Shown: piece by piece, positions 1 through 64,000 of the stretch
How positions within the stretch are numbered: the stretch's first letter is position 1
Layout of the letters: every line of letters starts with the position of its first letter
From: Candidatus Levybacteria bacterium CG2_30_37_29
GTDB lineage: Bacteria > Patescibacteriota > Microgenomatia > Levybacterales > GWA1-39-11
Direction: 5' to 3'
Length of the DNA stretch: 64,000 bases
Assembly: GCA_001873215.1 (NCBI GenBank)
Contig: MNYS01000003.1
Location: 49,455 to 113,454 of the forward strand
The notes under the pieces: generated by a model
The model's input: only the letters and a program-made list of their open reading frames with translations
What the model was told of the DNA's origin: nothing
Databases searched by the model: none
Made by a program: the position numbers and the translations under genes

Positions 1-2
1 AG

Positions 3-362
3 AGGCTTCAGGGAAAGCTTGAGTCTGCGGGTGTTATTGATCAGATTGAGGTAATGTCTGATATATGGGTTGCTACCGTTCTATTGCGGTATAACAGTAT
101 AAGTAACACAATGCCATTTGAAGCCCCTCATCCGGAGGAATTTTCAGATCTTAGATGGATGGGCGCAAAAACATTATTGTCAATGCAAAACGTAAGAGAA
201 TTTACGTTTCCTGTATTAAATAATGTTATAGAGATTAACAGAAGAAGACCAAGTAAGGTAAATTTTAGACCTTTATATCTTGAGCCTTATGTCCCGAGTG
301 TATACGAAAAATTTAGAGAGTTAGAGCAGGATATTGAGCTGGACGGGTTGCAAATGCTATGA
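3..362 (+). CDS. Hypothetical protein, 3' portion of a CDS that starts upstream of the window. Frame 3 is open from nt 3, and the ATG at 54 is probably internal.
   Basis: Frame 3 has no stop codon from nt 3 to 362. I recognise no domain in the translation. Confidence 0.3.
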   Translation, partial: RLQGKLESAGVIDQIEVMSDIWVATVLLRYNSISNTMPFEAPHPEEFSDLRWMGAKTLLSMQNVREFTFPVLNNVIEINRRRPSKVNFRPLYLEPYVPSVYEKFRELEQDIELDGLQML

Positions 363-471
363 GTTACTTAATAACAATGGATATTTCAGGTCGCATGGCA
401 TAGATTGCCAAAGATGAAGTGAATATGCGCCTTTTTGAGGATAGACCATTCTAATTTTTAAGAAAGCAAAG

Positions 472-1278
472 CTATTTTTTCTCAAAAGAGAGTGTGACGA
501 CTGATGTGATTTCCTGACTTCCTTGTTCAAGATCAGGAGTGCTGGATTTTGTATTGCTTGGCGCGTTTAGTTCGCGTACCATCGGTACAGGGTAGGGACT
601 GTTCGGGTTGCTTTCAGAAATATTTGTAACTTTTCCAAGTTTAATGCCAAGACTGTTGGCTAATTTTTGAGCTTGCTCGCGTGCATTTGCAATTGCCAAA
701 TCCCTTGCTTTTTCACGGTAATTTTCAGGCTTGTCAATTGTATATTGGGTGCCATAAATTTGGTTTGCGCCATTTAAGGTTGATTGTTCAATAACTTGGG
801 GTAAAAGATTTATTTTCCTTACCTTAATTGATAATGTTGCATTACCGCTGTATCCGTTTATTCTGTTTGTGTTATTTTCATAACTATAATTAGGATTTAT
901 GGAATAATTTGATGTTTTGATATCAATTTTTGGAATTCCCAGTCCTTTCATGGCATCAATAATTTTATTATTGGTTTGGTTAATTTGCTTTTGTGTTTCT
1001 TCGACTGTCTTTTTATCCGAAACAATAATTCCTACCTGTACAGTAGCTGTATCGGGTACAACCGTAACTTTTCCTTCTCCAACTACAGAAAGATCGGCCG
1101 GTGCCTGTTTGGTTACAATTGAAACTGGATAAGAAATATTAAATACTTTAATAGTATATAAAAACACAAGTCCAATAATGCAGAGACTTATAGATGAAGC
1201 AATAGGATTTTGTTGAATCGACATACTGTTATTGTGCTTCAAATTTTGAAATAAGTCAAGAAATATGTTAGAATTCAA
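472..1278 (-). CDS. SIMPL-domain (DUF541) protein with an N-terminal membrane anchor or signal, of the 26-kDa periplasmic immunogenic protein family
   Basis: N-terminal hydrophobic segment ISLCIIGLVFLYTI. Overall length, composition and a C-terminal VVTLSFEKK-like end resemble SIMPL family proteins. Confidence 0.55.
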   Translation of the reverse strand: MNSNIFLDLFQNLKHNNSMSIQQNPIASSISLCIIGLVFLYTIKVFNISYPVSIVTKQAPADLSVVGEGKVTVVPDTATVQVGIIVSDKKTVEETQKQINQTNNKIIDAMKGLGIPKIDIKTSNYSINPNYSYENNTNRINGYSGNATLSIKVRKINLLPQVIEQSTLNGANQIYGTQYTIDKPENYREKARDLAIANAREQAQKLANSLGIKLGKVTNISESNPNSPYPVPMVRELNAPSNTKSSTPDLEQGSQEITSVVTLSFEKK

Positions 1279-1287
1279 CCTATAGTT

Positions 1288-1890
1288 ATGTCAATTGAAA
1301 AAGGCTCAAATCTTACAAGTAAGGAAATAAACGGGATTGCGGACGATTTTGTTGTTTACCCTTCAGGATATTATCGTAGAATTCTTCCGGGACAGAATCC
1401 GAGAAGTCTTAAAGGTATAGGCACAATAAATCCTCAAGAACTTGATGATGGTGATTTTGTTATTCCAAAACACTCAGAAACTCCACTAATGTCCAGAGTT
1501 CGTGAGGCAAATAACGGAAAAACAATAGGAGATATTTTACGAAGAATTTTTACCAATCCTGCCGAAGGACATACTTTTAGGGAAGCAGAAAAAGAACTTG
1601 GTACGTCTGTTTCTACGCTTCATTCATGGGTAAAAAAGCTTGGAATTGAAAATAAAAGATCACGTCATTCTTTAAAAAAGGATACCCGTTTGTTACGTGA
1701 AGTAAAAAGAAATATGAAAGATGGCGAAACTTATGCAGAGACACTGGAAAGACTTTATAAAAGTGCTTCACTGCGTGAGCTTGCAAAATTATTGCATGTT
1801 ACTGCTCCTGCAGTAGAAGACGCTATGATAAAGCTAGGTATTCCTCGAAGAGAACCTCATAGAACTACTATTTCTAGTAAGAGTAAATAA
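1288..1890 (+). CDS. Hypothetical protein with two helix-turn-helix-like segments
   Basis: TFREAEKELGTSVSTLHSWVKKLGI and SLRELAKLLHVTAPAVEDAMIKLGI resemble HTH motifs. I recognise no family. Confidence 0.35.
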   Translation: MSIEKGSNLTSKEINGIADDFVVYPSGYYRRILPGQNPRSLKGIGTINPQELDDGDFVIPKHSETPLMSRVREANNGKTIGDILRRIFTNPAEGHTFREAEKELGTSVSTLHSWVKKLGIENKRSRHSLKKDTRLLREVKRNMKDGETYAETLERLYKSASLRELAKLLHVTAPAVEDAMIKLGIPRREPHRTTISSKSK

Positions 1891-1915
1891 TTTAAAACCC
1901 GTTTATGTCTTAGTT

Positions 1916-3109
1916 CTACTCATACCTCAGCGCTTCTATTGGGTTTAGTTTTGAAGCTCTTAGCGCCGGCGCCATACCAAAGACTACCCCGATTAAAAGC
2001 GAAAATGAAAATGCAAGAAAAGCAGACCAGGGCGTAACTGATGAAACAAAAAATTTTGACACAAGCATAGACCCTCCGATTCCAAGAGCAATACCTATAA
2101 GTCCTCCCGAGAGTGAAAGAATTATAGCTTCGAGTAAAAACTGTTTTAGAATATCAATTCGACGAGCGCCTAAAGCTTTTCTAAGACCTATTTCGCGCGT
2201 TCTTTCGGTTACCGACACAAGCATAATGTTTGCAACGCCGATTCCTCCGACAAGAAGTGAAATTGCTGCAATTCCACCAAGCGCAAGAGAGAGAATATTT
2301 GTAATGTTATTAACAGTTTCAAGGCTTGATTCTGCTGTTTGCAAGGTAAAATCGTCTTCTGTCAGGCGTCTTAGAAGAACTTTTTTTGCCTGATCTTTAA
2401 CAAAAGGAACAAGACGGGCTTCGTTTGCCGAAATATAAATTGCGTTTACCTGATTTATTCCAAATTGCCTTCTTGCTGCAGCAATCGGAATAACCGCCGT
2501 ATTGTCCTGGTCAAATCCAAACACCGAGCCCCTTTTTTTCATTACTCCGATTACGGTATAGATATTGTTTCCTATAAAGAAATGTTTTCCAATGGGGTTT
2601 TGGTCACTAAAAAGATTGTTGACAACTGTTGCTCCGACAATAGCAACTTTTGCTCCGGATTGTTCTTGGCTTGATGAGAAAAAAATTCCTTTTTCAATTA
2701 CTGCGTTTTGCACAGTTTTTGTGTAATTTGATGTTGTTCCAAGAACAGACATTCCTTTATCCGTCTTATTTTTATATTTTGAAGTTGAGCTTTGTGAAAT
2801 TACAGGCGCGACACTTGCAGCACTTTTAAGCTTTATTTGAAGACTTGTTGCATCGGAGAATAATAATTTATTGACAACAACACCACCCGGTGTTCTTGCT
2901 CCCCCAACTCTTCCGGGAATAACAAAAATAAGGTTAGATCCAAAAGACGCGATTTGATCGGTGATGTACCGTTGGAGTCCCGACCCAAGGGACACAAGCA
3001 TAATAATTGCAAATACACCGATAATAATTCCAAGAGTTGTCAAAAAACTTCTTAGCTTATTTGAGATAAGAGCTTTAAAAGCAAGTTTTATTAATTCGCG
3101 CGATTCCAT
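1916..3109 (-). CDS. ABC transporter permease of the FtsX/MacB family
   Basis: N-terminal TM helix, a large extracytoplasmic domain, and three C-terminal TM helices with the FtsX-type pattern TEREIGLRKALGA. Adjacent to the ATPase gene. Confidence 0.8.
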   Translation of the reverse strand: MESRELIKLAFKALISNKLRSFLTTLGIIIGVFAIIMLVSLGSGLQRYITDQIASFGSNLIFVIPGRVGGARTPGGVVVNKLLFSDATSLQIKLKSAASVAPVISQSSTSKYKNKTDKGMSVLGTTSNYTKTVQNAVIEKGIFFSSSQEQSGAKVAIVGATVVNNLFSDQNPIGKHFFIGNNIYTVIGVMKKRGSVFGFDQDNTAVIPIAAARRQFGINQVNAIYISANEARLVPFVKDQAKKVLLRRLTEDDFTLQTAESSLETVNNITNILSLALGGIAAISLLVGGIGVANIMLVSVTERTREIGLRKALGARRIDILKQFLLEAIILSLSGGLIGIALGIGGSMLVSKFFVSSVTPWSAFLAFSFSLLIGVVFGMAPALRASKLNPIEALRYE

Positions 3110-3787
3110 TTATTTTACAATCCTTCCGTCAACAAGCCGTATTATTTTTTTTGCTTGTTGTGCAATATCTGCTTCATGAGTAATCAATACTATTGTTTTC
3201 CCTTTTTTGTTTAGATTTTTTAATACTTCCATTACATCGTGTCCTGATTTTACGTCTAAATTTCCCGTCGGTTCATCAGCAAGAATTAGTGCTGGATCAT
3301 TCATAAGAGCACGAGCAATTGCTACGCGTTGCTGCTGTCCTCCGGAAAGCTTGTTGGGTCTGCTGTGCATTTTTTCCTCCATTCCAATGCTTGTAAGAAT
3401 TTCTTTTGCGCGGATATCTCTTTCTTTTTGGGGAATGCCGGCGTATATTGCAGGCAATACGACATTTTCAATAGTTGTAGAGCGGGGTAAAAGATTGAAA
3501 GATTGGAAAACAAATCCGATTGTTTTATTTCTAAGACGGGATAAATCATCCTCGCTAAATTTTGTTATCGGGCTTCCATTGAGAATATATGTTCCGGAAG
3601 TTGGAGTATCCAAAAGCCCCAAAATATTCATAAGAGTTGATTTTCCGGATCCTGACCTTCCTGTAATTGCGATAAAATCGCCCTCGTTAATTGTTAGAGA
3701 AATTCCTGTTAAAACACTGGTTATAACATCTCCAGTTATGTAATCTTTTGTGATATTTTCAAGCTTTATTATCGTGCTTTTACCCAT
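3110..3787 (-). CDS. ABC transporter ATP-binding protein (MacB/LolD-like)
   Basis: Walker [13 protein letters not shown] signature [15 protein letters not shown], Walker [12 protein letters not shown]. Confidence 0.9.
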
Positions 3788-3804
3788 TTGATTATTTGCA
3801 AGGA

Positions 3805-4863
3805 TTATTTTTTAGCAGTAACAAGGGTAGGATTCGTAACTATTGTATCCCCTTGGCTTAATCCATCCAGTACTTCAGCGGAAGTATCGTTTTGAAGACC
3901 AAGTTTTAATGTTTTTTTCTCGTATTTATTTCCAACTTTTACATAAATTTTATCTGTTTCAATAAGGCTTGCAAGAGAAACGGAAATTACACCCGTTTTT
4001 TTCTCGGTTATAATTTGTGCATTTCCATTCATTCCGACTCTATATTGAGAAGAGTCGCTTGGCGAGATTTTTGCCTTCACGTCATATGCGCTTCCTCCAC
4101 TTGACGTTGTATGAGTCACAAAATCTATGCTGTCAACAACAAGATGTATGGTTTTGTCAGGATAACTACCCAAAACAATATCTACTTGTTGTCCTTCTTT
4201 TACTTTGCTGATGTCCGCTTCGTCAACTTCCATTTTGAAAGTAAGAGAAGTCGGATCAACTACCGTAAAAGTAGTTGTGGCGGTTATATTAACTCCTGCA
4301 GTTTTTACGTCTGCGCGAGTTACAATTCCGGCAATAGGAGATGATAAAACAGAATTTTGCCGTACAATATCTTGAAGCTCAACAGAATTAATTGCGGTAT
4401 CAAGATCGTATTGATTATTCTGTAAAAGCCGTTTCATTCGGTCGTTCAAAGCATCTTGTGGTTTGTTCGCCTGTTGATCTAGCGTGTATTGGTCAAAAGT
4501 GTTTCTTTGTTTGCTGTATGTAATAAGGGAAGCTTTTAAATTTTTTTCAACCGTTCTTTGATCAAGTGTGGCAATTGTCTGATATTGAGTAACCGTATCT
4601 CCTTTGTTGACGTTAAGATATGTAAGAAGTCCACCGGCAAGAAAATTCAAATCAACACTTTTTTCAGCAGCTATTGTTCCCGTAATGGAAATGGTTTGTA
4701 TAAAATCTTGTTTTTTTACAACTTCTGTCGGAATTGGTTTTGCGGGTTTTGGCCAAAAGAAAAAAAGAGCAATCGATACAATTAAAACCAGTGGAATAAT
4801 AATCCATTTGTGTTTTAAGACAAACGCCGGAGCTTCATTTTTAATATTATTTATTTTTCCCAT
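3805..4863 (-). CDS. HlyD/MacA-family periplasmic adaptor (membrane fusion protein)
   Basis: N-terminal TM anchor, coiled-coil middle and beta-barrel-like C-terminus. It completes the adaptor-ATPase-permease operon arrangement. Confidence 0.7.
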   Translation of the reverse strand: MGKINNIKNEAPAFVLKHKWIIIPLVLIVSIALFFFWPKPAKPIPTEVVKKQDFIQTISITGTIAAEKSVDLNFLAGGLLTYLNVNKGDTVTQYQTIATLDQRTVEKNLKASLITYSKQRNTFDQYTLDQQANKPQDALNDRMKRLLQNNQYDLDTAINSVELQDIVRQNSVLSSPIAGIVTRADVKTAGVNITATTTFTVVDPTSLTFKMEVDEADISKVKEGQQVDIVLGSYPDKTIHLVVDSIDFVTHTTSSGGSAYDVKAKISPSDSSQYRVGMNGNAQIITEKKTGVISVSLASLIETDKIYVKVGNKYEKKTLKLGLQNDTSAEVLDGLSQGDTIVTNPTLVTAKK

Positions 4864-5014
4864 AATTAAAAAAGCCGATAAAGGCTTGCTTCTTATGATA
4901 TAAGATAAAGCGCGTTAATTCAAGGATAATTTTTTTATCAAGCTGTTATTATAGGTTAATTTACATATTGTATTTACGTAAATTCAGTGGTATTATCGCG
5001 CTAAGCCCCCATTT

Positions 5015-8000
5015 TTGTGGGAATTGTTTTTATTTATATGTATGTATAAATTTAGACGGAAGGTTAGAAAATTTATAACTTTCGTAGCATTTCTTGCAAT
5101 ACTGGGTCAATCCTTCAGCCCCTACCTATATATATTGCCCAAATCGGCTTATGCTCAAGAAGCAACGGATTCAGCAAGCTTACCGCAGGAAGTGACCCCG
5201 ACCCCGATTGAATCGGAGCAAGCAGATACAGCGACACCAACTCCTCTGCCAGCTGGCGTATCAACAGAAACCGTAACTCCAGCTCCAGTTGTAATTACAA
5301 TAGTTTCTCCGGAACCAACACCACCTCAAGCTCCTTCGAAATGGACTTTTGAAAAAGTAGAACTCAATAAAGAATATATTGCTCCTCAAAATAGCGGGGT
5401 AAAATTAACATTTACAAAACTCCCAACTCCTGCAGGCAATATAAAAATTGAAGAAATAAAACTTACTAAAGATCAAATTCAACAAACAGGATCCTTGTCA
5501 GATAAAGCATACGATATAACGTCAGATATGGTAGATGGTTCTTTTACTTATAATCTTTCTCTTCCCATTCCTGATTCATCAAAAGGAAAAGCAATTGAGG
5601 TAAAATTTGCGGAAGAACTTTCAAAAATAGGAACAGCGGAAAAAGTTGACAACGCCCTAACGAAAACAGACACATCAGTCTCCGTAACAAGCCTCGACCA
5701 CTTTACGATTTTTGTAGTTATCGGCACTATCACCAACCCCGGAGAGGATACTTATGTTGGAGAGCCTTTTGATGAAACTTTGTCACAAGTAATTATCAAT
5801 GAATTTGTTTATAACCCATCAACCGGCAATGAATGGATTGAATTATTTAATAAAACCGGTGAAGATATTAATCTGGAAAATTGGCAATTAGTTGATGATA
5901 ACGATCTTTCAAGTGATTTGTCCCTGACTGGCACACTACCAGCTAATGGTATTTTAGTTTTCGAAAAATCCGGAGGTGACGGTTGGCTAAATAATACCGG
6001 TTTAGAATCCATTACTTTAAAAGACAACAATGCACAAACCAAAGACGTTGTTTCTTACAAAGACAACTTTTTCGTTAATGGTCAAAATATTGGTAATGTC
6101 GCAGAAGATCAAAGTGTTTGCCGAACTGAAGATGCGGGTGATACATGGGAGGTCTGTTCGAGTCCTACTAAAGGATGGTTTAATAATGCCGAGACTTTTG
6201 ACTGTGTAAATCCGCCTTCGGGAGCACCTACTTTAGCTTCCATTGCCAACTGTCTGGAAAATCAGGGGTTAAGCACGAATATTGGAATGATTGATAACCC
6301 TTCGGCCACACCGGAAACCGATGGCGCTTTATATTTTGAAAAGGACGAGGGGAAAATTGTTTTTGAAAAAATTTTGAATTTAAGCGACCAAGATACGGTA
6401 AATATCTTACAGAGTCTAGGCACAGCGATGGAGATGTCCTATGGGCATATTAAGTTTGATTCCACGACTGCCGCTGCCATGGCTGCCACGGGTGCCAAGA
6501 TTTATATGTACGAGCTTAACTATGAGACAACACCAGAAATTGTTATTAAAGATGATACAGGCGCTATAGTAGGAACTACTAATGATTCCTCGGCCGACGA
6601 CGATATAGATACAGATGGTATTAATTATGATCTGGACACAGGGGGGTTGTCTTTTACCGCTTTACATTTTACCCAGTTTGATGTGCCGGCGGCTCCAAGT
6701 GCTCCTGTTCGACATGAAGTGTCAAGTCCGACCAATGATACCACACCGACGTTATCGTGGGACGATGTCTCGGCAACGCCGGAAGTAACGTCTTATGATC
6801 TTGAAGTATATGATTCTGAAGGAAATAATATTTATGATGGTTTTATTACGACAATTTCCTCAAGTTTTACACCAGAAGATCCATTACCCGATGATGATTA
6901 TACTTGGTACGTAATGGCAAACAATTCCATTGGTACTTCAGACTGGTCGGACGAGGGAAGTTTTACAATAGAGACTATTGCACCAACCGTTCAGTCTATA
7001 CAAACTATGGACAGTGACGGAGACGGCCATCTCGATGGGATTCAACTTACCTTCGATGAAGAGATTAATGACGATATGCTGGATATGGGTAATCCGGACG
7101 GATGGGATGTTGCCGATCCTGCCGGTGAGGAAAGTATTGGCACCGGCGAGATAGAAAACGACAATGTTTTAGTTTTAAGTTTTGGTGAAGGACCGACACC
7201 GGATACGGCCAATGTACCTAGCGTAACTTACACTCCAAGCGGCGGTCCGACCAGTACCCACGATTTGGCCGGTAATGAACTGGGGTCATATAGCGGAGTT
7301 CCGGAGGATAAAGCCTTACCGGTTTTAATAACGGCCGTAACTAAAGACACCGATACCAGTGGTCAAATCGACGCCATTGAGTTGACTTTTTCTGAAGAGA
7401 TAGATGATGATTGGCTTATTCTTGACTCCGCGGACGGTTGGGACGTAAGTGGATACGACGGTGTATCGATTGGAACAGGAACCATAGGATCTGACAACAT
7501 TCTCCTTCTGACTTTCGACGAAAGCGGAAGCCTAGATACGGGCGTAACTCCACTCGTCTCTTATACAGAAGGCGGGGGAGATGGGAGTACTCACGATTCG
7601 GCTGGAAACGAACTTGCCGCTGTAGTTGACTTTACCTCAATTGACGGGGCGGCACCGCGTGTGCCCGAGGCTGATCCGGGTGGCAGTGACTATTCTGGTG
7701 ATCAGTCGGTATCGCTTTCCAGCAGCGACGAAAATGGCCCGGCACCAGACATTTATTATACTATCGACGGAAGCGAGCCCAACAACGAAGACGGCACTCT
7801 TTATACGGATCCGATTCTGATTGATAAAGACACCACTCTTAAAGCTATCGCCTATGATAGCGCTGGCAACGCTAGTGGTGTATTAACGGAAGAGTATGGT
7901 ATTGCTCCGGTTATTTCCGGAGAAACAACCAGTTCCGTCACGACAACAGGAATAACCATTACTTGGACGACTGATGACCCCTCTACTTCAAGAGTGATTT

Positions 8001-8599
8001 ATGGCACTGCACCGATTTCTGATGCTACTGTTGCCACTTTTCCAGATGGATCAAATTATGGCTATGTTAATTCTACCGTTGAAGACTCAACTTTGGTTAC
8101 CGCTCACTCGGTTGGTTTGACGGGTTTGACCGCTGGAAGCACTTATTATTACCGAACTATATCCCACGGTTCGCCTGAAGCGGTTTCTTCAGAGAAAACA
8201 TTTTCTACGACATCAGCATCTACTACTAGTAGTGGTGGAGGAAGTTTAGGCTCCGGTGGAGGAGCAGGTGATGGTAGATCTGACGGTAAATCGGACGGAA
8301 GATCTGATGGACGTTCCGACGGCCTAGGTCAATCCTCTGCAGTTTTGGCTTCATCAACGTCAACTGGTGGAGGAACAACAGGAGAAGTGTTAGGAGCAGG
8401 TACAGAAGAACCAACATCAGGGACAACAATTTATCCAACTCCGACTCCGGAAAAAGAAATATTGGGTGCCGTTCAGTCCAAAGGTAAAGAAACCAAGACC
8501 GGTAATTTTATTTCTGAAAAATGGTGGTTAATTCCTATTTTTCTGGTATCAATAATAATTAGCATAGTTTTATTTAAAAGGCGCAAGAAGAGCGAATAA
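5015..8599 (+). CDS. Large cell-surface protein with a signal peptide, a lamin-tail domain, tandem internal repeat domains, a chitobiase/hexosaminidase-C-like domain, Fn3-like domains, a Gly/Ser/Asp-rich linker and a C-terminal TM anchor
   Basis: Signal-like N-terminus; the ATG at 5042 (MYKFRRKVRKFITFVAFLAILG) is a plausible true start. LTD motif IINEFVYNPSTGNEWIELFN...NWQLVD. Two homologous repeats (DSDGDGHLDGIQLTFDEEINDD... and DTSGQIDAIELTFSEEIDDD...). DIYYTIDGSEPN...TLKAIAYDSAGNAS. GRSDGKSDGRSDGRSDG repeats. C-terminal WWLIPIFLVSIIISIVLFKRRKK. Confidence 0.7.
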   Translation: MWELFLFICMYKFRRKVRKFITFVAFLAILGQSFSPYLYILPKSAYAQEATDSASLPQEVTPTPIESEQADTATPTPLPAGVSTETVTPAPVVITIVSPEPTPPQAPSKWTFEKVELNKEYIAPQNSGVKLTFTKLPTPAGNIKIEEIKLTKDQIQQTGSLSDKAYDITSDMVDGSFTYNLSLPIPDSSKGKAIEVKFAEELSKIGTAEKVDNALTKTDTSVSVTSLDHFTIFVVIGTITNPGEDTYVGEPFDETLSQVIINEFVYNPSTGNEWIELFNKTGEDINLENWQLVDDNDLSSDLSLTGTLPANGILVFEKSGGDGWLNNTGLESITLKDNNAQTKDVVSYKDNFFVNGQNIGNVAEDQSVCRTEDAGDTWEVCSSPTKGWFNNAETFDCVNPPSGAPTLASIANCLENQGLSTNIGMIDNPSATPETDGALYFEKDEGKIVFEKILNLSDQDTVNILQSLGTAMEMSYGHIKFDSTTAAAMAATGAKIYMYELNYETTPEIVIKDDTGAIVGTTNDSSADDDIDTDGINYDLDTGGLSFTALHFTQFDVPAAPSAPVRHEVSSPTNDTTPTLSWDDVSATPEVTSYDLEVYDSEGNNIYDGFITTISSSFTPEDPLPDDDYTWYVMANNSIGTSDWSDEGSFTIETIAPTVQSIQTMDSDGDGHLDGIQLTFDEEINDDMLDMGNPDGWDVADPAGEESIGTGEIENDNVLVLSFGEGPTPDTANVPSVTYTPSGGPTSTHDLAGNELGSYSGVPEDKALPVLITAVTKDTDTSGQIDAIELTFSEEIDDDWLILDSADGWDVSGYDGVSIGTGTIGSDNILLLTFDESGSLDTGVTPLVSYTEGGGDGSTHDSAGNELAAVVDFTSIDGAAPRVPEADPGGSDYSGDQSVSLSSSDENGPAPDIYYTIDGSEPNNEDGTLYTDPILIDKDTTLKAIAYDSAGNASGVLTEEYGIAPVISGETTSSVTTTGITITWTTDDPSTSRVIYGTAPISDATVATFPDGSNYGYVNSTVEDSTLVTAHSVGLTGLTAGSTYYYRTISHGSPEAVSSEKTFSTTSASTTSSGGGSLGSGGGAGDGRSDGKSDGRSDGRSDGLGQSSAVLASSTSTGGGTTGEVLGAGTEEPTSGTTIYPTPTPEKEILGAVQSKGKETKTGNFISEKWWLIPIFLVSIIISIVLFKRRKKSE

Positions 8600-8785
8600 T
8601 TCCGCATAAATAGTTAGATCCATTAAGCCATCTTTACAATATTTCATATTAGTGCTACATTAGAGAAATGCTAATGGTGGGATTAGTTAAGCTTCTTTCA
8701 TTCTTTCTTTTAATCTTTATTTCCTCAACAAGTCATAAATTAAATTTTTCATTTTCTAATTTCTTTATGAAAGGAGGTGAAAAAT

Positions 8786-9349
8786 ATGAATATTAAAAAA
8801 ATTTTAGTAGGGAGTGCGGCAAGCGCAATAATGCTTGGAGCTATGGTAATTCCAGCATTTGCCGTCGGTAACGGTGCACAAGTTTATCGTTTTGCTAACG
8901 AACCATTTGTTTGGGACGAGACACACGTTCTTGGTAGTTGGTTTCCAGGTGCATCGGAAAAATTCGGAGAAAGTGTTAATGTTCACTACGAAGCACTGAA
9001 CGCAGAAACTGTTAGATTTATGAAAAACGGCGACGTAGAATGGACTTTAACGCAACACGGCACAGCGACCATAACTGCTGTTGATAATGGAGCTTTGTTA
9101 TACGAAGGGCCATTTCAGGTTGAAGAAATTGTTCGCGATAACGGCGGGGACGCAAACTGCTCAACCAGTGACGGACATGCTTGGCTTGGTAAATGTTCGC
9201 AGTGGTGGAATTATGTGGATTTTGCTCAATACAACTGGAAGATAACCGGTAATTCTGTGGATACCTTTAATATAACGGTTAAAGGAGCAGGAAACTGGTG
9301 CTATGGCGGTATCCATGAAAATGGTGCATATGGTCCAGGTTGTAAATAA
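8786..9349 (+). CDS. Secreted hypothetical protein with a signal peptide and several Cys
   Basis: AGGAGGTG Shine-Dalgarno at 8772-8779, 6 nt before the ATG at 8786. Signal peptide ILVGSAASAIMLGAMVIPAFAVG. The upstream in-frame GTG at 8777 lies inside the RBS. Confidence 0.5.
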   Translation: MNIKKILVGSAASAIMLGAMVIPAFAVGNGAQVYRFANEPFVWDETHVLGSWFPGASEKFGESVNVHYEALNAETVRFMKNGDVEWTLTQHGTATITAVDNGALLYEGPFQVEEIVRDNGGDANCSTSDGHAWLGKCSQWWNYVDFAQYNWKITGNSVDTFNITVKGAGNWCYGGIHENGAYGPGCK

Positions 9350-9454
9350 ATCTTTTTTAAATAGTTTAAATTAAGGTAATTTATTTAAACTAATTTTAGA
9401 GCATTTAAGATACTTGGAGTAAAATAAGTAGAGTAATCTATTTATTTTAAACAG

Positions 9455-9487
9455 CTCACCGAGAAATCGGTGGGTTGTTTTTTTTTG
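9455..9487 (+). terminator. Rho-independent terminator
   Basis: Hairpin CACCGAGAAATCGGTG (6-bp stem, GAAA loop) followed by GGTTG and a T9 run. Confidence 0.6.
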
Positions 9488-9601
9488 CAAAATCTTTTCA
9501 TTTCAGAGCCACTAATAGCACTAAGGATTAATAAGGAATAGGGTGGTCAATTTATCTTTCTGTCTCTGTCTTTAAATCTTTAGACAATTTTATCTACACA
9601 A

Positions 9602-9626
9602 TCCCGTTGTCCAGTAAACGGGACAA
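9602..9626 (+). repeat. 25-bp hairpin-forming repeat, copy 1 (TCCCGTTGTCCAGTAAACGGGACAA)
   Basis: Identical 25-mer also at 10081-10105. It contains the internal inverted repeat GTTGTCC/GGACAAC and the alternative CCCGTT/AACGGG. Confidence 0.7.
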
Positions 9627-9635
9627 ACAAATAAA

Positions 9636-10046
9636 TTATCGTGCAACGTTTTTTCTTTTAAACCCCGTATATTCCTTTGTCTTGAATATTTTTGTGGAAC
9701 CGCCGACTAAGCGATGACTTTTAGTTTTATACACTTTCCCAACTTTTTTGTTTCTCGCCGAAATTAAGTGAAAGCATTTTTCATAATCTTCCAAGTTTTT
9801 TGCGACCTGCGCAATCGTAGTTCTTCCTACTTTCAAAAACGATTGAATTTCTTCCGTTCGGAGATCTTGCAGTAGATATTCGGCGATTTGTATTCGTCTA
9901 CCTATTTTCATTCGCTCATCAAAGGTTAGTATGCCATTCATTATTTGTTCAACATCATTGCCGTCATTTGCAGCGAGAAAAGCATCCCTGACTTTATTTA
10001 GTGCTTCATAAACGTCTTCTTTTTGTAGGAATTTATAACGTCTCAT
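9636..10046 (-). CDS. YerC/YecD (TrpR-like) family DNA-binding protein, paralog 1
   Basis: Homologous to the second copy at 28251-28667 (DERMKIGRRIQIAE versus DERIKIGRRIKIAE; C-terminal YTGFKRKNV versus YTGFKRKDV). The likely start is the internal Met MRRYKF at 10046, by alignment to the paralog. The longer ORF runs to 10070. Confidence 0.6.
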   Translation of the reverse strand: MRRYKFLQKEDVYEALNKVRDAFLAANDGNDVEQIMNGILTFDERMKIGRRIQIAEYLLQDLRTEEIQSFLKVGRTTIAQVAKNLEDYEKCFHLISARNKKVGKVYKTKSHRLVGGSTKIFKTKEYTGFKRKNVAR

Positions 10047-10080
10047 TTGTTTTAATGTAATTAATAACATTATATATCAT

Positions 10081-10105
10081 TCCCGTTGTCCAGTAAACGG
10101 GACAA
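10081..10105 (+). repeat. 25-bp hairpin-forming repeat, copy 2
   Basis: Identical to 9602-9626. It lies about 35 nt upstream of the start codon of the minus-strand YerC-like gene. Confidence 0.7.
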
Positions 10106-10490
10106 CATCGATTATTAGAGTATTATAAAAAATCCCGAGGGTTGTTTTTTTGGGGAAAAAGTAATATAATAATATTATAGGCTTTTTTGTATTGCGCTTT
10201 GCATGCAATATTAAAAGAAGCTTTTTTTTTTGCATATTCTATTGAGTAGCAAAATATTGTTCTTTGACAAATTGCGGAAATATTTTGTTTTTCCTAATTA
10301 CGGGGAACACAGTAAGATTAGTTCATTTAGAACTGGTTTTGCTGTGTTTCCTTTGGGGAGGGAAGACAGTCTCTTGTGGTTAATCGGATAAATCCAAAAC
10401 CACAAATACAATTCAATATAAGCAGGAGGTAACAGCTCGAAAAACTATCCTTAACGACCGGAATTCAACCAAGAAAGGTAGTACAGTACA

Positions 10491-11150
10491 GTGTTCAAGA
10501 TGCCCATTCTCATGGGCGCAATCGCTCTGATTGTTGCATTCGGCGTCATCGCCACCATACTGGCTGGTGCGGCAGGCGAGGCGACCACCTCTTCAGATCT
10601 CCCCTACAAGGCGTACGCCGTTGGTCTCGCTAGCGACGAACTGAAGGTCACACCTGCGTCTGCGACGCCTACTGCAACGAGTACCGTCGGAGGCGGGACC
10701 GCGCCGATAAAACCGAACTTCTACCTGCCCGAGCCGCGGACTGGCCCGATTACCGACCTAGAGCAGCGGCTACTGAATGGCATCAACATGGAGCGTGCCA
10801 ACGCCGGCCTCGCGCCCTACGCGCTCGATGCCGGGCTCAGCTGCATCGCCCGTGTGCGCGTCCAGCAGCTGGTCGACCAGAACTATTTCGGCCACACGGA
10901 TCCATTCGGCTATTCTATGTACGCCGAGCTGCTCGCCTACTTCGGCTATGCCAGCTACGTCTGGGCGGGTGAAAACCTGGTTTTAAACAACTACGAAGTG
11001 ACCGAATCGCCCGAGCGCGCGGTGGCCGCTCTGATGCAGAGTCCCACCCACTGGGTGAATATCCTTGATGGGGAATTCGTCCGCATTGGCGTAGGCGAAC
11101 TCACAACGGCGGATGGTCGCCACTTCTACGCCATGATCTTCCTGAGTTGA
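10491..11150 (+). CDS. CAP/SCP (PR-1-like, YkwD-type) domain secreted protein encoded in a high-GC island
   Basis: N-terminal TM or signal MPILMGAIALIVAFGVIATILAG. CAP-domain-like motifs LLNGINMERANAGLAPYALD, YFGHTD, GENL, QSPTHWVNIL. Third codon positions are mostly G/C. The segment is about 60% GC against about 35% for the window. Confidence 0.6.
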   Translation: MFKMPILMGAIALIVAFGVIATILAGAAGEATTSSDLPYKAYAVGLASDELKVTPASATPTATSTVGGGTAPIKPNFYLPEPRTGPITDLEQRLLNGINMERANAGLAPYALDAGLSCIARVRVQQLVDQNYFGHTDPFGYSMYAELLAYFGYASYVWAGENLVLNNYEVTESPERAVAALMQSPTHWVNILDGEFVRIGVGELTTADGRHFYAMIFLS

Positions 11151-11427
11151 CCTGCCTTCCGCGCGGCCCTGCTGGGCAATACCAAGTTTCCTTCGGGAAG
11201 AGTAACTGCGCAAGACATGCAAGCGTTGCACGCTTAATCCTGAGGGATAAATCAATTTCCGCAATCGTGCGGGGTCCAGTGCCTGATCTTCAGACACAAA
11301 ACCCCGCACACCATTCTTAATTAAAACATTCACCTCTAATTTAAAAAGCAACAACTTTACAAAAAACAAATTTTTAACATCCTTTAGTAAATAATAAAAT
11401 AACGCTTTTTCCTATTTATTAAGCCTA

Positions 11428-11456
11428 TTGTCAAAATATATTTCTGGTGTTATAAT
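11428..11456 (+). promoter_or_regulatory. Sigma70-like promoter (TTGTCA, 17 nt, TATAAT)
   Basis: TTGTCA at 11428-11433, 17-nt spacer, TATAAT at 11451-11456. It lies upstream of nusA. Confidence 0.5.
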
Positions 11457-11534
11457 CTCATAATATTCTGCCCCTTATACTCTTATGGAAGATGACGATG
11501 AATTTTGTTTCTAAAAAAAATCTTTTGATTTACC

Positions 11535-11563
11535 TTGACTCGTGCAGTGCCATCTGTTAAAAT
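11535..11563 (+). promoter_or_regulatory. Sigma70-like promoter (TTGACT, 17 nt, TAAAAT)
   Basis: TTGACT at 11535-11540, 17-nt spacer, TAAAAT at 11558-11563, about 65 nt upstream of the nusA start. Confidence 0.45.
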
Positions 11564-11628
11564 AATGGAAAGTTAGGTTTGATTGTGGTGGGAAAATAAC
11601 CCGCCTTTTTTTTACCTACATCAAGTTT

Positions 11629-12747
11629 ATGGCTGTTGTACAAAGAAGCGAATTTACATTAGCGCTCAACCAAATCGCCTCTGAAAGAGGAGTTGACCCG
11701 GAAGTGGTTTTGGATACTATAAAAGGAGCAATACTTGCGGCTTTTAAAAAAGATAATCCTGAAGTTGAATTAGACGAAAGCTATACTGCAGATTTAAATT
11801 CTGTTACCGGAGAAACAAGAATCTTAAAAGATAAAAAAGATATAACTCCTCCCGGTTTTGGAAGAATTGCGGCCCAAACAGCAAAGCAAGTTCTTTTGCA
11901 AAAAATCCGCGAGCGTGAGAAAGACGCGATAATTGAAGAGTATACAAAACGCGTTAATACCGTTGTCAACGGGCACGTTCTTCGGTTTGCAGGCCCAAAT
12001 ATAATTGTTGACATTGGAAAATCCGAAGCCATTATTCCGCCACAGCAAAAAATTCCAAACGAACAGTATTTTCTAAATAAAAAAATGCCTGTTTATATAG
12101 TTGAGATAAATGAGGAAAAAGGACGAGAAATTATTGTTTCAAGATCTCACCCGGGTCTTATCGAAGGGCTTTTAAAAAGAGAAGTTCCGGAAGTTTCCGC
12201 AGGAAATGTTACTGTTAAAAAAATTGTCAGAGAACCCGGAAACCGAGCTAAAATTGCCGTCTATTCCGAAAGCCCCGGTATTGATCCTGTTGGAAGCTGT
12301 GTCGGACAAAAAGGAGTGCGCATTCAAGCAGTTATTGATTCACTTGACGGTCTTGAGAAAATTGATATTATCCAATGGAATGCAGACCCCGTAAAATTTA
12401 TTACAAATAGTCTTTCTCCCGCAAAAAATTTAAACGTAAAAATAAATGAAGAGGAAAAGCTTGCAAGGGTTGAGGCTCCTCAAGAAGAATTGCCGCTTAT
12501 TATTGGAAGAGACGGTCAAAATGTACGTCTTGCATCAAAATTGACAGGATACAATATTGAAGTCGAAGGAGTAGAAATGCCGCATGAATCAGAAGAAGAC
12601 TTGTCGGCGGATGTTTCAGGCTTAGACCAAGCAACTCAGGTAGAACAGCCCGTTGTAGAAGAAAAACCCAAAAAAAAGGCTGCCGCAAAAAAAACAGCTT
12701 CTAAAAAAGCAAAAACGCCTAAAAAAACCGAGAAAGCAAAAGAATAG
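11629..12747 (+). CDS. nusA: Transcription termination/antitermination factor NusA with a Lys/Ala-rich basic C-terminal tail
   Basis: NusA N-terminal domain, S1 and tandem KH domains (GPNIIVDIGK..., GQKGVRIQAV..., LIIGRDGQNVRLASKLTGYNIEV). Tail KKKAAAKKTASKKAKTPKKTEKAKE. Confidence 0.9.
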   Translation: MAVVQRSEFTLALNQIASERGVDPEVVLDTIKGAILAAFKKDNPEVELDESYTADLNSVTGETRILKDKKDITPPGFGRIAAQTAKQVLLQKIREREKDAIIEEYTKRVNTVVNGHVLRFAGPNIIVDIGKSEAIIPPQQKIPNEQYFLNKKMPVYIVEINEEKGREIIVSRSHPGLIEGLLKREVPEVSAGNVTVKKIVREPGNRAKIAVYSESPGIDPVGSCVGQKGVRIQAVIDSLDGLEKIDIIQWNADPVKFITNSLSPAKNLNVKINEEEKLARVEAPQEELPLIIGRDGQNVRLASKLTGYNIEVEGVEMPHESEEDLSADVSGLDQATQVEQPVVEEKPKKKAAAKKTASKKAKTPKKTEKAKE

Positions 12748-12773
12748 GCTATGGAAAGGCGCAAACAAACAAT

Positions 12774-14246
12774 ATGGAAACAAAAAAAGAACAAAAAACA
12801 GTCTCTTTCCCCCCGATTGTTTCGGTTTTAGGCCACGTTGACCACGGAAAAACAAGTCTTTTAGATGCAATCCGCAAAAGTTCTCATGCGGCAAGCGAAA
12901 AAGGAGGAATTACCCAAAGAATAGGCGCTTCTGAGATTGAAATTCTACACGAGGGAAATACACGAAGAATTACTTTTATTGATACTCCCGGACACGAAGC
13001 TTTTGCCAACATGCGCTCTCAAGGAGTGAGTGCTGCAGACATCGTTCTTTTGGTTGTTGCAGCAGACGACGGTATTATGCCGCAAACTCAAGAATCAATT
13101 GAAAAAATACGCGAGTCAGGACTTCCTTTTATTGTTGTTATAACAAAGACTGACGTGCCGGGCGCGCAAATTGAAAAAGTAAAACAGTCTCTTGTGAAAG
13201 CTGAAATTATGCTTGAAGGACTTGGAGGGGATGCTCCGTACATCGGGGTAAGTAGCAAAACCGGTGAAAACATAGAAGCGCTTTTGGATCTGATTGTTTT
13301 GGTTTATGATATGTCGGGAAATAAAAAAAGCGAAAACGATTCATTTTTGGGCGTTATTATAGATTCAAAACTTGACAAGAGAAGAGGTGTTATAAGTTCT
13401 CTTGTTGTAAAAGGGGGAAAATTAGAGGTTGGTCAAAGCGTTTTTAAAATTGGAAAAAGCGCCGGAAAAGTAAAGGCGCTTGTGAATGCAAACGGAAAAA
13501 ATATATCGTTTGTTTTGCCGGGGGATGCGTGCGAAATTTTGGGTCTTTCTGAGATACTTCCCGCAGGAAGCCTTCTTTATACGCAAGAAATGCAAGATTT
13601 ACCTGCAAAAGTAGAAGAATCAATTATTCCAAAGCCGCCTCAAACTCTTGCTAATTTTTTCAATGAAACCGATTCTGACGTTGTTCCTGTTGTTCTAAAA
13701 ACAGATACTAATGCGGAAATTGAAGCGATAAAGGCATCTCTTCCAAAAAGAGTGAAAGTAGTTTTTGAAGGACAGGGAGAAATCGGCGCGTCGGATATTT
13801 TACTTGCAAAAGATTTTAAAGCTCTTGTTTTGGGTTTTAATGTAAATATTTCAAAAGAAGCAAAACAACTCGCTGACGCGGATAAAGTTTTTTACAAAAC
13901 TTATACGATTATTTACGAACTTCTTGATGAAATTGAGGTACTGGCCAGGGTTGTTGGAGAAGAAGGACTTGAAAAAATAATCGGAAAAGGAAAAATTGTG
14001 GCAAGTTTTTCCGGAACAACGGGGGAAATTCTGGGTGTAAAAGTTGAAGAAGGACGTCTTGCCCGCGGTGACCGCATAAAAATTATGAGAAAAGAGCAGG
14101 AAATAGGACGTTCCCAAATTGTTTCATTAAAAAAAGGCAAGGAAGACATGAAGGTCGCTGAAAAAAATACGGAGTGCGGAATTATGATTTCCCCCAAAGT
14201 TGACTTCGCGGTATCAGATATGGTATTATCCATTAATTCAAAATAA
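12774..14246 (+). CDS. infB: Translation initiation factor IF-2, a minimal form with the G domain at the N-terminus
   Basis: G1 motif GHVDHGKTSLLD begins at residue 20, followed by DTPGHEAF and TKTD. Domain II-IV-like C-terminus. Only 490 aa. Confidence 0.9.
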   Translation: METKKEQKTVSFPPIVSVLGHVDHGKTSLLDAIRKSSHAASEKGGITQRIGASEIEILHEGNTRRITFIDTPGHEAFANMRSQGVSAADIVLLVVAADDGIMPQTQESIEKIRESGLPFIVVITKTDVPGAQIEKVKQSLVKAEIMLEGLGGDAPYIGVSSKTGENIEALLDLIVLVYDMSGNKKSENDSFLGVIIDSKLDKRRGVISSLVVKGGKLEVGQSVFKIGKSAGKVKALVNANGKNISFVLPGDACEILGLSEILPAGSLLYTQEMQDLPAKVEESIIPKPPQTLANFFNETDSDVVPVVLKTDTNAEIEAIKASLPKRVKVVFEGQGEIGASDILLAKDFKALVLGFNVNISKEAKQLADADKVFYKTYTIIYELLDEIEVLARVVGEEGLEKIIGKGKIVASFSGTTGEILGVKVEEGRLARGDRIKIMRKEQEIGRSQIVSLKKGKEDMKVAEKNTECGIMISPKVDFAVSDMVLSINSK

Positions 14247-14330
14247 CAAGCTCATAGTGTAGTATGAGCAAGCTATAAAATGCATTTTTTAATCGTTTAT
14301 AGTTTTATAAGTTTAGGCAAAAAATAAATT

Positions 14331-15386
14331 ATGAATCCAATTATTCAAAAAGCATTCGAAAGTTTAACAAGCGAGTTGCTTTCAAGCCAAACGGTTGGGA
14401 TAGTTGTTGGGGAAAACGCAACAATTGATAAAATGGCGGCAGGCCTGTCTCTCTATTTGTCCCTTTCTGCAGGCGGAAAAAATGTTCAAATCATTTCCAA
14501 AAGTAATCCTACTGTAGAGGTTTCAAATCTGGTAGGAATAGACAGGGTTGGAAAAAACTTTGAGGGGAATACAAAAATTTTGACAATTTCTGTTCCTTAC
14601 CGTGAAGGAGAAATTGAAAAAGTTTCATACAATATTGAAAAAGACAAATTAAATGTAAATTTGTTTGCCGAAGAAAACGGAATTAGTTTTTCGGAGCGAG
14701 ACGTTGAATTTATAGGGAAAGGGTCTACGCCTTCTTTGGTAATAGCACTTGGAATTCCATCGGCTGAAAAATTGCAAGAAGTATCCGGACCGGAGGTAAA
14801 AATTGTAAATATTGATACTTCCCTGTCAAATACTCAATTTGGGGATATAGTTCTTGTTGACTCTTCATTTTCTTCATTTTCAGAAATCGTTTCAGAAATT
14901 ATTAAGTCTCTTGGTCTTCCGATGGATCAGGATATTGCACAAAATTTACTTGACGGAATAACGTATGCGACAAATAATTTTACGAGTCCTTCAACTTCTG
15001 CGTATGCATTTGGGGCGGCAGGAATTTTACTTATGAATGGCGCCAAGCGCACAATTAATGCTCCAAAAATAAATGCGGCTTCATTCCCTCAGCCAACTCA
15101 ACTTTTGGGAAACCAAAATAGAGGACAAATGCGCCAAAATAATCAGCAACGCACAGGACAAATGATGCAAAACAACAGAAATAATAATCAGAATAGAGGA
15201 GGTTTTCAAAAAAATGACACAAGAAGACTTGAAGAAATGGTTCAAAAAATGAAGTCACAAGAAGAGATGCAAAAACCAAAAATAGAACAAAGTCCAATTG
15301 AAAATGTTGAGCGCGAAGCTTCAAGCGATGTACCGGATGATTGGTTCCTTCCGAAAGTCTTCAAAGGAGCAAAAAAGAACAACTAG
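14331..15386 (+). CDS. DHH/DHHA1-family (NrnA-like) protein with degenerate catalytic motifs and a Q/N-rich C-terminal tail
   Basis: Aligns with NrnA motif regions, but DHH is replaced by DTS (VNIDTSLSNTQFGDIVLVDSSFSSFSEIV resembles IDHHPSN...GDINLVDPSASSTSELV). The first Asp motif is also altered. Tail QNRGQMRQNNQQRTGQMMQNNRNNNQNRGG. Confidence 0.45.
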   Translation: MNPIIQKAFESLTSELLSSQTVGIVVGENATIDKMAAGLSLYLSLSAGGKNVQIISKSNPTVEVSNLVGIDRVGKNFEGNTKILTISVPYREGEIEKVSYNIEKDKLNVNLFAEENGISFSERDVEFIGKGSTPSLVIALGIPSAEKLQEVSGPEVKIVNIDTSLSNTQFGDIVLVDSSFSSFSEIVSEIIKSLGLPMDQDIAQNLLDGITYATNNFTSPSTSAYAFGAAGILLMNGAKRTINAPKINAASFPQPTQLLGNQNRGQMRQNNQQRTGQMMQNNRNNNQNRGGFQKNDTRRLEEMVQKMKSQEEMQKPKIEQSPIENVEREASSDVPDDWFLPKVFKGAKKNN

Positions 15387-15444
15387 TGTCTAGTAAAGTT
15401 TCTCCGGTTGAAAAATAGCTACAAGTTTGATAAAATACCTATCT

Positions 15445-15711
15445 ATGCCGTTGACAACAGACGAAAAGAAAAAAATTATTGAAAGCAACGCCACGGTTGG
15501 CGGCGATACAGGTAGTCCTGAAGTGCAAATTGCGCTTCTTACACATAAGATACAAAAATTGACAGAACATTTAAAAATTCACCAGAAAGATTCACATTCA
15601 AGACGGGGACTTTTAAATATGATTTCAAAAAGAAGAAGGCTATTTAACTTTTTGGTTAAAATGGATAAATCCCGAGGAGAAACAGTAGGAAATAAAGTAG
15701 GACTGGCTTAA
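15445..15711 (+). CDS. rpsO: 30S ribosomal protein S15
   Basis: S15 hallmarks GDTGSPEVQIALLTHKIQKLTEHLKIHQKDSHSRRGLL. The ATG at 15445 gives 88 aa. The upstream TTG at 15427 is unlikely. Confidence 0.9.
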   Translation: MPLTTDEKKKIIESNATVGGDTGSPEVQIALLTHKIQKLTEHLKIHQKDSHSRRGLLNMISKRRRLFNFLVKMDKSRGETVGNKVGLA

Positions 15712-15797
15712 AAACTAAAACTACTCCAATTGTTACCAAATCTTCTTGTTATAATATTGTTTATTGTAAAAAGAACGAAAAGGAAATAAAAAAATAA

Positions 15798-18137
15798 ATG
15801 AAACAATCTTCAAAAACAGTTGATATAGGCGGTACAACGCTTACTCTTGAAACAGGAGTTCTTGCAGGACAAGCAACGGCGGCAGTAACAGGACGCATGG
15901 GTGATACCATGGTTATTACAACCGTTGTAATGGGTGCCCAAGAGACAACCCTTGATTATTTTCCGCTTAGCGTTGAGTATGTTGAGCGACTCTATGCAGG
16001 AGGAAGAATAAAAGGAAGCCGTTGGGTAAAGCGTGAAGGAAGACCGTCGGACGACGCCGTTCTTACAGCCCGCCTCATTGATCGTTCTATAAGACCTCTT
16101 TTTCCAAAAGAACTTAAAAAAGATATTCAAGTTGTTATAACTGTTCTTTCAGTTGACGGCGAAAACGCTCCTGATATTTTGGCGGCAATAACGACTTCTG
16201 CTGCGCTTGCAATTTCAAAAATCCCATGGAACGGTCCTATCGGTACGACGCGAGTTGGTTTTCTAAAACAAAACGGTGACGAAGGAGAATTAGTTGTAAA
16301 TCCGCGCTCAAGCGAAGAGGATTTTCTCCAATTGGATTTGGTTGTTTCTTCAAAAGAAAACCGCGCGATTATGATTGAAGCAGGCGCAAAACAAATTCCT
16401 GAAGAAATAGTTGATAAAGGAGTAAAGCTTGCAAAAGAAGTAAATGAAAAAATAATTAAAGCAATTGAAGAATGGGTAGTTGAATTGGGTGAAAAGAAAG
16501 AAAAAGTTGTAAAAGATGAAAAAATGGAAGAAGCAATAACTCTTGTTGAAAAGTCTTATAAAGATAAGATGAATGAGCTTATTGAAAAAGGAGTAAATAG
16601 AGAAGTCGGAGGAGAACTACAACGCATTACAAACGCAATTTATGAACTGGAAAAAGACAAAATCGGAGACGAATTAAGTCTTCCTTTGCAGGATAAGAAA
16701 AAAGTTGCATTTGCAGTTGACTACGTTTTCAAAAAGACAGTCCGTGAACAGATTATGACTCATCAGAAGCGTCCGGATGGAAGAAAAATTGATCAAATTC
16801 GTCCTATTTCCGCACAAGTTGGAGTTTTACCTCGCACACACGGTTCTGCAATTTTTACAAGAGGAGAGACACAAAGTCTTACTGTTGCAACGCTTGGGCC
16901 CTCATCTTTGGAACAGCTTATTGAAGGACCGGAAGGTGAAGAAACAAAACGCTATATGCATCATTATTCATTTCCTCCTTACTCTGTAGGTGAGACAGGA
17001 AGAATGATGTCACCAAACAGACGCGAAATAGGACATGGAGCACTTGCCGAGCGCGCGCTTGACGCTGTTATTCCTCCGGCAACCCAATTTCCTTACGCAA
17101 TCCGGGTCGTGTCAGAAATTATGTCTTCAAACGGTTCTACGTCCCAAGCGGCAGTTTGCGGCTCTACTTTATCTCTTATGGATGCGGGAGTTCCGCTTAC
17201 GGCTCCGGTTGCAGGAATCGCAATTGGACTTATGACCCGTTCGGTAAGCTCAGGGCAGGCAAGTTCGGAGAAGATAAAAAATGATTACGTTATCCTAACA
17301 GATATAATTGGATTGGAAGATTTTGCGGGAGATATGGATTTTAAAGTTGCGGGTACAGAACAGGGAATCACCGCAATTCAGTTGGACGTAAAAATTATGG
17401 GATTAACCGATGAAATTGTTACGGAAACTCTTGCCCGCGCAAGAAAAGCGCGTCTTGAGGTTTTGGAAAAAATGCTTGCTATAATTCCTGCGTCACGAAA
17501 AGATGTTTCAAAATATGCGCCAAAAATAAAGACAGTCAAAATTAATCCTGAAAAAATCGGTGAGGTTATAGGAAGCGGTGGAAAAACAATACGTAATATT
17601 TCTGCAACAACGGGTGCAACAGTTGATGTAGCAGAAGACGGAACAGTGAGTATTTCGGCAGTAGATGAAGAAGCGGTTGAAAAAGCTGTTAATTGGGTTG
17701 ATTTGATAACCCGGGAATTGCAAAAAGGAGAGGTTTTTGACGGTATTGTAAAACGAATTGTTTCTTTCGGAGCTTTTGTTGAAATAGTTCCCGGAAAAGA
17801 AGGACTTGTTCATGTAAGTGAAATGTCAACAGAATATGTAAAAGATCCAAATGACGTTGTGAAATTGGGCCAAGCGGTAAAAGTAAATGTACGCGAAGTT
17901 GATGAACACGGAAGAATAAATCTTTCTATGATTTTTGGCGATAGACCTGAAAGACCAGCGCGTCCTGAAGGACAGATTGGTGAAGATAGACCGCCAAGAA
18001 GAGATTTTGCTCGCGACGATAGACCAAGAAGAACATTTACTCCAAGACCCGGCGGAACAAGAAGTTATACAAGACGAGATGAAAGAGGCGGAAGAGCTCC
18101 GTTTGACAACCAGCGCCCCCGCGGCCCACGAAGATAA
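15798..18137 (+). CDS. pnp: Polynucleotide phosphorylase (PNPase) with an Arg/Pro-rich C-terminal tail
   Basis: N-terminus TLETGVLAGQATAAV, two RNase PH domains, KH (GEVIGSGGKTIRNI) and S1 (GEVFDGIVKRIVSFGAFVEI). Tail RPERPARPEG...RPPRRDFARDDRPRR...RPRGPRR. Confidence 0.95.
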   Translation: MKQSSKTVDIGGTTLTLETGVLAGQATAAVTGRMGDTMVITTVVMGAQETTLDYFPLSVEYVERLYAGGRIKGSRWVKREGRPSDDAVLTARLIDRSIRPLFPKELKKDIQVVITVLSVDGENAPDILAAITTSAALAISKIPWNGPIGTTRVGFLKQNGDEGELVVNPRSSEEDFLQLDLVVSSKENRAIMIEAGAKQIPEEIVDKGVKLAKEVNEKIIKAIEEWVVELGEKKEKVVKDEKMEEAITLVEKSYKDKMNELIEKGVNREVGGELQRITNAIYELEKDKIGDELSLPLQDKKKVAFAVDYVFKKTVREQIMTHQKRPDGRKIDQIRPISAQVGVLPRTHGSAIFTRGETQSLTVATLGPSSLEQLIEGPEGEETKRYMHHYSFPPYSVGETGRMMSPNRREIGHGALAERALDAVIPPATQFPYAIRVVSEIMSSNGSTSQAAVCGSTLSLMDAGVPLTAPVAGIAIGLMTRSVSSGQASSEKIKNDYVILTDIIGLEDFAGDMDFKVAGTEQGITAIQLDVKIMGLTDEIVTETLARARKARLEVLEKMLAIIPASRKDVSKYAPKIKTVKINPEKIGEVIGSGGKTIRNISATTGATVDVAEDGTVSISAVDEEAVEKAVNWVDLITRELQKGEVFDGIVKRIVSFGAFVEIVPGKEGLVHVSEMSTEYVKDPNDVVKLGQAVKVNVREVDEHGRINLSMIFGDRPERPARPEGQIGEDRPPRRDFARDDRPRRTFTPRPGGTRSYTRRDERGGRAPFDNQRPRGPRR

Positions 18138-18143
18138 AAACCT

Positions 18144-18812
18144 ATGACAGAGCTAGGAGAAAATGTTTTAAACCACGAGAAACCTCAAAAATATTCATTT
18201 GACGCAGTTATTGTTCTTGGTGCATTTATGCACAAGAATGAAAAAACAGGAAAATGGGAACTTCCAACAATTATAGAAGAAGATCCGGGGAAAGTTGTGG
18301 GAGGACATAGCCGGGCGATTGCTGTTCAGCAAATGCTTAATGAAGGTTTAACACCAAAATTTATTGTTACGGGTGGGGTGCAAAAGGATGAAGCTGATGG
18401 TGTTTCCCGCGCAGAGACATTAAAAGAATTAATTACGAAAAAATATAAAGTGCCTGAAGATAATGTTGTTGCTATTACAACTGTGGGAAATACTTTAGGG
18501 AATCTTGACGATACTGTTAAATATTTTAAAGAACATCCTGAAATTTTAAAATTAAAAAGAGTTGCGGTTTTATCAAATGAATTGCATCTTAAAAGGGCGA
18601 TGATGATGTTTTCCGATAATGCGTATTTTAGGGAAAACGATATTGAAATTACCCCGATTGCCGCGGAAGACTTATTAATTAGAAGGTCAAAACATTATAA
18701 AAAATGGACTGAAGATGTTAATTCTCATCCTGGAATGGAAGTAAGAAAAAGAATGGAGAAACAAGGCAGAGAAGATTATAGAAAAGGAACATACAACCCC
18801 CTAAGTTCATAA
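18144..18812 (+). CDS. DUF218/YdcF-like (SanA/ElyC family) protein
   Basis: VIVLGAFMH...FIVTGGV...EDNVVAITTVGNTLGNLDDTV...LSNELHLKRA matches the DUF218 pattern (LG...sGG...NT.eN...vTs.fHm.Ra). Confidence 0.55.
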   Translation: MTELGENVLNHEKPQKYSFDAVIVLGAFMHKNEKTGKWELPTIIEEDPGKVVGGHSRAIAVQQMLNEGLTPKFIVTGGVQKDEADGVSRAETLKELITKKYKVPEDNVVAITTVGNTLGNLDDTVKYFKEHPEILKLKRVAVLSNELHLKRAMMMFSDNAYFRENDIEITPIAAEDLLIRRSKHYKKWTEDVNSHPGMEVRKRMEKQGREDYRKGTYNPLSS

Positions 18813-18816
18813 AAGC

Positions 18817-19251
18817 ATGAAATATCAATACTGTATTGTTTCAAGATGGAGAAACCGGAAACAAGTTGAAGAGTTGACTCAACAAATCCGGAAAAAAAAC
18901 AAAACTGTTTATAGTTTTATTGAGGGAGACGGTGCAAATTACGCGCTGAAAGATTCGGAACAAAAATACGAGCCTGAAGAGTTTATGAAAAAATACGAGA
19001 GTATCCCCGATTGGAAAAATGACCCCCGAGTTAGCGAAATATTTAAAATAGATATGGATGCTTTGAAAAATTCAGAAAATGTAATACTTCTTTTGCCGGC
19101 GGGTAAATCGGCTCATATCGAAGCAGGAGCTGCATATGGATTGGGCAAGAAGTGCATTGTAATAGGGGAGCAAAAAGAAACAGAAAGCCTTTATTTAATT
19201 TTTGACGAATTTTATACCACAAGTGATGACTTCATACAAAGTTTAAACTAA
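18817..19251 (+). CDS. Hypothetical protein, possibly with a nucleoside 2-deoxyribosyltransferase-like fold
   Basis: VILLLPAGKSAHIEAGAAYGLGKKCIVI resembles the NDT-family motif (..G...E.GyA.algKpvi). Weak. Confidence 0.3.
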   Translation: MKYQYCIVSRWRNRKQVEELTQQIRKKNKTVYSFIEGDGANYALKDSEQKYEPEEFMKKYESIPDWKNDPRVSEIFKIDMDALKNSENVILLLPAGKSAHIEAGAAYGLGKKCIVIGEQKETESLYLIFDEFYTTSDDFIQSLN

Positions 19252-19306
19252 AAATATTAAATAGACAATATTGTTCGATCACAAAATTTAGTGCTATACT
19301 AATCTC

Positions 19307-20551
19307 ATGGATGATTCTGCCCGGAATGATAGTCCGGCTATCAACAATCAACAAACAACAGGTAACACGGATTCGATTTCTTCGGAAGAGCAAAAGACTC
19401 AAGACAATACGTTTGCCGCTCTAAAAACAAGCAATGCATACAATGAGAGCCAAAAAACTTCAAGTTTTGCAGATGACTCAGGTAATTTAAAACCCACTAC
19501 TTCCCAAATTCAAAAACTTGACGAGAAAATAAAAGCGTCAACTCTGCCCAAAGAATTGCAAGATAAAGTTGTTGCAATGGTTGATAGACTACGTTTGATA
19601 GGAAATGATTCCTCATTTTTTATCGAGCTTGATTCCACGTCCCGATATATAGATTGGGTAACTTCCCTTCCGTGGAACAATTCCTCAAAAGATATTTTGG
19701 ATTTGGCTCACGCACAGCAAGTTTTGGATAAAAACCATTACGGACTCACAGATGTAAAAGAAAAAATTTTGGAATATTTATCAATTATGCTATTAAAACA
19801 AACCAGAGGTCAGACTGGCGCGGATAGTTTTGCCCGGGCGCCGATTATTTCACTTGTCGGACTTGCAGGAGTCGGTAAAACAACGGTCGCTTTTTCAATT
19901 GCAGAAAGCTTGGGGCGCAAAATTGAGAGAATTCCTTTTGGAGGAATGGGTTCTGCAAGTCAACTTCGTGGTAAGACACGACTTTTTCCTGATGCAGAAC
20001 CCGGCCTTGTTATAAAAGCCCTCAAGAGAGCGGGTACAAATAATCCTGTTATTTTGCTTGATGAGATTGACCGCGTATCAGAGGAAGCAAGAAGTGATAT
20101 AATGGGTGTACTTGTAGAATTATTGGATCCTACACAAAACAAGGCTTTTACCGACCACTTTATTGATTTTCCGGTTGACCTTTCAAATGTGCTTTTTATC
20201 GCAACTTCAAACAATACAAAAGATATTTCAACAGCCGTAATTGACAGGCTTGAAGTTATCCAAATGCCGTCATATACGGATGAAGAAAAAACAGTAATCG
20301 GGAAAAGTTTTGTATTATCCGAAGTTTTGAAAGAAAGCGGAATGACACCTGAGGATTTGGTTATAAACGATGATGTTTGGGAAGAAAGCTTGATCCGTCC
20401 GCTTGGATACGATCCGGGAATCAGATCTTTGCAGCGGATAATTCAAGGAATTATCAGAAAAGTTGCGTATTTGCAGCTTTTAGGAAAATTACCGAAAGGA
20501 AAATTTGTTGTGACAAGGGACAACGTAAAACAATTTGTGTCACAATGGTAA
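19307..20551 (+). CDS. Lon-like AAA+ ATPase module that lacks both the LON N-terminal domain and the C-terminal serine protease domain
   Basis: Strong Lon AAA+ similarity: DHYGL..VKEKILEYLS, Walker A GLAGVGKTT, Walker B ILLDEIDR, LLDPTQNKAFTDHFIDFPVDLSNVLFIATSN, IDRLEVIQMPSYTDEEK. It ends at the AAA+/protease domain boundary. The N-terminus is a low-complexity stretch of about 130 aa. Confidence 0.75.
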   Translation: MDDSARNDSPAINNQQTTGNTDSISSEEQKTQDNTFAALKTSNAYNESQKTSSFADDSGNLKPTTSQIQKLDEKIKASTLPKELQDKVVAMVDRLRLIGNDSSFFIELDSTSRYIDWVTSLPWNNSSKDILDLAHAQQVLDKNHYGLTDVKEKILEYLSIMLLKQTRGQTGADSFARAPIISLVGLAGVGKTTVAFSIAESLGRKIERIPFGGMGSASQLRGKTRLFPDAEPGLVIKALKRAGTNNPVILLDEIDRVSEEARSDIMGVLVELLDPTQNKAFTDHFIDFPVDLSNVLFIATSNNTKDISTAVIDRLEVIQMPSYTDEEKTVIGKSFVLSEVLKESGMTPEDLVINDDVWEESLIRPLGYDPGIRSLQRIIQGIIRKVAYLQLLGKLPKGKFVVTRDNVKQFVSQW

Positions 20552-20596
20552 GACAGTGATTAGAGATTAGTGAATAGGGAATAGTTAATAAATATT

Positions 20597-22282
20597 ATGG
20601 AAAATAGTTTGTCTTTTATTTCGCTTGGCGGTGTCGGGGATGTAACAAAAAATTTATATCTCTATGAAATCGGTGGAGAAATTCTTGTTGTGGATTGCGG
20701 AATAGGGTTTGCCGAGGAAACAATGCCGGGAGTGGATCTTATGATTCCGGACATTTCGTATTTGAAAAATATACTCCGTCTGGGTCCACAAAATTCACAA
20801 CAGACCGGAAAAGCAAAAAAAATTGTCGGTATGTTTTTGACGCATGGACACGAAGATCACATTGGCGCTCTCCCTTTTATTTTACCCAATCTTCCAAATT
20901 TTCCAATATATGCTTCAAATCTAACTGCAGCCTTGGCAAACGAAAAATTAAAAGACTTCGGTCTTCCCCATAGAGTTACAACCGCGTCATTTGACCAGAC
21001 TATAACACTTGGCGCATTCCGCGTTTCGCTTGCGCGCGTGACGCATTCTATTATTGATGCGGCAAATTTATTTATACGTACACCAGTTGGAAATTTTTAC
21101 CATGCAAGCGATTTTAAATTTGATTTTACGCCGGTTGACGGTAAGCCTTCAGAAATTCGAAAAATTGCAAAATTTGGAGAAGAAGGTGTTTTGTGTCTTA
21201 TGTCTGACTCTCTGGGCGCTGAAAGACCAGGGCATTCCAAATCAGAGCTTTCAATAACAGAAAGTTTTGATGATGAATTTCGGAAAGCAAAAGGAAAAGT
21301 ATTCGTTTCTACATACTCGTCAAATATTTCCAGAATGAATCAGGCAATAGAAGTTGCCCTCAAATATAATCGTAAAGTTTGTTTTATCGGTAGGTCATTT
21401 TTGAAGGCGAGGGATGTTGGAAAACAATTAGGGTACATGAGTCTTCCGACAAAAATGGATATAAAACCTCAAGACGCAAAACGTCTTCCGCCAAACCAAG
21501 TTATGATTCTTGTTGCGGGGAGTCAAGCCCAGGTAGAATCGGCGTTGGTACGAATCGCAAGCGACAACGACAAAGATTTGCGTATAACACGCGGAGATAC
21601 GATTATTTTTTCAGCAGACCCAATTCCGGGCAATGAAGTCAATATTAATTCACTTATTGATACTCTTTCAAAAAAAGAGGCAAGAGTTGTGTATTCGGAT
21701 ATTTCTGATCACTTTCATGTTTCAGGACACGGTTCTCAAAACGATTTAAAGCTTATGATTTCCCTGACAAATCCCAAATTTGTTTTGCCGATTGGCGGAA
21801 CATACAGGCAAATGGTTGCGTACAGGGAGATTGCCCGCGACATGGGATATAGAGACGATAAAATTATTCTTTTGGACCAGAAAAAAGAAATTATTTTTTC
21901 AGAAGGAGGATTTCGCTTTGGAAAAATTATAGATGCATCAAAAATATACGTTGATCAGATAACGGGTGAGAAAATTGAAAGTTTTGTGGTTATGGACCGC
22001 AAAAAAATTGCCGAAGAAGGGATTGTTGTTGTAATTGTTGAGGTGAATTCTCAAGGGCAGCTTGTAAGCCGACCGGATATTATTACAAAAGGAATTATTT
22101 ACCAGAAAAAAGAGCAGTTAGCAGTATCAATTGAGCAGGAACTTAAGAAAATGTTTGGAAGAAGCACTGATAATAATGTAAATCTTGCATATGTAAGAAA
22201 AACAATACAGCAGACAACGGAGGGAATTTTTTACCGGGAAAAACGCGAACCCCTCGTCATCCCCGTAGTTTTGGAAATCTAA
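20597..22282 (+). CDS. rnj: Ribonuclease J (metallo-beta-lactamase, beta-CASP, C-terminal domain)
   Basis: FISLGGVGDVTKNLYLYEI, HGHEDHIGALPF, beta-CASP region, HVSGHGSQNDL. Confidence 0.9.
   Translation: MENSLSFISLGGVGDVTKNLYLYEIGGEILVVDCGIGFAEETMPGVDLMIPDISYLKNILRLGPQNSQQTGKAKKIVGMFLTHGHEDHIGALPFILPNLPNFPIYASNLTAALANEKLKDFGLPHRVTTASFDQTITLGAFRVSLARVTHSIIDAANLFIRTPVGNFYHASDFKFDFTPVDGKPSEIRKIAKFGEEGVLCLMSDSLGAERPGHSKSELSITESFDDEFRKAKGKVFVSTYSSNISRMNQAIEVALKYNRKVCFIGRSFLKARDVGKQLGYMSLPTKMDIKPQDAKRLPPNQVMILVAGSQAQVESALVRIASDNDKDLRITRGDTIIFSADPIPGNEVNINSLIDTLSKKEARVVYSDISDHFHVSGHGSQNDLKLMISLTNPKFVLPIGGTYRQMVAYREIARDMGYRDDKIILLDQKKEIIFSEGGFRFGKIIDASKIYVDQITGEKIESFVVMDRKKIAEEGIVVVIVEVNSQGQLVSRPDIITKGIIYQKKEQLAVSIEQELKKMFGRSTDNNVNLAYVRKTIQQTTEGIFYREKREPLVIPVVLEI
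22222..22269 (+). repeat. Direct repeat DR-L (48 bp perfect, about 60 bp imperfect), the native 3' end of rnj
   Basis: GGGAATTTTTTACCGGGAAAAACGCGAACCCCTCGTCATCCCCGTAGT is identical at 23134-23181. Confidence 0.85.
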
Positions 22283-22304
22283 CTATAGTGTTCCACTTAT
22301 CCTC

Positions 22305-22333
22305 TTGACAAGAGGAGTCAGAAAGTTTATAAT
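22305..22333 (+). promoter_or_regulatory. Consensus sigma70 promoter (TTGACA, 17 nt, TATAAT) for the toxin-antitoxin cassette
   Basis: TTGACA at 22305-22310, 17-nt spacer, TATAAT at 22328-22333, about 70 nt upstream of the antitoxin start. Confidence 0.55.
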
Positions 22334-22401
22334 TCAATAAGTTAGAAATATAACATTTTCCCTAAGTAAAATGTTTTCTGAACGAATAAACTATTAAACT
22401 T

Positions 22402-22677
22402 ATGAGTCAAAATACTACACCTATCAATCAGGAAGAATGGTTAAAAATCCTCGGGAAGGGTATGGTTACGCTTCCTAAAAAATGGAGAGATGAGTTAGGA
22501 ATTGCGAATGGAGATATTGTTAAGGCAAAAAAAGAAGGAAATAAAGTAGTTATTGAAGCACAAAGAAATAGAGAAGTGCCTTATAGAATTTATACTGATG
22601 CTGAAATCAAAGTGTTTCTTGCAGAAGATAAGATACCAAAAAGTCTCGTCAAAAAACTAAGAAAGAAATTTTCTTAA
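22402..22677 (+). CDS. AbrB/SpoVT/MazE-type antitoxin
   Basis: GKGMVTLPKKWRDELGIANGDIVKAKKEGNKVVIE fits the SpoVT-AbrB swapped-hairpin domain. Immediately upstream of a PIN-domain gene. Confidence 0.55.
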   Translation: MSQNTTPINQEEWLKILGKGMVTLPKKWRDELGIANGDIVKAKKEGNKVVIEAQRNREVPYRIYTDAEIKVFLAEDKIPKSLVKKLRKKFS

Positions 22678-22684
22678 AATCCCC

Positions 22685-23113
22685 ATGAGAGTTTATTTTG
22701 ATGCTTCGGTTATCATTGCAGGATTTTTATCATCCATTGGTGGATCTGCTCAGTTGTTTTGGTTACTACAGAAAAAAGTGCTAAAAGGTATCACGTCTCA
22801 AACGGTAATTGATGAGGTTTTAGAAGAAGATAAGCCAACCAAACTAAAAAGAACTAAAGAAGAGATAGAAAACTTTATAGTACGAAGCGAGATACTCGTA
22901 AGAGAGGCTATTCCCTTAGAAGAGATTAGAAAGTATGAAGAATTAGTTGATCCAGAAGACTCTCATCTTATTGCAGGAGCAAATCTTACTCATTGTGAAT
23001 ATTTAGTAACGCTAGACAAAAAGCATCTTCTTAGAGATGATATACAAAAGAAATTTTTACCACTCAAAATAGTCTCTCCAAAAGAATTACTTTCGAAAAT
23101 CGTGCGTAATTAA
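22685..23113 (+). CDS. PIN-domain (VapC-like) toxin
   Basis: N-terminal VYFDASVIIA with the conserved Asp. DSHLIAGANLTHCEYLVTLDKKHL with later acidic residues. About 140 aa, located after the antitoxin. Confidence 0.65.
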   Translation: MRVYFDASVIIAGFLSSIGGSAQLFWLLQKKVLKGITSQTVIDEVLEEDKPTKLKRTKEEIENFIVRSEILVREAIPLEEIRKYEELVDPEDSHLIAGANLTHCEYLVTLDKKHLLRDDIQKKFLPLKIVSPKELLSKIVRN

Positions 23114-23133
23114 GGTGGCACCTCAATTAGTCA

Positions 23134-23181
23134 GGGAATTTTTTACCGGGAAAAACGCGAACCCCTCGTCATCCCCGTAGT
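23134..23181 (+). repeat. Direct repeat DR-R, a duplicated copy of the rnj 3' end following the PIN gene
   Basis: Identical 48-mer. In frame after the PIN stop codon it still encodes GIFYREKREPLVIPVVLGI-stop, a remnant of the rnj C-terminus. Confidence 0.85.
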
Positions 23182-23316
23182 CCTAGGAATCTAAACCCTT
23201 TCACTGGTAAAAAGGGGAGCGTTAATCCTTTTAAAATAAGCCCCAAAAGGTATAGGTAATAAATTTAAGTTCAATCCTTCGCTTTAAAGATATATCTAAA
23301 CTTTAAGAATTAATGT

Positions 23317-23559
23317 TTGATTTTGGATTGCTTCTTTTGGCGGAAGAGCCTCGAGGCTATATGTTATAATATATCTATGACTATAAATAAAGCATTTAAG
23401 CAACATGAAAATGAATGGGTCTTGACAGACAGAAAATATTCAAAAGTAATTCTCTCAAATAAAGACCTTGGAAAACTTCAGAAAGAGGTTAAGAAAAAGA
23501 AAGTTAAAGATGCAGTCGTTATGTTTATTCCTCCTTTTGACGCATTTATTACCTCTTAG
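23317..23559 (+). CDS. Small hypothetical protein, upstream partner of a retropepsin-like gene (module copy 1)
   Basis: Core WVLTDRKYSKVILSNKDLGKLQKEVKKKKV...FIPPFD is homologous to 45418-45612 (WVGISTDHKKVLVHGETLKEAKLKAEEKKL...FFPAGE). The internal Met at 23377 is a possible true start. Confidence 0.4.
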   Translation: MILDCFFWRKSLEAICYNISMTINKAFKQHENEWVLTDRKYSKVILSNKDLGKLQKEVKKKKVKDAVVMFIPPFDAFITS

Positions 23560-23564
23560 TTTTT

Positions 23565-23984
23565 ATGGCGAAATTTGACTTCGAACCAGACTTGCATTTA
23601 AATCCTGAAACAAATAACTGGGAATATGCTTATCGTCCTTACTTATTCGTAAAGCTTGGATACAGACACCGTCTTAGTGAGAATTCGATAAGAGCACTTA
23701 TAGATTCCGGTTCTGATCATAATATTTTTCCTGCAGAACTTGCTTCTGAAATTGGCCTTGATTATAAAAAAGGGGTTAAACGCAAAACGACTGCAGTAAA
23801 TGAATACGCATTTATTGTATATGGGAACAGGGTAAAAATGGAGTATGAGGGGAAAGTTGTCGAAACGGTTATTTACTTTGGAGAAAATGTCAAAATTCCT
23901 GTTCTTGGAAGAAATGGATTTTTTAATTACTTTAAAAAGGTTAATTTTGACGTAAAAAATAAGAACTTCGAATTGATAGAATAA
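23565..23984 (+). CDS. Retropepsin-like (clan AA) aspartic peptidase, module copy 1
   Basis: ALIDSGSDHNIFPAELASEIGLDY matches the retropepsin active-site motif hhDS/TGA followed by ...LGl. C-terminal PVLGRNGFFNYFKKVNFD is typical of the Asp_protease_2 type. Confidence 0.55.
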   Translation: MAKFDFEPDLHLNPETNNWEYAYRPYLFVKLGYRHRLSENSIRALIDSGSDHNIFPAELASEIGLDYKKGVKRKTTAVNEYAFIVYGNRVKMEYEGKVVETVIYFGENVKIPVLGRNGFFNYFKKVNFDVKNKNFELIE

Positions 23985-24112
23985 TTTTCTTGTCTCTTTA
24001 TAAGAATTCACTTACCTAGATAATATCCTATAATATTTGACACGGTGGGGATTTTGTGGTACATTTATTATGTTTGATATTAATAGGCCAAACTTAGTAT
24101 ACTGTTTAATAT

Positions 24113-26221
24113 ATGGCAAGAAAGAGACGATATCACAAAAGACGCGGTTTTAAACTCAAGTTAAAAAACGATACGATTTATACGATTTTTGCGATAGGTC
24201 TTATTGTTGGCGGAATTGCTCTTCTTGCCTCCTACACTCAAAGCGGGCCCCTTTTAACGCGCGCTAATACTTATCTGACAGGATATTTTGGTCCTGTTGC
24301 ATTTGTTGTGCCGGTAAATTTAATTCTTCTAGGCCTTCTTCTTACAAGACTTAGACTTGCTATAACCAAAATGAATGTTGTTATGGGATTTTTGGTTTTT
24401 AGCGTTTCACTTTTGGGTGCTTTAAGAAGCGGCGTTATCGGAGCAAAACTTTTTTCATCAGCAGATGGTCTTATGGGTACAGTGGTCTCGTTAATAATGT
24501 ATATTGCCGGAGTATTGGTAGGTATTATTGTACTTATGAATATTTCGGTTGGAACACTTTTTAAAAGCAGTAAGACTGTGACAAAAGGAATAGGAGTATT
24601 TTTCAAAAAAATAATTGTGCCTCTTTTTAAAACAAAGAAAAAATTTGCCGTATCTGAGATGAAGCAAATTACAATAAAAGGATTTGATGATAAATCAAAA
24701 GAGCAGGTTGTCCCACAAAAGCCGGTTGAGAAAAAAGACGGCATGCCGGATAAAATCGTTTTGAATAAACCGCTTGAGATAGGTGTTTGGGAATATCCTC
24801 CTCTTTCGCTTCTTTCGCTTCATGCGCAAAAAAGTGATAATAAGGGGGATGTAAAAAAAACTGCGGACTTAATTGAGAAAACTTTGCAAAGTTTTGGAAT
24901 TCAAGCCAGAGTTTCTGAAATTAATGTCGGCCCGTCAGTTACGCAATATGCAATTGAAATTGCACGCGGAACAAAGCTTTCAAAAATAACAGGTCTTTCA
25001 AACGATTTGGCTCTTGCAACAGAAGCGCCAACCGGCCAAATACGTATAGAAGCGCCAATTCCGGGAAGAAATTTAGTAGGTATAGAAATCCCCAACCGTT
25101 CACTCGATATTGTTTCTATGAAAACAATGCTTGAGTCCCCTCAAATGCAAAAAGCAAAATCAAAGCTTGTTGTTCCTCTGGGACTTGATGTTTCGGGAAA
25201 TGCAATAATAACGGATATTACAAAAATGCCCCATGTATTAATTGCCGGAACCACAGGGTCCGGAAAATCAGTTATAATAAATTCTTTCATCTCCTCAATT
25301 TTGTTCCGCGCGTCCCCAAGCGAGGTAAAAATGATTTTGATTGATCCAAAAAGGGTTGAATTAACAGGATATGCTGATATTCCTCATCTTATGACTCCTG
25401 TTGTTACAGAAACAGCACAAGCTGTTTCGGCGCTAAAATGGGCGATGAAAGAAATGGATAGAAGATATGTGAAATTTGCTGACAGCGGGGTTAGGAATAT
25501 CGACGCATTCAATGAGCTTTCAGGATTTCAAGCGCTTCCATACATAGTAATATTTATAGATGAGCTTGCAGATCTTATGTCTCTTGCTTCAGTTGAGGTA
25601 GAAGACTCGATTACAAGACTTGCGCAAATGGCCCGCGCTACAGGAATTCATCTTGTTCTTGCAACGCAACGTCCGTCTGTTGATGTTTTGACAGGGCTTA
25701 TAAAAGCAAATATTCCGGCCCGTATTTCATTTAACGTTTCATCAATGATTGACTCAAAAGTTATTATTGATATGCCTGGAGCAGAAAAGCTTTTAGGACG
25801 CGGAGATATGCTGTATATTCCGCCGGAGCAAGCAAAGCCTACTAGAATACAAGGTACATTTATTTCAGATCAGGATGTAAAAAGGCTTGTAAATTTCATA
25901 AAGTCCCGTGGAATTCCTGTGAATTATACAACTGAAGTTTTAGAGCAAAAAGTCAACATTAAGCGGGGCGGTGGTATTTCATCTGATGAAGGAGACGGCG
26001 GCCGTGACGAGTTATTTGATGAAGCGATTAGGCTTGTCTGTCAGTATGATAGAGCCTCCTCGTCTTTTTTACAAAGAAGATTTAAAGTTGGATTTAATAG
26101 GGCGGCACGGATTTTGGAACAACTGGAAGATGCGGGAGTTGTTGGGCCCGGAGACGGATCCAAACCTCGCGAAGTACTCATAAAATCTCCAGAGAGTATA
26201 TTGGGCAATGATAATTCATAG
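24113..26221 (+). CDS. ftsK: DNA translocase FtsK/SpoIIIE
   Basis: N-terminal TM helices, Walker A GTTGSGKS, LVLATQRPSVDV, gamma winged-helix FLQRRFKVGFNRAARILEQLE. Confidence 0.9.
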   Translation: MARKRRYHKRRGFKLKLKNDTIYTIFAIGLIVGGIALLASYTQSGPLLTRANTYLTGYFGPVAFVVPVNLILLGLLLTRLRLAITKMNVVMGFLVFSVSLLGALRSGVIGAKLFSSADGLMGTVVSLIMYIAGVLVGIIVLMNISVGTLFKSSKTVTKGIGVFFKKIIVPLFKTKKKFAVSEMKQITIKGFDDKSKEQVVPQKPVEKKDGMPDKIVLNKPLEIGVWEYPPLSLLSLHAQKSDNKGDVKKTADLIEKTLQSFGIQARVSEINVGPSVTQYAIEIARGTKLSKITGLSNDLALATEAPTGQIRIEAPIPGRNLVGIEIPNRSLDIVSMKTMLESPQMQKAKSKLVVPLGLDVSGNAIITDITKMPHVLIAGTTGSGKSVIINSFISSILFRASPSEVKMILIDPKRVELTGYADIPHLMTPVVTETAQAVSALKWAMKEMDRRYVKFADSGVRNIDAFNELSGFQALPYIVIFIDELADLMSLASVEVEDSITRLAQMARATGIHLVLATQRPSVDVLTGLIKANIPARISFNVSSMIDSKVIIDMPGAEKLLGRGDMLYIPPEQAKPTRIQGTFISDQDVKRLVNFIKSRGIPVNYTTEVLEQKVNIKRGGGISSDEGDGGRDELFDEAIRLVCQYDRASSSFLQRRFKVGFNRAARILEQLEDAGVVGPGDGSKPREVLIKSPESILGNDNS

Positions 26222-26232
26222 CCGCGATTTCT

Positions 26233-26862
26233 ATGAAAAAAGTCAGTGATTTATTGCGTGAGAAGCGTTTGGAATTGGGATTTACACTTGAAGATGTTGA
26301 AAGAGCAACAAAAATAAAAATAGAGTTTTTGAAAGCTTTAGAGGAAGGGCATTTTCATATTCTTCCTTCAGAAAGTTACGCGCTTGGATTTGTTAAAAAT
26401 TACGCGAAATTTCTAGATCTTTCTCTTCACCGTGTGACAGCCCTTTTTAAAAGGGAATACAAAACTGAAAAAGTGCAAATAGTTCCTGAATTTAGGAAAA
26501 CCCAGCAAAAATTTAACAAACGTTTTTTTTCTTCACCAAAAACAATTTTGATAATTCTTACGTTCCTTGTTATTGGAACATATCTTGCGTTTCAATACGG
26601 GTCGTTTTTCTTTGGTCCAAAACTTGAAGTGATCTCACCTGTAGAAGGCTCAGTCGTTTCTGAAAACGTTATAAGAATATCAGGTAAAACAGATCCTTAT
26701 GCCAACCTTTTTGTTAATAATGATGAGGTGTCTCTCTCTATTTCAGGTGAATTTAAAAAGTCTTTGTATCTATTTTCAGGAGAGCAAAAAATAACTATTG
26801 TTGCAAAAAACAGATTCGGGAAAGAAACAAAAGTTGTTAGGACGGTTACTGTAAAAAATTAG
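26233..26862 (+). CDS. rodZ: RodZ-like cytoskeleton protein (XRE-type HTH, TM, C-terminal domain)
   Basis: HTH LGFTLEDVERATKIKIEFLKALE, central TM TILIILTFLVIGTYLAF, C-terminal beta-rich domain. Confidence 0.5.
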   Translation: MKKVSDLLREKRLELGFTLEDVERATKIKIEFLKALEEGHFHILPSESYALGFVKNYAKFLDLSLHRVTALFKREYKTEKVQIVPEFRKTQQKFNKRFFSSPKTILIILTFLVIGTYLAFQYGSFFFGPKLEVISPVEGSVVSENVIRISGKTDPYANLFVNNDEVSLSISGEFKKSLYLFSGEQKITIVAKNRFGKETKVVRTVTVKN

Positions 26863-26904
26863 CCTGTTTGATTGTTTTTGTTCTATTGATTTTAAAATTT
26901 TCAC

Positions 26905-27180
26905 ATGCTAATCTTAGATACCATGATTGATACTGTCCAAGTGGTACTGCTTTTTGTAATAGTTATACTTACCGCACTTCTTGTCGCAGTAGGAATACAA
27001 GTTTTTTTTGTCCTAAAAGATCTCCGTACAACTATCGGTCGCGCAAACAAAATTTTAGATAATGCGGAATCTATAACAGAAAGTGTTTCAGAGCCCATGT
27101 CTTTTATTTCAGGGCTTATTTTAAGCACAAAATCTTTAAATGTTCTCTCAAAACTTTTTCATGGAAAGAAGAGAGGATAG
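26905..27180 (+). CDS. DUF948-like small membrane protein
   Basis: N-terminal TM helix followed by a helical region. Adjacent to a YtxH-like gene, as in the Bacillus ytxG-ytxH pair. Confidence 0.4.
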   Translation: MLILDTMIDTVQVVLLFVIVILTALLVAVGIQVFFVLKDLRTTIGRANKILDNAESITESVSEPMSFISGLILSTKSLNVLSKLFHGKKRG

Positions 27181-27198
27181 ACATTTTTTAGACGGTCT

Positions 27199-27504
27199 AT
27201 GGATACCAATCACGGACGACATAATTCTAACGGATTTTTATTAGGGCTTTTACTTGGAGCCGGAATAGCACTTCTTATATCGACAAAAAAAGGAAGAAAT
27301 ATTATCAAAGAAATAACAGAAAACGGGATTGATGCTTTGGAGGATGTGGTTGCGCCGGGAGAGTTGAAAGATTTATTAAATGAAGATTTGGAAGAAGAAA
27401 TTTCCCCTATTGAAAACGATATGCCGGACGTAGCACAAGTAAAGTCTACGCATGCTCCCACAAGATCGCGCCGTTTCTTCAGCGGAATAAAAAAGAAAAA
27501 CTAA
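27199..27504 (+). CDS. YtxH-like small protein
   Basis: GFLLGLLLGAGIALLISTKKGRNIIKEI matches the YtxH motif (G.l.G...G.llAP.sG.e.R). Confidence 0.45.
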   Translation: MDTNHGRHNSNGFLLGLLLGAGIALLISTKKGRNIIKEITENGIDALEDVVAPGELKDLLNEDLEEEISPIENDMPDVAQVKSTHAPTRSRRFFSGIKKKN

Positions 27505-27527
27505 AACCTTCTATAATAAAGGAGTTT

Positions 27528-28175
27528 ATGGATAGCAAACAAAAGACGAAGAAAATTATTTCCGAATTAAAAAAATTATTTCCAAATCCCGTAACGCCCC
27601 TTAACCATTCAAACCCGTGGGAATTGTATGTCGCGGTGGCGCTTTCTGCCCAGCAAACAGATGTTGGGGTAAATAAAGTAACGGATATTCTATTTAAAAA
27701 ATACAAAAGTTTAAACGATTATCAAAAAGTTAGTTTGGATGAATTCGAACAGGATATCCGTTCGATCAATTTCTACAAAGGAAAAGCAAAAGCAATTAAA
27801 AAAGCCGCGGATATAGTTTCGGTCGAACATAACGGCAAGATGCCTGAAACTATGGACGAATTGATAAAGCTTCCTTTTGTTGGAAGAAAAACAGCTAATG
27901 TGATTTTACAAGAAGCATTCGGAAAGAGTGAGGGAATTGTAGTTGATACTCATGTAAAACGGTTTTCCAACTTGTTCGGTCTTACAAAAAATCAAGACCC
28001 CGTAAAAATAGAAAAAGACTTAATGGAAATAGTAGATAAAAAAGACTGGCGCGAATTCGGTTTAGGACTTATTTATTACGGTCGAACATATTGCAAGGCA
28101 AGTTGCAAGCATACTGATTGTCCACTGAAAGAATTTGTATCAAATCAGTTTTTAGACCTGAAAAAGAGTATCTAA
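27528..28175 (+). CDS. nth: Endonuclease III (HhH-GPD DNA glycosylase/lyase)
   Basis: HhH LPFVGRKTANVIL, catalytic Lys/Asp region VVDTHVKR, C-terminal Cys cluster CKASCKHTDC. Confidence 0.85.
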   Translation: MDSKQKTKKIISELKKLFPNPVTPLNHSNPWELYVAVALSAQQTDVGVNKVTDILFKKYKSLNDYQKVSLDEFEQDIRSINFYKGKAKAIKKAADIVSVEHNGKMPETMDELIKLPFVGRKTANVILQEAFGKSEGIVVDTHVKRFSNLFGLTKNQDPVKIEKDLMEIVDKKDWREFGLGLIYYGRTYCKASCKHTDCPLKEFVSNQFLDLKKSI

Positions 28176-28191
28176 GTATAAATATGCATCC

Positions 28192-28209
28192 GTCAACTAG
28201 TTGACGGTC
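28192..28209 (+). promoter_or_regulatory. Perfect 18-bp palindrome CCGTCAACTAGTTGACGG containing an ACTAGT core, a candidate autoregulatory operator
   Basis: Perfect dyad symmetry about 40 nt upstream of the YerC/TrpR-like start. ACTAGT is the core half-site pair of classical trp operators. Confidence 0.45.
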
Positions 28210-28250
28210 AAGTGGATATTTGGTAAGCTTTAAGTATCTGTATTATATGT

Positions 28251-28667
28251 ATGGCGAATAATAGGTATAAATTTTTGACGGAAAAAGATGAATATGAGAT
28301 TTTCAATCTTGTAAGAAATGCTTTTTTGTCAGCACATAACGGTCGTGATGTTGAAAAAATTATTAACGCTCTCCTCACAACTGATGAAAGAATAAAAATA
28401 GGAAGACGTATTAAGATTGCAGAAATGATGATTTCAGGAACGACAGGTGAAGATATAATGGGTACGTTACATGTAGGAAGAAACTCAGTGACTCTTGTTA
28501 GTAAACATCTCGATAGATATCAAGAAGGTTTTGAATTGATCCTGAAACGGCAGAAAAAAGTGGAAAAGGCGTATAAAGAAAAAGCGCATAGATTAAGTGG
28601 CGGATCAAGATTGATTTTAAAGAAAAAACGATATACGGGTTTCAAACGTAAAGACGTGAAGATGTAA
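28251..28667 (+). CDS. YerC/YecD (TrpR-like) family DNA-binding protein, paralog 2
   Basis: Homologous to 9636-10046. TrpR-like helical HTH region TDERIKIGRRIKIAEMM...GRNSVTLVSKHL. Confidence 0.6.
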   Translation: MANNRYKFLTEKDEYEIFNLVRNAFLSAHNGRDVEKIINALLTTDERIKIGRRIKIAEMMISGTTGEDIMGTLHVGRNSVTLVSKHLDRYQEGFELILKRQKKVEKAYKEKAHRLSGGSRLILKKKRYTGFKRKDVKM

Positions 28668-28683
28668 TTTTTAGTTTAAAACT

Positions 28684-30621
28684 TTGTTCAGCTTCGTAAA
28701 TACTGCTATAATAGACGAAATGATGGCTTCGGAGATTTTAGAAAAATATATAGAGTTTTTTAAAAAACAAAATCATGTTCAGATTGTAAATTCTTCTTTG
28801 GTTCCAGAAAATGATCCGACTACATTGTTTACTTCCTCCGGAATGCAGCCTTTGATCCCTTATCTTTTAGGAGAAGCTCATCCGCAGGGCAAACGTTTGG
28901 TCAATGTGCAAAACTGCTTCCGTGCGGGTGATATTGATGAAGTTGGAGATAACCGCCACATTACTTTTTTTAGAATGCTTGGGAATTGGTCTTTGGGTGA
29001 TTATTTTAAAAAAGAGCAAATTCTGTGGTTTTGGGAATTTTTAACAAGCAAAGAAAAAGGTTTGGGCTTATCTAAAGATAAATTATATGTTTCTGTGTTT
29101 GAAGGTTTTAAAAACATTCCGAAAGACACGGAATCATATGAAATATGGTCGGATTTATTAAAAAAAGACGAGCTGAATCCTGAAGAAAGAATATTTTATT
29201 ACGGAGTTGACAAAAATTGGTGGTCAAGAACCGGCGTTTCTGACAATATGCCGGTTGGTGAACCCGGTGGACTAGATACTGAAGTTTTTTACGATTTTGG
29301 CCCTTCGGCAAACTCAGGGCAAGAACACCATGATAAAAAAAAGTTTGGAGATAAATGTCACCCTAACTGTGATTGCGGAAGATATTTGGAAATCGGAAAT
29401 TCAGTTTTTATGCAATTTAAAAAAACCGAAACCGGATTTGAAGAATTACCTCAAAAAAATGTTGATTTTGGGGGAGGTTTGGAGCGCCTTATTGCTGCAA
29501 CAGAAAACAAGCAGGATATTTTCCAGACATCACTTTTCTCTCCTGTTATAAAAAGAATTGCTGAGGTAACAAAAAAAGAATACGAAGAACATAAAGAAGA
29601 AATTCAGATTATTGCAGATCACTTTACGGCCGCAGTATTTATGGTTTCATCTAATCTTTTCCCATCAAATAAAGAGCAAGGATATATCTTAAGGCGTTTA
29701 ATTCGCAGAGGCTTGGATAATTTTTATACGCTTGGAGGGATCAATATTGATCCGATTCTTGAACAAATCGTAGAACAATACCGTGATACAGATGAATATC
29801 TTGTCGAAAAATTTGAACATATAAAAGCGGTAGTTTTAGAAGAAGAGCAAGCATATAAAAAAGCCCTTGCAGGCGGGAAAAAATTGATAGAAAAAGAACT
29901 TATAACGCGTGGTCTATTACAGGGTGATGAATTGATGGGAGTGGTAAAGATTCCCGCAGAAGTTGCTTTTAAATCTTTGGCAAGTTATGGACTTGGACCG
30001 ACTCAATTGGAAAGCTTGGGTTACACATTTGACAGGAAAGAACTTTCCGAATTAATAAAAAAGCATCAAGATGTCTCAAGAAAAGGAGCTGAGAAAAAAT
30101 TTACCGGTGGCCTTGCGGATCATTCGGAGAAGACAGTAATGGGTCATACAGCAACGCACCTGTTACATAAAACTCTTCGTGATATGTTTGGAAATGATTT
30201 ACACCAGACCGGATCGAACATAACCTCGGAACGTGTACGGTTTGATTATAATTTTGATCGCAAACTGACAGATGAAGAAATTAAAAGATTGGAAGACACC
30301 GTTAATGAAAAAATTAAAGAAAATCTACCGGTTCATTTTGAGATTATGAATCTTGTAAAAGCAAAAGATATCGGTGCAATCGGATTGTTTGACGAGAAGT
30401 ATTCGGATAACGTGAAGGTGTATTTTGTAGGAGGGGAAAAAGGTAGTCCTACGTCGGATAAATCCTCCTCAGGACGACCTCTTACGGATAAACCTTACTC
30501 GGTCGAATTCTGTGGTGGACCGCACGTTGATTTTACAGGAGAGATAAAAAGGTTTAAGATTATAAAAGAAGAAGCCTTGGGTAGAAGTTTAAGGCGAATT
30601 TATGCTGTGGTCGGCGACTAA
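28684..30621 (+). CDS. alaS: Alanine--tRNA ligase, a short form lacking the C-terminal C-Ala domain
   Basis: Class II catalytic core LFTSSGMQPL, FRAGDIDEVGDNRHITFFRMLGNWSLGDYFK. Editing domain HTATHLLH and CGGPHV. 645 aa against about 870 typical. Confidence 0.85.
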   Translation: MFSFVNTAIIDEMMASEILEKYIEFFKKQNHVQIVNSSLVPENDPTTLFTSSGMQPLIPYLLGEAHPQGKRLVNVQNCFRAGDIDEVGDNRHITFFRMLGNWSLGDYFKKEQILWFWEFLTSKEKGLGLSKDKLYVSVFEGFKNIPKDTESYEIWSDLLKKDELNPEERIFYYGVDKNWWSRTGVSDNMPVGEPGGLDTEVFYDFGPSANSGQEHHDKKKFGDKCHPNCDCGRYLEIGNSVFMQFKKTETGFEELPQKNVDFGGGLERLIAATENKQDIFQTSLFSPVIKRIAEVTKKEYEEHKEEIQIIADHFTAAVFMVSSNLFPSNKEQGYILRRLIRRGLDNFYTLGGINIDPILEQIVEQYRDTDEYLVEKFEHIKAVVLEEEQAYKKALAGGKKLIEKELITRGLLQGDELMGVVKIPAEVAFKSLASYGLGPTQLESLGYTFDRKELSELIKKHQDVSRKGAEKKFTGGLADHSEKTVMGHTATHLLHKTLRDMFGNDLHQTGSNITSERVRFDYNFDRKLTDEEIKRLEDTVNEKIKENLPVHFEIMNLVKAKDIGAIGLFDEKYSDNVKVYFVGGEKGSPTSDKSSSGRPLTDKPYSVEFCGGPHVDFTGEIKRFKIIKEEALGRSLRRIYAVVGD

Positions 30622-30625
30622 AATT

Positions 30626-32830
30626 ATGAATCTGCCTTTTATAAAAAAACAAAAAGAAACTAAAGATTTTTTTCTTTCTCTTCTGATAAAGCCCTACAGG
30701 ATAGCCGCCATCCTTTTTGAAAAAACCAACTCAAACCTTTTAATCGTATCGACAAAAGAAGAGGAGTTGGAAAAGGAAGTAAATTCTATTTCCGGGGAAG
30801 AACTTGTTGAAGTAAGTGATAAAGTGATAAGTTTTGTAGAGGAAAGTGTTCCTCAGGGTACTGCGCTTGAGAAGACAATTCTTGCTGTACCTTACGATTG
30901 GATTTCTGAAGGTGAAATAAAAAGAGAATACCTTAATCTTCTAAAAAACGTTCGTGACGAGCTCGGTCTTGTAATCGAAGGGTTTATCGTATCAATTGAG
31001 GCGATAATCCGTTTTCTTCAGGAAAAAGAAGGCGCACCAATTTCTTCAATTTTTGTAGAAATCGCAAAAAATACTATTTTTATCTACGTTGTCAGGGCGG
31101 GAAATATAATTGAGGTAAAAAGCACAGAAGCAGAAGGCGGAATAGTTGAAACCGTTGAAAAACTTTTTCTTAGTATTGAAAAACTTAATAATTTACCTCC
31201 AAAACTTGTGCTTTTGGATTATGAAGACGGAGAAAATATTCAGCAGGAATTTTTATCTTACTCTTGGTCTAAAGATATTCCTTTTTTACACGTACCGCAG
31301 GTGGTAGTTCTTGAAAAAGGTTTTGAAAATGAGGCTGTTATAAATGGTGTTGCAAATAAAATGAAATCTGATGTATTACAAGATGTAAAAAGCGGGGTAC
31401 CGGACATAGATGATAAAAAAAGCTTTGAAGAAACACCGTCTGATGAATTTGGATTTTTGAAAGAAAAGGACGTTGATGAGAAAAAAGAATATATAGAAGC
31501 AGAAGGAAATTTGGTTCCGGTTTTAAATATGGAATTTGGAGAAAACAAAAAAAATATAGAAGACGATGAATACAAAGAGATCCCAAAACCCCATAATAAA
31601 AAAAATTATATGGGAATTTTTTTGCCTGCACTATCTTTACTAAAAAAAATCAAAATGCCGAAAATAAAAGGTATGTTTTTCAATAATTTTGTGAAAATAC
31701 CAATCGGCCGGCGCGCAATAATAGGTGGTATTTTGGCTGCCGCCGTCGCAATTTTTCTTTCCGCAATTTATTATAATTTTATACTCAAGGCTAGTGTTAC
31801 TGTTTTTTCTGATCAGAAAGAATTTAATAAGGATACCTCAATTATTCTTGCCCCAAACGGTGAAACAAAAGAAAATACCCTAAAAATTACGACAATAACA
31901 GAGGAAGTAAGCGGGGACGGAACAAATCCCGCAACCGGTAAAAAGGAAACAGGAGAAAAAGCCCGTGGTGAGGTAACAATCTATAATAAAACAGAAGAAA
32001 AAAAAACATTTCCTAAAGGGACTGTAATTGTTGGGTCAAACAGCTTGGAATTTCGTCTCACAGATGAAGTAACTGTTGCGTCAACTTCATCTTTTGCTAC
32101 CAACTTTTCAAACGTAAAAGCAAAAGTTGAGGCTTCTACTTTTGGAAAAGAATATAATCTACCGTCCGGAACAAACTTTACTGTAAAAAATAATTCTTCA
32201 ACAAACTTTATTGCAAAAAACGATTCTGCGTTTTCCGGCGGAACAAAAAAAGAGACAAAAGTTGTTTCAAAGCAAGATATCGAGGACGCAAAAAATTCTC
32301 TTACTTCAGATCTTGCTAAAAAAGCTCTTGCACAAGCAGGATCAAAGCTAGGAGAAGGAGAAGCTCTCGTTCCGGCGCAAATAGCCGAAGACGTAACAAG
32401 TGAAAAACTCAGTAAAAAAGAAGGTGAAGAGGCAGATATAGTTAGCGTATCCGAAACCATTAAATTTACTCTTGGAATATACACAAAAAAAGAATTGGAA
32501 CAATTAATAAAAGGAATTTCCGATGGTCAGATACCTGATTCTTACGAGTTAATATATGATAGTTCAAGAGTTGAGATGAAAAATGTCCGCGTGGGAAAAA
32601 AGGATACGGTTGAAGCGAATCTTTCGGTCCAAGCAAAATTTATTCCTCATATTGATATAAAAAAATTGACGAATTCAATAAGGGGAAAAGGAATCGCAAA
32701 AGCCGAAGAGATTTTAAAATCGACAACAGGTGTCACAGACCAAAAAATTATTTTAATACGCAAATTTCCGTTTCTCCCAAGCCTCCTGCCCCAAAATGCT
32801 AAAAATATTACAATTGATATAAAGACATAA
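30626..32830 (+). CDS. Large hypothetical membrane protein (cytoplasmic N-domain, single TM, extracytoplasmic C-domain)
   Basis: TM IIGGILAAAVAIFLSAIYYNFIL near residue 370. K/E-rich. No recognised domain. The start is set at ATG 30626; the ORF-track start at 30602 overlaps the alaS stop. Confidence 0.45.
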   Translation: MNLPFIKKQKETKDFFLSLLIKPYRIAAILFEKTNSNLLIVSTKEEELEKEVNSISGEELVEVSDKVISFVEESVPQGTALEKTILAVPYDWISEGEIKREYLNLLKNVRDELGLVIEGFIVSIEAIIRFLQEKEGAPISSIFVEIAKNTIFIYVVRAGNIIEVKSTEAEGGIVETVEKLFLSIEKLNNLPPKLVLLDYEDGENIQQEFLSYSWSKDIPFLHVPQVVVLEKGFENEAVINGVANKMKSDVLQDVKSGVPDIDDKKSFEETPSDEFGFLKEKDVDEKKEYIEAEGNLVPVLNMEFGENKKNIEDDEYKEIPKPHNKKNYMGIFLPALSLLKKIKMPKIKGMFFNNFVKIPIGRRAIIGGILAAAVAIFLSAIYYNFILKASVTVFSDQKEFNKDTSIILAPNGETKENTLKITTITEEVSGDGTNPATGKKETGEKARGEVTIYNKTEEKKTFPKGTVIVGSNSLEFRLTDEVTVASTSSFATNFSNVKAKVEASTFGKEYNLPSGTNFTVKNNSSTNFIAKNDSAFSGGTKKETKVVSKQDIEDAKNSLTSDLAKKALAQAGSKLGEGEALVPAQIAEDVTSEKLSKKEGEEADIVSVSETIKFTLGIYTKKELEQLIKGISDGQIPDSYELIYDSSRVEMKNVRVGKKDTVEANLSVQAKFIPHIDIKKLTNSIRGKGIAKAEEILKSTTGVTDQKIILIRKFPFLPSLLPQNAKNITIDIKT

Positions 32831-32843
32831 CCCCTTTTTTTTC

Positions 32844-33590
32844 ATGGGCCGTTATTACGTAAAAACAAGAAAAAGTTCTATTTCCTTTTTATATAAGAAG
32901 AAAACAATAAAAAGATTAATTGGTATTTTTTTAGTTTCTGTGGGAATTGTAATCTTTATTTATTTTTTCTTCCCTATTGTTTCCTACCAGATTTTTATCG
33001 AATCAGCTTTTTCAAATTCAAATATTGAAGTCCCAATACCAAAATACCTTGTCGTTAAAAAAAGCGGAACTTTTGGTAGTCTTATCAGTCAGGGGTTTGC
33101 ATCTCTTACGTCGGACTTTACCGACGCCAGAAATTGGTATCCTTCTTTTCCAAGCGATACACATAACACGTTAAAGGTAGATTCATATATGCTTTCAATT
33201 CCACGACTTAAAATTGAAAATGCAATTGTTTCAACAAAAGATTATGATTTAAGTCGCCACCTTATTCAGTATTTTGGAACTTCTATTCCCGGCGAAAACG
33301 GTACGGCGGTTATTTTTGGACATTCTACACTGCCGCAGCTTTTTGACCCTAAAAATTATAAAACAATTTTTGCAACTCTTCATACAATAAAAATCGGAGA
33401 CGAGATAGAAGCGATAGTAAATGGAATAGGTCGAAAATATAAAGTTTTTTCGATAACAATAACATCCGCCGACGACACAAATATTCTTTCACAATCGTTT
33501 GACAGAAGTTATATAACTCTTATTACGTGCACTCCTCCCGGGACTGTGTGGAAAAGACTTGTTGTCCGCGCAAGCCTTGATTCGCTCTAA
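32844..33590 (+). CDS. Sortase-family transpeptidase
   Basis: N-terminal TM anchor, catalytic His (AVIFGHSTL), Cys in TLITCTPPGT, Arg in KRLVVRAS. Confidence 0.65.
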   Translation: MGRYYVKTRKSSISFLYKKKTIKRLIGIFLVSVGIVIFIYFFFPIVSYQIFIESAFSNSNIEVPIPKYLVVKKSGTFGSLISQGFASLTSDFTDARNWYPSFPSDTHNTLKVDSYMLSIPRLKIENAIVSTKDYDLSRHLIQYFGTSIPGENGTAVIFGHSTLPQLFDPKNYKTIFATLHTIKIGDEIEAIVNGIGRKYKVFSITITSADDTNILSQSFDRSYITLITCTPPGTVWKRLVVRASLDSL

Positions 33591-33887
33591 GCCTTAGGAT
33601 ACGATAGATGTATATGCAGGATGATTATATTTACCCTGATACGTCCACTCAAGAAGATGTATATAAAAAAGAAGCAAAATCTTTTTTTGGCGCGGTTTAT
33701 TACTACCTTCTTAAAATAGAACCAACTTTTATAAAAGTATTTAATTTTTTTGTCTATCACACAATAAGAATTATTAAATCAAGCGTAAAATTTGCCATAC
33801 AGCAAATACGATTTGGTGGATAAGAAGAATTTTAACTTATAAATTTTAAATTTAAAATGAAATTCCAATGTTTAAAACTTCATAAAA

Positions 33888-35165
33888 ATGGATGAGAAAA
33901 AGTTAGCGATTGAAGCGATACAAAAAAAATTAGTCGGTAAAAAACTTACGTATAAAGAAATTTACGCAATAATGGATGAGATTGCCGATGATAGGCTTGG
34001 CGATGTTTTAACAACTTATTTTGTTGCCTCAGGCTACTCAAAAGGATTTTCCGACGAAGAAATTTATTTCCTAACAAAAGCAATGATTGAAACAGGAGAG
34101 TATCTTGATTTTAAAGGTATTGTCGCAGATAAGCATTCTATCGGTGGTGTTCCTGGAATGCGTGCAACGCTTATTATAGTTCCTATTATTGCAGCAGCAG
34201 GATTTAAGATTCCCAAAAGTTCTTCAAGGGCGATTACAACTCCGGCCGGTACCGCAGACTCAATGGAGGTTATTTCAAAAGTAACTTTTACAAAAGAGGA
34301 AATTTATAAAATTGTAGAAAAAACAGGAGCATGTATTGTATGGGGAGGAAGTTTTAAAATTGCGCCTGCAGATGACGAGATTATAAAAATTGAAGAGCCT
34401 TTACTTTTTGAAAGTTTTGACAAAATTCTTGTCTCTGTAATGGCAAAAAAAATAGCTTTTGGGAGTAATCACGTGGTAATCCATCTTCCGTATGGAAAAA
34501 ATGTAAAGCTAAAACACAAAGAAGACGCTGAAGTATTGCAGAAAAAATTTGAATTCTTGGCACGGAAATTTAATATAAAACTTGAAGTTCTTACGAGCTA
34601 CATTGATGAGCCGGCGGGTCGTGGAATAGGTCCTCTTCTTGAGACAAGGGATGCTCTTCGTGTTTTGGAAAGACACCATATGCGCCCAATGCCATTGGAA
34701 GAAATGGCACTTGAGCTTGCAAGTGCTCTTCTCCAGCTTTGCCTGAAGGACGAGAGCGCACAAAAGAAAAAAGAAATTGAGGAAAAATATGAAAATACCA
34801 AAAAATGGGCGCACGAAATTTTGTATAGCGGACAGGCTCTTGAGAAATTTAAGGAAATTATTGAAGCGCAAAAGGGAGACCCTGCGATAACTTCTGAAAA
34901 ACTTATAGCCGGAAAATATTCAAAAGCAATAAAGGCTGAAAAGGGAGGAAAAATAACAGAGGTATTATGCAAAAATATAACTGCTCTTGCAAAAATTTTG
35001 GGAGCGCCCAAGCATAAAGCTTCAGGGCTTTATTTGCATAAAAGGATGGGAGATCCGGTTGCCCACGATGAAGAACTTGCTATTCTTTACAGTGACTCTG
35101 AATACAAACTAAACGAGGCTTTTGAATCCCACAATTCATTCCCTCTTTTTAAGATTGAAAGATAG
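33888..35165 (+). CDS. Thymidine/AMP phosphorylase family protein (DeoA-like nucleoside phosphorylase)
   Basis: LTKAMIETGEYLDFKGIVADKHSIGGVPGMRATLIIVPIIAAAGFKIPKSSSRAITTPAGTADSMEVI aligns with the thymidine phosphorylase core (DKHSTGGVGD...SGRGLGHTGGTLDKLE). Confidence 0.75.
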   Translation: MDEKKLAIEAIQKKLVGKKLTYKEIYAIMDEIADDRLGDVLTTYFVASGYSKGFSDEEIYFLTKAMIETGEYLDFKGIVADKHSIGGVPGMRATLIIVPIIAAAGFKIPKSSSRAITTPAGTADSMEVISKVTFTKEEIYKIVEKTGACIVWGGSFKIAPADDEIIKIEEPLLFESFDKILVSVMAKKIAFGSNHVVIHLPYGKNVKLKHKEDAEVLQKKFEFLARKFNIKLEVLTSYIDEPAGRGIGPLLETRDALRVLERHHMRPMPLEEMALELASALLQLCLKDESAQKKKEIEEKYENTKKWAHEILYSGQALEKFKEIIEAQKGDPAITSEKLIAGKYSKAIKAEKGGKITEVLCKNITALAKILGAPKHKASGLYLHKRMGDPVAHDEELAILYSDSEYKLNEAFESHNSFPLFKIER

Positions 35166-35214
35166 TTGACGAATTTGGTCAATTACTTTCCCTGTGGTAC
35201 AATAGGCATATTAT

Positions 35215-36165
35215 ATGAGGAAATTAGGAATTGCTGTTTTTGTTATATTGGTGATAATATTTTCTATTTATCTGTGGTGGACAAATGGACTAAAACCGGT
35301 TAACACAAACGATAATTCCCAAAAAGTTTTTGTTATTTCAAAAGGTGAGGCAATTCGAGAAATTGGAAACTCTCTTAAGAAAGAAGGTCTTATCCGCGAC
35401 CCCGTTGTATTTTTTATCCTTATTAAAAAAAACGGAAACGAAAGAGCAATTCAAGCAGGAGATTACAGGCTTTCCCCGTCAATGGGAGTTATTAAAATTG
35501 TTGACGAGCTTTCGCATGGCACAATAGATGCTTGGATAACTATTCCTGAAGGTTTGAGAGCAGAGGAAATAGCCGACATACTGGAAGTAAATATTAAGAC
35601 TTATAACGCCACATGGAGGGAAAAGCTAAATGAAAACGAAGGTTATTTATTTCCAGATACATATCTTATTCCAAAAGATGCGACTATTGATATAATAATT
35701 TCTATTTTAAAAAATAATTTTTATAAAAAAATTGAAAGCATTGGGCTTTCTAAATCTGATCCCCAGCTTAAAAAAATTGTTATCATAGCTTCCTTAATTG
35801 AGAGAGAAGCTTTAAGAGATGAAGAAAAACCGGTTATAGCTTCAGTCATTACAAATAGGCTAAATGATGGAATTGCACTTGATATTGATGCAACGTTACA
35901 ATATATAAAAGGAAAAGGTTCAAACGATAAATGGTGGAATGTTCCGACTGCTGCCGACAAGAGAATATCTTCGCTTTACAATACATATCTTTATCCCGGT
36001 ATTCCTTTTGGTCCAATTTCAAACCCCGGAATAAATGCCATTGCTGCAGCAAAAAATCCGGCTTCAAGCAGATATTATTATTATCTACATGATTCAAAAG
36101 GAAATGTGTATTTTGCAAAAACATTGGAAGCTCATAACGCAAATATTCAGAAATACCTAAAGTAA
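35215..36165 (+). CDS. mltG: Endolytic murein transglycosylase MltG (YceG family)
   Basis: N-terminal TM anchor and a YceG-like domain, including the conserved segment IIASLIEREA. Confidence 0.75.
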   Translation: MRKLGIAVFVILVIIFSIYLWWTNGLKPVNTNDNSQKVFVISKGEAIREIGNSLKKEGLIRDPVVFFILIKKNGNERAIQAGDYRLSPSMGVIKIVDELSHGTIDAWITIPEGLRAEEIADILEVNIKTYNATWREKLNENEGYLFPDTYLIPKDATIDIIISILKNNFYKKIESIGLSKSDPQLKKIVIIASLIEREALRDEEKPVIASVITNRLNDGIALDIDATLQYIKGKGSNDKWWNVPTAADKRISSLYNTYLYPGIPFGPISNPGINAIAAAKNPASSRYYYYLHDSKGNVYFAKTLEAHNANIQKYLK

Positions 36166-36190
36166 AGCAATAAGAGAATACTATAGGGTA

Positions 36191-36219
36191 TTGACATTCA
36201 AAACCTTTTTGTATATAAA
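36191..36219 (+). promoter_or_regulatory. Sigma70-like promoter (TTGACA, 17 nt, TATAAA) upstream of rpoB, followed by a hairpin plus T-run in the leader
   Basis: TTGACA at 36191-36196, TATAAA at 36214-36219. Downstream hairpin GCAGGGTAT...ATACCTGC followed by TAATTTTTTG. The GGGTATTGA motif is repeated twice. Confidence 0.45.
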
Positions 36220-36310
36220 CATACCTACGTAAAAATAAGCAGGGTATTGATATACCTGCTAATTTTTTGTTGAGTAAAAGGTAACTTAGATCTTCTCGAA
36301 ATTATTCCAG

Positions 36311-39300
36311 ATGGCTAAAATTAATAAGATTCAACGACAATATTGGGGAAAGGAATACAAAGCACTTCCTCAGCTTGATTTGCTATCCATTCAAAAGGAA
36401 TCTTATTCGTGGTTTATAAAAGAAGGAATAAAAGAAGTTATTTCGGAAATTTCCCCCATTGAAGATTTTACCGGTAAAAATTGGGAGTTAACACTTGGAG
36501 AATATAAATTAGGTGAACCAAAAACAACTGAGGAAATTACTCTTAATAAAGGTCTTACATTTTTTTCCCCTCTTACCGTTGAAGCAACTCTTAGCAATAA
36601 AAAAACGGGTAAAAGCGTAAAACAGGACGTCTTTTTAGGAGAAATTCCAAAAATGACAGACAGGGCAACTTTTATTGTCAATGGAATTGAGAGAGTTATA
36701 GTCAGCCAAATTGTAAGAAGTCCTGGAGTTTTCTTCACAGCAACAGAAGATCCGATTACAGGAAAAACTCTTTATACAGCGGAGCTTAGACCGGTACACG
36801 GTTCTTGGCTTGAATTTTCTACAACTCGGGCAGACATGATTGTTGTCAGAATCGATAGACGAAAGAAATTTTTGGCATCAGTATTTTTGAAGGCTTTGGG
36901 AATTGAGAACAATGAGGAAATATATGAAAAATTTAAGGGAATTGATGACGCGGACGAAATTATTAAAAAAACGATTGACAAAGACGAAACAAAAGGTGGA
37001 ACAGACGCGTTAATTGAAATTTTTAAGAAAATGAATCCCGGTGAGCCGGTTGTTATAGATACTGTTAGACAAAATTTCAGAGATTCATTTTTTGACCGAA
37101 GAAGATATGATCTTTCAAAAGTCGGAAGATATAAAATAAATAAAAAACTTGCCGGACTACCAAATTTTTCTCCTCAAGAAGCATATACTCTTACGTTGGA
37201 AGATATAATAGGAATTATTTCATATGTTATTAATTTGTCACGCGGTAAAGGGAAATTAGATGACATTGACCATCTTTCAAACAGAAGAATTAGAAGCATC
37301 GGAGAATTGGTTCAAACGACAGCTTTTCGCGTCGGTGCCTTGAGACTTGAGAGAATTATTAAGGAAAAAATGAGCCTTGCATCAATTGAAGAACAATATT
37401 CCCCATCACATTTTATAAATGCCCACCCAATTATCGCTGCAATTAATGAATTTTTCAGAACTTCACAACTCTCAGCAATTCTTGATCAAACAAATCCTCT
37501 TTCGGAAATTGACAATATTCGCCGTCTTACAGTCATGGGAACAGGCGGAATTTCACGTGAACGCGCATCCTTTTCAATAAGAGACATCAATAGCTCTCAA
37601 TATAGTAGAATTTGCCCGGTCCGCTCTCCTGAAGGACCGAATATCGGACTTGTTACATATCTTACTCTTTACACACGCGTAAACGAATACGGATTTTTGG
37701 AAGCTCCATACAGAAAAATTGAAAAAATTAAAAAAGGACGTAAAACAATTGCAAAACTTACAAACGAGATTATATATATGGATGCTGACGAAGAAAAAGA
37801 TTTTTATATTACACACGCAGATATAAAAGTTGACAAAGACGGATATGTTGAAGATGAGTTGATTCCTGCGCGATACAGCGGAGAATACCTTGAGATAGAA
37901 CGGGAAAAACTTGATTTTATAGATATTGTTCCAAGGCAAGTCGTAGGAACATCAGCGGCTCTTATTCCATTTGTTAATCACGATGAAGCAAACAGAGCTC
38001 TTATGGGTACCCACATGCAGTGTCAAGCTGTTCCTCTTGTCAAAAACGAGAGTCCAATTATCGGTACCGGTATGGAAGCAACTGTGTCAGAAGCCATGAA
38101 TAGAGTTACAAAAGCACCGTTTGACGGTGAAATATCTTTTGTTGACTCTTTAAAAGTTGTATTAAAAGGTAAAAAGGAAGAAAAGACTTTTAAAATTGAT
38201 AAATTTAAAAGGACATCCCAAAACACATTTTTTAATCAAAAACCTACTGTTTTTGCAAAACAAAAAGTAAAAAAAGGAGACATATTAATTGATGGACCAG
38301 TTTCAGATAACGGAGAACTTGCGCTTGGAAAAAACTTGCTTATCGCATATGCATCTTTTGACGGTCTTGGGTATGAAGACGCAATTGTAATTTCTGACAG
38401 GTTGGTAAAAGATGACGGTCTTACGTCTGTTCATATTGAAAAATACGAAGCAACGGTTGTAGATACAAAACTTGGTGCAGAAGAAACAACGAGGGATATT
38501 CCAAATGTTGCAGAGGAAGATTTGGCAAATTTAGATGAGGAAGGAATCGTTGTTGTTGGATCTGAAGTGTCACCCGGAGATATTTTAGTCGGAAAAATTG
38601 CGCCAAAAGGCGAAACAGAACTTACAGCAGAAGAAAGGCTTTTGCGCGCAATATTCGGTGAAAAAGCACGTGAAGTCCGCGATACATCCCTTCGAATGCC
38701 GCATGGAGAGCACGGAATTATTACGAATGTTCAAATTCTTGATAGAAGCCGTGGTGACGAGCTTGAGCCGGGCTCGCTTAAAAAAATTATTATTGAAGTT
38801 GCCCAACTCCGCCACGTTGTAGTCGGAGATAAACTTGCAGGACGTCATGGAAATAAAGGAGTCATTTCAAAAATTGTTCCGGAATCTGACATGCCGTATC
38901 TTTCTGACGGAACGCCTGTTGATATTATTATTTCTCCAATTTCGGTGTTGTCGCGTATGAATCTCGGACAGCTTTTGGAAGCACATCTTGGTCTTGCCGC
39001 GCGAAAATTAAATCTTAGAATTTCCGTTCCTGTTTTTGAAAAAATGCAGGAAGAAAGATATGACCGGCTTATGAAAGATGCAGGAATGCCGGCAAACGGA
39101 AAGATGAAACTTTATGACGCAAGGACAGGCGAGCCGTATGAAAACGATGTGGTTATAGGTATCGGATACATTATGAAACTTATCCACATGGTTGAGGACA
39201 AAGCGCACGCCAGATCAACAGGTCCTTACTCTCTTGTTACACAACAGCCGCTCGGAGGAAAAGCGCAAATGGGAGGACAGCGTTTGGGAGAAATGGAAGT

Positions 39301-39685
39301 TTGGGCTCTTGAGGCGCATCGCGCAGCTTTCACTTTACAGGAAATGTTGACTATTAAGTCAGATGATGTTGCCGGACGTGCAAAAGCATTTGAAGCTATA
39401 ATAAAAGGTGTTGATATTCCTACACCAAAAGTTCCCGAAAGCTTTAAGGTTCTTATACGCGAGCTTCAAAGTCTTTCAATGAATATTGTTCCGATGGATG
39501 CTGTGGTTGTCGAAGAAGATAAAGAAGAAGCAACACAAAAAACCGAAGATGTTAAAAATGAAGCTTTAGAGCTCAAAGAATCTTTGGAAGGCGTAGACGT
39601 AACAAGTGAAAAAGAAGCAGTTGAAGTATTGGGCGAGGAAGAAGTTACCGCAGCGACGGTAAAAGACGTGCCTGAAATAAATTAA
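36311..39685 (+). CDS. rpoB: DNA-directed RNA polymerase subunit beta, with an acidic C-terminal extension
   Basis: Conserved beta-subunit blocks, including the Rif-cluster region around GPNIGLV. Confidence 0.97.
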   Translation: MAKINKIQRQYWGKEYKALPQLDLLSIQKESYSWFIKEGIKEVISEISPIEDFTGKNWELTLGEYKLGEPKTTEEITLNKGLTFFSPLTVEATLSNKKTGKSVKQDVFLGEIPKMTDRATFIVNGIERVIVSQIVRSPGVFFTATEDPITGKTLYTAELRPVHGSWLEFSTTRADMIVVRIDRRKKFLASVFLKALGIENNEEIYEKFKGIDDADEIIKKTIDKDETKGGTDALIEIFKKMNPGEPVVIDTVRQNFRDSFFDRRRYDLSKVGRYKINKKLAGLPNFSPQEAYTLTLEDIIGIISYVINLSRGKGKLDDIDHLSNRRIRSIGELVQTTAFRVGALRLERIIKEKMSLASIEEQYSPSHFINAHPIIAAINEFFRTSQLSAILDQTNPLSEIDNIRRLTVMGTGGISRERASFSIRDINSSQYSRICPVRSPEGPNIGLVTYLTLYTRVNEYGFLEAPYRKIEKIKKGRKTIAKLTNEIIYMDADEEKDFYITHADIKVDKDGYVEDELIPARYSGEYLEIEREKLDFIDIVPRQVVGTSAALIPFVNHDEANRALMGTHMQCQAVPLVKNESPIIGTGMEATVSEAMNRVTKAPFDGEISFVDSLKVVLKGKKEEKTFKIDKFKRTSQNTFFNQKPTVFAKQKVKKGDILIDGPVSDNGELALGKNLLIAYASFDGLGYEDAIVISDRLVKDDGLTSVHIEKYEATVVDTKLGAEETTRDIPNVAEEDLANLDEEGIVVVGSEVSPGDILVGKIAPKGETELTAEERLLRAIFGEKAREVRDTSLRMPHGEHGIITNVQILDRSRGDELEPGSLKKIIIEVAQLRHVVVGDKLAGRHGNKGVISKIVPESDMPYLSDGTPVDIIISPISVLSRMNLGQLLEAHLGLAARKLNLRISVPVFEKMQEERYDRLMKDAGMPANGKMKLYDARTGEPYENDVVIGIGYIMKLIHMVEDKAHARSTGPYSLVTQQPLGGKAQMGGQRLGEMEVWALEAHRAAFTLQEMLTIKSDDVAGRAKAFEAIIKGVDIPTPKVPESFKVLIRELQSLSMNIVPMDAVVVEEDKEEATQKTEDVKNEALELKESLEGVDVTSEKEAVEVLGEEEVTAATVKDVPEIN

Positions 39686-39698
39686 TTTTAAAAATATT

Positions 39699-42600
39699 AT
39701 GGAACCAAAAGATAAAAAATATACAAAAGACGAAGCAATTTTTTCGGCATCTCTGTCTTCGCGGAAAAATTTGAAAGATAATAAAAAATTTGACGCGATA
39801 AATATTTCAGACTTTACCGGTCTTAAGATTTTAGTGGCAAATCCGGAAGATATAATGCACTATTCTTATGGTGAAATCACAAAACCCGAAACAATTAATT
39901 ACAGAACATATCGTCCTGAAAAAGACGGACTTTTTGACGAAAGAATTTTTGGACCTACGCGCGATTTTGAATGTTATTGCGGAAAATATAAAAGGATTAG
40001 ATATAAGGGAATTGTTTGCGATAGGTGCGGAGTTGAAGTAACGTATTCCCGTGTAAGACGTGAACGTATGGGGCATATTAGCTTGGCGTGTCCTGTTGTT
40101 CATGTATGGTATTCAAAAGGCAGTCCTTCAAAACTTTCAACGCTTCTTGACATTGCGCAAAAGGATTTGGAGTCTGTTATTTACTTTGCATCTTATTTGG
40201 TTGTAGAAATTGATGAGGATAAAAGAAAAGAAGCACAAAAAACACTAAATGATATAAAAGATCAAAGAATTGACAAAATAAAACAGCAGGCAGATGAAGA
40301 AAAAAAGTCTCTTGGAAGCGAAGAAAAAGACAAAGTCAGCGAAACAAAAAAGACACTCAAAAAAGAACAGAAAGAGCTTGTGATGGAAGAAACAGAAGTA
40401 ATGTTTAGACAAAAAAAGATTGCACTTGAGAAAAGAGTTGAAACCGAAATCGCAAGAACTGAGGAAATATTCAACCGCGTAAACGACATAATAAAAGGGT
40501 TAAAACTTTGGGATGTTTTATCAGAAGAAGAATATATGCGTCTTATTGAATATGACGTTCCTATATTCTTTGAAGTTGAAACAGGCGCAGAAGGTGTTCT
40601 TCATGCAATTAATTCAATAGATGTACAAAAATTGGTTGGAGATCTCCGCGAAGAAACGCGTAAATCAAGCGGTCAAAAACAGCTAAAGCTTTTAAAAAGA
40701 CTTCATCTAATTGAGGCAATTCATAAAGCCGGTTTTAAACCATCGTCTCTTGTTATGAAAATTCTTCCCGTTTTGCCACCGGATTTGCGTCCTATGGTTC
40801 AGCTAAACGGCGGAAGATTTGCAACCTCAGACTTGAATGATTTGTATAGACGTGTTATTAACCGAAATAATCGTCTAAAACATCTCATCTCACTTGGTGC
40901 GCCGGAAATTATTTTAAGAAATGAAAAGCGGATGCTTCAGGAGTCGGTAGATTATCTTATTGATACGTCAATCAGAACGTCGCAAACGCAAAAACAATTT
41001 AAATCCCTTTCAGATATTCTTCGCGGAAAACAGGGACGTTTCAGAAAAAATTTGCTTGGAAAACGCGTTGATTATTCCGGACGTTCCGTAATTATTGTCG
41101 GGCCGGAGCTTGCACTTAACCAATGTGGTATTCCGAAAGAAATGGCACTTGAGCTTTTCAAACCGTTTGTTATTCGTGAGGTAATCTCCCGTGGCCTTAC
41201 AACTCCAAATGCAAAAGCCGCAAAAAGATATATTGAAAAACGTCCCCCGGAAGTTTTTGATATCTTAGAGGAAATTACAAAAAACCATCCTGTTCTTCTC
41301 AACCGTGCTCCAACACTACACAAGCTTGGTATACAAGCATTCTATCCTGTGCTTATTGAGGGAAGTGCTATTAAAATTCATCCTTGCGTATGTTCCGGAT
41401 ACAATGCTGATTTTGACGGAGACCAAATGGCAATACACGTTCCGTTGTCTACAAATGCTCAAGAAGAAGCAATAAAACTTATGATGCCGGCTCACAATCT
41501 TCTAAAACCTGCAGACGGCGCGCCGATTACGCTTCCAAATAAAGAAATGGCTCTCGGAGCATTTTACCTTACAAGTGTTGACGAGAGACTTCGGAAAAAA
41601 GAACTGCCGGTATTTTCAGATGCGATGGAAGCGCATTTTGCATTTTCTCTAAAAAAGATTTCGCTTCGTGAACCTATTAAAGCTCGTGTAAGTGGAAAAG
41701 TTAGGGAAACGACAATGGGAAGGATTCTTTTCAACGAGAGGCTTCCTGAGGACATGAGATTTATTGATACGGAAATAAAAGCGTCGACTATCAAACAAAT
41801 TGTTACCAAAGCTATGGTTTCGCATTCTGAAGAAGAAGTTGCAAATCTTATCGACAATCTTAAAGAGGTAGGTTTTTATGCCGCAACCGTTTCCGGAATT
41901 TCTGTTTCTACTTTTGATTTGAAAATGCTTGTAAATAAAGAAAAACTTATTCTTGAAGCTGAGGACAAAGCAAAAGAAATTGAAGAGGAATTTCAAAATG
42001 GACTTATAACACACGTTGAACAAAGAAGGCTTACAAATGAAGTTTGGCTTAATGTTACAGAGCAAATGGCTAATTTAACTTGGGAGCTTTTTGATAAAAA
42101 TGATATGGTACGGATTATCGCAGAGTCAGGAGGAGCGCGTGCAGGAAAAGACCAAATAAAACAATTGGCTGCAATGAGAGGACTTATATACGACCCGATG
42201 GGACGAATTGTTGAGCTCCCGATTAAATCAAATTTCCGCGAAGGTCTTTCAATTTTTGAATACGTAAATTCAGCCAGAGGAAGCCGTAAAGGTCTTACCG
42301 ACTCGGCTCTTAAAACTGCAGATGCAGGATATCTTACACGCCGCCTGGTAGATGTGGCGCACGACGTTATTATCCGCAAAGAAGATTGTGGAGTTGACGA
42401 AGGGCTCACAATCGCAATGGATAAAAGGGAAAATGAAAGCTATATGACAAATATGCTTTTGGGACGTGTTGTTCTAAAAGATGTAGTAAGTAAAAAAGCA
42501 AAAGAGTCAAGCAGAAGCGCAAAAAGTAAAAACGTTTTAGTCAAAAAAGGATCGGAAATTACTTACGAAAATTTGGCTGAAATAATAAAAGACGAAACAA

Positions 42601-43538
42601 TTGATCAGATAATTATTAGGACTCCGCTCTATTGCCGCCTCAAGTACGGAATTTGCGCAAGTTGTTATGGATGGGATTTGTCCGCATATAGAAGGACAGA
42701 TATGGGAACCCCGGTTGGTGTTATTGCCGCGCAAAGCATTGGAGAGCCCGGAACACAGCTTACTATGCGTGTTAAGCATTTTGGAGGAGTAGTTATGAGT
42801 GACGTGACGCAAGGACTTCCACGCGTTGAAGAGTTATTTGAAGTACGTCATCCAAAGAATTTGGCACCTGTTGCTGAAATTTCAGGAAAAATACAGGTTT
42901 CAAAAATGGAAGACGGATATGTTATACGAGTCCGCAATACAAAAGCAAAACCTGTTGAAGAGCGAGAATATTTTGTTCCTCTTACATCATCTATTCTTGT
43001 TGAAGAGGGAGTCAGCGTATCTGCAGGGACTCAACTTTGTGAAGGATATCTTGATCCGCGCGATATCTTAAAAATAAGCGGTCTATCTGACGCGCAAAAA
43101 TACTTAATTACGCAACTTCAAGATGTGTACGAATCCCAGGGAATTGCAATACACTACAAACATTTTGAAACAATCGTTAGGAAAATGTCTGATAAGGTAA
43201 TGATTGAAACTCCTGGAGACACGGCTCTTATGCCTGGAGATCTTGTTTCAAAACTTCGATTTGAAGATGAAAATGCAGCTGTTATTTCAGAAGGCGGAGA
43301 ACCATCTTCGGCACGGGAAATAATTTTGGGTGTAACAAAAGCGTCTCTTGTAACAGATTCATGGCTTTCAGCTTCTTCATTCCAAGAAACAACTCAAGTA
43401 TTAACAGATGCTTCTTTGGAAGGCCGCGTTGACAGGCTTATCGGTCTTAAGGAAAATGTTATTGTGGGCCGCCTAATCCCCGTCAGAGCAGAATTTATAG
43501 AAGCAGCAGCACCGGTTGATCAAAATCAGGTCGCATAA
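39699..43538 (+). CDS. rpoC: DNA-directed RNA polymerase subunit beta'
   Basis: Zn-finger CGKYKRIRYKGIVCDRCGVEV, catalytic NADFDGDQMA, trigger loop and bridge helix regions. Confidence 0.97.
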   Translation: MEPKDKKYTKDEAIFSASLSSRKNLKDNKKFDAINISDFTGLKILVANPEDIMHYSYGEITKPETINYRTYRPEKDGLFDERIFGPTRDFECYCGKYKRIRYKGIVCDRCGVEVTYSRVRRERMGHISLACPVVHVWYSKGSPSKLSTLLDIAQKDLESVIYFASYLVVEIDEDKRKEAQKTLNDIKDQRIDKIKQQADEEKKSLGSEEKDKVSETKKTLKKEQKELVMEETEVMFRQKKIALEKRVETEIARTEEIFNRVNDIIKGLKLWDVLSEEEYMRLIEYDVPIFFEVETGAEGVLHAINSIDVQKLVGDLREETRKSSGQKQLKLLKRLHLIEAIHKAGFKPSSLVMKILPVLPPDLRPMVQLNGGRFATSDLNDLYRRVINRNNRLKHLISLGAPEIILRNEKRMLQESVDYLIDTSIRTSQTQKQFKSLSDILRGKQGRFRKNLLGKRVDYSGRSVIIVGPELALNQCGIPKEMALELFKPFVIREVISRGLTTPNAKAAKRYIEKRPPEVFDILEEITKNHPVLLNRAPTLHKLGIQAFYPVLIEGSAIKIHPCVCSGYNADFDGDQMAIHVPLSTNAQEEAIKLMMPAHNLLKPADGAPITLPNKEMALGAFYLTSVDERLRKKELPVFSDAMEAHFAFSLKKISLREPIKARVSGKVRETTMGRILFNERLPEDMRFIDTEIKASTIKQIVTKAMVSHSEEEVANLIDNLKEVGFYAATVSGISVSTFDLKMLVNKEKLILEAEDKAKEIEEEFQNGLITHVEQRRLTNEVWLNVTEQMANLTWELFDKNDMVRIIAESGGARAGKDQIKQLAAMRGLIYDPMGRIVELPIKSNFREGLSIFEYVNSARGSRKGLTDSALKTADAGYLTRRLVDVAHDVIIRKEDCGVDEGLTIAMDKRENESYMTNMLLGRVVLKDVVSKKAKESSRSAKSKNVLVKKGSEITYENLAEIIKDETIDQIIIRTPLYCRLKYGICASCYGWDLSAYRRTDMGTPVGVIAAQSIGEPGTQLTMRVKHFGGVVMSDVTQGLPRVEELFEVRHPKNLAPVAEISGKIQVSKMEDGYVIRVRNTKAKPVEEREYFVPLTSSILVEEGVSVSAGTQLCEGYLDPRDILKISGLSDAQKYLITQLQDVYESQGIAIHYKHFETIVRKMSDKVMIETPGDTALMPGDLVSKLRFEDENAAVISEGGEPSSAREIILGVTKASLVTDSWLSASSFQETTQVLTDASLEGRVDRLIGLKENVIVGRLIPVRAEFIEAAAPVDQNQVA

Positions 43539-43581
43539 GATTAGTAATTTAATCCAAATTAAGGTAAAATAGGAAAATATT

Positions 43582-44007
43582 ATGCCAACATTAAATCAAT
43601 TAATTAAAAGAGGAAGAAGTAAAAAAATAAAGAAAATAAAAGCAACAGCGCTTAGGACTGTTTTTAATGCAAAAGACAGGAAATATTCTTTGGTTCCGGG
43701 ACCGCAAAAACGTGGTGTGGTAACGCTTGTCAGAACCATGACGCCAAAAAAACCAAATTCGGCTCTTAGAAAAGTTGCGCGCGTAAAACTTTCAAACCGT
43801 GAAGAAGTAACAGCTTATATTCAAGGAGTCGGACACAATTTGGCAGAGCACGGAATTGTTTTGGTCCGCGGCGGACGCGTAAAAGATTTGCCCGGAGTAA
43901 AATATCATTTAGTACGCGGAAAATTTGATTTGGCAGGAGTTGACGGACGCAAAACTTCAAGAAGTAAATATGGAGTAAAAAGACAAGGAGGACAAGCAGC
44001 AGCGTAA
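43582..44007 (+). CDS. rpsL: 30S ribosomal protein S12 with a short N-terminal insertion
   Basis: [14 protein letters not shown] and [13 protein letters not shown] are S12 signatures. Confidence 0.95.
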
Positions 44008-44095
44008 AATTTGCTGCAGATATTAGACAATAGACAGTAAAAATAGATTAGAAATATCTATTTGCTATTCACTATTATCTATTTACTAAATAACT

Positions 44096-44575
44096 ATGTC
44101 ACGCGGTGGAACAAAAATTAAAAAAAGAATAAATCCCGGGGATGCGGTTTACTCAAACCTGCTTTTGGGGAAATTTATCAACGGTCTTATGATGCACGGA
44201 AAAAAAACCGTTGCGCAAAGAGTGGTATACGGCGCGTTTGAAATATTAAAAAAAGAAGGACATGACCCACTTGGAGTTTTTGAGCAGGCAATTGAAACTG
44301 TTGGGCCAAAAGTAGAGGTAAAAGCCAGAAGAATCGGAGGAGCGGCGTATCAAGTTCCAACAGAGGTTAGGGGAGGACGAAAAAATTCCTTGGCGATTAG
44401 ATGGATTTTGGATGCGGCAAAAAAAAGACCGACTTCAGAATTTAAAACATTTTCGCAAAAACTCGCTGCAGAGCTTTTGGACGCTTCAAAAAATGCGGGC
44501 GAGGCAATAAAGAAAAGAGATGTAGCCCACCGTATGGCCGAAGCCAATAAGGCTTTTGCACACTTTAGATTTTAG
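44096..44575 (+). CDS. rpsG: 30S ribosomal protein S7
   Basis: S7 fold motifs RIGGAAYQVP and GEAIKKRDVAHRMAEANKAFAHFR. Confidence 0.95.
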   Translation: MSRGGTKIKKRINPGDAVYSNLLLGKFINGLMMHGKKTVAQRVVYGAFEILKKEGHDPLGVFEQAIETVGPKVEVKARRIGGAAYQVPTEVRGGRKNSLAIRWILDAAKKRPTSEFKTFSQKLAAELLDASKNAGEAIKKRDVAHRMAEANKAFAHFRF

Positions 44576-45299
44576 ATTTTAATTTTTCGTTAGATCTTTT
44601 TACGGCCCGATAAATTGTTCTCAGCTCCTGCATCGATAAAATATCATTCTCCATAATAATTTTTCTGCAATTTTCAGGGTTTTCTTTGTAAAGTTTGTCA
44701 ATGCAGAGAATTAGAACAACTAGGTCAGAAAAAACTTGGTCAACAGACTGACGATCATAAATCATTACATAAATAAACGTTATGCAAATAAGTATAAAGT
44801 TGATGTCAAAAGAATATGGAAAAATATCTACAAGGATTGATAGGAGAATGACAATTTCCAATCCGTTTCTAACTATGTTGTCGCCGTATCCTGAGGAATT
44901 GCTACTAGAAATTATATATATTGCTCCCTCCGGGTGATCTGCTTCCGGTCCTTCAAATTTTACTTGGTGGATATTTTTTAAATAAACAGAAATACTTCTT
45001 CTATTTTTGACATGCACCTTATAATACCAGGTTTTTTTTACAGCAGACCAAAGAGTTTCAGATAAAACAAAAATAAAAAATGTAATAATAATTACTGCCG
45101 TAATTCTTGCGGCTGATACGTAAAATTCAGCCTTGCTTGTAGAGGTGAAAACCGTGATTAAAAAAATACAAACAATAGCCGATGAAAATATTATTTTGTC
45201 GCGTAGGGAAGAAAAGTAATAAAAAGACAAAAACTTATATTTAACGGATATAAAGTCTTCTCTTATTCCAAAAAATAAATTTTTTAATTTCCCCAACAC
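44565..45299 (-). CDS. Hypothetical multi-pass membrane protein, first gene of the insert that separates rpsG from fusA
   Basis: Several hydrophobic helices. No recognised domain. It overlaps the rpsG stop by 11 nt on the opposite strand. Confidence 0.4.
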   Translation of the reverse strand: MLGKLKNLFFGIREDFISVKYKFLSFYYFSSLRDKIIFSSAIVCIFLITVFTSTSKAEFYVSAARITAVIIITFFIFVLSETLWSAVKKTWYYKVHVKNRRSISVYLKNIHQVKFEGPEADHPEGAIYIISSSNSSGYGDNIVRNGLEIVILLSILVDIFPYSFDINFILICITFIYVMIYDRQSVDQVFSDLVVLILCIDKLYKENPENCRKIIMENDILSMQELRTIYRAVKRSNEKLKSKI

Positions 45300-45417
45300 A
45301 CGTCAATTATACTCCCTAAAAACCAAGCCCAAAATTTTTCTTAAATCATAAATCATATATCATCCCAGCCTCAAAAAAAAGCTTGATAAAATTTTCTATC
45401 TGACGTAAAATAAGGTT

Positions 45418-45612
45418 ATGAAACAGAAAAAGATAGATTTCGTAAAATTATTAAAAGGTTTTAAGTCGGGGTGGGTAGGGATTTCCACAGACCATAAAAA
45501 AGTTCTCGTTCACGGGGAAACACTAAAAGAAGCAAAATTAAAAGCAGAGGAAAAAAAATTAGACTTATTTTTCTTCCCCGCCGGTGAGAGATATGATAAC
45601 TTCGTAGGCTAA
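45418..45612 (+). CDS. Small hypothetical protein, upstream partner of a retropepsin-like gene (module copy 2)
   Basis: Homologous to 23317-23559. There is a 2-nt gap to the downstream gene. Confidence 0.4.
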   Translation: MKQKKIDFVKLLKGFKSGWVGISTDHKKVLVHGETLKEAKLKAEEKKLDLFFFPAGERYDNFVG

Positions 45613-45614
45613 AA

Positions 45615-46022
45615 ATGATCACGGTCGAATACAGTCCCATGCCGGGTTTGAAAAATTCTCTACCTCAACCAATGTTACCTTTAAAATTTATTAATGGAAC
45701 AAAAGAAGTTTCAACTTATGCGTTGGTCGATTCCGAAGCAGCCGGAGCTGTAATTTCTACCGTAATCGCAGAAGACTTAGGGATAGACTGGCAAAAGATT
45801 CCGGGAGTCGGTGGATTTTCAGTTGGTGGAAATTTTATTTCTCACGCGGCAAAAATAAAAGTCAGAATATTTGACGAGGAATTTGGATTAAATGTAAATA
45901 TAATTGAAGGAGTGGCTCCATATAAAGCTATTTTGGGTCAAAGAGATTTGTTTCAAAGGGCAAAAATTATTTTCGAAGGATACAAAAAAGTATTTCATAT
46001 TGAATTTAGAAACTACAACTAA
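45615..46022 (+). CDS. Retropepsin-like (clan AA) protein, module copy 2, with an altered active-site motif (DSEA instead of DSG)
   Basis: ALVDSEAAGAVISTVIAEDLGIDW aligns with ALIDSGSDHNIFPAELASEIGLDY of copy 1. C-terminal AILGQRDLFQRAKIIFEGYKKVFHIEF aligns with PVLGRNGFFNYFKKVNFDVKNKNFEL. Confidence 0.5.
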   Translation: MITVEYSPMPGLKNSLPQPMLPLKFINGTKEVSTYALVDSEAAGAVISTVIAEDLGIDWQKIPGVGGFSVGGNFISHAAKIKVRIFDEEFGLNVNIIEGVAPYKAILGQRDLFQRAKIIFEGYKKVFHIEFRNYN

Positions 46023-46295
46023 AACCCATAACCTACTTTTTTTACGAAGTAAAACAAAGGTAGCAAAGCGTCCCATCTATCAACCTATTACCTATAACCT
46101 AGTGAACCTATCACCTACATCAATTTCAAAAAGGTGCTAAAATAAGCCAAAAGCAGTATAATTTTTTCAGTTTTTTTATTCCTAATTTTTATTTGGCTTC
46201 TGGGCCGCGGGGTTTTATTATTTTTTTCCAGTTTAAACATTATTAACAACAGGTATATTTCGGTCAAACATTCAAACGAACATCGGAACGTTCTA

Positions 46296-46319
46296 TCTCA
46301 TGTTCTCGAGAACATGAGA
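46296..46319. promoter_or_regulatory. Perfect 24-bp palindrome TCTCATGTTCTCGAGAACATGAGA flanked by GAACGTT motifs, a candidate operator
   Basis: Perfect dyad centred on CTCGAG, about 90 nt upstream of the MBL-fold hydrolase gene. Both flanks contain GAACGTT. Confidence 0.45.
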
Positions 46320-46405
46320 ACGTTAGGTTATTTTTTCTCGTAATTTAACTCCCTAGCCGTATAATTTTCTTTCTCCCTGACTTTTTTTGTGGTATATTTT
46401 ATCCA

Positions 46406-47068
46406 ATGGAAAATGTGACTTGGTTGGGGCATGCTTCTTTTTGTTTTACCGATTCCCAAACAGGGCAGAAGATTTATTATGTAGATCCGTTCAATTTACC
46501 AAAAAATCCGCCGGCTGGCGGAGCAGATATTATTTTTATCACTCATGCACATTATGATCATTTATCGAATACCGATATTAGTTTAATTCTCAAACCGAAA
46601 ACAACGGTTGTCGCAACACCTGACAGCTTAAAAACTCTAAATATTACTCAAGTTAAATTTCCCGTTGAGCCGAATAAATCATACGAAATTAACGGATTCA
46701 AATTTGATACGGTTCCGGCATACAATGTGGTGCCTGAGCGTTTAAGCTTTCATCCAAAATCAAACAATTGGGTAGGGTACATTTTTAATTTAAACGGTCT
46801 TACAATTTACCATGCGGGAGACACGGATTTTACTGCCGAGATGAATACGTTCGACAAGCTCAGTATTGACATTGCGATGCTTCCGATGGGCGGGACTTAT
46901 ACGATGAATGTTGAAGAGGCAATTGAGGCGGCAAATGCAATTGGCGCAAAAAAAACAATTCCCATGCATTATAAAAGTCTGTTAAAAGAAAAAGCTTGCG
47001 AGGCCGAGGAAAAATTGAAAAAAGGCGTTGTGAATTCTGAAGTCGTGATTCTTGAAGAATTGAGATAA
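46406..47068 (+). CDS. MBL-fold metallo-hydrolase
   Basis: FITHAHYDHL metal-binding motif, HAGDTDF, about 220 aa of beta-lactamase fold. Confidence 0.75.
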   Translation: MENVTWLGHASFCFTDSQTGQKIYYVDPFNLPKNPPAGGADIIFITHAHYDHLSNTDISLILKPKTTVVATPDSLKTLNITQVKFPVEPNKSYEINGFKFDTVPAYNVVPERLSFHPKSNNWVGYIFNLNGLTIYHAGDTDFTAEMNTFDKLSIDIAMLPMGGTYTMNVEEAIEAANAIGAKKTIPMHYKSLLKEKACEAEEKLKKGVVNSEVVILEELR

Positions 47069-47240
47069 TATTTTCTTTGTACTTTTGTCCGCCAAAAGAA
47101 GCAAAACCTCTCGTCGTGTCGTGCTCACGCATTACGTCTTTTCCTCGTTCACTGAAAGAGCCGGACAAGCCTTTCCTCTTTCCTGGCGTTCACTCGGGCA
47201 AGACTTCAAGAGTTGCGCGCGAAACGACGAATATGCTTCA
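47066..47240 (+). repeat. Roughly 175-nt conserved intergenic element, copy A, beginning at the stop codon of the MBL-hydrolase gene
   Basis: Aligns at about 70-80% with 55714-55886. Shared blocks: TAAT.TTT.TTTCTT, TCCGC.AAAAGAA.CAAAA.CTCTCG.CG.GTC, CACTGAAAG, CGGAC, GCCTTTC, CTTTCC.GGCGTTC, TTCAAGA, CG.CGAATAT.CTT. Confidence 0.6.
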
Positions 47241-47338
47241 ATCGCAATGGAAAAATGTACTGCGAATCGAAGAATGAAAGATATTGTGCGCAAAACGATA
47301 AACAAAGCAAAAATGGCGCGCGAAACGATAATGAAAGA

Positions 47339-47977
47339 TTATTCAACAGTAATTCCTAAAATGCGGTCGCCGATTTTTATTGTATTAACCACATTCATTC
47401 CGTCAGTCACAATTCCAAAATTTGTATATTGATTATTGAGCCATGGAGCTTCCGTTTTTGTTATAAAAAATTGTGAATCGTTTGAGATTTTTATGTCGCC
47501 TCCGCGCGCAACACCAACGGATCCAACAACAAATGGTTTTTCGCTTAATTCTGTCGGCAAATCTCCTCCACCGGTACCGTTGCCTTTAGGGTCTCCTCCT
47601 TGGATTACCCAATCTTCAACACGGTGAAACGTAAGATTGTTGTAAAATCCGCTTTGTGCTTTTTGCACAAAATTTGCCACAGTCCCCGGCGCTTCTTTTC
47701 CGTAAAACGAAAAAACAATATCTCCCTTGCTTGTTTTAATAGTGGCCTTTTTTGCCGCAACAGGGTTTATTGTTGGCACAGCAGATGTAGAGGACGGGGT
47801 AACACTAATAGACGGTGCAATTGTAATAAGGCGCTGGACCTGAACGGTTGGTGAAGGTACAACCGGAATTTGCGGAGTGAATGTTGTCTGCTTTGTTTGC
47901 AAAAGAAAGTAGAGGCCGCCAAACCCAATGACGACAAGAACTATAAATATAATCGCTGTTCTACTCATAAAACCCAT
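47339..47977 (-). CDS. Cyclophilin-type peptidyl-prolyl cis-trans isomerase with an N-terminal membrane anchor
   Basis: FHRVEDWVIQGGDPKGNGTGG, FFITK, and the TM anchor IIFIVLVVIGFGGLYFLL. Confidence 0.85.
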   Translation of the reverse strand: MGFMSRTAIIFIVLVVIGFGGLYFLLQTKQTTFTPQIPVVPSPTVQVQRLITIAPSISVTPSSTSAVPTINPVAAKKATIKTSKGDIVFSFYGKEAPGTVANFVQKAQSGFYNNLTFHRVEDWVIQGGDPKGNGTGGGDLPTELSEKPFVVGSVGVARGGDIKISNDSQFFITKTEAPWLNNQYTNFGIVTDGMNVVNTIKIGDRILGITVE

Positions 47978-48024
47978 ACATGAAGACCTATTCTAATCAA
48001 TTTAAATAAAAAATTCAAGGACTA

Positions 48025-48053
48025 TTGACAAACACTCTTTAATGTATTAATAT
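48025..48053 (+). promoter_or_regulatory. Sigma70-like promoter (TTGACA, 17 nt, TAATAT) for the copper locus
   Basis: TTGACA at 48025-48030, TAATAT at 48048-48053. Confidence 0.5.
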
Positions 48054-48073
48054 ATCCCTCATGGGGGGATATA
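48051..48073 (+). promoter_or_regulatory. CsoR-type operator (TATATCCC-N-GGGATATA), overlapping and just downstream of the -10 element
   Basis: TATATCCCTCATGGGGGGATATA has 8-bp inverted arms around a G-tract. It resembles ATACCC-N-GGGGTAT CsoR operators, and it lies 25 nt upstream of csoR. Confidence 0.55.
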
Positions 48074-48097
48074 ATTAGGCATCATTCCGCACAAAAT

Positions 48098-48373
48098 ATG
48101 GCATATAGACCAAAGGATACACAAGAAAGAATTGCTCATCGCCTTAAAATCGCGAGGGGGCATCTTGAGAAGGTTATCAGTATGGTTGAAAACGATTCTT
48201 ACTGCATTGACGTTTTACATCAACTGCAAGCCGTTGAAGGAGCGCTTAAAGAAACCGGCAATGCGGTTTTGGAAAATCATTTAAAAACATGTGCTGCCAA
48301 TGCAATAAAAGAAGGAAAAGGTAACGAGGCAATCGAGGAAATTATGAATGTTTTCAAGAAAAAAGCAAATTAA
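48098..48373 (+). CDS. csoR: CsoR/RcnR-family metal-sensing (copper) repressor
   Basis: DUF156 fold with the Cys...His...Cys ligand pattern (YCIDVLHQ ... C in KTCAAN). Four-helix bundle length. Confidence 0.8.
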   Translation: MAYRPKDTQERIAHRLKIARGHLEKVISMVENDSYCIDVLHQLQAVEGALKETGNAVLENHLKTCAANAIKEGKGNEAIEEIMNVFKKKAN

Positions 48374-48747
48374 TGGATAAAGTTTTTGTTTTTATCGGTG
48401 GAATTTTAGGTATTATTTTTACTGCTTGGTTTTTCTTCGGAAAAAAAGATGAAGCGGTCCAAGCACGTTCTGAAAGCCCGGAAAAAGCAGAGGTCGATAT
48501 TTTAGTAAAAGGAGGATATCAACCTTCTACGGTTCAAATTAAAAAAAACAAAATTACAACTTTTAATTTTACAAGGCAAGATGAAAATAGCTGTCTTGAA
48601 GATGTTATATTGTCCGAATTTAAAATAAAACGCTTTCTTCCTCTCGGAAAAACCGTTTCTTTTGAAATTAAACCTGAAAAGACCGGTACGTTTGACTTCT
48701 CATGCGGCATGGGCATGTTTCATGGAAAACTTATCGTTAAGGATTAA
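48373..48747 (+). CDS. Membrane-anchored cupredoxin-like domain protein
   Basis: N-terminal TM helix. [24 protein letters not shown]...[15 protein letters not shown] resembles the cupredoxin_1-type domain found near copper ATPases. The start overlaps the csoR stop (TAATG). Confidence 0.5.
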
Positions 48748-48748
48748 T

Positions 48749-50992
48749 ATGAAAACACTTAAAAAAACTTATTCACTAAAAGGTATGCATTGTGCATCTT
48801 GCGTACGAGTGATTGAAAGGGCGTTAAAAAAAGTTGACGGGGTTCTTGACGCAAACGTAAATTATGCTTCGGAAAAAGCAATCGTCACAATAGAAGAAAG
48901 AGTAAAAGATGATGATATTTTAAATTCCGTTTCTAGCGTAGGATACCAAGCTTTACTGGCTAATAATACTTCTGATGAAGAAGAAAATAAGGAAAAACAA
49001 AAAGATTTGGTAAGCTTAAGAAATAAAGTTGCTGTAAGTCTTTTTTTCGGAGCAATAATTACGTGGGGAAGTTTTCCCGGATTATCAAATTACGCTCCCG
49101 ATCTTTTTAAAAACTTTTTCTTTCAGCTTTTGCTTGCTACTCCTGTTCAATTCTGGGCAGGGCTCGCTTTTTACAAAGCCACAATTCCTGCACTTAAAAA
49201 TAGAACGGCAAACATGGATACACTTGTCGCAATAGGCACAAGCGTTGCATACTTTTATTCAGTTTTTGTAACGTTTTTTCCTGCAATACTTCAAAAATTT
49301 CAAATAGAAGCAATGCCTTATTTTGATGTTGCATCTGTTGTTATCGGATTAATTTTGTTAGGAAGGTTTTTGGAAGCCAAAGCCAAAGGACAAACCTCTC
49401 AGGCAATAAAAAAATTAATAGGACTTCAGGCAAAAACAGCGCGTGTTGTTAGAGACGGAAAGGAAATTGATGTTCCCATACAAGACGTAGTCGTAGGAGA
49501 TTTAATTCGCGTTAGACCCGGTGAAAAAATTCCGGTTGATGGAATTGTGACTGAGGGAGATTCGTCAATTGACGAATCTATGGTTACCGGAGAAAGCATT
49601 CCGGTTGAGAAAACAATTAAAGATATTGTAATCGGAGCAACATTAAATAAGTCAGGAACATTTCTTTATAAAGCAACAAAAGTAGGAAGTGAGACGATGC
49701 TATCTCAAATTATAAAACTCGTTCAAGAAGCGCAAGGAAGCAAGGCACCAATTCAAAGACTTGCAGATGTAATTTCTTCATATTTTGTTCCTGTCGTTAT
49801 AATTCTTTCTATTTTAACCTTTGTCGTATGGTATGTTTTTGGTCCTACGCCCGCTCTTGTTTTTGCAATTCTAAATTCTATTGCGGTTCTTATAATTGCA
49901 TGCCCGTGCGCAATGGGACTTGCAACACCCACGGCAATAATGGTCGGCACTGGAATAGGCGCTGAAAATGGGATTTTAATAAAAGATGCCCAGAGTCTTG
50001 AAATTGCCCATAAAGTAAATACAATTATTTTTGATAAAACAGGAACTTTGACTCACGGAACACCTAAGGTAACGGATATAGTTAAAGTTCAAAGTTCAAA
50101 ATTCAAAATTCAAAGTGATAGTGAGATATTAAGGTTGGCTGCCTCACTTGAAAAAGGGTCGGAACACTCTTTGGCAGAAGCAATTGTAAAAGACGCAGAA
50201 AATAAAAAAATTACATTAGATAAAATTGATAAATTCAAAGCCGTACCCGGACACGGGGTTGAAGGATTTCTAAAAATGGATAAAGTAATTCTTGGGAATA
50301 GAAAAATGATGGAGAGAGAAAAAGTTAACTTTAAGGATTCTGAAGAACAAATTGAAAAACTTGAGACAGAAGGAAAAACGGTTATGATGATAGCTGTTAA
50401 AAATGAGCTCATCGGGCTAATTGCAGTAGCAGATACGATAAAAGATAGCGCAAAAGAGGCAATACAAATACTTAACAAAATGCGTATTCAGACTATTATG
50501 ATTACTGGAGATAACATGAGAACTGCTGATGCAATAGCTAGAAGTTTGGGAATTTCTAAAATTTTAGCGGATGTTCTTCCTCAAGACAAAGAAAATGAGG
50601 TTAGAAAAATACAAAGTCAGGGAAAAGTTGTGGCAATGGTAGGAGACGGAATAAACGATGCTCCTGCGCTTGCCGCAGCTGATGTAGGAATAGCAATGGG
50701 AAGCGGTACTGACGTTGCAATTGAGGCAGCCGATATAACTCTTATAAATCATGATTTAAAGTCTGTAGTAAAAGCAATTATACTTTCCAAAAAAACAATG
50801 AGAACGATAAAATTAAATCTTTTCTGGGCATTCGGATACAATATAATTCTTATTCCTGTTGCGATGGGAGCTTTATATCCTTTTTCCGGCATACTCTTAA
50901 ATCCAATTTTTGCATCATTTGCTATGGCAACAAGTTCTGTGTCTGTTGTTACAAACTCTTTATTATTAAAACGTGCGAAAATTAATGTATAA
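48749..50992 (+). CDS. copA: Copper-translocating P1B-type ATPase CopA with an N-terminal HMA domain
   Basis: [25 protein letters not shown] ([11 protein letters not shown]), [17 protein letters not shown]. The ATG at 48749 overlaps the upstream stop codon. Confidence 0.9.
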
Positions 50993-51004
50993 TATTGCCA
51001 AGCT

Positions 51005-52033
51005 ATGAATTTAACAGCAGTATTTTTAACAGGACTTTTAACAGGAGGGCTTACGTGCATGGCGGTTCAGGGCGGACTTCTTGCTGCAACAATTGCAAAC
51101 AGAGAAGAAGAAAGGCTTAAAGAAGAAACGAAAAAAGGAAACGCCTTGCCAATTCTTGCTTTTTTAGGAACAAAACTTATAGCATATACGGTTTTGGGAT
51201 TTTTATTGGGTCTTTTGGGAAGCGTTTTCCAGCTTTCCATACCTTTACGGACTACCTTTCAAATCGCGGTTGCTGTTTTTATGATCGGAACTGCTCTAAA
51301 TCTTCTTAATGTTCATCCAATTTTTAGGTACTTTATCATCCAGCCGCCAAAAATTTTGACACGTCTTGTAAGAAATAGATCAAAGAGCAAGGATTTTTTT
51401 GCGCCGGCGCTTTTAGGAGCGTTTACCGTATTTATTCCGTGCGGAACAACGCAAGCAATGATGGTCCTTGCAGTTGGCTCGGGAAATCCGTTTTTAGGAG
51501 CAGCAATTCTTTTCGCGTTTGTCCTTGGAACATCTCCTATATTTTTCATACTGGGATACTTTGCGACAAAACTGGGAGATATTATGCAGAAAAATTTCGC
51601 AAAAGTCGCGGCAATTTCTATTATCCTTTTGGCTATTTACAACCTTGACGGTGCAATCGCGCTTACAGGAAGTAATTGGACACTTAAAAATATGTTTTCA
51701 AAAACAGTGTGTTTTTTTACTCTATGTGATGATGGCTCGAAAACCAACAATATTGCATTACAGGTCACTCAAGGTCCGGTTATTGATATAGAATCATATG
51801 GATACAATCCAAATATTATAAATGTCAAAGCAAATTCTAACGTAACTTTAAAAATTACAAACACAAACGGAAGTGGATGCATACAAGCATTTACTATTCC
51901 TCAATTAGGAGTACAAAAAGTTATTCCGCTGGGAACTTCTGACACAATTTCTTTTACAGCACCAGATGCTCCTCAAGATATTGCATTTATGTGCAGTATG
52001 GGAATGTTTCGGGGAATAATACATGTTATTTAA
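51005..52033 (+). CDS. Polytopic membrane protein (DsbD_2/TauE-like permease) fused to a C-terminal cupredoxin-like domain
   Basis: At least six hydrophobic helices with conserved Cys (GGLTCMAVQGG, FIPCGTTQAM). The C-terminal VKANSNVTLKITNTNGSGC...FMCSMGMFRGIIHV is paralogous to the 48373 cupredoxin-like protein. Confidence 0.45.
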   Translation: MNLTAVFLTGLLTGGLTCMAVQGGLLAATIANREEERLKEETKKGNALPILAFLGTKLIAYTVLGFLLGLLGSVFQLSIPLRTTFQIAVAVFMIGTALNLLNVHPIFRYFIIQPPKILTRLVRNRSKSKDFFAPALLGAFTVFIPCGTTQAMMVLAVGSGNPFLGAAILFAFVLGTSPIFFILGYFATKLGDIMQKNFAKVAAISIILLAIYNLDGAIALTGSNWTLKNMFSKTVCFFTLCDDGSKTNNIALQVTQGPVIDIESYGYNPNIINVKANSNVTLKITNTNGSGCIQAFTIPQLGVQKVIPLGTSDTISFTAPDAPQDIAFMCSMGMFRGIIHVI

Positions 52034-52249
52034 ATGAAAAAAATAAAACTTAAAATAAAAGGTATGCATTGTGCAAGTTGCGCTATGAATATAGATGGTG
52101 ATTTAGAAGATTTGGTAGACGGGGTAAAATCATCCAACACAAGTTATGCAAAGGGAGAAGTTGAGATTGAGTTTGATGAGAAAAATGTGAAAATTGAACA
52201 AATAATAAAGCAAATTACAAAAACAGGATATCAAGCAGAAATAGAATAA
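52034..52249 (+). CDS. copZ: Copper chaperone CopZ (HMA domain)
   Basis: GMHCASCAMNI metal-binding motif, 71 aa ferredoxin-like fold. Confidence 0.8.
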   Translation: MKKIKLKIKGMHCASCAMNIDGDLEDLVDGVKSSNTSYAKGEVEIEFDEKNVKIEQIIKQITKTGYQAEIE

Positions 52250-52256
52250 TTTTAGA

Positions 52257-53324
52257 CTATAGTTCTATAAGGTTTTTTGGAGATTGCGTGAGCAGATTTA
52301 TTTTTTCTCCATCAAAATATACAGTATCTTCTATTCTTACTCCGCCAAAACCATTTATATAAATTCCGGGCTCTATGGTAAAGGGCGTGTTTGGATTAAT
52401 CTTTTCTTTAATTCCTGGGGAAATATGTGGAAGTTCATGGACAGCAAGTCCAACCCCATGTCCAACAGAATGTGGGATATTTGGGTATCCTTGGGAAATA
52501 ATATAATCTCTTGGGATTTTATCCAGATCTTGAGGCGTAAACATTTTTGGTTTAAACCCTTTTTCCTGCCCAATCCTCACTGTTTCGTACATTCTTTTAA
52601 ATTTTTCTGGAGCTTTTCCGAAAAAAACAGTGCGCGTCATGTCTGCGCAATATCCACCAGCCTTTGCGCCAAAATCCAAAAGAACAATTGAGCTTGATTT
52701 AAGTTTGGTTTCATCTGTTTTATGGTGAGGGATTGCAGAATTTTTACCAAAAGCGATAATTGACGGAAAACCAAGTTCTCCTCCGTGTTCGCGAATAAAC
52801 TTTTCAATTTCCCATGCCAATTCAAGCTCTGTTATTCCATTTCGGATCTTTTTTAAAACATAATCGAGAGCAGAGTCCGTAAGGTTGCAAGCTTTATGTA
52901 GTGATTTAAGTTCGGTTTGATCTTTAATTGTTCGAATTTCCTCGATAATACTCTCTGCAAGTTTAAGCTTAACCCCTATTAATTTTTTAAAGCGAATGTA
53001 TTCTGAATAAGTTAGATTTTCTTCAAAACCAATATTTGTTATCTTCTCATGTTTTAAAAACTCTTCAAGCGTTTTTTGGAGTTGGGTTATCAAAAAAACT
53101 TTGATCGGATCTTTTACCGATTTTTTAACCTCATCAAAATAAAGAGTGTTTGTAAATAAAATTGCATATTTTTTTGTCACAAAAATATATGCGTCACGTT
53201 CTTCAGACATAAATCCGGAGTATCCCGTGATGTAGCGGATATTTATGCTTGAGCTAACTAATAGCGCATCAATCTTTCTTTCTGTGAGTATTGTTTGGAT
53301 TTTTTGTATTCTGTTAGGGTTCAT
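52257..53324 (-). CDS. M24-family Xaa-Pro aminopeptidase
   Basis: Creatinase-like N-domain plus the pita-bread domain with metal ligands (DFGAKAGGYCADMTRT, HSVGHGVGLAVHE, ENTV). Confidence 0.8.
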   Translation of the reverse strand: MNPNRIQKIQTILTERKIDALLVSSSINIRYITGYSGFMSEERDAYIFVTKKYAILFTNTLYFDEVKKSVKDPIKVFLITQLQKTLEEFLKHEKITNIGFEENLTYSEYIRFKKLIGVKLKLAESIIEEIRTIKDQTELKSLHKACNLTDSALDYVLKKIRNGITELELAWEIEKFIREHGGELGFPSIIAFGKNSAIPHHKTDETKLKSSSIVLLDFGAKAGGYCADMTRTVFFGKAPEKFKRMYETVRIGQEKGFKPKMFTPQDLDKIPRDYIISQGYPNIPHSVGHGVGLAVHELPHISPGIKEKINPNTPFTIEPGIYINGFGGVRIEDTVYFDGEKINLLTQSPKNLIEL

Positions 53325-53568
53325 TTTCGAAATTATAGCACGGTCTTAGTGTATTTACATAAGGTGATGAGTCTGGTAAAATAACATGAGTTCGAATTTC
53401 GTCAAACCGCTGGCGGTGTCGTAATTCGAATTTTTTTGATTTAGCGTATATTATACCGTTAACTCTTGGCGCGTTCGCAAACTTGCTCACTTGCCAGAGA
53501 CTCACGGTATTTTCTCGCTCAAGGACTTTTATTTATAGAGCGCGTAGCTTGCATAAGGAGCTCAAAAA

Positions 53569-55716
53569 ATGGCTGATACAGATAGAAACGTACCGTTAGA
53601 AAAAATTCGCAATATCGGGATTATTGCGCATATTGACGCGGGAAAAACCACAACTTCCGAGCGCATTCTTTTTTACACAGGAAAGTCCTACAAGATTGGT
53701 GATATTGATGAAGGAAATACTGTTATGGACTGGATGGATCAGGAGCGCGAACGAGGAATTACTATTGTCAGTGCCGCAACAACCACTTTTTGGACACATA
53801 CTCCTATCGGTAAGTCCAGTGACCAAGATGCACCTTACAGGATAAATCTTATCGATACTCCAGGACACGTTGACTTTACAGCAGAGGTTGAAAGATCTCT
53901 CCGCGTTTTGGACGGCGCGGTTACCGTTCTTGATGCTGAAGAAGGCGTCCAGTCGCAAAGTGAAACTGTTTGGCGTCAGGCAGACAAATACAAAGTCCCG
54001 CGAATTTGTTTTATCAACAAAATGGATAAGCTCGGAGCTGATTTTCTAAAGACTGTTGCTTCTATTGAGAAACGTCTTGGTGCAAACCCGATTATTATGG
54101 TTCTTCCGATTGGCGCGGAGCAGGATTTTAAGGGAATTGTTGATCTTTTAAACATGAAAACCATTACTTGGACAGGCGAGGAACTCGGCGCAAAGTATGA
54201 CGTGTCCGATGAAATTCCTGAAAATATGAAAAAGCTAGTTGAAGAGTACCGCCACAAAATGATTGAGAAAATTGCGGAAAACGATGATGAGCTTTTGGAT
54301 AAATATTTAAATGGAACAGAATTGACTGTTGAGGAATTAAAGGCCGGTCTTAGAAAAGCGGTAGTTGGTTATAAAGTAGTTCCAATTTATGCGGGGTCTT
54401 CTCTGCGCAATAAAGGCGTTCAGCCGCTTCTTGATGCAGTCGTTGATTATCTTCCGTCACCAATGGATTTGAAAGAAGTGAAGGGTTTGTCTCCAAAAAC
54501 GGGCGCGGAAGAAATAAGACAATTGGTTCCCGAAGAATCTTTTGCGGGCTTTGCTTTTAAAGTTCAAATTGACCCTCACGTTGGGAAAATTACATTTGTT
54601 CGCCTCTACTCCGGCAAAATTGATTCCGGTTCATACATTTATAATTCTTCAAAAGGAATAAAAGAGCGTGTCGGGCGCCTTCTTCTTATGCATTCAAATC
54701 AACGTGAGGAAATAAAAGTTGCTTATTCCGGAGAAATTGTTGCTGTTGTCGGTTTGAAAGACACGGTTACCGGAGATACATTGTGTGATGAGGCAAAACC
54801 TATTATTCTTGAAAAAATTTCATTTCCTGAGCCTGTTATTTCTCTTGCAATTGAGCCGAAAACAAAAAATGATCAGGAGAAAATGGGACTTGCGCTAAAA
54901 AGGCTTATGGAAGAAGATCCTACTTTTAGCGTTAAGACAAATCATGAAACAGGGCAGACAATTATGTCGGGGATCGGCGAGCTGCAATTGGAGATTATGG
55001 TTGACCGCATGAAGCGGGAATTTGGCGTTGACGCAAATGTAGGCGCGCCTCAAGTGGCCTACAAAGAAACAATTGCTATTGAAGCAACAGGTGAGGGTAA
55101 ATATATTAAGCAAACAGGAGGACGTGGGCAATATGGACACTGTCTTCTTAGAATTGCGCCCGTACCGCGTGGTGAAGGCTACGAATTTGTAAATGCAATA
55201 AAAGGAGGCGCGATTCCTGCCGAATTTATAGGTTCTATTGAAAAAGGAGTTAAGGAGACTTTGGAAAAAGGAATTTTATTGGGGTATCCGATGGTTGATA
55301 TGAAAGTAACTGTTTACGACGGTTCATATCATGATGTTGATTCTTCAGATATTGCTTTTAAAATTGCTGCGAGTATGGCGCTTCAAACAGCTTCCAAAAA
55401 AGCAAATCTACAACTTCTTGAACCGATTATGAAAATTGAGGTGACAACTCCTGAAGAATTTATGGGAGATGTAATAGGTGATCTTAGTTCAAAGCGTGCG
55501 CAAATCACAGGAACAGAAGAACGCGGAAATGCGCGCATAATTTTGGGTCTTGTTCCGCTGTCAGAACTTTCAGGATACGCGACGACTCTTAGGTCTATGT
55601 CGCAGGGACGCGCTACTTATTATATGGAACCTTCGCATTACGAAGAAGTTCCGCGAAACATTGTTGAAGCAATGCTTGCCAAATCCACATTCACCGGAAG
55701 AATTACCGCGCAGTAA
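53569..55716 (+). CDS. fusA: Elongation factor G
   Basis: [28 protein letters not shown], and domains II-V. Confidence 0.95.
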
Positions 55717-55886
55717 TTTATTTCTTGTTCTTTTTTCCGCAAAAAGAACCAAAAGCTCTCGCCGAGTCTTGTTCAAGCTTTCAAAATTTATTTCACTCAC
55801 TGAAAGCATCGGACTTCGCCTTTCAGCTTTCCGGGCGTTCGTTCAACAAATTTTTCAAGATTTCACTTCAAATCGGCGAATATACT
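55714..55886 (+). repeat. Roughly 175-nt conserved intergenic element, copy B, beginning at the fusA stop codon
   Basis: Homologous to 47066-47240 in the same orientation. Confidence 0.6.
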
Positions 55887-55910
55887 TAGAATTTAGTATA
55901 ATTAATTGTT

Positions 55911-57086
55911 ATGGCTAGGGTTGCTCTGTCCGAATATGCTGCCAAGATGGCGCTCCACACTTTTTTAGGCCTTACTTATCACGGCCTATCTTTTAATGCC
56001 GATACCGATGTTGTCGAAAAAATTAATGAGTTTGTTCGTCCCGACAGAAAATATGTTGTAAAAGTTGATGAAGGGGTAAAACGCAGGATGAAACAAGGCT
56101 TAGTCACCCTTGATACCGATCTTAATGGAGTTATTCTTGCAATAGAAAATTACAGAAAGCGCGGCTATTCATATTTTTTAGTCGAAGAATATGTTCCTCA
56201 TGATTCATCTCTTGAGAAGTATTTATCCCTTGAGAGAACAACTCTTGGAACCGTTGTTTCGTATTCGCATAAAGGAGGAATAGATATTGAAAAACATAAA
56301 GAAGAAGTAGAAACGCTTCTTTTAAAAGATTTACAAGCCGCACGAAGCGTTGCAGAAGGATTGGGAATGGATGAAGAAGTTTTTTTGAAATTAAAAGAGG
56401 CATTTGACGATCTTTATTTTTCATTTCTTGAAATAAATCCGCTTGTTGTTAAGTTTGACAGCTTTCAGATTTTGGATATTGCAGGAGAAGTAGATAGCGC
56501 GGCAGAATTTTTTGTCCAAGACTGGTCTTCTTCTGACTTTCGTAATGCTCGTGCTTCAAAGCTAACTGATGAGGAAAAAAATATTTTGCGGCTTTCGGCA
56601 AAAAGTCCGGCAGCATTTAAATTAAATGTTCTAAATCCTGACGGAAGCATTTTTATGCTTCTTTCAGGCGGCGGCGCAAGTATTGTTTTGGCTGATGAAG
56701 TAAAAAATATTGGCCATGGAGGAGAGCTTGCAAATTACGGGGAGTATTCCGGAAACCCGAATGAGGAAGAAACCTACATTTATACAAAAAATTTACTAAG
56801 TTTGCTTCTTAAATCTGAATCAGACAAAAAAGTATTGATTATTGCCGGAGGAGTTGCAAATTTTACTGATGTCAGAATAACTTTTAAAGGAATTATTAAT
56901 GCAATTTCAGAGGTGAGCGAGAAATTAAAAGATCAAGGTATTGAAATTTATGTACGGCGCGGGGGTCCTCACCAAAAAGAGGGATTGAAGCTTATAAGCG
57001 ATTTTGTTTCCGAAAACGGGCTTATCGGAAAAGTTCACGGACCGGAAATGATATTAACAGACATAATTCATGAAGCTATAAAATAA
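55911..57086 (+). CDS. aclB: ATP-citrate lyase small subunit (AclB, ATP-grasp, SucC-like)
   Basis: DLYFSFLEINPLVV, KLNVLNPDGSIFMLLSGGGASIVLADEV..GGELANYGEYSGNPNEEETYIYTKNLLSL, VLIIAGGVANFTDVRITFKGII and IYVRRGGPHQKEGL match the ACLY N-terminal half block by block. 391 aa, close to the size of a bacterial AclB. Confidence 0.8.
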   Translation: MARVALSEYAAKMALHTFLGLTYHGLSFNADTDVVEKINEFVRPDRKYVVKVDEGVKRRMKQGLVTLDTDLNGVILAIENYRKRGYSYFLVEEYVPHDSSLEKYLSLERTTLGTVVSYSHKGGIDIEKHKEEVETLLLKDLQAARSVAEGLGMDEEVFLKLKEAFDDLYFSFLEINPLVVKFDSFQILDIAGEVDSAAEFFVQDWSSSDFRNARASKLTDEEKNILRLSAKSPAAFKLNVLNPDGSIFMLLSGGGASIVLADEVKNIGHGGELANYGEYSGNPNEEETYIYTKNLLSLLLKSESDKKVLIIAGGVANFTDVRITFKGIINAISEVSEKLKDQGIEIYVRRGGPHQKEGLKLISDFVSENGLIGKVHGPEMILTDIIHEAIK

Positions 57087-57189
57087 TTTTAAATTACAAA
57101 TTTTAAATTAAAAATGAAATCTAAATGTTTTAAAATTTATAAATTGATAATTGATTGAAAATTAAAAATTCCCGCCTGCAACGTTTAAT

Positions 57190-59022
57190 GTGAAGTATTT
57201 GCGGGCAGGTAAAATTGAAAATTCTGAAACTATGTTAGATATTGAAAAATTGCGAAAACAAAACCATTCAATTCTTTTCATCGGAAGTTATCCGGCTATT
57301 ATTCAAAGTGCTTTGGATTATGAATTTCATTTAGGGCGCGACAAGCCTTCAATTAAAGCAATATTTGCTTCAGGCCGTAAATTTGAGAGATATTTCTTTG
57401 GGAAAAAAGAGATACTTCTTCCTGTGTATTCTTCTTGGGAGAGGATACCTGAAAAAATAAGAAACGGTATAACACTTTTTGTAAATGTTGCTTCCGCAAG
57501 AAGAGTTCTTACGTTAACGGTTGAGGCAATAGATTCTCTGCCAAGTCTTTCGGGAGGAGTTATTTTTGCAGAAAATGTTCCGGAAAAACATGCACTGGAC
57601 TTAAGGGCAATAACAGATTCCAAAAATATTTTTCTAATAGGTCCGGCAAGCGTAGGACTTCTTATTCCTGAAACTCTTAAGCTTGGGGCAATTGGAGGGG
57701 TAGAGTCACAGCAATTAATAGATGCACATATTTTTGATGCTGGAAGTGTTGCCGTTCTTTCGGCTTCCGGAGGTATGACAAACGAGATTATAAATATTGT
57801 AACAGGGATGAATAAAAAAATATCTTTTTCCATGTCTTTTGGAGGAGATAGATTTCCTCTATTGCGCCCATCAGAGGCTTTTTTGGCTGCACAAAATGAT
57901 CCAAAAACCAAAACAATTATTTATTTTGGAGAGCTTGGAGGGGTTGATGAATATGAGGTGGCAAGTCTTATTTCAGAAAAAAAAGTTACAAAAACCGTTA
58001 TTGCCTATATAGCAGGAGTTGTTGCAGAGATTTTTCCTCAAGCTCCTCAGTTTGGACACGCAAAAGCCATGGCAGCAAACCAAAAAGAAACAGCACGCGC
58101 AAAACGTGATGTTTTAGCGGGCGTGGGGGTAAAAATTGCAGAATCATTCTCGCAATTTGTTGATTTAATTGAATCGCTTCCATCTGTTCCAGATGACAAA
58201 AAAAGTAATATAATAGAAGATATGAGTGATAGAAAACATGCACTTATTGCATCAAGTATTTCAAAAGATACCGACGGTACGGTATCGATTTTGGGAGAGG
58301 ACCTTCTTTCTTTTTCAAAAAAGAATTCATTTGCTTACATTGTTTCTTCCCTGTTTTTGGGAAAAAAGATTAAATCTCCTGAATTTGAGGAATTTGTAGA
58401 TTTTGTCTTGCGTCTTCTTGTAGACCATGGTCCTTATGTAAGTGGCGCGGTTAATACGATTATTGCGTCCCGTGCAGGGAGGGATCTTGTGTCAAGTTTG
58501 TCCGCGGGTCTTCTTACGATTGGTCCAAGATTTGGCGGGGCAATAAATGAAGCCGCAGGGAATTGGCTTGAAGGTGTTATGAATAATAAAAACCCCGGCG
58601 AATTTGTTGAAGAATTTGCCGCGAAGAAAAAATATATTCCTGGAATTGGACATAGAAAATACAGAAGTGATTATCCTGACCCAAGGGTATCTGAAATTAT
58701 ATCTTTTTCAGGCGGACTCAAGGGAAAATTTACATCGTTTGCCAGAGAGGTTGAGAAAATAACAGTTGGTAAAAAAGGCAACCTTATTTTAAATGTAGAC
58801 GGTGCAATAGCCGCAGTTGCTCTTGACATTTTGTCAGAAAAGGAGCAATACTCAAATGAAGAGCTTTTGCATCTTTCAGAGATAGAATTTTTTAATGCGC
58901 TTTTTGTTTTAAGTAGATCTGTTGGATTTATAGCGCATTTTCTTGATCAGAAAAGGCTTGACGAAGGAATTTTCAGACTTGAAGAAGACCAGGTTGCTCA
59001 AGCAGAAATACATAAAGAATAA
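57190..59022 (+). CDS. aclA: ATP-citrate lyase large subunit (AclA: CoA-binding/ligase domain plus citrate-synthase-like citryl-CoA lyase domain)
   Basis: Phospho-His loop PQAPQFGHAKAMAANQKETARAKRDVLAGVGVKIAESF against ACLY [38 protein letters not shown]. Citrate-synthase-like GHRKYRSDYPDPR and KKGNLILNVDGAIAAVALDIL. 610 aa. The alternative ATG at 57232 is a possible start. Confidence 0.8.
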   Translation: MKYLRAGKIENSETMLDIEKLRKQNHSILFIGSYPAIIQSALDYEFHLGRDKPSIKAIFASGRKFERYFFGKKEILLPVYSSWERIPEKIRNGITLFVNVASARRVLTLTVEAIDSLPSLSGGVIFAENVPEKHALDLRAITDSKNIFLIGPASVGLLIPETLKLGAIGGVESQQLIDAHIFDAGSVAVLSASGGMTNEIINIVTGMNKKISFSMSFGGDRFPLLRPSEAFLAAQNDPKTKTIIYFGELGGVDEYEVASLISEKKVTKTVIAYIAGVVAEIFPQAPQFGHAKAMAANQKETARAKRDVLAGVGVKIAESFSQFVDLIESLPSVPDDKKSNIIEDMSDRKHALIASSISKDTDGTVSILGEDLLSFSKKNSFAYIVSSLFLGKKIKSPEFEEFVDFVLRLLVDHGPYVSGAVNTIIASRAGRDLVSSLSAGLLTIGPRFGGAINEAAGNWLEGVMNNKNPGEFVEEFAAKKKYIPGIGHRKYRSDYPDPRVSEIISFSGGLKGKFTSFAREVEKITVGKKGNLILNVDGAIAAVALDILSEKEQYSNEELLHLSEIEFFNALFVLSRSVGFIAHFLDQKRLDEGIFRLEEDQVAQAEIHKE

Positions 59023-59024
59023 TT

Positions 59025-59360
59025 ATGATAAGTCTAAAAAAGAATAAAGAAATGTTTTGGTTTTTTGAAGTTCTTTTTCTTACACCATTGGCAATTTTCT
59101 GGATGGGAGTTTTGATATTGATGTTGGGAAAATCCGAAAGCATTTTGCGCGCGGTTGTAGGTCAGCCTCTTGATCCGATAAGAAGTACTGTTATTGTCAT
59201 TGTTTGTCCGTTTTTTGCGTCTTGGCTTGCGTGGCAGTACACAAAAGAGAATAAAAAAGACAAAAGCACTACCATAAAATACGCAAAGTATATTATGGCG
59301 GTTGGAGTTGTTTCAATAATTCTTGTTCTTCTCTATCTTTACGGTCCAAATTCCAGCTAG
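59025..59360 (+). CDS. Small hypothetical membrane protein
   Basis: Three hydrophobic helices. No recognised domain. Confidence 0.3.
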   Translation: MISLKKNKEMFWFFEVLFLTPLAIFWMGVLILMLGKSESILRAVVGQPLDPIRSTVIVIVCPFFASWLAWQYTKENKKDKSTTIKYAKYIMAVGVVSIILVLLYLYGPNSS

Positions 59361-59403
59361 CCTTGATTATAATTCGTTAATCTACTACAATAGCTTCAAA
59401 GCT

Positions 59404-60369
59404 ATGATACTTCACGAAAATTTTTCTCTCAAGGATATTCTTTGGTATAAAATCGGCGGAATTGCTAGATATCTTATTGACGTTGAGAACTCGGAAGATG
59501 TTGAAAAAGCAGCTGAATTCATAAAGAGAAACAAACTTACCAGGGCTTTTTTTATCGGTCAGGGAAGCAATCTAATTTTTACCGATGATTTTTTTGACGG
59601 CGCGGTCGTGCGATTTATTGCGCCAAAAAAGAGTTCTATTCGGCTTGTTGGGAATAGCACTGTTGAGGCATTTGCAGGTGAGCTTCTTGATAATGTTATT
59701 AAATTTTCGTTTGAGAATAGTTTGATTGGTCTTGAATGGGCAGGAGGACTTCCCGGTACTGTGGGGGCGGCAATTCGCGGAAACGTAGGAGCTTTTGGAG
59801 GAGAGATAAAAGACAACGTTAAAGAAGTAACCTTGCTTGAAATAACCGATAAAAAAATGAAACTTATAACGTTAAAAAGGTTCGAGTTAAAATTTGGTTA
59901 TAGAAACTCTCTTGTTAAAAAACACAGAAATCTAATAGTTGTTTCTTCTCTATTCCGTCTTACTCCAACCGATGCGGCCGGTGTCCAGAGAGCCCGTCAA
60001 ACTTATCTTTCAAACATTGAATATAGAAATAGACGCCATCCTCTTGAATTTCCAAATTGCGGAAGTGTATTTAAAAATATTACAGATCCAGAAAAGATAA
60101 AAAGTGTTTTGGAAATTTTTCCCGACCTTGAGGAAAAAATAAAAAGGGATTGGCATGGGAAAGTTGCGATGGGATACCTTATCAAGCGTTTGGATCTTGC
60201 GGAATTTCGCGTTGGAAACGCTCAAATTTCACCAAAACATTGCAATTTTATAGTGAATTTGGGAGGAGCAAAAGCAGAAGATGTTTTATCTATAATAAAA
60301 ACTATTCAAGAAAAATTCCAAGAAACCTTTGAGTTTACCCCCGAAGTTGAGGTGGAGATAGTATGTTAA
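59404..60369 (+). CDS. murB: UDP-N-acetylenolpyruvoylglucosamine reductase MurB
   Basis: FAD-binding N-domain (YKIGGIARYLI...IGQGSNLIF) and GGLPGTVGAAIRGNVGAFGGEI. The likely start is ATG 59404 (MILHENF). The ORF-track start at 59323 overlaps the upstream gene. Confidence 0.8.
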   Translation: MILHENFSLKDILWYKIGGIARYLIDVENSEDVEKAAEFIKRNKLTRAFFIGQGSNLIFTDDFFDGAVVRFIAPKKSSIRLVGNSTVEAFAGELLDNVIKFSFENSLIGLEWAGGLPGTVGAAIRGNVGAFGGEIKDNVKEVTLLEITDKKMKLITLKRFELKFGYRNSLVKKHRNLIVVSSLFRLTPTDAAGVQRARQTYLSNIEYRNRRHPLEFPNCGSVFKNITDPEKIKSVLEIFPDLEEKIKRDWHGKVAMGYLIKRLDLAEFRVGNAQISPKHCNFIVNLGGAKAEDVLSIIKTIQEKFQETFEFTPEVEVEIVC

Positions 60370-60917
60370 TAGATATAGTTAATTTTTTAAATCATAATTC
60401 AGGAGTAATTCAAGCAATAACAACAATTGTTTTAACAACAATCACGTTTTTTTACATGCTTTATACAAAAAGAACTGTTAAAGAGCTTGCGTTGCAAAGA
60501 GAGTATGGAATTCTACCGATATTAATAATTGAAGATGTTGACGTTAAAAAAATAAAGAATTTAAAAAAAACAATTATTATTCCAATAAAAATAAATAATG
60601 TAGGAAACGGACCAGCATTTCAGGTAGACGCCCATTTATCTGTAAGCGAACAGCCAACGATCAATTCTTTTAAACAAAGCTTTATCGGCAAGGGTGAAGT
60701 GAAATATATAAATTTCGTATTCAAAAAAGAACATACCAAGGATATTTTTAAACCAACTCGAGAAATTAAACTTATTAATGTAAGCATAGATTTTCACAGT
60801 GCTTATCATAAATGTCATGGTACAATTCAAAGTTTTCATTTAAGCAAAGAAGGAGATTTGCATAAATTAACGGGAGGAGAAGACGGAGGTATAAACTTAT
60901 TTCATAAAGAAGAATAG
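60363..60917 (+). CDS. Hypothetical membrane-anchored protein
   Basis: N-terminal TM helix. No recognised domain. Confidence 0.35.
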   Translation: MLIDIVNFLNHNSGVIQAITTIVLTTITFFYMLYTKRTVKELALQREYGILPILIIEDVDVKKIKNLKKTIIIPIKINNVGNGPAFQVDAHLSVSEQPTINSFKQSFIGKGEVKYINFVFKKEHTKDIFKPTREIKLINVSIDFHSAYHKCHGTIQSFHLSKEGDLHKLTGGEDGGINLFHKEE

Positions 60918-61025
60918 TACCGGCCTATTTTGGTACATTGTAGATTTTTATGCGTTTCACTTTCAAATCTTCGAAGTTTATTTTTTTTATTGCGTTTGGG
61001 GTGTTAATCTCATATAATTCCACTC

Positions 61026-61241
61026 ATGGCAGGAAGAGAACGGAATAATTATGTCGGAATATTGAATGTACACGGGGAAGAAATTGTTTTGACCGGGACC
61101 AATAAAAGAAAACTTACTCAAGAAATAAAAGCAGAATTAAAAGGTGCTCATGAAAAATTCCCCTATGTTGATTTTGACGCCCAAATATTAACTGTTAATC
61201 AAGCAGAAAGTATTAAGGTAAAAAGAACCCCATACTCTTAA
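61026..61241 (+). CDS. Small hypothetical protein
   Basis: ORF only. Confidence 0.25.
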   Translation: MAGRERNNYVGILNVHGEEIVLTGTNKRKLTQEIKAELKGAHEKFPYVDFDAQILTVNQAESIKVKRTPYS

Positions 61242-61246
61242 GACAT

Positions 61247-61294
61247 GAAGCTAACGAAGCTAACGATCCCGTATCGTTAGAATATCGTTAGAAT
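61247..61294. terminator. Imperfect inverted repeat built from CTAACGA units, a candidate bidirectional terminator between convergent genes
   Basis: GAAGCTAACGAAGCTAACGAT-CCCGT-ATCGTTAGAATATCGTTAGAAT. Confidence 0.35.
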
Positions 61295-61303
61295 ATAGTT
61301 TGA

Positions 61304-61903
61304 TTATTTCGGTTCGTTATCAAGGCTTCTCCAAAGAATCATTGCAGCAAAAGTGCGGTAAGGAGTCCATTTTTTTGTCAATTTTTCCATCTGTTTTTCT
61401 GTCGGTTTATTTTTCATTTTATAAAGTTTGGCTATTGCGTTTTGAAGGCCCAAGTCGCCGTATGAAAAAACATCAGGCCGCCCGAGCGAAAACATCAAAA
61501 ACATTTCAGCGCTCCACTGACCAATTCCTTTAATTCTTACAAGCTCTGTAATAACCTCTGAGTTTTGTTTATTTTTCAGGTTATGTAAATTCACTTGTTT
61601 TGATAATGTTTTCTTGGCCAAGTCACGCAGATATTTTATTTTTTGAAAAGATATTCCAGCGCCCCTTAGTTTTTCATCCGGAATTTTAAGTAAGTCCTTA
61701 GGGTTTATTCCGTTTTTAAACAATTTTCCAAACCTTCCGAAGATAGTCGCCGCCGCCTTGACAGATAATTGTTGCCCTACAATCGTGCGGGTCAAACGCA
61801 TGAAAGGGTCGGGATGAACAGACAGAATTAGTTCGAAATTTTTACCAGAATTGTAAATTATCAGATCTCTATTTTTAAAATGTTCCAAAGCCTTTTTATA
61901 CAT
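61304..61903 (-). CDS. HhH-GPD DNA glycosylase (AlkA-like 3-methyladenine glycosylase II family)
   Basis: HhH LVRIKGIGQWSAEMFLMFSLGRPDVFSYGDLGL with a catalytic Asp. Confidence 0.7.
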   Translation of the reverse strand: MYKKALEHFKNRDLIIYNSGKNFELILSVHPDPFMRLTRTIVGQQLSVKAAATIFGRFGKLFKNGINPKDLLKIPDEKLRGAGISFQKIKYLRDLAKKTLSKQVNLHNLKNKQNSEVITELVRIKGIGQWSAEMFLMFSLGRPDVFSYGDLGLQNAIAKLYKMKNKPTEKQMEKLTKKWTPYRTFAAMILWRSLDNEPK

Positions 61904-61928
61904 GTTTTGAGCTTAAATAATTATATCG

Positions 61929-62396
61929 TTGTATAATATCATTATGTCAATTATCAAAAGAGGAGAAAGATGCCCCACGTGCGGAAGATATGTTTCACGA
62001 GATCTTGTAACAAGCGGGTTGGTTATAAAGAGTGGGAAAATCCTTCTTGTTAATCGTAACATAGAACCGTGCCGCGGAATGTGGTCTTTGATTGGAGGAT
62101 ACATTGGGTGGGATGAAACTGTTGAAGATTGTGCAAAAAGAGAAGTAAAAGAAGAAGTTGGATTGGAATGCGAGATTATAAACTTTCTTGGGATTTATTC
62201 TGGATCCAACCGAGATACGCACGATCTTCAGAATATCGGTCTTGCCTACGTTTTAAAACCGGTTTCTGAAAAAATTTTAATCCAAAAAGAAGAAGTAATG
62301 GAAGCAAAATGGTTTACGTTTGATAATCTTCCTACTCCTTTGGCATTTGACCACGCAAAAATCATAGAAGATTATAAAAAGAGTTTGCATTCATGA
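61929..62396 (+). CDS. NUDIX hydrolase with an N-terminal zinc ribbon
   Basis: CPTCGRY. Nudix box GGYIGWDETVEDCAKREVKEEVGLE. Confidence 0.75.
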   Translation: MYNIIMSIIKRGERCPTCGRYVSRDLVTSGLVIKSGKILLVNRNIEPCRGMWSLIGGYIGWDETVEDCAKREVKEEVGLECEIINFLGIYSGSNRDTHDLQNIGLAYVLKPVSEKILIQKEEVMEAKWFTFDNLPTPLAFDHAKIIEDYKKSLHS

Positions 62397-62432
62397 TTTC
62401 CCACCTCTTTTTCTTGTGTTAGAATAAGCATT

Positions 62433-62873
62433 ATGAAACCAGGAATTGATTATGTTGGCGTTACGATATCTTTTTATTGCAATGATGGAAAGGGAAAGTT
62501 TCTGTTTCATAAAAGGAGTAAGAATTGCCGGGATGAAGTTGGAAGATGGGATTGCGGGGGAGGACAATTGGAATTTGGCGAGGATCCGATAGACGGAGTT
62601 TTGCGTGAAGTAAGAGAAGAATATGGATGTAAAGGAATAATTCAAGAGCAGCTTCCGGCGCACTCAATAATTAGATTTCAAAACAAGATAAAAACTCACT
62701 GGTTAGCTATCCCATTTTTTATAAAAGTCAATCCTAAAGATGTGAAAAATAACGAGCCTAACAAAATTGATGAGATAAAATGGTTTCGACTTAATAACTT
62801 ACCTACTCCACTTCATACCGGTTTTAAATATTCAAACAAAAGATACAGTGATTATTTTAAAAAGTATAGATAG
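62433..62873 (+). CDS. NUDIX hydrolase
   Basis: Nudix box GGGQLEFGEDPIDGVLREVREEYGCKG. Confidence 0.75.
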   Translation: MKPGIDYVGVTISFYCNDGKGKFLFHKRSKNCRDEVGRWDCGGGQLEFGEDPIDGVLREVREEYGCKGIIQEQLPAHSIIRFQNKIKTHWLAIPFFIKVNPKDVKNNEPNKIDEIKWFRLNNLPTPLHTGFKYSNKRYSDYFKKYR

Positions 62874-62916
62874 GGCTTGTGATTGAATTTATCAAAGTCT
62901 GATATAATCGCAGCAA

Positions 62917-63510
62917 ATGAGTATAGAAGCTTTAATTCCGGTTTCAGCAGAAGTTGTTTCTCAGCCTGTTTCAAAAGCGGTTATTATAATGTATCCGGAT
63001 GGACGAATAACAGGTGGTCGTAATGATATTCCAAAGACTTCACTTGTGGAGGATTTTTACAGTGTTGTTTCAAAACAAATTGCACGTTACAAAAAGAAAG
63101 GATTTACGATTTTTGGAATTGTTTATCAAGATACAACTCAGGAAAACTTCAGCGTTTTATATCCGGTACACGAATTTGATAGATTGGTAGAAGTACCTCG
63201 TAAAATAGATGAGTGGAAGCATGAAGAACATGAAGATTTGTTAGATGAAGTTATTGGAAAATTAAATCTTTCTGAAACAGCAGAAACAATCGTAGGAGGA
63301 TATCATGCGCTTGATTGTGTTGTTGAAATGGCAAAAGTTCTACGAAGAAATAATTTTAATGTCCAAGTAAACCCTCTTTTGACAAATGAGCTTGCTTTTC
63401 TTTTAATTTCTCATTTAGCAAGAGTGAATTATATACTTAAAGAAAGAAAACTCGATTTGGACATTTGGAAGATGAAAAAAGAAGATCTTCAAAACGCGAT
63501 AAATAAATAA
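62917..63510 (+). CDS. Hypothetical protein
   Basis: ORF with typical codon composition. No recognised domain. Confidence 0.35.
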   Translation: MSIEALIPVSAEVVSQPVSKAVIIMYPDGRITGGRNDIPKTSLVEDFYSVVSKQIARYKKKGFTIFGIVYQDTTQENFSVLYPVHEFDRLVEVPRKIDEWKHEEHEDLLDEVIGKLNLSETAETIVGGYHALDCVVEMAKVLRRNNFNVQVNPLLTNELAFLLISHLARVNYILKERKLDLDIWKMKKEDLQNAINK

Positions 63511-63556
63511 AAAATAATTTTTCAGTATTTCAATACAAAGATCTAATGCCACAAGC

Positions 63557-63937
63557 CTAATTTTGTTTTACCTGAACAAGCTGAAAGAAATTTCCGTCAA
63601 CATCTTCAAATGTTGAAACCAGACCATATCCTTCAATATGGTAAATATCCTGCGTTTGTTTTGCTCCTGCTTTTTTAACTTTTTCCACTTCTTTTTCAAT
63701 ATCATCAACCTCAAAATTCAACATAAATCTTTCAGGATTTTTATTCTTTCCACTGACTTCGGAATGCGGGTTTATAAATAGTTGAACATCATCAAAACTA
63801 TATACTTTTTTTCCATCCTCCATCTCAAATTCCATTCCTTGTTTTAGCCCCACAATTTCCCGGTAAAACTTAACAAGCTTTGTTGTATTTTCAGACGAAA
63901 GTAAAACACCATCAAGTTTTTTAATCATTTTTTTCAC
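63557..63937 (-). CDS. VOC-family (glyoxalase/bleomycin-resistance fold) protein
   Basis: About 125 aa in a beta-alpha-beta-beta-beta arrangement, with LVKFYREIVGL and GYGLVSTFEDVDGNFFQLVQ typical of VOC proteins. Confidence 0.55.
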   Translation of the reverse strand: MKKMIKKLDGVLLSSENTTKLVKFYREIVGLKQGMEFEMEDGKKVYSFDDVQLFINPHSEVSGKNKNPERFMLNFEVDDIEKEVEKVKKAGAKQTQDIYHIEGYGLVSTFEDVDGNFFQLVQVKQN

Positions 63938-64000
63938 CTCCTTTCATTTTCTTAGTTTTATAATATATTATTGCGGTTTTTAAAGATGTAATATTAGTCA

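Follow-up and report, generated by a model that had tools for sequence, protein, structure and literature searches.

The window, that is, the whole 64,000-nt stretch of Candidatus Levybacteria DNA analysed here, contains a gene for a CAP-domain protein at 10491..11150 on the plus strand, which was delimited from the open reading frame (ORF) list, Pfam and public copies and encodes 219 aa from a GTG at 10491. Alternative starts are ATG 10500 (216 aa, the form in NCBI OIP57940.1) and ATG 10512 (212 aa). The gene encodes an N-terminal hydrophobic helix (residues 4-27; 10500..10571, +; AlphaFold), a disordered linker of about 47 aa rich in Thr, Ser, Ala and Pro (10572..10712, +; pLDDT below 50 at residues 29-55) and the CAP domain (residues 75-219), which together with 14 nt beyond the stop forms the segment aligned to Chloroflexota by blastn (10713..11164, +). 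A junction zone with GC of 0.40-0.45 in a 40-nt profile lies on the left (10420..10500), and a GC-rich (about 0.5) 3ʹ untranslated tail, recognised by composition and by a fold z-score of -3.39, follows on the right (11165..11312, +). The left neighbour encodes a TrpR-like protein (9636..10070, -; Pfam Trp_repressor, 7.8e-10) with host-like GC at third codon positions (GC3 0.30). The right neighbour is the host core gene nusA (11629..12747, +; Pfam), followed by infB, rpsO and pnp. An antisense ORF of 128 aa (10983..11369, -) overlaps the 3ʹ end of the CAP gene, and some assemblies annotate it as a gene. No Pfam match is on record for it, and it is probably spurious and outside the CAP system; GC-rich DNA would be expected to hold long antisense ORFs.

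The original prediction described an island of about 0.9 kb and 60% GC with an abrupt switch in composition and AT-rich DNA on both sides, and this description was upheld. The GC content of 10491-11312 is about 60%, all 200-nt windows across 10500-11299 fall between 0.55 and 0.65, and GC drops to 0.27-0.33 in the left flank (10000-10399) and to 0.275-0.305 in the right one (11300-11599). The genome of this ultra-small groundwater bacterium is AT-rich as had been stated, but the figure of about 35% was not reproduced, the window overall having 37.5% GC. The claim that third positions in 10491-11150 are almost all G or C was overstated because the GC3 of the CAP ORF is 0.72 (overall GC 0.60); it is nevertheless the sole outlier, as GC3 ranges from 0.19 to 0.36 in all 56 remaining window ORFs of at least 80 aa, leaving no other GC-rich gene in the window. 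When compared with the rest of the window, 10441-11310 had the highest tetranucleotide distance among 218 windows (z=6.3), and its profile was nearer to a Chloroflexota contig than to the host. The pseudo-CAI of the CAP ORF was 0.376 against 0.672 +/- 0.021 for the host (z=-13.8). In composition, the gene thus stands apart from the recipient and resembles the donor. A second rise in GC was observed at 6400-8400 within an ORF of 1194 aa, with a tetranucleotide z of about 4, and the product of this ORF is a surface protein rich in Gly, Asp, Thr and Ser. We rejected it as a second island of the CAP type, with chiefly GC1 and GC2 raised and GC3 only mildly (0.41-0.46).

The N-terminal hydrophobic anchor and CAP domain that had been proposed were both recovered. 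Pfam CAP (PF00188) matched residues 95-213 with E=2e-12 and 48.4 bits (cut-off 21.1), which places the protein in the family. AlphaFold (overall pLDDT 82) predicted a helix at residues 4-27, disorder from residue 28 to about 78, and then an alpha-beta-alpha domain with pLDDT of 94-98. The best Foldseek matches were bacterial and eukaryotic CAP structures, namely 4d53 (BB0689), 4ifa, 4h0a, GAPR-1 and PR-1 P14a, and the probability was 1.0 to 4d53, 4ifa, GAPR-1 and PR-1 P14a, indicating an alpha-beta-alpha sandwich. A profile search retrieved 4ifa at 2e-8; a single-sequence search of the PDB gave no match. The window copy retains 35 of 35 family-invariant columns. It also keeps His135, Glu146, Glu161 and His187, candidate CAP-cavity residues that are invariant or near-invariant in a 48-sequence family alignment. 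The modelled helix could serve as a signal-anchor or represent a long signal peptide. As to membrane topology and any ligand or role, we infer that the protein most likely stays anchored in the cytoplasmic membrane or is exported through it, with its CAP domain on the surface binding a ligand.

Upstream of the CAP ORF, the best Shine-Dalgarno-like motif is AGGAGG at 10424-10429, after which no start codon follows; stops in frame are present at 10452 and 10479. The promoter scan returned no passing site directly upstream of the ORF. AT-rich promoter-like sites, as expected earlier for the flanks, were found on the right side at 11428-11456 and 11535-11563. The left junction zone showed no significant similarity to donor 5ʹ ends, and a relic donor ribosome-binding site (RBS) or 5ʹ end at 10415-10500 was rejected, as the TM-coding stretch alone aligned and the AGGAGG at 10424 was out of register. 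The GC-rich hairpin reported to close the island near 11270-11312 is real: a G+C-rich stem-loop occupies 11267..11309 (+; arms 11267-11286 and 11290-11309), with a 9-bp G+C stem (GUGCGGGGU/ACCCCGCAC). It is not a canonical intrinsic terminator because no U-tract follows it, and the terminator scan did not list it on the plus strand. The 3ʹ tail had no detectable homology in the downstream DNA of sampled relatives. Descent of the tail and hairpin from donor terminators was also rejected, as the donor hairpin differs (GGAAGGCCGG...CCGGCCTTCC) and the alignment ends after 14 nt. An Rfam scan of 9300-11700 for riboswitch or leader RNA gave solely a sub-threshold Ref1C match (E=0.097). Collinear short repeats bracket the ORF (10346-10414 and 11186-11316), but 19 of 500 shuffles, as well as 27 of 442 segments from elsewhere in the window, gave a local alignment at least as good as their best one; this lead was therefore dropped. 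With bracketing repeats at chance level and no tRNA in the window, the hallmarks of a mobile island were not found, and a phage or plasmid vector was rejected as no DNA match was present.

Comparison with sister loci placed the island in a lineage-specific block of 6.8 kb, from hlyD to the nusA leader (4864..11586), which contains the 1194-aa LTD/Fn3 surface protein, a 190-aa secreted protein, the TrpR-like protein and the CAP island. None of these four genes was found in 22 sister loci. The neighbours of the island include, besides the LTD/Fn3 and TrpR-like proteins, a protein without family match. In five sister species (L016, L021, L022, L023 and L025), the gap between hlyD (-) and nusA (+) is just 200-330 nt, and two others (L017 and L030) carry different small cargo genes there. 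The right neighbour is named NusA of Candidatus Levybacteria and nusA synteny is kept in the 22 sister loci, and no CAP homologue was found within 6 kb of nusA in any of the 22 sister Levybacteria/Microgenomates species, indicating that the gene is missing from sister taxa at the syntenic site. These comparators are fairly distant (best NusA match 81% in the species-representative scan) because the species to which the window belongs is missing from the results of that scan.

A donor-lineage search with the CAP protein identified Chloroflexota. Other CPR clusters were absent from the 77 matches, 76 homologue clusters are proteins of about 300 aa, and the minority that carry names belong to Tepidiformaceae, Dehalococcoidia or Chloroflexi. 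The family comprises at least 58 full-domain clusters, and the contigs of the relatives have 66-70% GC and a conserved sortase / HTH_25 / CAP synteny. In a neighbour-joining (NJ) distance tree of 58 CAP domains, built without bootstrap support, the window protein nests within the Chloroflexota clade as sister to P0005+(P0002,P0006) and has the longest terminal branch within the P0005/P0002/P0006 subclade. Its amino-acid identity to the clade is 79-85%. Blastn aligned the CAP domain only, with 85.7% identity to L005, 78.8% to L006 and 73.8% to L007-L009, and 10713..11164 is the sole part of the island with detectable DNA homology to Chloroflexota genes. The N-terminal 74 codons and the 3ʹ tail had no DNA match in the nearest relative, and the island may therefore be of mosaic origin. 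The linker, with a block GC3 of 0.60-0.68, had no blastn homology to donor genes. Within the N-terminal part, 10512-10568 aligned, with the register kept, to the part of the L005 gene that encodes its TM segment (4 of 400 shuffles scored equally; p~0.01); the alignments of this stretch to L006 or L007 were not significant, nor did the first 73 residues of the protein show significant homology to the N-termini of donor proteins (z at most 1.7).

Horizontal acquisition from a high-GC donor, as originally proposed, is strongly supported by these results, and we judge the transfer from Chloroflexota to Levybacteria to be a genuine cross-phylum event. That the gene is native to Levybacteria, its odd composition arising by selection or local mutation bias, has next to no probability in our view. 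Compositional heterogeneity does exist nearby, in the 1194-aa ORF, but the rise there is chiefly at GC1 and GC2, whereas that of the CAP gene reaches synonymous positions. The phylogeny refutes this reading, given the nesting within Chloroflexota at such identity, and the lack of other CPR clusters and the empty syntenic site in 22 sister species also argue against it. We also considered a transfer in the reverse direction, or a third high-GC lineage or mobile element from which both phyla received the gene. The exact donor is not among the sampled genomes, and taxon names are available for just a minority of the relatives, which leaves some room for such a history. However, the family is diverse and syntenic in GC-matched Chloroflexota contigs, the Levybacteria copy is a single tip, the composition of the gene suits Chloroflexota rather than the host, and no phage or plasmid match, tRNA or significant flanking repeat was found. 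Both variants were thus judged very unlikely.

The direction of substitution was consistent with residence of the transferred gene in an AT-rich host. Among 44 changes on the window branch, 36 were GC-to-AT and 4 AT-to-GC, compared with 6 and 7, respectively, among 16 changes on the sister L005 branch. When the comparison was confined to positions with the same base in three relatives, 23 of the 25 changes specific to the window were GC-to-AT and none was the reverse (binomial P=4e-5). The GC3 of the CAP domain is 0.77 in the window and 0.92, 0.85 and 0.83 in the relatives, while that of the host is 0.28, suggesting that the gene has moved about one fifth of the distance to host GC3.

Whether the island was a chimeric assembly or binning artefact, with a Chloroflexota fragment misjoined to a Levybacteria contig, had been raised as an alternative. 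The composition step is as abrupt as chimeras produce, and coverage is low in several contigs (e.g., cov 4.9 in L002). However, at least 20 contigs, drawn from many samples and at least three assemblers (ENA, JGI and Logan samples; MEGAHIT, SPAdes and Logan assemblies), place the CAP gene between the TrpR-like gene and nusA, with junctions on both sides alike base for base; one of the populations that carry it has 10 SNPs in the flanks. The 10 loci compared (L001-L004 and L010-L015) matched the window at 99.89-100% identity over both junctions, and the CAP gene had zero variants among them. Four independently deposited NCBI Candidatus Levybacteria MAGs hold the identical CAP protein with accessions consecutive with nusA and infB, on contigs of up to 177.6 kb. 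The gene is therefore physically contiguous with recipient DNA in independent data, and it is fixed in the sampled population. The closest Chloroflexota sequence in the databases searched is the 85.7% match, and the host-type bias of 36 to 4 means that the gene does not represent misjoined genuine Chloroflexota reads. Because of the reproduced junctions, the four MAGs with the gene beside nusA and this bias, an artefact was rejected as having virtually no probability. The view of the island as unameliorated and very recent was likewise overstated, given a GC3 of 0.77 against about 0.9, the 36:4 changes, 14% DNA divergence from the nearest known relative, a remodelled N-terminus and fixation.

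As for selection, the window branch carries 22 synonymous changes (109 sites) and 22 nonsynonymous ones (329 sites), which gives an omega of about 0.33 (P=3e-4 against neutrality), roughly three times higher than that of the sister branch (about 0.11). This value indicates that the gene has been under relaxed but still purifying selection; an omega three times that of the donor clade also fits a gene en route to loss. A real transfer of which the CAP gene is now decaying, non-functional cargo, unexpressed or an incipient pseudogene, would explain this elevated ratio and the nearly threefold number of substitutions relative to the sister branch. It would also explain the loss of the cytoplasmic N-terminus, the shorter linker, the failure to find a clear promoter or well-placed RBS upstream, and the window-specific replacements beside conserved motifs (PTHRAN to PTHWVN and LSRIA to LSCIA). 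On the other hand, the 219-codon ORF is intact despite AT-biased mutation, a ready source of stop codons, the nonsynonymous/synonymous ratio is significantly below neutral, the family-invariant residues are all kept, and the gene shows no variant across the 10 loci. Moreover, CPR genomes are streamlined and generally prone to purging useless DNA (PMC12455944). Taken together, we regard decay as rather unlikely.

Our preferred explanation, which we hold to be very probable, is that a CAP fragment of about 0.8-0.9 kb was acquired from Chloroflexota, partly ameliorated and retained under relaxed purifying selection. The donor would have been a high-GC member of Chloroflexota related to Tepidiformia, Dehalococcoidia and CFX7, and the recipient an ancestor of the present species of Candidatus Levybacteria (CPR/Patescibacteria). 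Uptake may have occurred by natural competence and illegitimate recombination, leaving no mobile-element marks, and the fragment, which held the greater part of a gene encoding an extracellular CAP (SCP/PR-1/YkwD-like) protein with a membrane anchor, would have been inserted between hlyD and nusA, at a site that is variable. Some 25-30 codons at the start of the donor gene, which encode the cytoplasmic N-terminus, would have been lost or have decayed, so that translation would now start immediately ahead of the hydrophobic helix, and the long Pro/Ala linker would have been replaced by one of about 47 aa. Replication under the AT-biased mutation pressure of the host would thereafter have partly ameliorated the gene. 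Relaxed purifying selection would have kept it intact, with fixation in the sampled population, and its expression may be driven from host DNA upstream.

We regard this as a clean but ordinary single-gene case of cross-phylum transfer into a streamlined CPR genome, in which recipient, donor phylum, empty site, polarised amelioration and selection regime are documented from sequence alone. It illustrates that compositional islands in MAGs are not necessarily binning errors, and the CAP gene could be used, on a small scale, to calibrate the rate at which CPR genomes ameliorate acquired DNA. The transfer might also record a physical association, through episymbiosis or a shared biofilm, with a Tepidiformia/Dehalococcoidia-like Chloroflexota host, with CAP display aiding attachment or tolerance. 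If true, this would give a testable host prediction for this CPR lineage. We consider it quite unlikely, and the link to such a host is speculative. The two nearest relatives, P0002 and P0006, derive from a single JGI sample (3300036766), which is not among the samples that yielded Levybacteria contigs, and co-occurrence of donor and recipient is therefore unsupported.

Among known systems, the closest are the membrane-anchored CAP proteins of about 300 aa in Chloroflexota, including KAA0234913.1 / MCL4231393.1, RIL03786.1 (Chloroflexi bacterium CFX7) and proteins of Tepidiformaceae and Dehalococcoidia MAGs. Across the four genes compared, the domain shares 78-84% protein and 74-86% DNA identity, and the invariant residues are the same, as is the overall layout, in which a hydrophobic helix is followed by a disordered linker and then by the CAP domain at the C-terminus. 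The window copy differs in that it has no cytoplasmic N-terminus of about 25 aa, a linker much shorter than the Pro/Ala-rich one of about 130 aa in the relatives, a GC3 below their range of 0.83-0.92, and no sortase / HTH_25 neighbourhood. Solved CAP/SCP structures, namely Borrelia burgdorferi BB0689 (4d53), a Bacillus anthracis SCP-domain extracellular protein (4ifa) and Staphylococcus aureus SAV1118 (4h0a), share the predicted alpha-beta-alpha CAP sandwich, with a target TM-score of 0.77 for 4d53 at its Foldseek probability of 1.0, although sequence identity is just 17-24%. These proteins are extracellular or surface proteins, as the window protein is by prediction, but they are anchored or exported through a lipoprotein or signal peptide rather than the predicted hydrophobic N-terminal helix. 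The function of bacterial CAP proteins such as BB0689 and SAV1118 is poorly defined. The best NCBIfam match was YkwD (TIGR02909, spore_YkwD), covering nearly the whole profile with E=2.5e-26; its score of 92.1 bits falls well short of the curated cut-off of 171, so that by the NCBI criterion it does not belong to YkwD, and the host is not a spore former. Finally, a survey of transfers in groundwater Patescibacteria (mSystems 2025; PMC12455944) has a donor table with Omnitrophota, Bacteroidota and other phyla, and the word 'Chloroflexota' is absent from its text. The present case resembles the genes of that survey as a single cross-phylum transfer into a streamlined aquifer CPR genome without mobile-element hallmarks, and differs from them in that the donor phylum is Chloroflexota and that a polarised amelioration signal and an empty site are documented.

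The GC-rich island at 10491-11312 carries the CAP gene (10491-11150, plus strand; 219 aa from a GTG at 10491), which encodes an SCP/PR-1/YkwD-like domain. In 200-nt windows, the GC content was 0.55-0.65 across 10500-11299, compared to 0.27-0.33 in the left flank (10000-10399) and 0.275-0.305 in the right flank (11300-11599), and a 40-nt profile rose at about 10500 and fell at about 11312-11340; the GC content of the whole window was 37.5%. The CAP ORF had a GC of 0.60 and a GC3 of 0.72, lower than the original prediction that almost all third positions are G or C, and it was the unique GC3 outlier of the window, the other ORFs of at least 80 aa (n = 56) all being at 0.19-0.36. Among 218 windows, the 870-nt window 10441-11310 had the largest tetranucleotide distance from the remaining sequence (z = 6.3), with a profile nearer to that of a Chloroflexota contig than to that of its own host. 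Using 22 long host ORFs as the reference, the codon-adaptation index of the CAP gene was 0.376 versus 0.672 ± 0.021 for the host (z = -13.8). These measures bear out a sharply bounded high-GC gene in AT-rich surroundings. The second-strongest tetranucleotide outlier (z of about 4; GC up to 0.52) was located at 6400-8400, within the ORF 5015-8599 encoding a 1194-aa LTD / Fn3 / CHB_HEX_C surface protein. Its GC rise was mainly in GC1 and GC2 (Gly/Asp/Thr/Ser-rich sequence), with a GC3 of only 0.41-0.46, and it could reflect amino-acid composition or an older, largely ameliorated acquisition.

A chimeric assembly or binning artefact, first proposed as the alternative to horizontal transfer, was rejected, as the same junctions recurred across samples and assemblers and the gene was deposited next to NusA in four metagenome-assembled genomes (MAGs). 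An identical protein was encoded on contigs of several ENA, JGI, and Logan samples that had been put together with different assemblers, and its gene always lay between the TrpR-like gene (9636-10070, minus strand) and nusA (11629-12747, plus strand). Ten loci aligned to the window at 99.89-100% identity, both junctions included, and some differed in the flanks by as many as 14 SNPs and were therefore not copies of one assembly. No island variants were seen among the ten compared loci, and the protein cluster contained one Thr-to-Ser variant. The flanking proteins bear the names NusA, IF-2, PNPase, and RpoB in the records of Candidatus Levybacteria bacterium CG2_30_37_29 and of three MAGs related to it. 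The CAP protein is listed there as hypothetical (OIP57940.1 and others), its accessions running consecutively with those of NusA, and the contigs are as long as 177.6 kb. In one JGI locus with only 5 mismatches from the window (L012, 7118-8236; 3300008001), nusA was split into two ORF calls (162 and 143 aa), which suggests that this essential gene has either a nonsense variant or a sequencing error there.

A homologue search of 5.8 billion proteins returned 77 clusters, including the Levybacteria cluster, outside which the full-length matches were proteins of about 300 aa; a minority of matches were shorter, mostly on short contigs. The named relatives were all of Chloroflexota type (Tepidiformaceae, Dehalococcoidia, "Chloroflexi bacterium" or CFX7). 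Five contigs with close CAP relatives had a GC content of 66-70%, and the longer ones (L006-L009) shared the order sortase, HTH_25 protein, and CAP, with a convergent gene downstream, indicating that the CAP gene is native there. Neighbour joining of 58 CAP domains placed the window protein deep within the family as sister to P0005+(P0002,P0006), with the longest terminal branch of its own subclade. This nesting among Chloroflexota proteins from such GC-rich contigs supports the proposed acquisition from a high-GC donor.

The nearest DNA relative, the Chloroflexota-type contig L005, had 85.7% identity confined to 10713-11164, which corresponds to the CAP domain plus 14 nt past the stop codon. 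None of the sampled relatives matched the first 74 codons or the GC-rich 3' tail of 148 nt at the DNA level, and the TM-coding stretch aligned in register with that of L005 (about P = 0.01). Proteins of the donor family are built in the same way, from a helix, a disordered linker, and a CAP domain. They carry an additional cytoplasmic N-terminus of about 25 aa, absent in the window protein, and their Pro/Ala linker is about 130 aa, compared to a linker of about 47 aa in the window protein.

When substitutions were polarised with L006 and L007 as outgroups, the window branch showed 44 changes (36 GC-to-AT and 4 AT-to-GC), and the sister branch L005 showed 16 (6 and 7, respectively). At sites where three relatives agreed, 23 of the 25 window-specific changes were GC-to-AT and none was AT-to-GC (P = 4e-5). 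This bias is independent evidence that the CAP gene has been replicating within an AT-rich genome. The GC3 of the domain was 0.77, against 0.92, 0.85, and 0.83 in relatives and a host value of about 0.28, so that the gene has covered roughly one fifth of the distance to GC3 equilibrium. The transfer is recent relative to speciation and the gene is partly ameliorated already, and the description "unameliorated, very recent" was overstated in view of the substitution bias and the lowered GC3. The window branch carried 22 synonymous and 22 nonsynonymous changes, giving an omega of about 0.33, significantly below neutral (P = 3e-4) and about three times that of the sister branch (about 0.11), and all 35 invariant columns of the 48-sequence family alignment were kept.

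Scanning species-representative genomes with NusA yielded 22 loci of sister Levybacteria and Microgenomates, the NusA of sister Levybacteria being 71-81% identical to that of the window. No homologue of the CAP, TrpR-like, 190-aa, or 1194-aa protein was found within 6 kb of nusA in any of the 22. The macB-ABC-hlyD operon (1916-4863, minus strand, in the window) lay directly upstream of nusA in seven of these species; the hlyD-nusA gap was about 200-330 nt in five (L016, L021, L022, L023, L025), and other small genes lay there in two (L017, 5054-5806; L030, 4244-4992). In the window, this interval (4864-11586) spans 6.8 kb and contains four genes specific to the lineage, the CAP gene being the only one whose composition resembles that of the donor. 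The site is a variable hotspot across Levybacteria species, because it is empty in five, holds other cargo in two, and has four genes in the window, and the CAP fragment looks like its latest addition. No tRNA was present in the window, and no significant repeats flanking the island, phage or plasmid similarity, or integrase-like neighbour gene was found. As the route of entry, free-DNA uptake can reasonably be inferred, given the natural competence predicted for CPR bacteria (PMC12455944). Nine of the species-representative MAG records (L017, L018, L022, L023, L024, L026, L028, L029, L035) were titled "uncultured Gammaproteobacteria bacterium"; their nusA-infB-rpsO-pnp block is of the Levybacteria type, its NusA sharing 76-79% identity with that of the window, and the titles look taxonomically wrong.

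The GC-rich hairpin predicted to end the island was present at 11267-11309 (GUGCGGGGU...ACCCCGCAC), without a U-tract. No promoter upstream of the CAP ORF passed the scan, and a Shine-Dalgarno-like GAAAGG lies 12-13 nt 5' of the GTG at 10491. The AT-rich intergenic region 10071-10490, unusually long at about 420 nt, includes small hairpins (ACACAG/CTGTGT at about 10306-10355; TTGTGG/CCACAA at about 10374-10405) and a perfect AGGAGG at 10424-10429 with no start codon after it, and had no Rfam match. The antisense ORF 10983-11369 (minus strand, 128 aa), overlapping the 3' end of the CAP gene and annotated in several public assemblies, is probably a spurious call due to GC-rich DNA. A match to the Rfam Enterococcus sRNA Ref1C at 9368-9486 (plus strand), between genes after the 190-aa ORF, is most likely chance (29.7 bits versus a gathering score of 90; E = 0.097). 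The 5' leader of nusA contains a stem-loop, GGTGGG-(4-8 nt)-CCCACC, with a T-run behind it (11587-11605), near a promoter-like site (11535-11563). At least 14 sister Levybacteria species (L016, L019-L023, L027-L031, L034, L035, L037) have this hairpin too, within about 15-75 nt upstream of nusA, with the stem sequence itself conserved in a divergent intergenic region, and it had no Rfam match. It may act as a terminator or attenuator in the leader, possibly one through which NusA regulates itself.

The predicted CAP domain and N-terminal hydrophobic segment were both recovered, by a Pfam match (PF00188, 2e-12, exceeding the gathering score) and an AlphaFold model built with 48 homologues (pLDDT 82), which had a helix at residues 4-27, disorder from 28 to about 78, and a confident alpha-beta-alpha domain. 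The closest structures to this domain were bacterial and eukaryotic CAP proteins (BB0689, 4ifa, SAV1118, GAPR-1, and PR-1). Given the intact ORF, hydrophobic helix, disordered linker, CAP fold, and purifying selection, we infer that the product is a membrane-anchored or secreted protein displaying its CAP domain at the cell surface. CAP domains elsewhere bind sterols or lipids and divalent cations, and the roles of bacterial members (YkwD, BB0689) are poorly defined. The protein is similar to the YkwD family (E = 2.5e-26), yet it was not assigned to it because its 92 bits fell under the curated NCBI cut-off of 171.

A physical host association of Levybacteria with Chloroflexota, of which the transfer would be a trace, is very improbable; apart from the transfer itself, nothing tested favoured it, and the nearest CAP relatives came from a different sample from the Levybacteria contigs. 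Our literature search found no paper on the CAP gene or on any Levybacteria-Chloroflexota transfer. The compositional observation is confirmed and its interpretation as horizontal transfer is supported. Such transfer into groundwater Patescibacteria is already well documented; one survey counted hundreds of events, making up as much as 13% of genome length and coming from diverse donor phyla (PMC12455944). The CAP gene is therefore one more case, in which the donor belongs to Chloroflexota and the supporting evidence is unusually clean.

Follow-up and report, generated by a model that had tools for sequence, protein, structure and literature searches.

Toxin–antitoxin (TA) modules are among the most horizontally mobile genes of bacteria, yet they lack mobility functions, and to our knowledge the way in which they move is rarely visible. 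The concept of minimal mobile elements comes from Neisseria (Saunders & Snyder, 2002, and Snyder et al., 2007, both cited through PMC3787668). The rnj-ftsK interval of an uncultured groundwater bacterium, Candidatus Levybacteria, resembles these elements in that variable genes lie between two conserved flanks in close relatives without any mobility gene, and in that exchange appears to proceed by homologous recombination through the flanks, leaving tracts visible in the flanking gene. In contrast to Neisseria, the terminus of the flanking gene is duplicated over 62 nt in one haplotype, which also bears scars of gene fragments and a junction element that recurs; a putative circle-or-tandem junction is seen as well, and the host belongs to the CPR bacteria. 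When recircularised DNA is inserted by a single crossover in E. coli, the segment of homology, 109–950 bp long, becomes duplicated (PMC3240628). The event proposed here would likewise combine one homologous and one illegitimate joint, as in Campbell-type insertion or homology-facilitated illegitimate recombination, and the duplicated segment would be exactly the homology carried in, as in a Campbell-type single crossover. It differs from the E. coli cases in several respects: no more than 62 nt of homology are involved, the event is a natural one that has become fixed in a population, an addiction module forms the cargo, and the duplicated segment is the 3' end of a conserved housekeeping gene, rnj, which is regenerated for that reason. 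Finally, CIMEs and integrative elements targeting gene 3' ends (PMC5704250) share with this locus the direct repeats around a cargo without an internal integrase; unlike for CIMEs, no cognate integrase was found here in the ORFs searched, the empty alleles do not amount to a simple attB, related cassettes have no common att core, and the element is only 912 bp.

The locus lies in a 64-kb stretch of DNA, which was analysed as a whole and is referred to below as the window, and comprises the following features.

20597–22282, + strand: rnj, intact gene for RNase J (561 aa), conserved left flank of the hotspot and its homology anchor
22221–22282, + strand: R1, left repeat copy (62 nt with the TAA), working 3' end of rnj
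22283–22304, + strand: left spacer, cassette-specific, CTATAGTGTTCCACTTATCCTC
22305–22333, + strand: predicted sigma-70-type promoter of the TA operon, TTGACA-17-TATAAT, 12/12 match to the consensus
22402–22677, + strand: predicted antitoxin, 91 aa, AbrB/MazE swapped-hairpin domain (PF04014, 7.1e-10; TIGR01439, 9.6e-8)
22685–23113, + strand: predicted PIN_3 toxin (VapC-like), 142 aa (PF13470, 2.8e-9; TIGR00305, 8.4e-9)
23114–23132, + strand: right spacer, cassette-specific, GGTGGCACCTCAATTAGTC, ending at the abrupt joint with R2
23133–23194, + strand: R2, right repeat copy, a non-functional and probably displaced copy of the rnj terminus
23188–23275, + strand: 3' remnant of a gene for an 86-aa secreted protein, 87% nucleotide identity to L112 6161–6279, translating as NLNPFTGKKGSVNPFKISPKRYR followed by two stop codons
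23276–23334, + strand: junction element, CCTTCGCTTTAAAG...TTGATTTTGGATTGCTTC, from which filled and empty alleles are identical again rightward
23377–23984, + strand: second two-gene cassette, 60-aa DUF5678-like and 139-aa clan AA aspartic protease-like proteins, with weak Pfam/NCBIfam matches
24113–26221, + strand: ftsK (PF01580, 1.1e-60), right conserved flank of the hotspot

The rnj product matches the RNase_J_b_CASP domain (1.8e-39) and the complete RNase_J_C domain (1–102/102) in Pfam. Within the cassette, the antitoxin and toxin genes are co-oriented, with the antitoxin first, and lie 7 nt apart. The antitoxin scores 31.6 bits for TIGR01439 (cut-off 28.3) and is also above the cut-off for PF04014, while the PIN protein reaches 38.3 bits for PF13470 (cut-off 27) and 35.7 bits for TIGR00305 (cut-off 29.15); its acidic tetrad (D6, E44, D92, and D111) is intact and invariant across 20 homologues. 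The consensus promoter, AbrB-type antitoxin and VapC-like PIN toxin that the original prediction had placed between the repeats are all borne out in the sequence by the promoter match and the profile hits. By gene order, domains and acidic residues, the segment 22402–23113 is predicted to be a type II TA module. It resembles VapBC-like modules that pair an AbrB/MazE-fold antitoxin with a PIN_3 toxin (TIGR00305) in gene order, sizes, domains, tetrad and the presence of its own promoter, and, as judged from the sequence, there appears to be nothing unusual about the module itself. The -35 box of the promoter sits within the palindrome CCTCTTGACAAGAGG, and the promoter region is 86% conserved in the closest related cassette, L101. 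Homologues of the PIN protein are abundant in Microgenomates (594 proteins, many of them 60–77% identical). Nucleotide homology with related cassettes starts only at the -35 box and ends at the PIN stop codon, and no flanking direct repeats were found around the 60–77% identical cassettes at five loci in three contexts (L101–L105). The ends of the cassette carry no terminal inverted repeats, nor do the left and right spacers pair. In a subpopulation, the antitoxin gene has a breakpoint at 22572, where foreign DNA appears in L196. No transcription terminator was found in the interval between rnj and the cassette, and an Rfam search of window positions 22000–24300 and of the surroundings of the L023 filler gave nothing relevant.

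The direct duplication of the rnj terminus around the TA cassette is real, with 58 of 62 positions identical between R1 and R2. The repeat had been described as a perfect 48-mer placed immediately after the PIN stop codon. That 48-mer indeed occurs exactly twice in the window (no match in 100 shuffles) and lies in a perfect block of 49 nt (22221–22269 and 23133–23181); however, its perfection is allele-specific, since R1 and R2 of allele B (L012–L014 and L108) agree at only 55 of 62 positions, with three extra SNPs within R1 and one slightly upstream, at 22215. As to its placement, R2 begins 19 nt past the PIN stop, downstream of which it continues in the frame of the PIN gene. All four mismatches between R1 and R2 fall within the final 13 nt (P = 0.0013 under uniform placement), where R1 reads GTT TTG GAA ATC TAA (VLEI-stop) and R2 reads GTC CTA GGA ATC TAA (VLGI-stop). 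The R1 tail, TTTTGGAAATC, is of the ancestral type that is common to the sister lineage L112, whereas R2 has a core identical to that of the local rnj allele and a tail nearest to the one of empty allele D (two differences). The similarity of R2 to rnj sets in abruptly at 23133, inside the coding sequence, and ends on the right exactly at the stop codon, as expected if one copy were the orthologous rnj end of another lineage that had been joined illegitimately. An assembly artefact, in which collapsed or duplicated reads create the second copy, had been raised as a concern, and we now consider it highly improbable. At least 18 contigs in independent assemblies of JGI, NCBI and ENA show the filled structure, representing several pipelines and samples and including three NCBI genome bins, and k=141 MEGAHIT contigs cover the entire repeat and both flanks. 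Such artefacts probably do exist, since a 55-nt perfect tandem duplication inside rnj of L132 has the length of a common assembler k-mer; L132 was rejected as a third case of terminus duplication, being probably a k=55 artefact.

Filled and empty alleles of this site coexist with a flank identity above 99.9%. The empty-site contigs L006, L009 and L010 belong to the same population and contain a single repeat copy, and thus the cassette is an insertion polymorphism within one population, in agreement with its original interpretation as an insert that regenerates the target-gene end: the filled arrangement has an intact rnj terminus, with the old terminus apparently left as R2. The predicted single-copy site was therefore found, but it is not a simple attB, because the filled and empty alleles differ by 966 bp and not by 912 bp, and the empty alleles contain a remnant of a cupin gene where the filled allele has the remnant of the 86-aa gene. 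In the latter, R2 and the remnant are fused at the microhomology GGAAT(C/G)TAA. The gene order of L112, where the 86-aa gene is intact, is rnj-cupin-233 aa-86 aa-DUF4258, the contig ending before any ftsK; this order accounts for both remnants. The junction element occurs three times in L112, where one copy is partial, and once per allele in the window population, is always located directly upstream of a gene promoter wherever a gene follows on that strand, and forms the precise beginning of contig L111. The second two-gene cassette is found in filled and empty alleles alike, L006 included.

Scans of genome_contigs and metagenome_contigs with RNase J yielded relatives of at most 68% identity; the sister lineage L112 was obtained among the members of the RNase J cluster. 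An exact degenerate pattern covering every type of repeat tail had no match in metagenome_contigs, from which the window population seems to be absent; population variants were therefore taken from exact-protein look-ups. Viral contigs contained no match to the repeat core, to the foreign 77-mer of L196, or to relatives of the PIN protein. The rnj-ftsK gap measures 8–190 nt in 15 of 22 relatives, and the intervals of others hold differing small genes, often parts of TA systems. The inserts comprise those of L023, L026 (DUF433 and DUF5615), L118, L122 (DUF433) and L030/L128, in addition to L112, and the content differs among the window, the empty alleles, L112, L023, L026, L118 and L122. The interval between rnj and ftsK is a variable hotspot similar to a minimal mobile element, and the suggestion that the 3' end of rnj attracts TA insertions is borne out by these repeated occurrences. 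L023 has an independent 20-nt duplication of the rnj terminus around a 69-nt insert; like the duplication in the window, it ends at the rnj stop codon.

Variation between strains is concentrated at the same place. In L013, 35 of 44 SNPs fall in rnj. Nested divergent tracts extend over 22012–22253 (L013 and L108) and 22215–22253 (L012 and L014), with none in the window; all of them have the cassette boundary as their right limit, and the cassette itself is nearly free of SNPs. The mosaic SNP tracts in rnj match L112 in part and reveal homologous recombination that is pervasive at precisely this locus.

We propose, with some reservation, that the cassette is a homology-driven insertion in a hotspot resembling a minimal mobile element and that R2 is the displaced former end of rnj; arrival by ordinary recombination, rather than via a dedicated integration enzyme, is most likely. 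Small gene cassettes would be gained, lost and swapped in the rnj-ftsK interval without any mobility gene. The AbrB/PIN cassette probably arrived on DNA that already bore an rnj 3' end, because in the donor it would have been located directly behind rnj. The left joint would have formed by homologous recombination within the conserved rnj terminus, and the right joint illegitimately, at 23132/23133 (62 nt upstream of the stop codon that belonged to the recipient), by either a Campbell-type single crossover of a recircularised fragment or homology-facilitated illegitimate recombination. The structure seen, an abrupt joint with similarity running up to the stop codon, is in line with these routes. 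The incoming terminus would thereby have become the working end of rnj (R1), and the recipient's former terminus, already fused to the remnant of the 86-aa gene, would have been displaced as R2. Later, the filled haplotype may have spread between strains by homologous recombination via rnj on the left and the repeated junction element on the right, while recombination between R1 and R2 could yield a 912-bp circle or a tandem copy. No donor arrangement, with rnj and the cassette in the absence of R2, was found, and hence the primary event is one that we infer, as are the succession of steps, the kind of recombination and its RecA dependence. Several observations count against this proposal. A homology of 62 nt is short for efficient RecA-type recombination. 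The usual product of classical homology-facilitated illegitimate recombination is a deletion and not a duplication (PMC3240628). In addition, the two independent duplications that end at the rnj stop, in the window and in L023, could instead indicate a targeted mechanism.

A further point concerns L195, an 829-nt sequence in which the end of the PIN gene leads through a single repeat into the cassette promoter within one contig. The junction is of the kind that recombination between R1 and R2 would give, and it may stem from a circle or a tandem copy or else be a chimera made by the assembler; the contig crosses the two branch points of the assembly graph without a break, and such continuity fits an abundant circular form better than the occasional recombination implied by homology-driven insertion. 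It is conceivable, but in our view unlikely, that the 912-bp unit (the copy of the rnj terminus, promoter, antitoxin and PIN gene) is a mobile element that perpetuates itself without an integrase. A circle would be freed by the host's homologous recombination, acting between R1 and R2; the captured 62-nt housekeeping-gene end would serve the circle as a homology "address label", and a single crossover would re-insert it behind rnj in the genome of any relative, with rnj regenerated each time. Cells losing the unit would be killed by the TA pair, and this would account for the junction form being seen while the precise-excision allele never is. The same junction can be viewed as an attP in one contig if a recombinase acting in trans had integrated the cassette site-specifically as a non-autonomous element of the CIME or miniature integrative element type, with an attP that mimics the rnj 3' end and with R1 and R2 as attL and attR. 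Direct repeats around a cargo, a regenerated gene end and a second lineage (L023) with a terminus duplication ending at the stop codon are in line with this mechanism, as is the retention of attL and attR that is known from CIMEs after integrase loss (PMC5704250). We nevertheless judge it quite improbable, and the original reading of the repeats as a signature of such integration is not upheld: the empty alleles do not represent attB, a fragment of another gene is joined to R2, the related cassettes lack flanking repeats, SNP tracts mark the locus, and the repeats of the window and L023 are unlike in length (62 vs. 20 nt) and sequence. Moreover, wherever a crossover point is placed in allele B, R1 and R2 differ to either side of it, and RNase J with a VLGI tail, the expected product of precise excision, is absent from the 11 members of the RNase J cluster. 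The absence of an integrase, stated at the outset, holds for the 10 kb on either side (precomputed Pfam), and no recombinase was detected in the 20 other ORFs of the window that were searched, which lie outside the four ORFs at 1916–8599.

Still less probable is a purely local history, in which slippage or unequal exchange duplicated the rnj terminus in tandem and the cassette was later inserted illegitimately between the copies. The 20-nt duplication of L023, with a filler of only 69 nt, could represent such an intermediate; however, two independent rare events would be required at one spot, the sequences following R1 and R2 are unrelated, and neither the stop of the similarity exactly at the stop codon, the clustering of the mismatches in the repeat tail, nor the linkage of divergent rnj tracts with the cassette would be explained. 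Other classes of elements were considered and rejected. A transposon, IS or MITE does not agree with the 62-nt duplication, with the lack of an inverted repeat linking the cassette ends, or with the lack of a transposase domain in the ORFs searched. Xer/dif-exploiting elements (IMEX) were considered since ftsK adjoins the interval; GC skew is positive over all 64 kb without a switch, and inspection of the repeat by eye revealed no dif-like arm-spacer-arm structure.

The natural population thus retains the filled site, empty sites, tracts in the flank, the scar of a displaced gene end and, possibly, a circular or tandem intermediate. The integrase-free movement of a cassette is directly testable here from existing read data, and the locus shows how an intact housekeeping-gene end can survive an insertion in a small CPR genome.

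The rnj gene of this Candidatus Levybacteria genome (CPR, Microgenomates; groundwater series) is followed by a toxin-antitoxin cassette enclosed by two copies, R1 and R2, of the gene's own terminus:

20597-22282, rnj, complete RNase J
22221-22282, R1, final 62 nt of rnj including TAA
22305-22333, cassette promoter, consensus match 12/12
22402-22677, AbrB/MazE-type antitoxin
22685-23113, PIN_3/TIGR00305 toxin
23133-23194, R2, second repeat copy

The original prediction of a perfect 48-mer repeat (exactly two occurrences in the window versus none in 100 shuffles) flanking a consensus promoter, an AbrB antitoxin and a PIN toxin is borne out; the second copy, placed there immediately after the PIN stop codon, is present but starts 19 nt downstream of it. 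The two copies match at 58 of 62 positions, with all four mismatches in the final 13 nt and the first 49 nt perfect (P = 0.0013 under uniform placement). At least 18 contigs, drawn from JGI, NCBI and ENA assemblies, show the filled structure, with the cassette; some are k=141 contigs crossing the entire repeat plus both flanks, and an assembly artefact is therefore ruled out as the source of the repeat. Taken alone, the toxin-antitoxin module is ordinary. The toxin residues D6, E44, D92 and D111 are invariant among 20 homologues, and Microgenomates commonly carry PIN homologues at 60-77% identity. R2 shares the PIN reading frame (23111-23194), probably by coincidence; read-through of the PIN stop would add 26 residues, with the C-terminal peptide of RNase J last.

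Repeat haplotypes, by left flank, core, tail and right flank
rnj / core A / R1 tail / cassette: 18 contigs
rnj / core B / R1 tail / cassette: 4 contigs
cassette / core A / R2 tail / 86-aa gene remnant: 25 contigs
rnj / core A / R1 tail / cupin gene remnant: L006
rnj / core A / D tail (TTCTAGAAATC) / cupin gene remnant: L009, L010
cassette / core A / R1 tail / cassette: L195

In allele B the two copies are just 55/62 identical; the perfect 48-mer is thus a property of one allele and no sign of recent duplication. The outgroup L112, a contig from a sister lineage at 92% nucleotide identity, combines an A-type core with an R1-like tail, so the R1 tail is the ancestral type. The R2-type VLGI tail is absent from the RNase J variants (11 protein-cluster members), and therefore the simple R1xR2 excision product was never assembled.

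Contigs of the same population, retrieved by exact-protein look-ups, are >99.9% identical to the window in both flanks. Three of them (L006, L009 and L010) have one rnj terminus and lack the cassette, which provides the empty site with a single repeat copy that had been sought; however, these alleles are not attB. Their TAA is followed by CCCCCATCAGTAATTTTCAAGTTCTGT and then CCTTCGC..., whereas in the filled allele 81 nt separate R2 from the same CCTTCGC...; given these unlike stretches, the alleles differ by 966 bp, not by the 912 bp of cassette plus one repeat copy. The gene order in L112, rnj-cupin-233 aa-86 aa-DUF4258, accounts for both: the 81 nt correspond to the 3' terminus of the 86-aa gene (87% identity to L112; translation NLNPFTGKKGSVNPFKISPKRYR with two stops), joined to R2 at the microhomology GGAAT(C/G)TAA, and in the empty alleles the short spacer is left over from the end of the cupin gene. 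Filled and empty alleles regain identity at a junction element (23276-23334; length ~60-90 nt, motif ..GGTCGGACTTTCGCTTTAAAAACATATCC..TTGATTTTGGATTGCTTC), which occurs once in the 64-kb window and in three copies, one partial, in L112 (5100-5177, 5908-5925 and 6240-6317), and lies just upstream of a gene's promoter wherever a gene follows on the same strand. This element marks cassette boundaries in the hotspot and may provide homology on the right-hand side when cassettes are exchanged or deleted. L009 and L010 terminate just within it and L111 begins there, as expected of an assembly-graph branch between coexisting alleles. The cassette between two rnj-terminus copies is a real and polymorphic feature, and its earlier structural reading is sound.

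A second two-gene cassette (23377-23984), with its own promoter and present in filled and empty alleles alike, consists of genes for a 60-aa DUF5678-like protein and a 139-aa aspartic protease of clan AA (retropepsin-like), all domain matches being below curated cut-offs; it may be a further toxin-antitoxin-like or defence pair. Elsewhere in the window, adjacent ATP-citrate lyase-like genes (55911-59022; Citrate_bind/ATP-grasp, then CoA-ligase/citrate synthase) form a pair that may be unusual in a CPR genome.

The gene order AAA/Lon-rnj-ftsK-HTH25 is conserved in Microgenomates, with an rnj-ftsK gap of 8-190 nt in 15 of the 22 loci holding both genes. Inserts behind rnj in relatives comprise:

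L026, 7731-8292, DUF433 and DUF5615 (PIN-like) immediately behind rnj, with further genes
L122, 4941-5246, DUF433 ~570 nt past rnj, with a 162-aa ORF and a 350-aa gene
L118, 222-aa ORF
L030 and L128, 127-aa ORF
L023, acyltransferase-like gene

L023, from another Levybacteria species, also has its own rnj terminus duplicated as a perfect 20-nt repeat (7633-7652 and 7722-7741; blast E = 8e-7) around a 69-nt GC-rich filler, which has no match in Rfam; related GC-rich sequence stands behind the rnj stop in L114 (3544-3592). These inserts and the L023 duplication support the suggested hotspot at the rnj 3' end. L112 carries DUF4258 at 6339-6563, ~1.6 kb past rnj, and toxin-antitoxin-type genes other than the window's thus stand behind rnj in L026, L122 and L112. 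A 118-nt tandem duplication within rnj of L132 (6487-6659; first 55 nt perfect), which frameshifts the gene, is probably a strain-merging assembly artefact, since 55 nt is a common assembler k-mer size.

As originally stated, no integrase was found: integrase, resolvase and transposase domains are absent within 10 kb either side of the cassette and from 20 further window ORFs (a set that excludes four at 1916-8599). The cassette is not bounded by terminal inverted repeats. GC skew does not switch anywhere in the window; this speaks against a terminus or dif setting, even with ftsK nearby. Between cassettes, nucleotide homology starts at the -35 box and does not extend past the PIN stop, and no repeats flank related cassettes in three contexts. 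With no recombinase in the tested ORFs, empty alleles that are not attB and related cassettes without repeats, the data do not support the proposed site-specific integration. A trans-acting recombinase, as on CIME-like elements (PMC5704250), is possible though unlikely, several tests of membership in that class having gone against it.

We lean slightly towards a homology-driven account. On its right side the repeat runs precisely to the stop codon, the point at which similarity between orthologues of different lineages would be lost, and on the left it breaks off abruptly inside coding sequence, which would mark an illegitimate joint. Strain differences concentrate in rnj: of the 44 SNPs that L013 has over 20 kb, 35 fall there (tracts 20845-21229 and 22012-22253), many in the L112 state and others differing from L112. 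Strains otherwise >99.9% identical have an rnj that is a mosaic of imported tracts, one of 385 nt being ~6% divergent. The divergent tracts are nested, and the cassette boundary is where every one of them ends:

L013 and L108, 22012-22253
L012 and L014, 22215-22253 (in L012, its only four differences in 20 kb)
window, no divergent tract

The cassette is almost without SNPs between strains. Both patterns would be expected if it was imported in linkage with a foreign 3' segment of rnj, and later erosion of this linkage by recombination with local rnj alleles would fit the nesting. The R2 core is identical to the local rnj allele, as it should be if R2 were the recipient's former terminus. The most economical account would thus combine homologous recombination within rnj, by incoming DNA carrying an rnj end and the cassette, with illegitimate joining 62 nt upstream of the recipient's rnj stop codon. 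Alternatively, such a fragment might have recircularised and inserted via a single crossover. In E. coli that route was the main outcome, duplicating 109-950 bp of homology, and classical homology-facilitated illegitimate recombination usually results in deletion (PMC3240628). Under the homology-driven account, the filled haplotype would then spread through homologous recombination between conserved flanks, in the manner described for Neisseria minimal mobile elements (PMC3787668).

L195 (ENA ERZ27293358, k141, 829 nt) runs from window 22655-23132 (ending AATTAGTC) through one repeat copy with an R1-type tail to CTATAGTG... up to 22571, with a single SNP (22704 C>T, giving A7V beside catalytic D6). 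Its junction is the one that a 912-bp circle or an R1xR2 tandem duplication would produce. It is unbroken across both assembly-graph branch points, which suggests that the junction form outnumbered chromosomal junctions in its sample, although the contig may be an assembler chimera. In a subpopulation the antitoxin gene is interrupted by a breakpoint at 22572: L196 comprises rnj, R1 and the promoter up to 22572, then 77 nt of foreign DNA (AGCCAAAAACCCTTTTGTTTCATACC...; L196 810-886) absent from the window, all fetched loci and viral contigs, with a predicted truncated 71-aa antitoxin (P0135). In other samples, several contigs begin or end at 22571-22582 and at 22655: L019, L110 and L020 do so at their starts, L195 at both ends.

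What is new here is the insertion architecture, as a variation on known recombination-driven cassette exchange, and the putative circular form makes this locus a good test case for toxin-antitoxin cassette movement without mobility genes.

Follow-up and report, generated by a model that had tools for sequence, protein, structure and literature searches.

The window analyzed here, a 64,000-nucleotide stretch of the genome of Candidatus Levybacteria, an uncultured groundwater bacterium, contains the upstream half of a str operon, with rpsL (S12, 43582–44007; Pfam Ribosom_S12_S23, E=2e-32) and rpsG (S7, 44096–44575; Pfam Ribosomal_S7, E=5e-52) on the plus strand and rpoB-rpoC immediately 5' of them. 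The gene for EF-G, fusA (53569–55716, plus strand), matched seven EF-G and GTPase Pfam families and has all five EF-G domains. Based on the Pfam gene calls, the rpsG stop at 44575 and the fusA start at 53569 are separated by 8,993 nt on the same strand, whereas the two genes are contiguous elsewhere as the norm. The split of the operon described in the initial annotation was therefore real, and all the genes it had listed in the gap were present. An identical gene order across the interval was found in 13 contig loci of the same species, from many independent samples in ENA, JGI, and NCBI assemblies; those compared as DNA (L001–L010 and L111) were 99.8–100% identical, and L112 and L113 were compared by gene tables. 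As the order was uniform in all same-species contigs, no ongoing turnover is shown at the rpsG side.

The first gene in the interval (44565–45299, minus strand) is convergent with rpsG, overlaps its stop codon by 11 nt, and encodes a 244-aa membrane protein with four to five hydrophobic segments. This protein had no match in Pfam, NCBIfam, or PHROG, and a search of 5.8 billion proteins found only the protein itself, making it an ORFan; in addition, its gene was not at the corresponding position in either of two sister species, L011 (the nearest) and L024. It is followed on the plus strand by a 64-aa DUF5678-like protein (45418–45612) and a 135-aa retropepsin-like protein (45615–46022), first described as copy 2 of a small-protein and retropepsin module. 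The pair is present but is only a remote paralogue of that at 23377–23984: the two proteases have 26% identity over 70 aa (E=6e-5), the 135-aa protein has DSE in place of the DSG of its paralogue, the paralogue itself gave weak Asp_protease_2 and TIGR03698 matches, and the small proteins of both pairs matched DUF5678 below threshold (E=0.058 and 0.0018). A 383-nt non-coding stretch (46023–46405) separates the 135-aa gene from the next gene and, as had been reported for a stretch of about 380 bp, contains a perfect 24-nt palindrome, TCTCATGTTCTCGAGAACATGAGA, at 46296–46319, which is followed by a T-run and is terminator-like. The segment that begins with the membrane gene and includes this palindrome is lineage-specific; its right limit is at approximately 46339/46340, where homology to contig L105 begins (at 46340), and the promoter region of the next gene lies beyond it. 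A variant contig, L004, diverges at 46153.

That next gene encodes an MBL-fold metal-dependent hydrolase (46406–47068, plus strand; Pfam Lactamase_B_3, E=8e-30) with 65% identity to its positional counterpart in L011. It is absent from L024 and represents a middle layer common to the nearest species only. Two further genes are on the minus strand, a membrane-anchored cyclophilin-type peptidyl-prolyl isomerase (cyp, 47339–47977; Pfam Pro_isomerase, E=5e-34) and an M24 Xaa-Pro peptidase (52257–53324; Pfam Peptidase_M24, E=1.5e-57, and Creatinase_N), for which an NCBIfam PepQ-like match fell below the cut-off. M24, the upstream gene of what was once a pair, is divergent from fusA and is now separated by a copper cassette from cyp, the downstream gene. 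Counterparts of M24 occupy the corresponding position in L011 (46% identity) and L024 (35%), each with a cyp counterpart (43% and 49%, respectively) directly after it on the same strand at a spacing of 38–100 nt. These identities of 35–49% compare with 76–81% for core proteins, and orthology was assigned by position. Since the M24-cyp pair is also found in both sister species, it is ancestral to that sub-clade and is the oldest layer of the interval. Contig L105 has 95% identity across the MBL gene, the repeat element that follows it, and cyp, and unrelated DNA to the left of 46340 and to the right of 48021; it could not be connected to rpsG and may represent a second MBL-cyp copy elsewhere or in another organism.

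The copper cassette (48022–52249, plus strand; 4.2 kb) lies between cyp and M24 and has five genes with their own predicted promoter and operator. Pfam matches identified csoR (48098–48373), a cupredoxin (48373–48747), copA (48749–50992), a DsbD_2-cupredoxin fusion (51005–52033), and copZ (52034–52249), so that the complete CsoR-regulated copper locus noted earlier was borne out at 48098–52249. The predicted promoter, TTGACA-N17-TAATAT (48025–48053), and the putative CsoR-type operator, ATATCCCTCATGGGGGGATAT (48052–48072), are conserved across cassettes, all of which have in common TTGACA and an operator of the form ATATCCCC-N3/4-GGGGGATAT. CsoR residues C35, H60, and C64 align with C36, H61, and C65 of M. 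tuberculosis CsoR (PDB 2hh7), the protein matched PDB entries 2hh7 and 4m1p, and CopA retains the HMA CxxC and CPC motifs. Patescibacteria conserve these five genes in this order as a unit, and the cassette was found in three other contexts (L094, L098, and L099; CopA identity 82–84%), in which the neighbours are a Crp regulator, an Asp/Glu racemase, or an unknown gene. A version with 71% identity was located inside a prophage, where phage head and portal genes flank it. Over 100 clusters of CopA had 67–72% identity, which exceeds the EF-G identity to Parcubacteria (60%), and some of them bear the names of Parcubacteria-type or Daviesbacteria proteins. Within the 10 kb examined of each relative, the cassette was not found between cyp and M24 in L011 or L024. 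The cassette is a movable unit. It probably travels horizontally among Patescibacteria as one unit, for which phage would be one possible vehicle.

A structured repeat is found a few nt past the MBL stop codon (copy A, 47072–47234, plus strand; covariance model R1, 176 bits) and again a few nt past that of fusA (copy B, 55720–55883, plus strand; 197 bits). The 175-nt element initially placed after the MBL gene is thus present, although alignments gave it a core of approximately 163 nt. Copies A and B have 73–74% identity, and a copy C, after rpsJ, has 93% identity to copy B. The element comprises a short 5' hairpin and a long imperfect hairpin; its covariation is strong, with compensatory changes in 20 of 45 pairs, and it matched no Rfam family. 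All three copies are confined to 19 kb of the str-S10 region, where each comes shortly after a stop codon, and the remaining 44 kb of the window has none. Four of five variants of the repeat follow a co-oriented gene, just past its stop codon, and three of these four genes are translation genes. No relative with an expanded rpsG-fusA gap was found to have the repeat, and in L011 the site of copy A is an MBL-cyp interval of approximately 10 nt, or a slight overlap depending on the ORF called.

Upstream of fusA, a consensus match predicted a promoter, TTTACA-N17-TGGTAAAAT (53354–53382), followed by a leader with a putative hairpin (approximately 53388–53433) and a T7 run (region to 53438), and by a ribosome-binding site, AAGGAG (53555–53560). 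The same TTTAC(A/T) -35 and (T/A)GGTAAAAT -10 boxes precede fusA in L011 and L024, and a -10-like box with a subsequent hairpin and U-run does so in L012, L013, L014, L015, and L016; in all, eight genomes have the hairpin and U-run leader before fusA. These sequence features suggest a dedicated promoter for fusA, which the two sisters also conserve.

On its other side, fusA is separated from tuf by a second expanded junction of 8,683 nt, of which 55911–64000 (plus strand, Pfam annotation) lies in the window. This interval contains, in order, aclB, aclA, a 111-aa ORF, murB, a 184-aa ORF, a 71-aa ORF, an HhH-GPD glycosylase gene (minus strand), two NUDIX genes, a 197-aa ORF, and a glyoxalase-like gene (minus strand). 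The initial annotation had fusA followed by aclBA rather than tuf, and proposed looking for tuf elsewhere; this description holds locally, but tuf is not lost. Same-species contigs (L091–L093) showed that it starts 8,683 nt past the fusA stop, approximately 400 nt beyond the window end, and they run on into rpsJ, rplC, and beyond on the same strand. The backbone, rpoBC-rpsLG-[9 kb]-fusA-[8.7 kb]-tuf-S10, is therefore collinear and co-oriented, with its order and strand fully preserved.

To place the interval in context, 80 genomes were compared, of which 74 had informative fusA loci with rpsG upstream. The rpsG-fusA gap was ≤583 nt in 66 of these 74 loci, and gaps of more than 1 kb were confined to five Levybacteria-like genomes and two Parcubacteria, making the Levybacteria-like clade the main exception to adjacency; its gap genes differ in each species. 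On a quick neighbour-joining tree of four proteins (RpoC, S12, S7, and EF-G; no support values), the gap contents were nested: outgroups have 40–510 nt and no genes, L016 has 0.58 kb with one ORF, L012 has 2.1 kb with three ORFs, L024 has 2.8 kb with Metallophos, cyp, and M24, L011 has 3.9 kb with DCD-like, MBL, cyp, M24, and one ORF, and the window has 9.0 kb with the left segment, MBL, copy A, cyp, the copper cassette, and M24. Approximately 6 kb of the latter (the cassette, left segment, and copy A) is lineage-specific. The gap of L019 holds an unrelated 7.1-kb gene set while that of its sister L017 is 180 nt, indicating an independent expansion. In the closest genomes, the genes that separate rpsG from fusA are different and for the most part unrelated, and the two remain adjacent in more distant Microgenomates and in other bacteria, from which it follows that the junction behaves as a variable spot at the level of the clade. 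A gene order common to all relatives, which the initial annotation had named as grounds for rejecting an insertion, was thus not what the comparison showed. The hotspot claim stands in that sense, without the hallmarks of a site-specific island: no integrase, recombinase, tRNA, or flanking or att-like direct repeat was found at any boundary in the window. Nor did the suggested composition check show a shift across the interval, as the composition and codon usage of the insert genes all fall inside the backbone range. What had been called a single insert of roughly 9 kb is instead a nesting of three or more layers that differ in age.

Based on these observations, we consider it probable that the 9 kb between rpsG and fusA arose from the addition of unrelated genes in several separate steps, as a stack of gains at a str junction that would no longer be constrained in the Levybacteria lineage. 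In the proposed history, fusA of a Levybacteria-like ancestor would first have gained its own promoter and leader, and with them independence of read-through from rpsL-rpsG. The opposite-strand M24-cyp pair would then have settled beside fusA in the common ancestor with the two sister species, and the MBL hydrolase would have been added in the ancestor common to the window organism and its nearest species. In this lineage only, the left segment may have replaced the former rpsG-adjacent DNA, the 163-nt repeat may have inserted after the MBL gene, and the copper cassette, probably the latest addition, would have landed exactly between M24 and cyp, splitting the pair. The fusA-tuf junction may have been opened in the same way.

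Recurrent, independent insertion at this junction in several lineages could also be explained by an actively targeted integration site, at which a local feature (the structured repeat, the hairpin-rich fusA leader, or strong transcription) recruits incoming DNA, such that the pile-up is not passive. The clustering of the repeat copies in the str-S10 region would fit this explanation, as would the divergence of L105 exactly at the left edge of the cassette (48021/48022), where the contig enters an rve_3-like transposase ORF at its 3' end, although this match is a 37-aa fragment (E=0.003) on an unplaced contig. However, we believe targeting to be unlikely given the absence of the repeat from relatives with an expanded gap, the lack of integration hallmarks at the boundaries in the window, and the varying boundaries and orientation of the inserted sets. 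An arrangement wholly ancestral to the Levybacteria-like clade, with shorter gaps produced by deletion and nothing inserted recently, is improbable and already disfavoured. Patescibacteria are known for genome reduction, cyp-M24-fusA-aclBA-murB is common to three species, and the insert genes resemble the backbone in composition and codon usage. Yet this explanation requires independent and precise losses of the cassette in L011 and L024, leaving 38–100 nt, and is at odds with the intact cassette in unrelated contexts and its presence in a prophage, with the ORFan membrane gene, and with the contents of L012, L016, L019, and L020, which are unrelated to those of the window rather than subsets of them. 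The literal wording of a recent 9-kb island gained in one event could draw on genes unrelated to translation, some on the opposite strand, but is very improbable: parts of the interval are common to relatives at different depths, neither island hallmarks nor a composition shift were seen, and the subsets at the same place in L011 (MBL-cyp-M24) and L024 (cyp-M24) refute it. An assembly or binning chimera mis-joining the operon halves to foreign DNA is refuted even though several contigs terminate near 46.7–48.1 kb, because these ends coincide with a multi-copy repeat, the usual cause of assembly breaks, and the 13 same-species loci, from differing samples, assemblers, and repositories and with one on a 164-kb contig, span the junctions.

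Under the favoured reading of stepwise gains, the rpsG-fusA interval clearly exemplifies a variable spot in the genome, albeit a fairly ordinary one, and its components can be compared with known systems. The cassette resembles the CsoR-regulated copZA operons of Firmicutes and Actinobacteria in its CsoR with C-H-C copper ligands, its predicted G/C-tract palindromic operator overlapping the promoter, its P1B-type CopA with an HMA domain and CPC motif, and its CopZ chaperone, but differs in having two extra genes, the secreted-type cupredoxin and the DsbD_2-cupredoxin fusion. Small structured intergenic repeats and MITE-like palindromic elements include REP/BIME, ERIC, Correia, and RUP/BOX. Like these, the ~163-nt element is multi-copy and intergenic, folds into an imperfect long hairpin, and causes assemblies to break; unlike REP- or MITE-type repeats, it had no visible terminal target duplication and no Rfam match, and its compensatory changes would be unexpected from random MITE decay.

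As in published insertions into transcription and translation gene blocks, a conserved co-oriented block has been opened with its backbone order kept. Those insertions lie between operons, whereas these are inside the str operon (rpsG-fusA and fusA-tuf), in Patescibacteria, and nested and recurrent within one small clade; a fitness cost was measured for the published work in Salmonella. Hotspots of horizontal gene transfer (HGT), reportedly described by Oliveira et al. in 2017 as intervals in which a constant pair of core genes flanks accessory genes that vary among related genomes, are delimited inside the pan-genome of a species, and many classical ones carry the integrases or tRNAs that the rpsG-fusA interval lacks. 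In the present case one species varies from the next while the species itself looks fixed, but the interval has the same core flanks with different cargo in nearly every related genome, and this cargo includes resistance and defence-type genes.

The rpsL (43582–44007), rpsG (44096–44575) and fusA (53569–55716) genes, assigned from the ORF listing and Pfam as encoding S12, S7 and EF-G, respectively, are all on the plus strand and are immediately preceded by rpoB and rpoC. The str genes are not contiguous, as rpsG and fusA are separated by 8,993 nt containing 11 genes. The first of these is a minus-strand ORF of 244 residues whose 3' end overlaps the rpsG stop codon by 11 nt. It is followed by a pair of genes for proteins of 64 and 135 residues and by a non-coding stretch of 383 nt, within which lies a perfect palindrome of 24 nt (46296–46319). 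The remainder of the interval comprises, in order, a gene for an MBL-fold hydrolase (MBL), a repeat element, a cyclophilin gene (cyp, minus strand), five copper genes (csoR, cupredoxin, copA, a DsbD_2–cupredoxin fusion and copZ) and a gene for an M24 peptidase (M24, minus strand). Together with aclB and aclA, which follow fusA, these are the flanking genes and gap contents that had been described in the initial annotation as a split str operon, and all of them were found.

To place this arrangement among related bacteria, the GTDB species representatives were scanned with EF-G, giving 80 loci that were then compared with the window proteins by tblastn. In 74 loci rpsG was upstream of fusA on the same strand, and the gap was no longer than 583 nt in 66 of these 74. 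Gaps of more than 1 kb were seen only in five Levybacteria-like genomes (L011, L012, L019, L020 and L024, with L011 and L024 representing two sister species) and two Parcubacteria (L050 and L061); in another genome, L013, fusA was unlinked from rpsG. A neighbour-joining tree of RpoC, S12, S7 and EF-G had the topology ((window, L011), L024), then (L016, L012), then the rest, and both the size and the contents of the gap track this tree. The outgroups have 40–510 nt and no genes in the gap, L016 has 0.58 kb with one ORF, and L012 has 2.1 kb with three ORFs, one of them OmdA-like. The gap of L024 is 2.8 kb (Metallophos, cyp and M24), that of L011 is 3.9 kb (DCD-like, MBL, cyp, M24 and one ORF), and that of the window is 9.0 kb, with the 11 genes including the copper cassette. 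Outside this series, the 7.1-kb gap of L019 is filled by an unrelated set (glycosylase, LigT, GSDH, DsbD-thioredoxin and others), while the gap of its sister L017 is 180 nt, and L020 has yet another set. In total, seven different gene sets occupy the junction in L011, L012, L016, L019, L020, L024 and the window, as expected of a hotspot.

These comparisons bear on how the gap was filled. The initial annotation had proposed a single accessory insert of roughly 9 kb in a hotspot, and it is the second part of this proposal that stands. Relatives do differ in what they carry between rpsG and fusA, and since those contents follow the tree across the relatives, a single 9-kb insert is contradicted. 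The same differences argue against a gene order common to all relatives, the circumstance in which the arrangement would have been ancestral rather than inserted; no such common order was found. An assembly artefact was ruled out because the order is repeated in 13 same-species contig loci from ENA, JGI and NCBI assemblies, one of which spans the arrangement in a 164-kb contig, with those compared at the DNA level being 99.8–100% identical.

Several layers of the gap can be told apart by comparison with the two sister species. In both L011 and L024, cyp and M24 lie on the minus strand, 38–100 nt apart, directly upstream of fusA, and in the window the plus-strand copper genes sit exactly between them. 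MBL is common to the window and L011 only, and the leftmost segment (44576 to ~46339), comprising the membrane protein gene and the following gene pair, has a counterpart in neither sister species. Among 5.8 billion proteins, this 244-residue membrane protein had no match other than itself. The 135-residue protein is a remote paralogue of the product of a retropepsin-like gene elsewhere in the window (23565–23984; 26% identity over 70 residues, E = 6e-5), and the small partner proteins of these two retropepsin-like genes had only sub-threshold matches to DUF5678. Searches of NCBIfam and PHROGs with the three uncharacterised gap proteins gave no match.

Hallmarks of a genomic island were sought in the interval. 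No integrase, recombinase or transposase domain was identified among the 11 gap genes with Pfam, NCBIfam and PHROGs, there were no IS elements or transposase genes at the ends of the copper cassette in the window, and searches for flanking direct or inverted repeats at each layer boundary returned chance-level matches only. There was also no shift in composition of the kind that the initial annotation had suggested looking for. The gap genes, with GC of 0.30–0.42 and GC3 of 0.21–0.37, were all inside the backbone range for both measures, and their per-codon likelihoods were within the range of rpoB, rpoC, fusA and other genes, with the exception of the short cupredoxin and copZ genes, which scored slightly above it.

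Within the species, gene order was identical in all contigs, and two unplaced sequences hint at variants of the interval. Contig L105 (1–4376, 4.4 kb, JGI 3300025150), from the same aquifer sample as the same-species contig L007, is 95% identical to window 46340–48021 (MBL, the repeat element and cyp) and has unrelated DNA on both sides. Its left flank has three other genes, one of which, encoding 389 residues, is a member of a widespread family that occurs in defence-like neighbourhoods, beside GmrSD, AbiV-HEPN and LexA-like genes. Its right flank starts exactly at the left edge of the cassette with the 3' end of an ORF for an rve_3-like transposase, the match being a 37-residue fragment (E = 0.003). 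No contig linking the 389-residue gene to rpsG was found, and following the sequences that cluster with cyp, MBL and M24 yielded same-species contigs only, none of which placed L105. The second sequence, in the same-species contig L004 (12058–12158), departs from the window at 46153, inside the non-coding stretch, with 89 nt of unrelated sequence that ends in a perfect TTGACA-N17-TATAAT and is followed by a scaffold gap (N10); the departure reflects an additional insertion in a variant strain or else an artefact of scaffolding. An apparently missing cyclophilin gene in same-species contig L005 was merely a run of N. Several contigs end at the repeat element, as is expected of a multi-copy repeat.

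The initial annotation had also asked whether tuf, which does not follow fusA directly, is located elsewhere. The aclBA genes do lie directly after fusA, and tuf has not been lost. In same-species contigs its start, on the strand of fusA, lies 8,683 nt beyond that gene and extrapolates to ~400 nt past the end of the window; the S10 operon follows, beginning with rpsJ and rplC, also on this strand. The fusA–tuf gap contains 12 genes (aclBA and murB, genes for a glycosylase and a glyoxalase-like protein, two NUDIX genes and small ORFs). Thus rpsL, rpsG, fusA and tuf are all kept in order on one strand, and the rpoBC-rpsLG-fusA-tuf-S10 backbone is intact in order and orientation and has been opened at two internal junctions. 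ATP-citrate-lyase-like aclB and aclA are directly 3' of fusA in at least five Levybacteria-like genomes (window 55911–59022; L011 12943–15965; L024 12768–15724; L014 4432–5598; L015 6023–6973). Such genes are unusual in Patescibacteria, a group without a TCA cycle. Homologues for citrate cleavage in CPR have been reported by one preprint.

The region upstream of fusA offers an explanation for the tolerance of insertions. In the window, fusA has a predicted promoter (TTTACA-N17-TGGTAAAAT, 53354–53382) followed by a hairpin at ~53388–53433 with a T7 run, and an AAGGAG ribosome-binding site at 53555. The same -35 and -10 boxes are upstream of fusA in L011 and L024, and a -10-like box, then a hairpin and U-run, precede fusA in five more relatives (L012–L016). 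This conserved layout of -10 box, stable U-run hairpin and start codon (window 53354–53438; ~130 nt in relatives) might serve EF-G as an attenuator-type leader. As regards co-transcription from a promoter upstream of rpsL, the window has a gene convergent with rpsG that overlaps its stop codon, and three opposite-strand genes intervene before fusA. The consensus matches upstream of fusA suggest that it has been transcribed on its own throughout the clade. With its own transcription, fusA would have lost the selective reason to be held against rpsG, and we favor this as the explanation for why insertions are tolerated at the rpsG–fusA junction but not at rpoC–rpsL or rpsL–rpsG, both of which remain tight in close relatives. 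Just upstream of the fusA promoter in L015 (~3040–3085) and L014 (~2040–2090), in GC-rich flanking DNA, there is a tRNA-like acceptor/T-arm minihelix ending in CCA (GGGGAAGG-TCGGGTTCAAACCCCGG-CCTTCCCC-GCCA). A tRNA or tmRNA reading of this minihelix was rejected, as neither ARAGORN nor Rfam calls one.

The copper cassette (48022–52249) has the features of a functional unit. CsoR retains the Cys-His-Cys set of Cu(I) ligands, its C35, H60 and C64 corresponding to C36, H61 and C65 in the M. tuberculosis protein (PDB 2hh7, E = 2.5e-19). CopA, a P1B-type ATPase, has the Pfam HMA, E1-E2_ATPase and Hydrolase domains, with C15/C18 of the N-terminal HMA CxxC motif and C385-P386-C387 of the transmembrane CPC motif invariant in the alignment, and copZ, for the chaperone, encodes an HMA domain (E = 8e-14). 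Just upstream of csoR is a predicted promoter, TTGACA-N17-TAATAT, whose -10 region is overlapped by an operator-like palindrome, ATATCCC-TCAT-GGGGGGATAT, that is conserved in five cassettes. Every cassette compared has both this operator-like site and the TTGACA box. We count the CsoR ligand set, the CopA motifs and the promoter with its palindrome as evidence of a functional cassette, which is a candidate CsoR-regulated copper efflux locus with predicted copper-dependent derepression at the operator.

The three nearest CopA homologues (82–84% identity) are in the same five-gene cassette, each with different neighbours (a Crp regulator, an Asp/Glu racemase or a gene of no assigned function), and DNA similarity between cassettes is restricted to the coding regions. 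The same five genes being beside different neighbours is evidence of the cassette moving as a unit. Beyond these, CopA identities level off in a plateau at 67–72% that spans more than 100 clusters, the named ones including Paceibacterota, Yanofskybacteria, Pacebacteria and Daviesbacteria. As EF-G of the window and of Parcubacteria share only 60% identity, the plateau points to horizontal spread of the cassette within Patescibacteria. In a mosaic cassette, L098, copA and the DsbD-cupredoxin gene (1430–4744) are 88% identical to the window in DNA and csoR and cupredoxin (790–1428) do not align to it at all, which suggests recombination inside that cassette.

A CopA of 71% identity was found within a 13-kb Cu/Hg island between phage major head (E = 3e-34) and portal/adaptor (E = 7e-16) genes in three contigs (L095 4396–17994, L096 4360–17958, and L097). 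The island comprises genes for ArsR, AhpC, MerC, a MerA-like reductase, CsoR, cupredoxin, DUF3105, CopA, MerR, a BlaI/BlaR-like pair, DsbA, DsbD-cupredoxin and HMA. The phage evidence for the cassette is limited to these three contigs, as the CopA matches among GenBank phages (tblastn) were all generic and below 50%, and IMG/VR gave no match in two scans, of which one used the single protein and the other an alignment.

The repeat element after MBL is ~163 nt in length and consists of a short 5' hairpin and a long imperfect hairpin. Copy A (47072–47234) served as reference. Copy B, after fusA (55720–55883), is 73–74% identical to A; copy C, after rpsJ in the same genome, is 93% identical to B; copy D, on other aquifer contigs between two opposite-strand genes, is 84% identical to A; and copy E, after rplL in another organism, scored 87 bits on the covariance model R1. 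Loci outside the window were at L091 13083–13246, L103 4274–4435 (minus) and L101 524–691 (minus). The copies after MBL, fusA, rpsJ and rplL lie just past stop codons. When the five distinct sequences were fitted to a structure derived from three of them, 94% of cells paired, versus 33–57% with partners slid, changes on both sides occurred in 20 of 45 pairs, and none of 500 shuffles reached the observed values. Both strands fold better than shuffles (z-scores of -3.3 for plus and -2.4 for minus), so folding does not settle the strand. A whole-window repeat search with a seed of 12 missed the element, which was found by blastn with short words. No Rfam family matched the window at gathering threshold, nor was any tRNA or tmRNA detected in its 64 kb; permissive Rfam scans of copies A and B gave chance-level matches only (E ≥ 0.18), and neither blastn nor the covariance model found the repeat in relatives L011–L050.

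The structured repeat is the one element here that could be new, and as such the most promising lead. We speculate, as a long shot, that it is a new Levybacteria-specific structured RNA class or structured mobile element that settles directly behind the stop codons of genes for translation (fusA, rpsJ and, in another organism, rplL), possibly as a processing, termination or insulation signal, and is part of what freed the str-S10 junctions for cassettes. If this speculation is correct, the repeat would allow fusA, tuf and the S10 genes to form expression units of their own.

Other repeats were observed elsewhere in the window. The 3'-terminal 62 nt of the gene for RNase J (22221–22282) are repeated with 94% identity 912 nt downstream (23133–23194), bracketing a small AbrB/SpoVT-like gene and a PIN-domain gene in what looks like a toxin-antitoxin cassette inserted at the RNase J 3' end with target duplication. 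In addition, two 28-nt copies of the hairpin-forming CAATCCCGTTGTCCAGTAAACGGGACAA, 96% identical, at 9599–9626 and 10078–10105, flank a 144-residue ORF (9636–10070).

Few bacterial genes are as stably linked as those of the str and S10 operons, which provide single-copy syntenic markers when uncultured lineages are binned or placed in phylogenies. In one Patescibacteria clade the str block has been opened at two internal junctions, where genes keep being gained. If the predicted fusA promoter is functional, str linkage would be held by expression coupling and not by something intrinsic, and cargo seems to be tolerated at the site from the point at which fusA is driven by a promoter of its own. 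The compact five-gene copper cassette, with its own predicted sensor-operator, circulates among Patescibacteria, including inside prophage, and bears on how these small-genome, host-dependent bacteria gain stress resistance. The split junction and the cassette are well-documented examples; they bring no new principle and do not overturn current views. Within the rpoBC-str-S10 supercluster of Proteobacteria, operons are separated by multigene insertions (Brandis et al. 2019, PMC6735719), and the event described here is of the same kind, with the difference that it is inside the str operon and in Patescibacteria. The junction also fits the working definition of a hotspot for gene transfer flanked by conserved core genes, with the variation here being between species. 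Similarly, the copper genes fit a CsoR-regulated efflux locus, to which two extra cupredoxin-type genes are added here.
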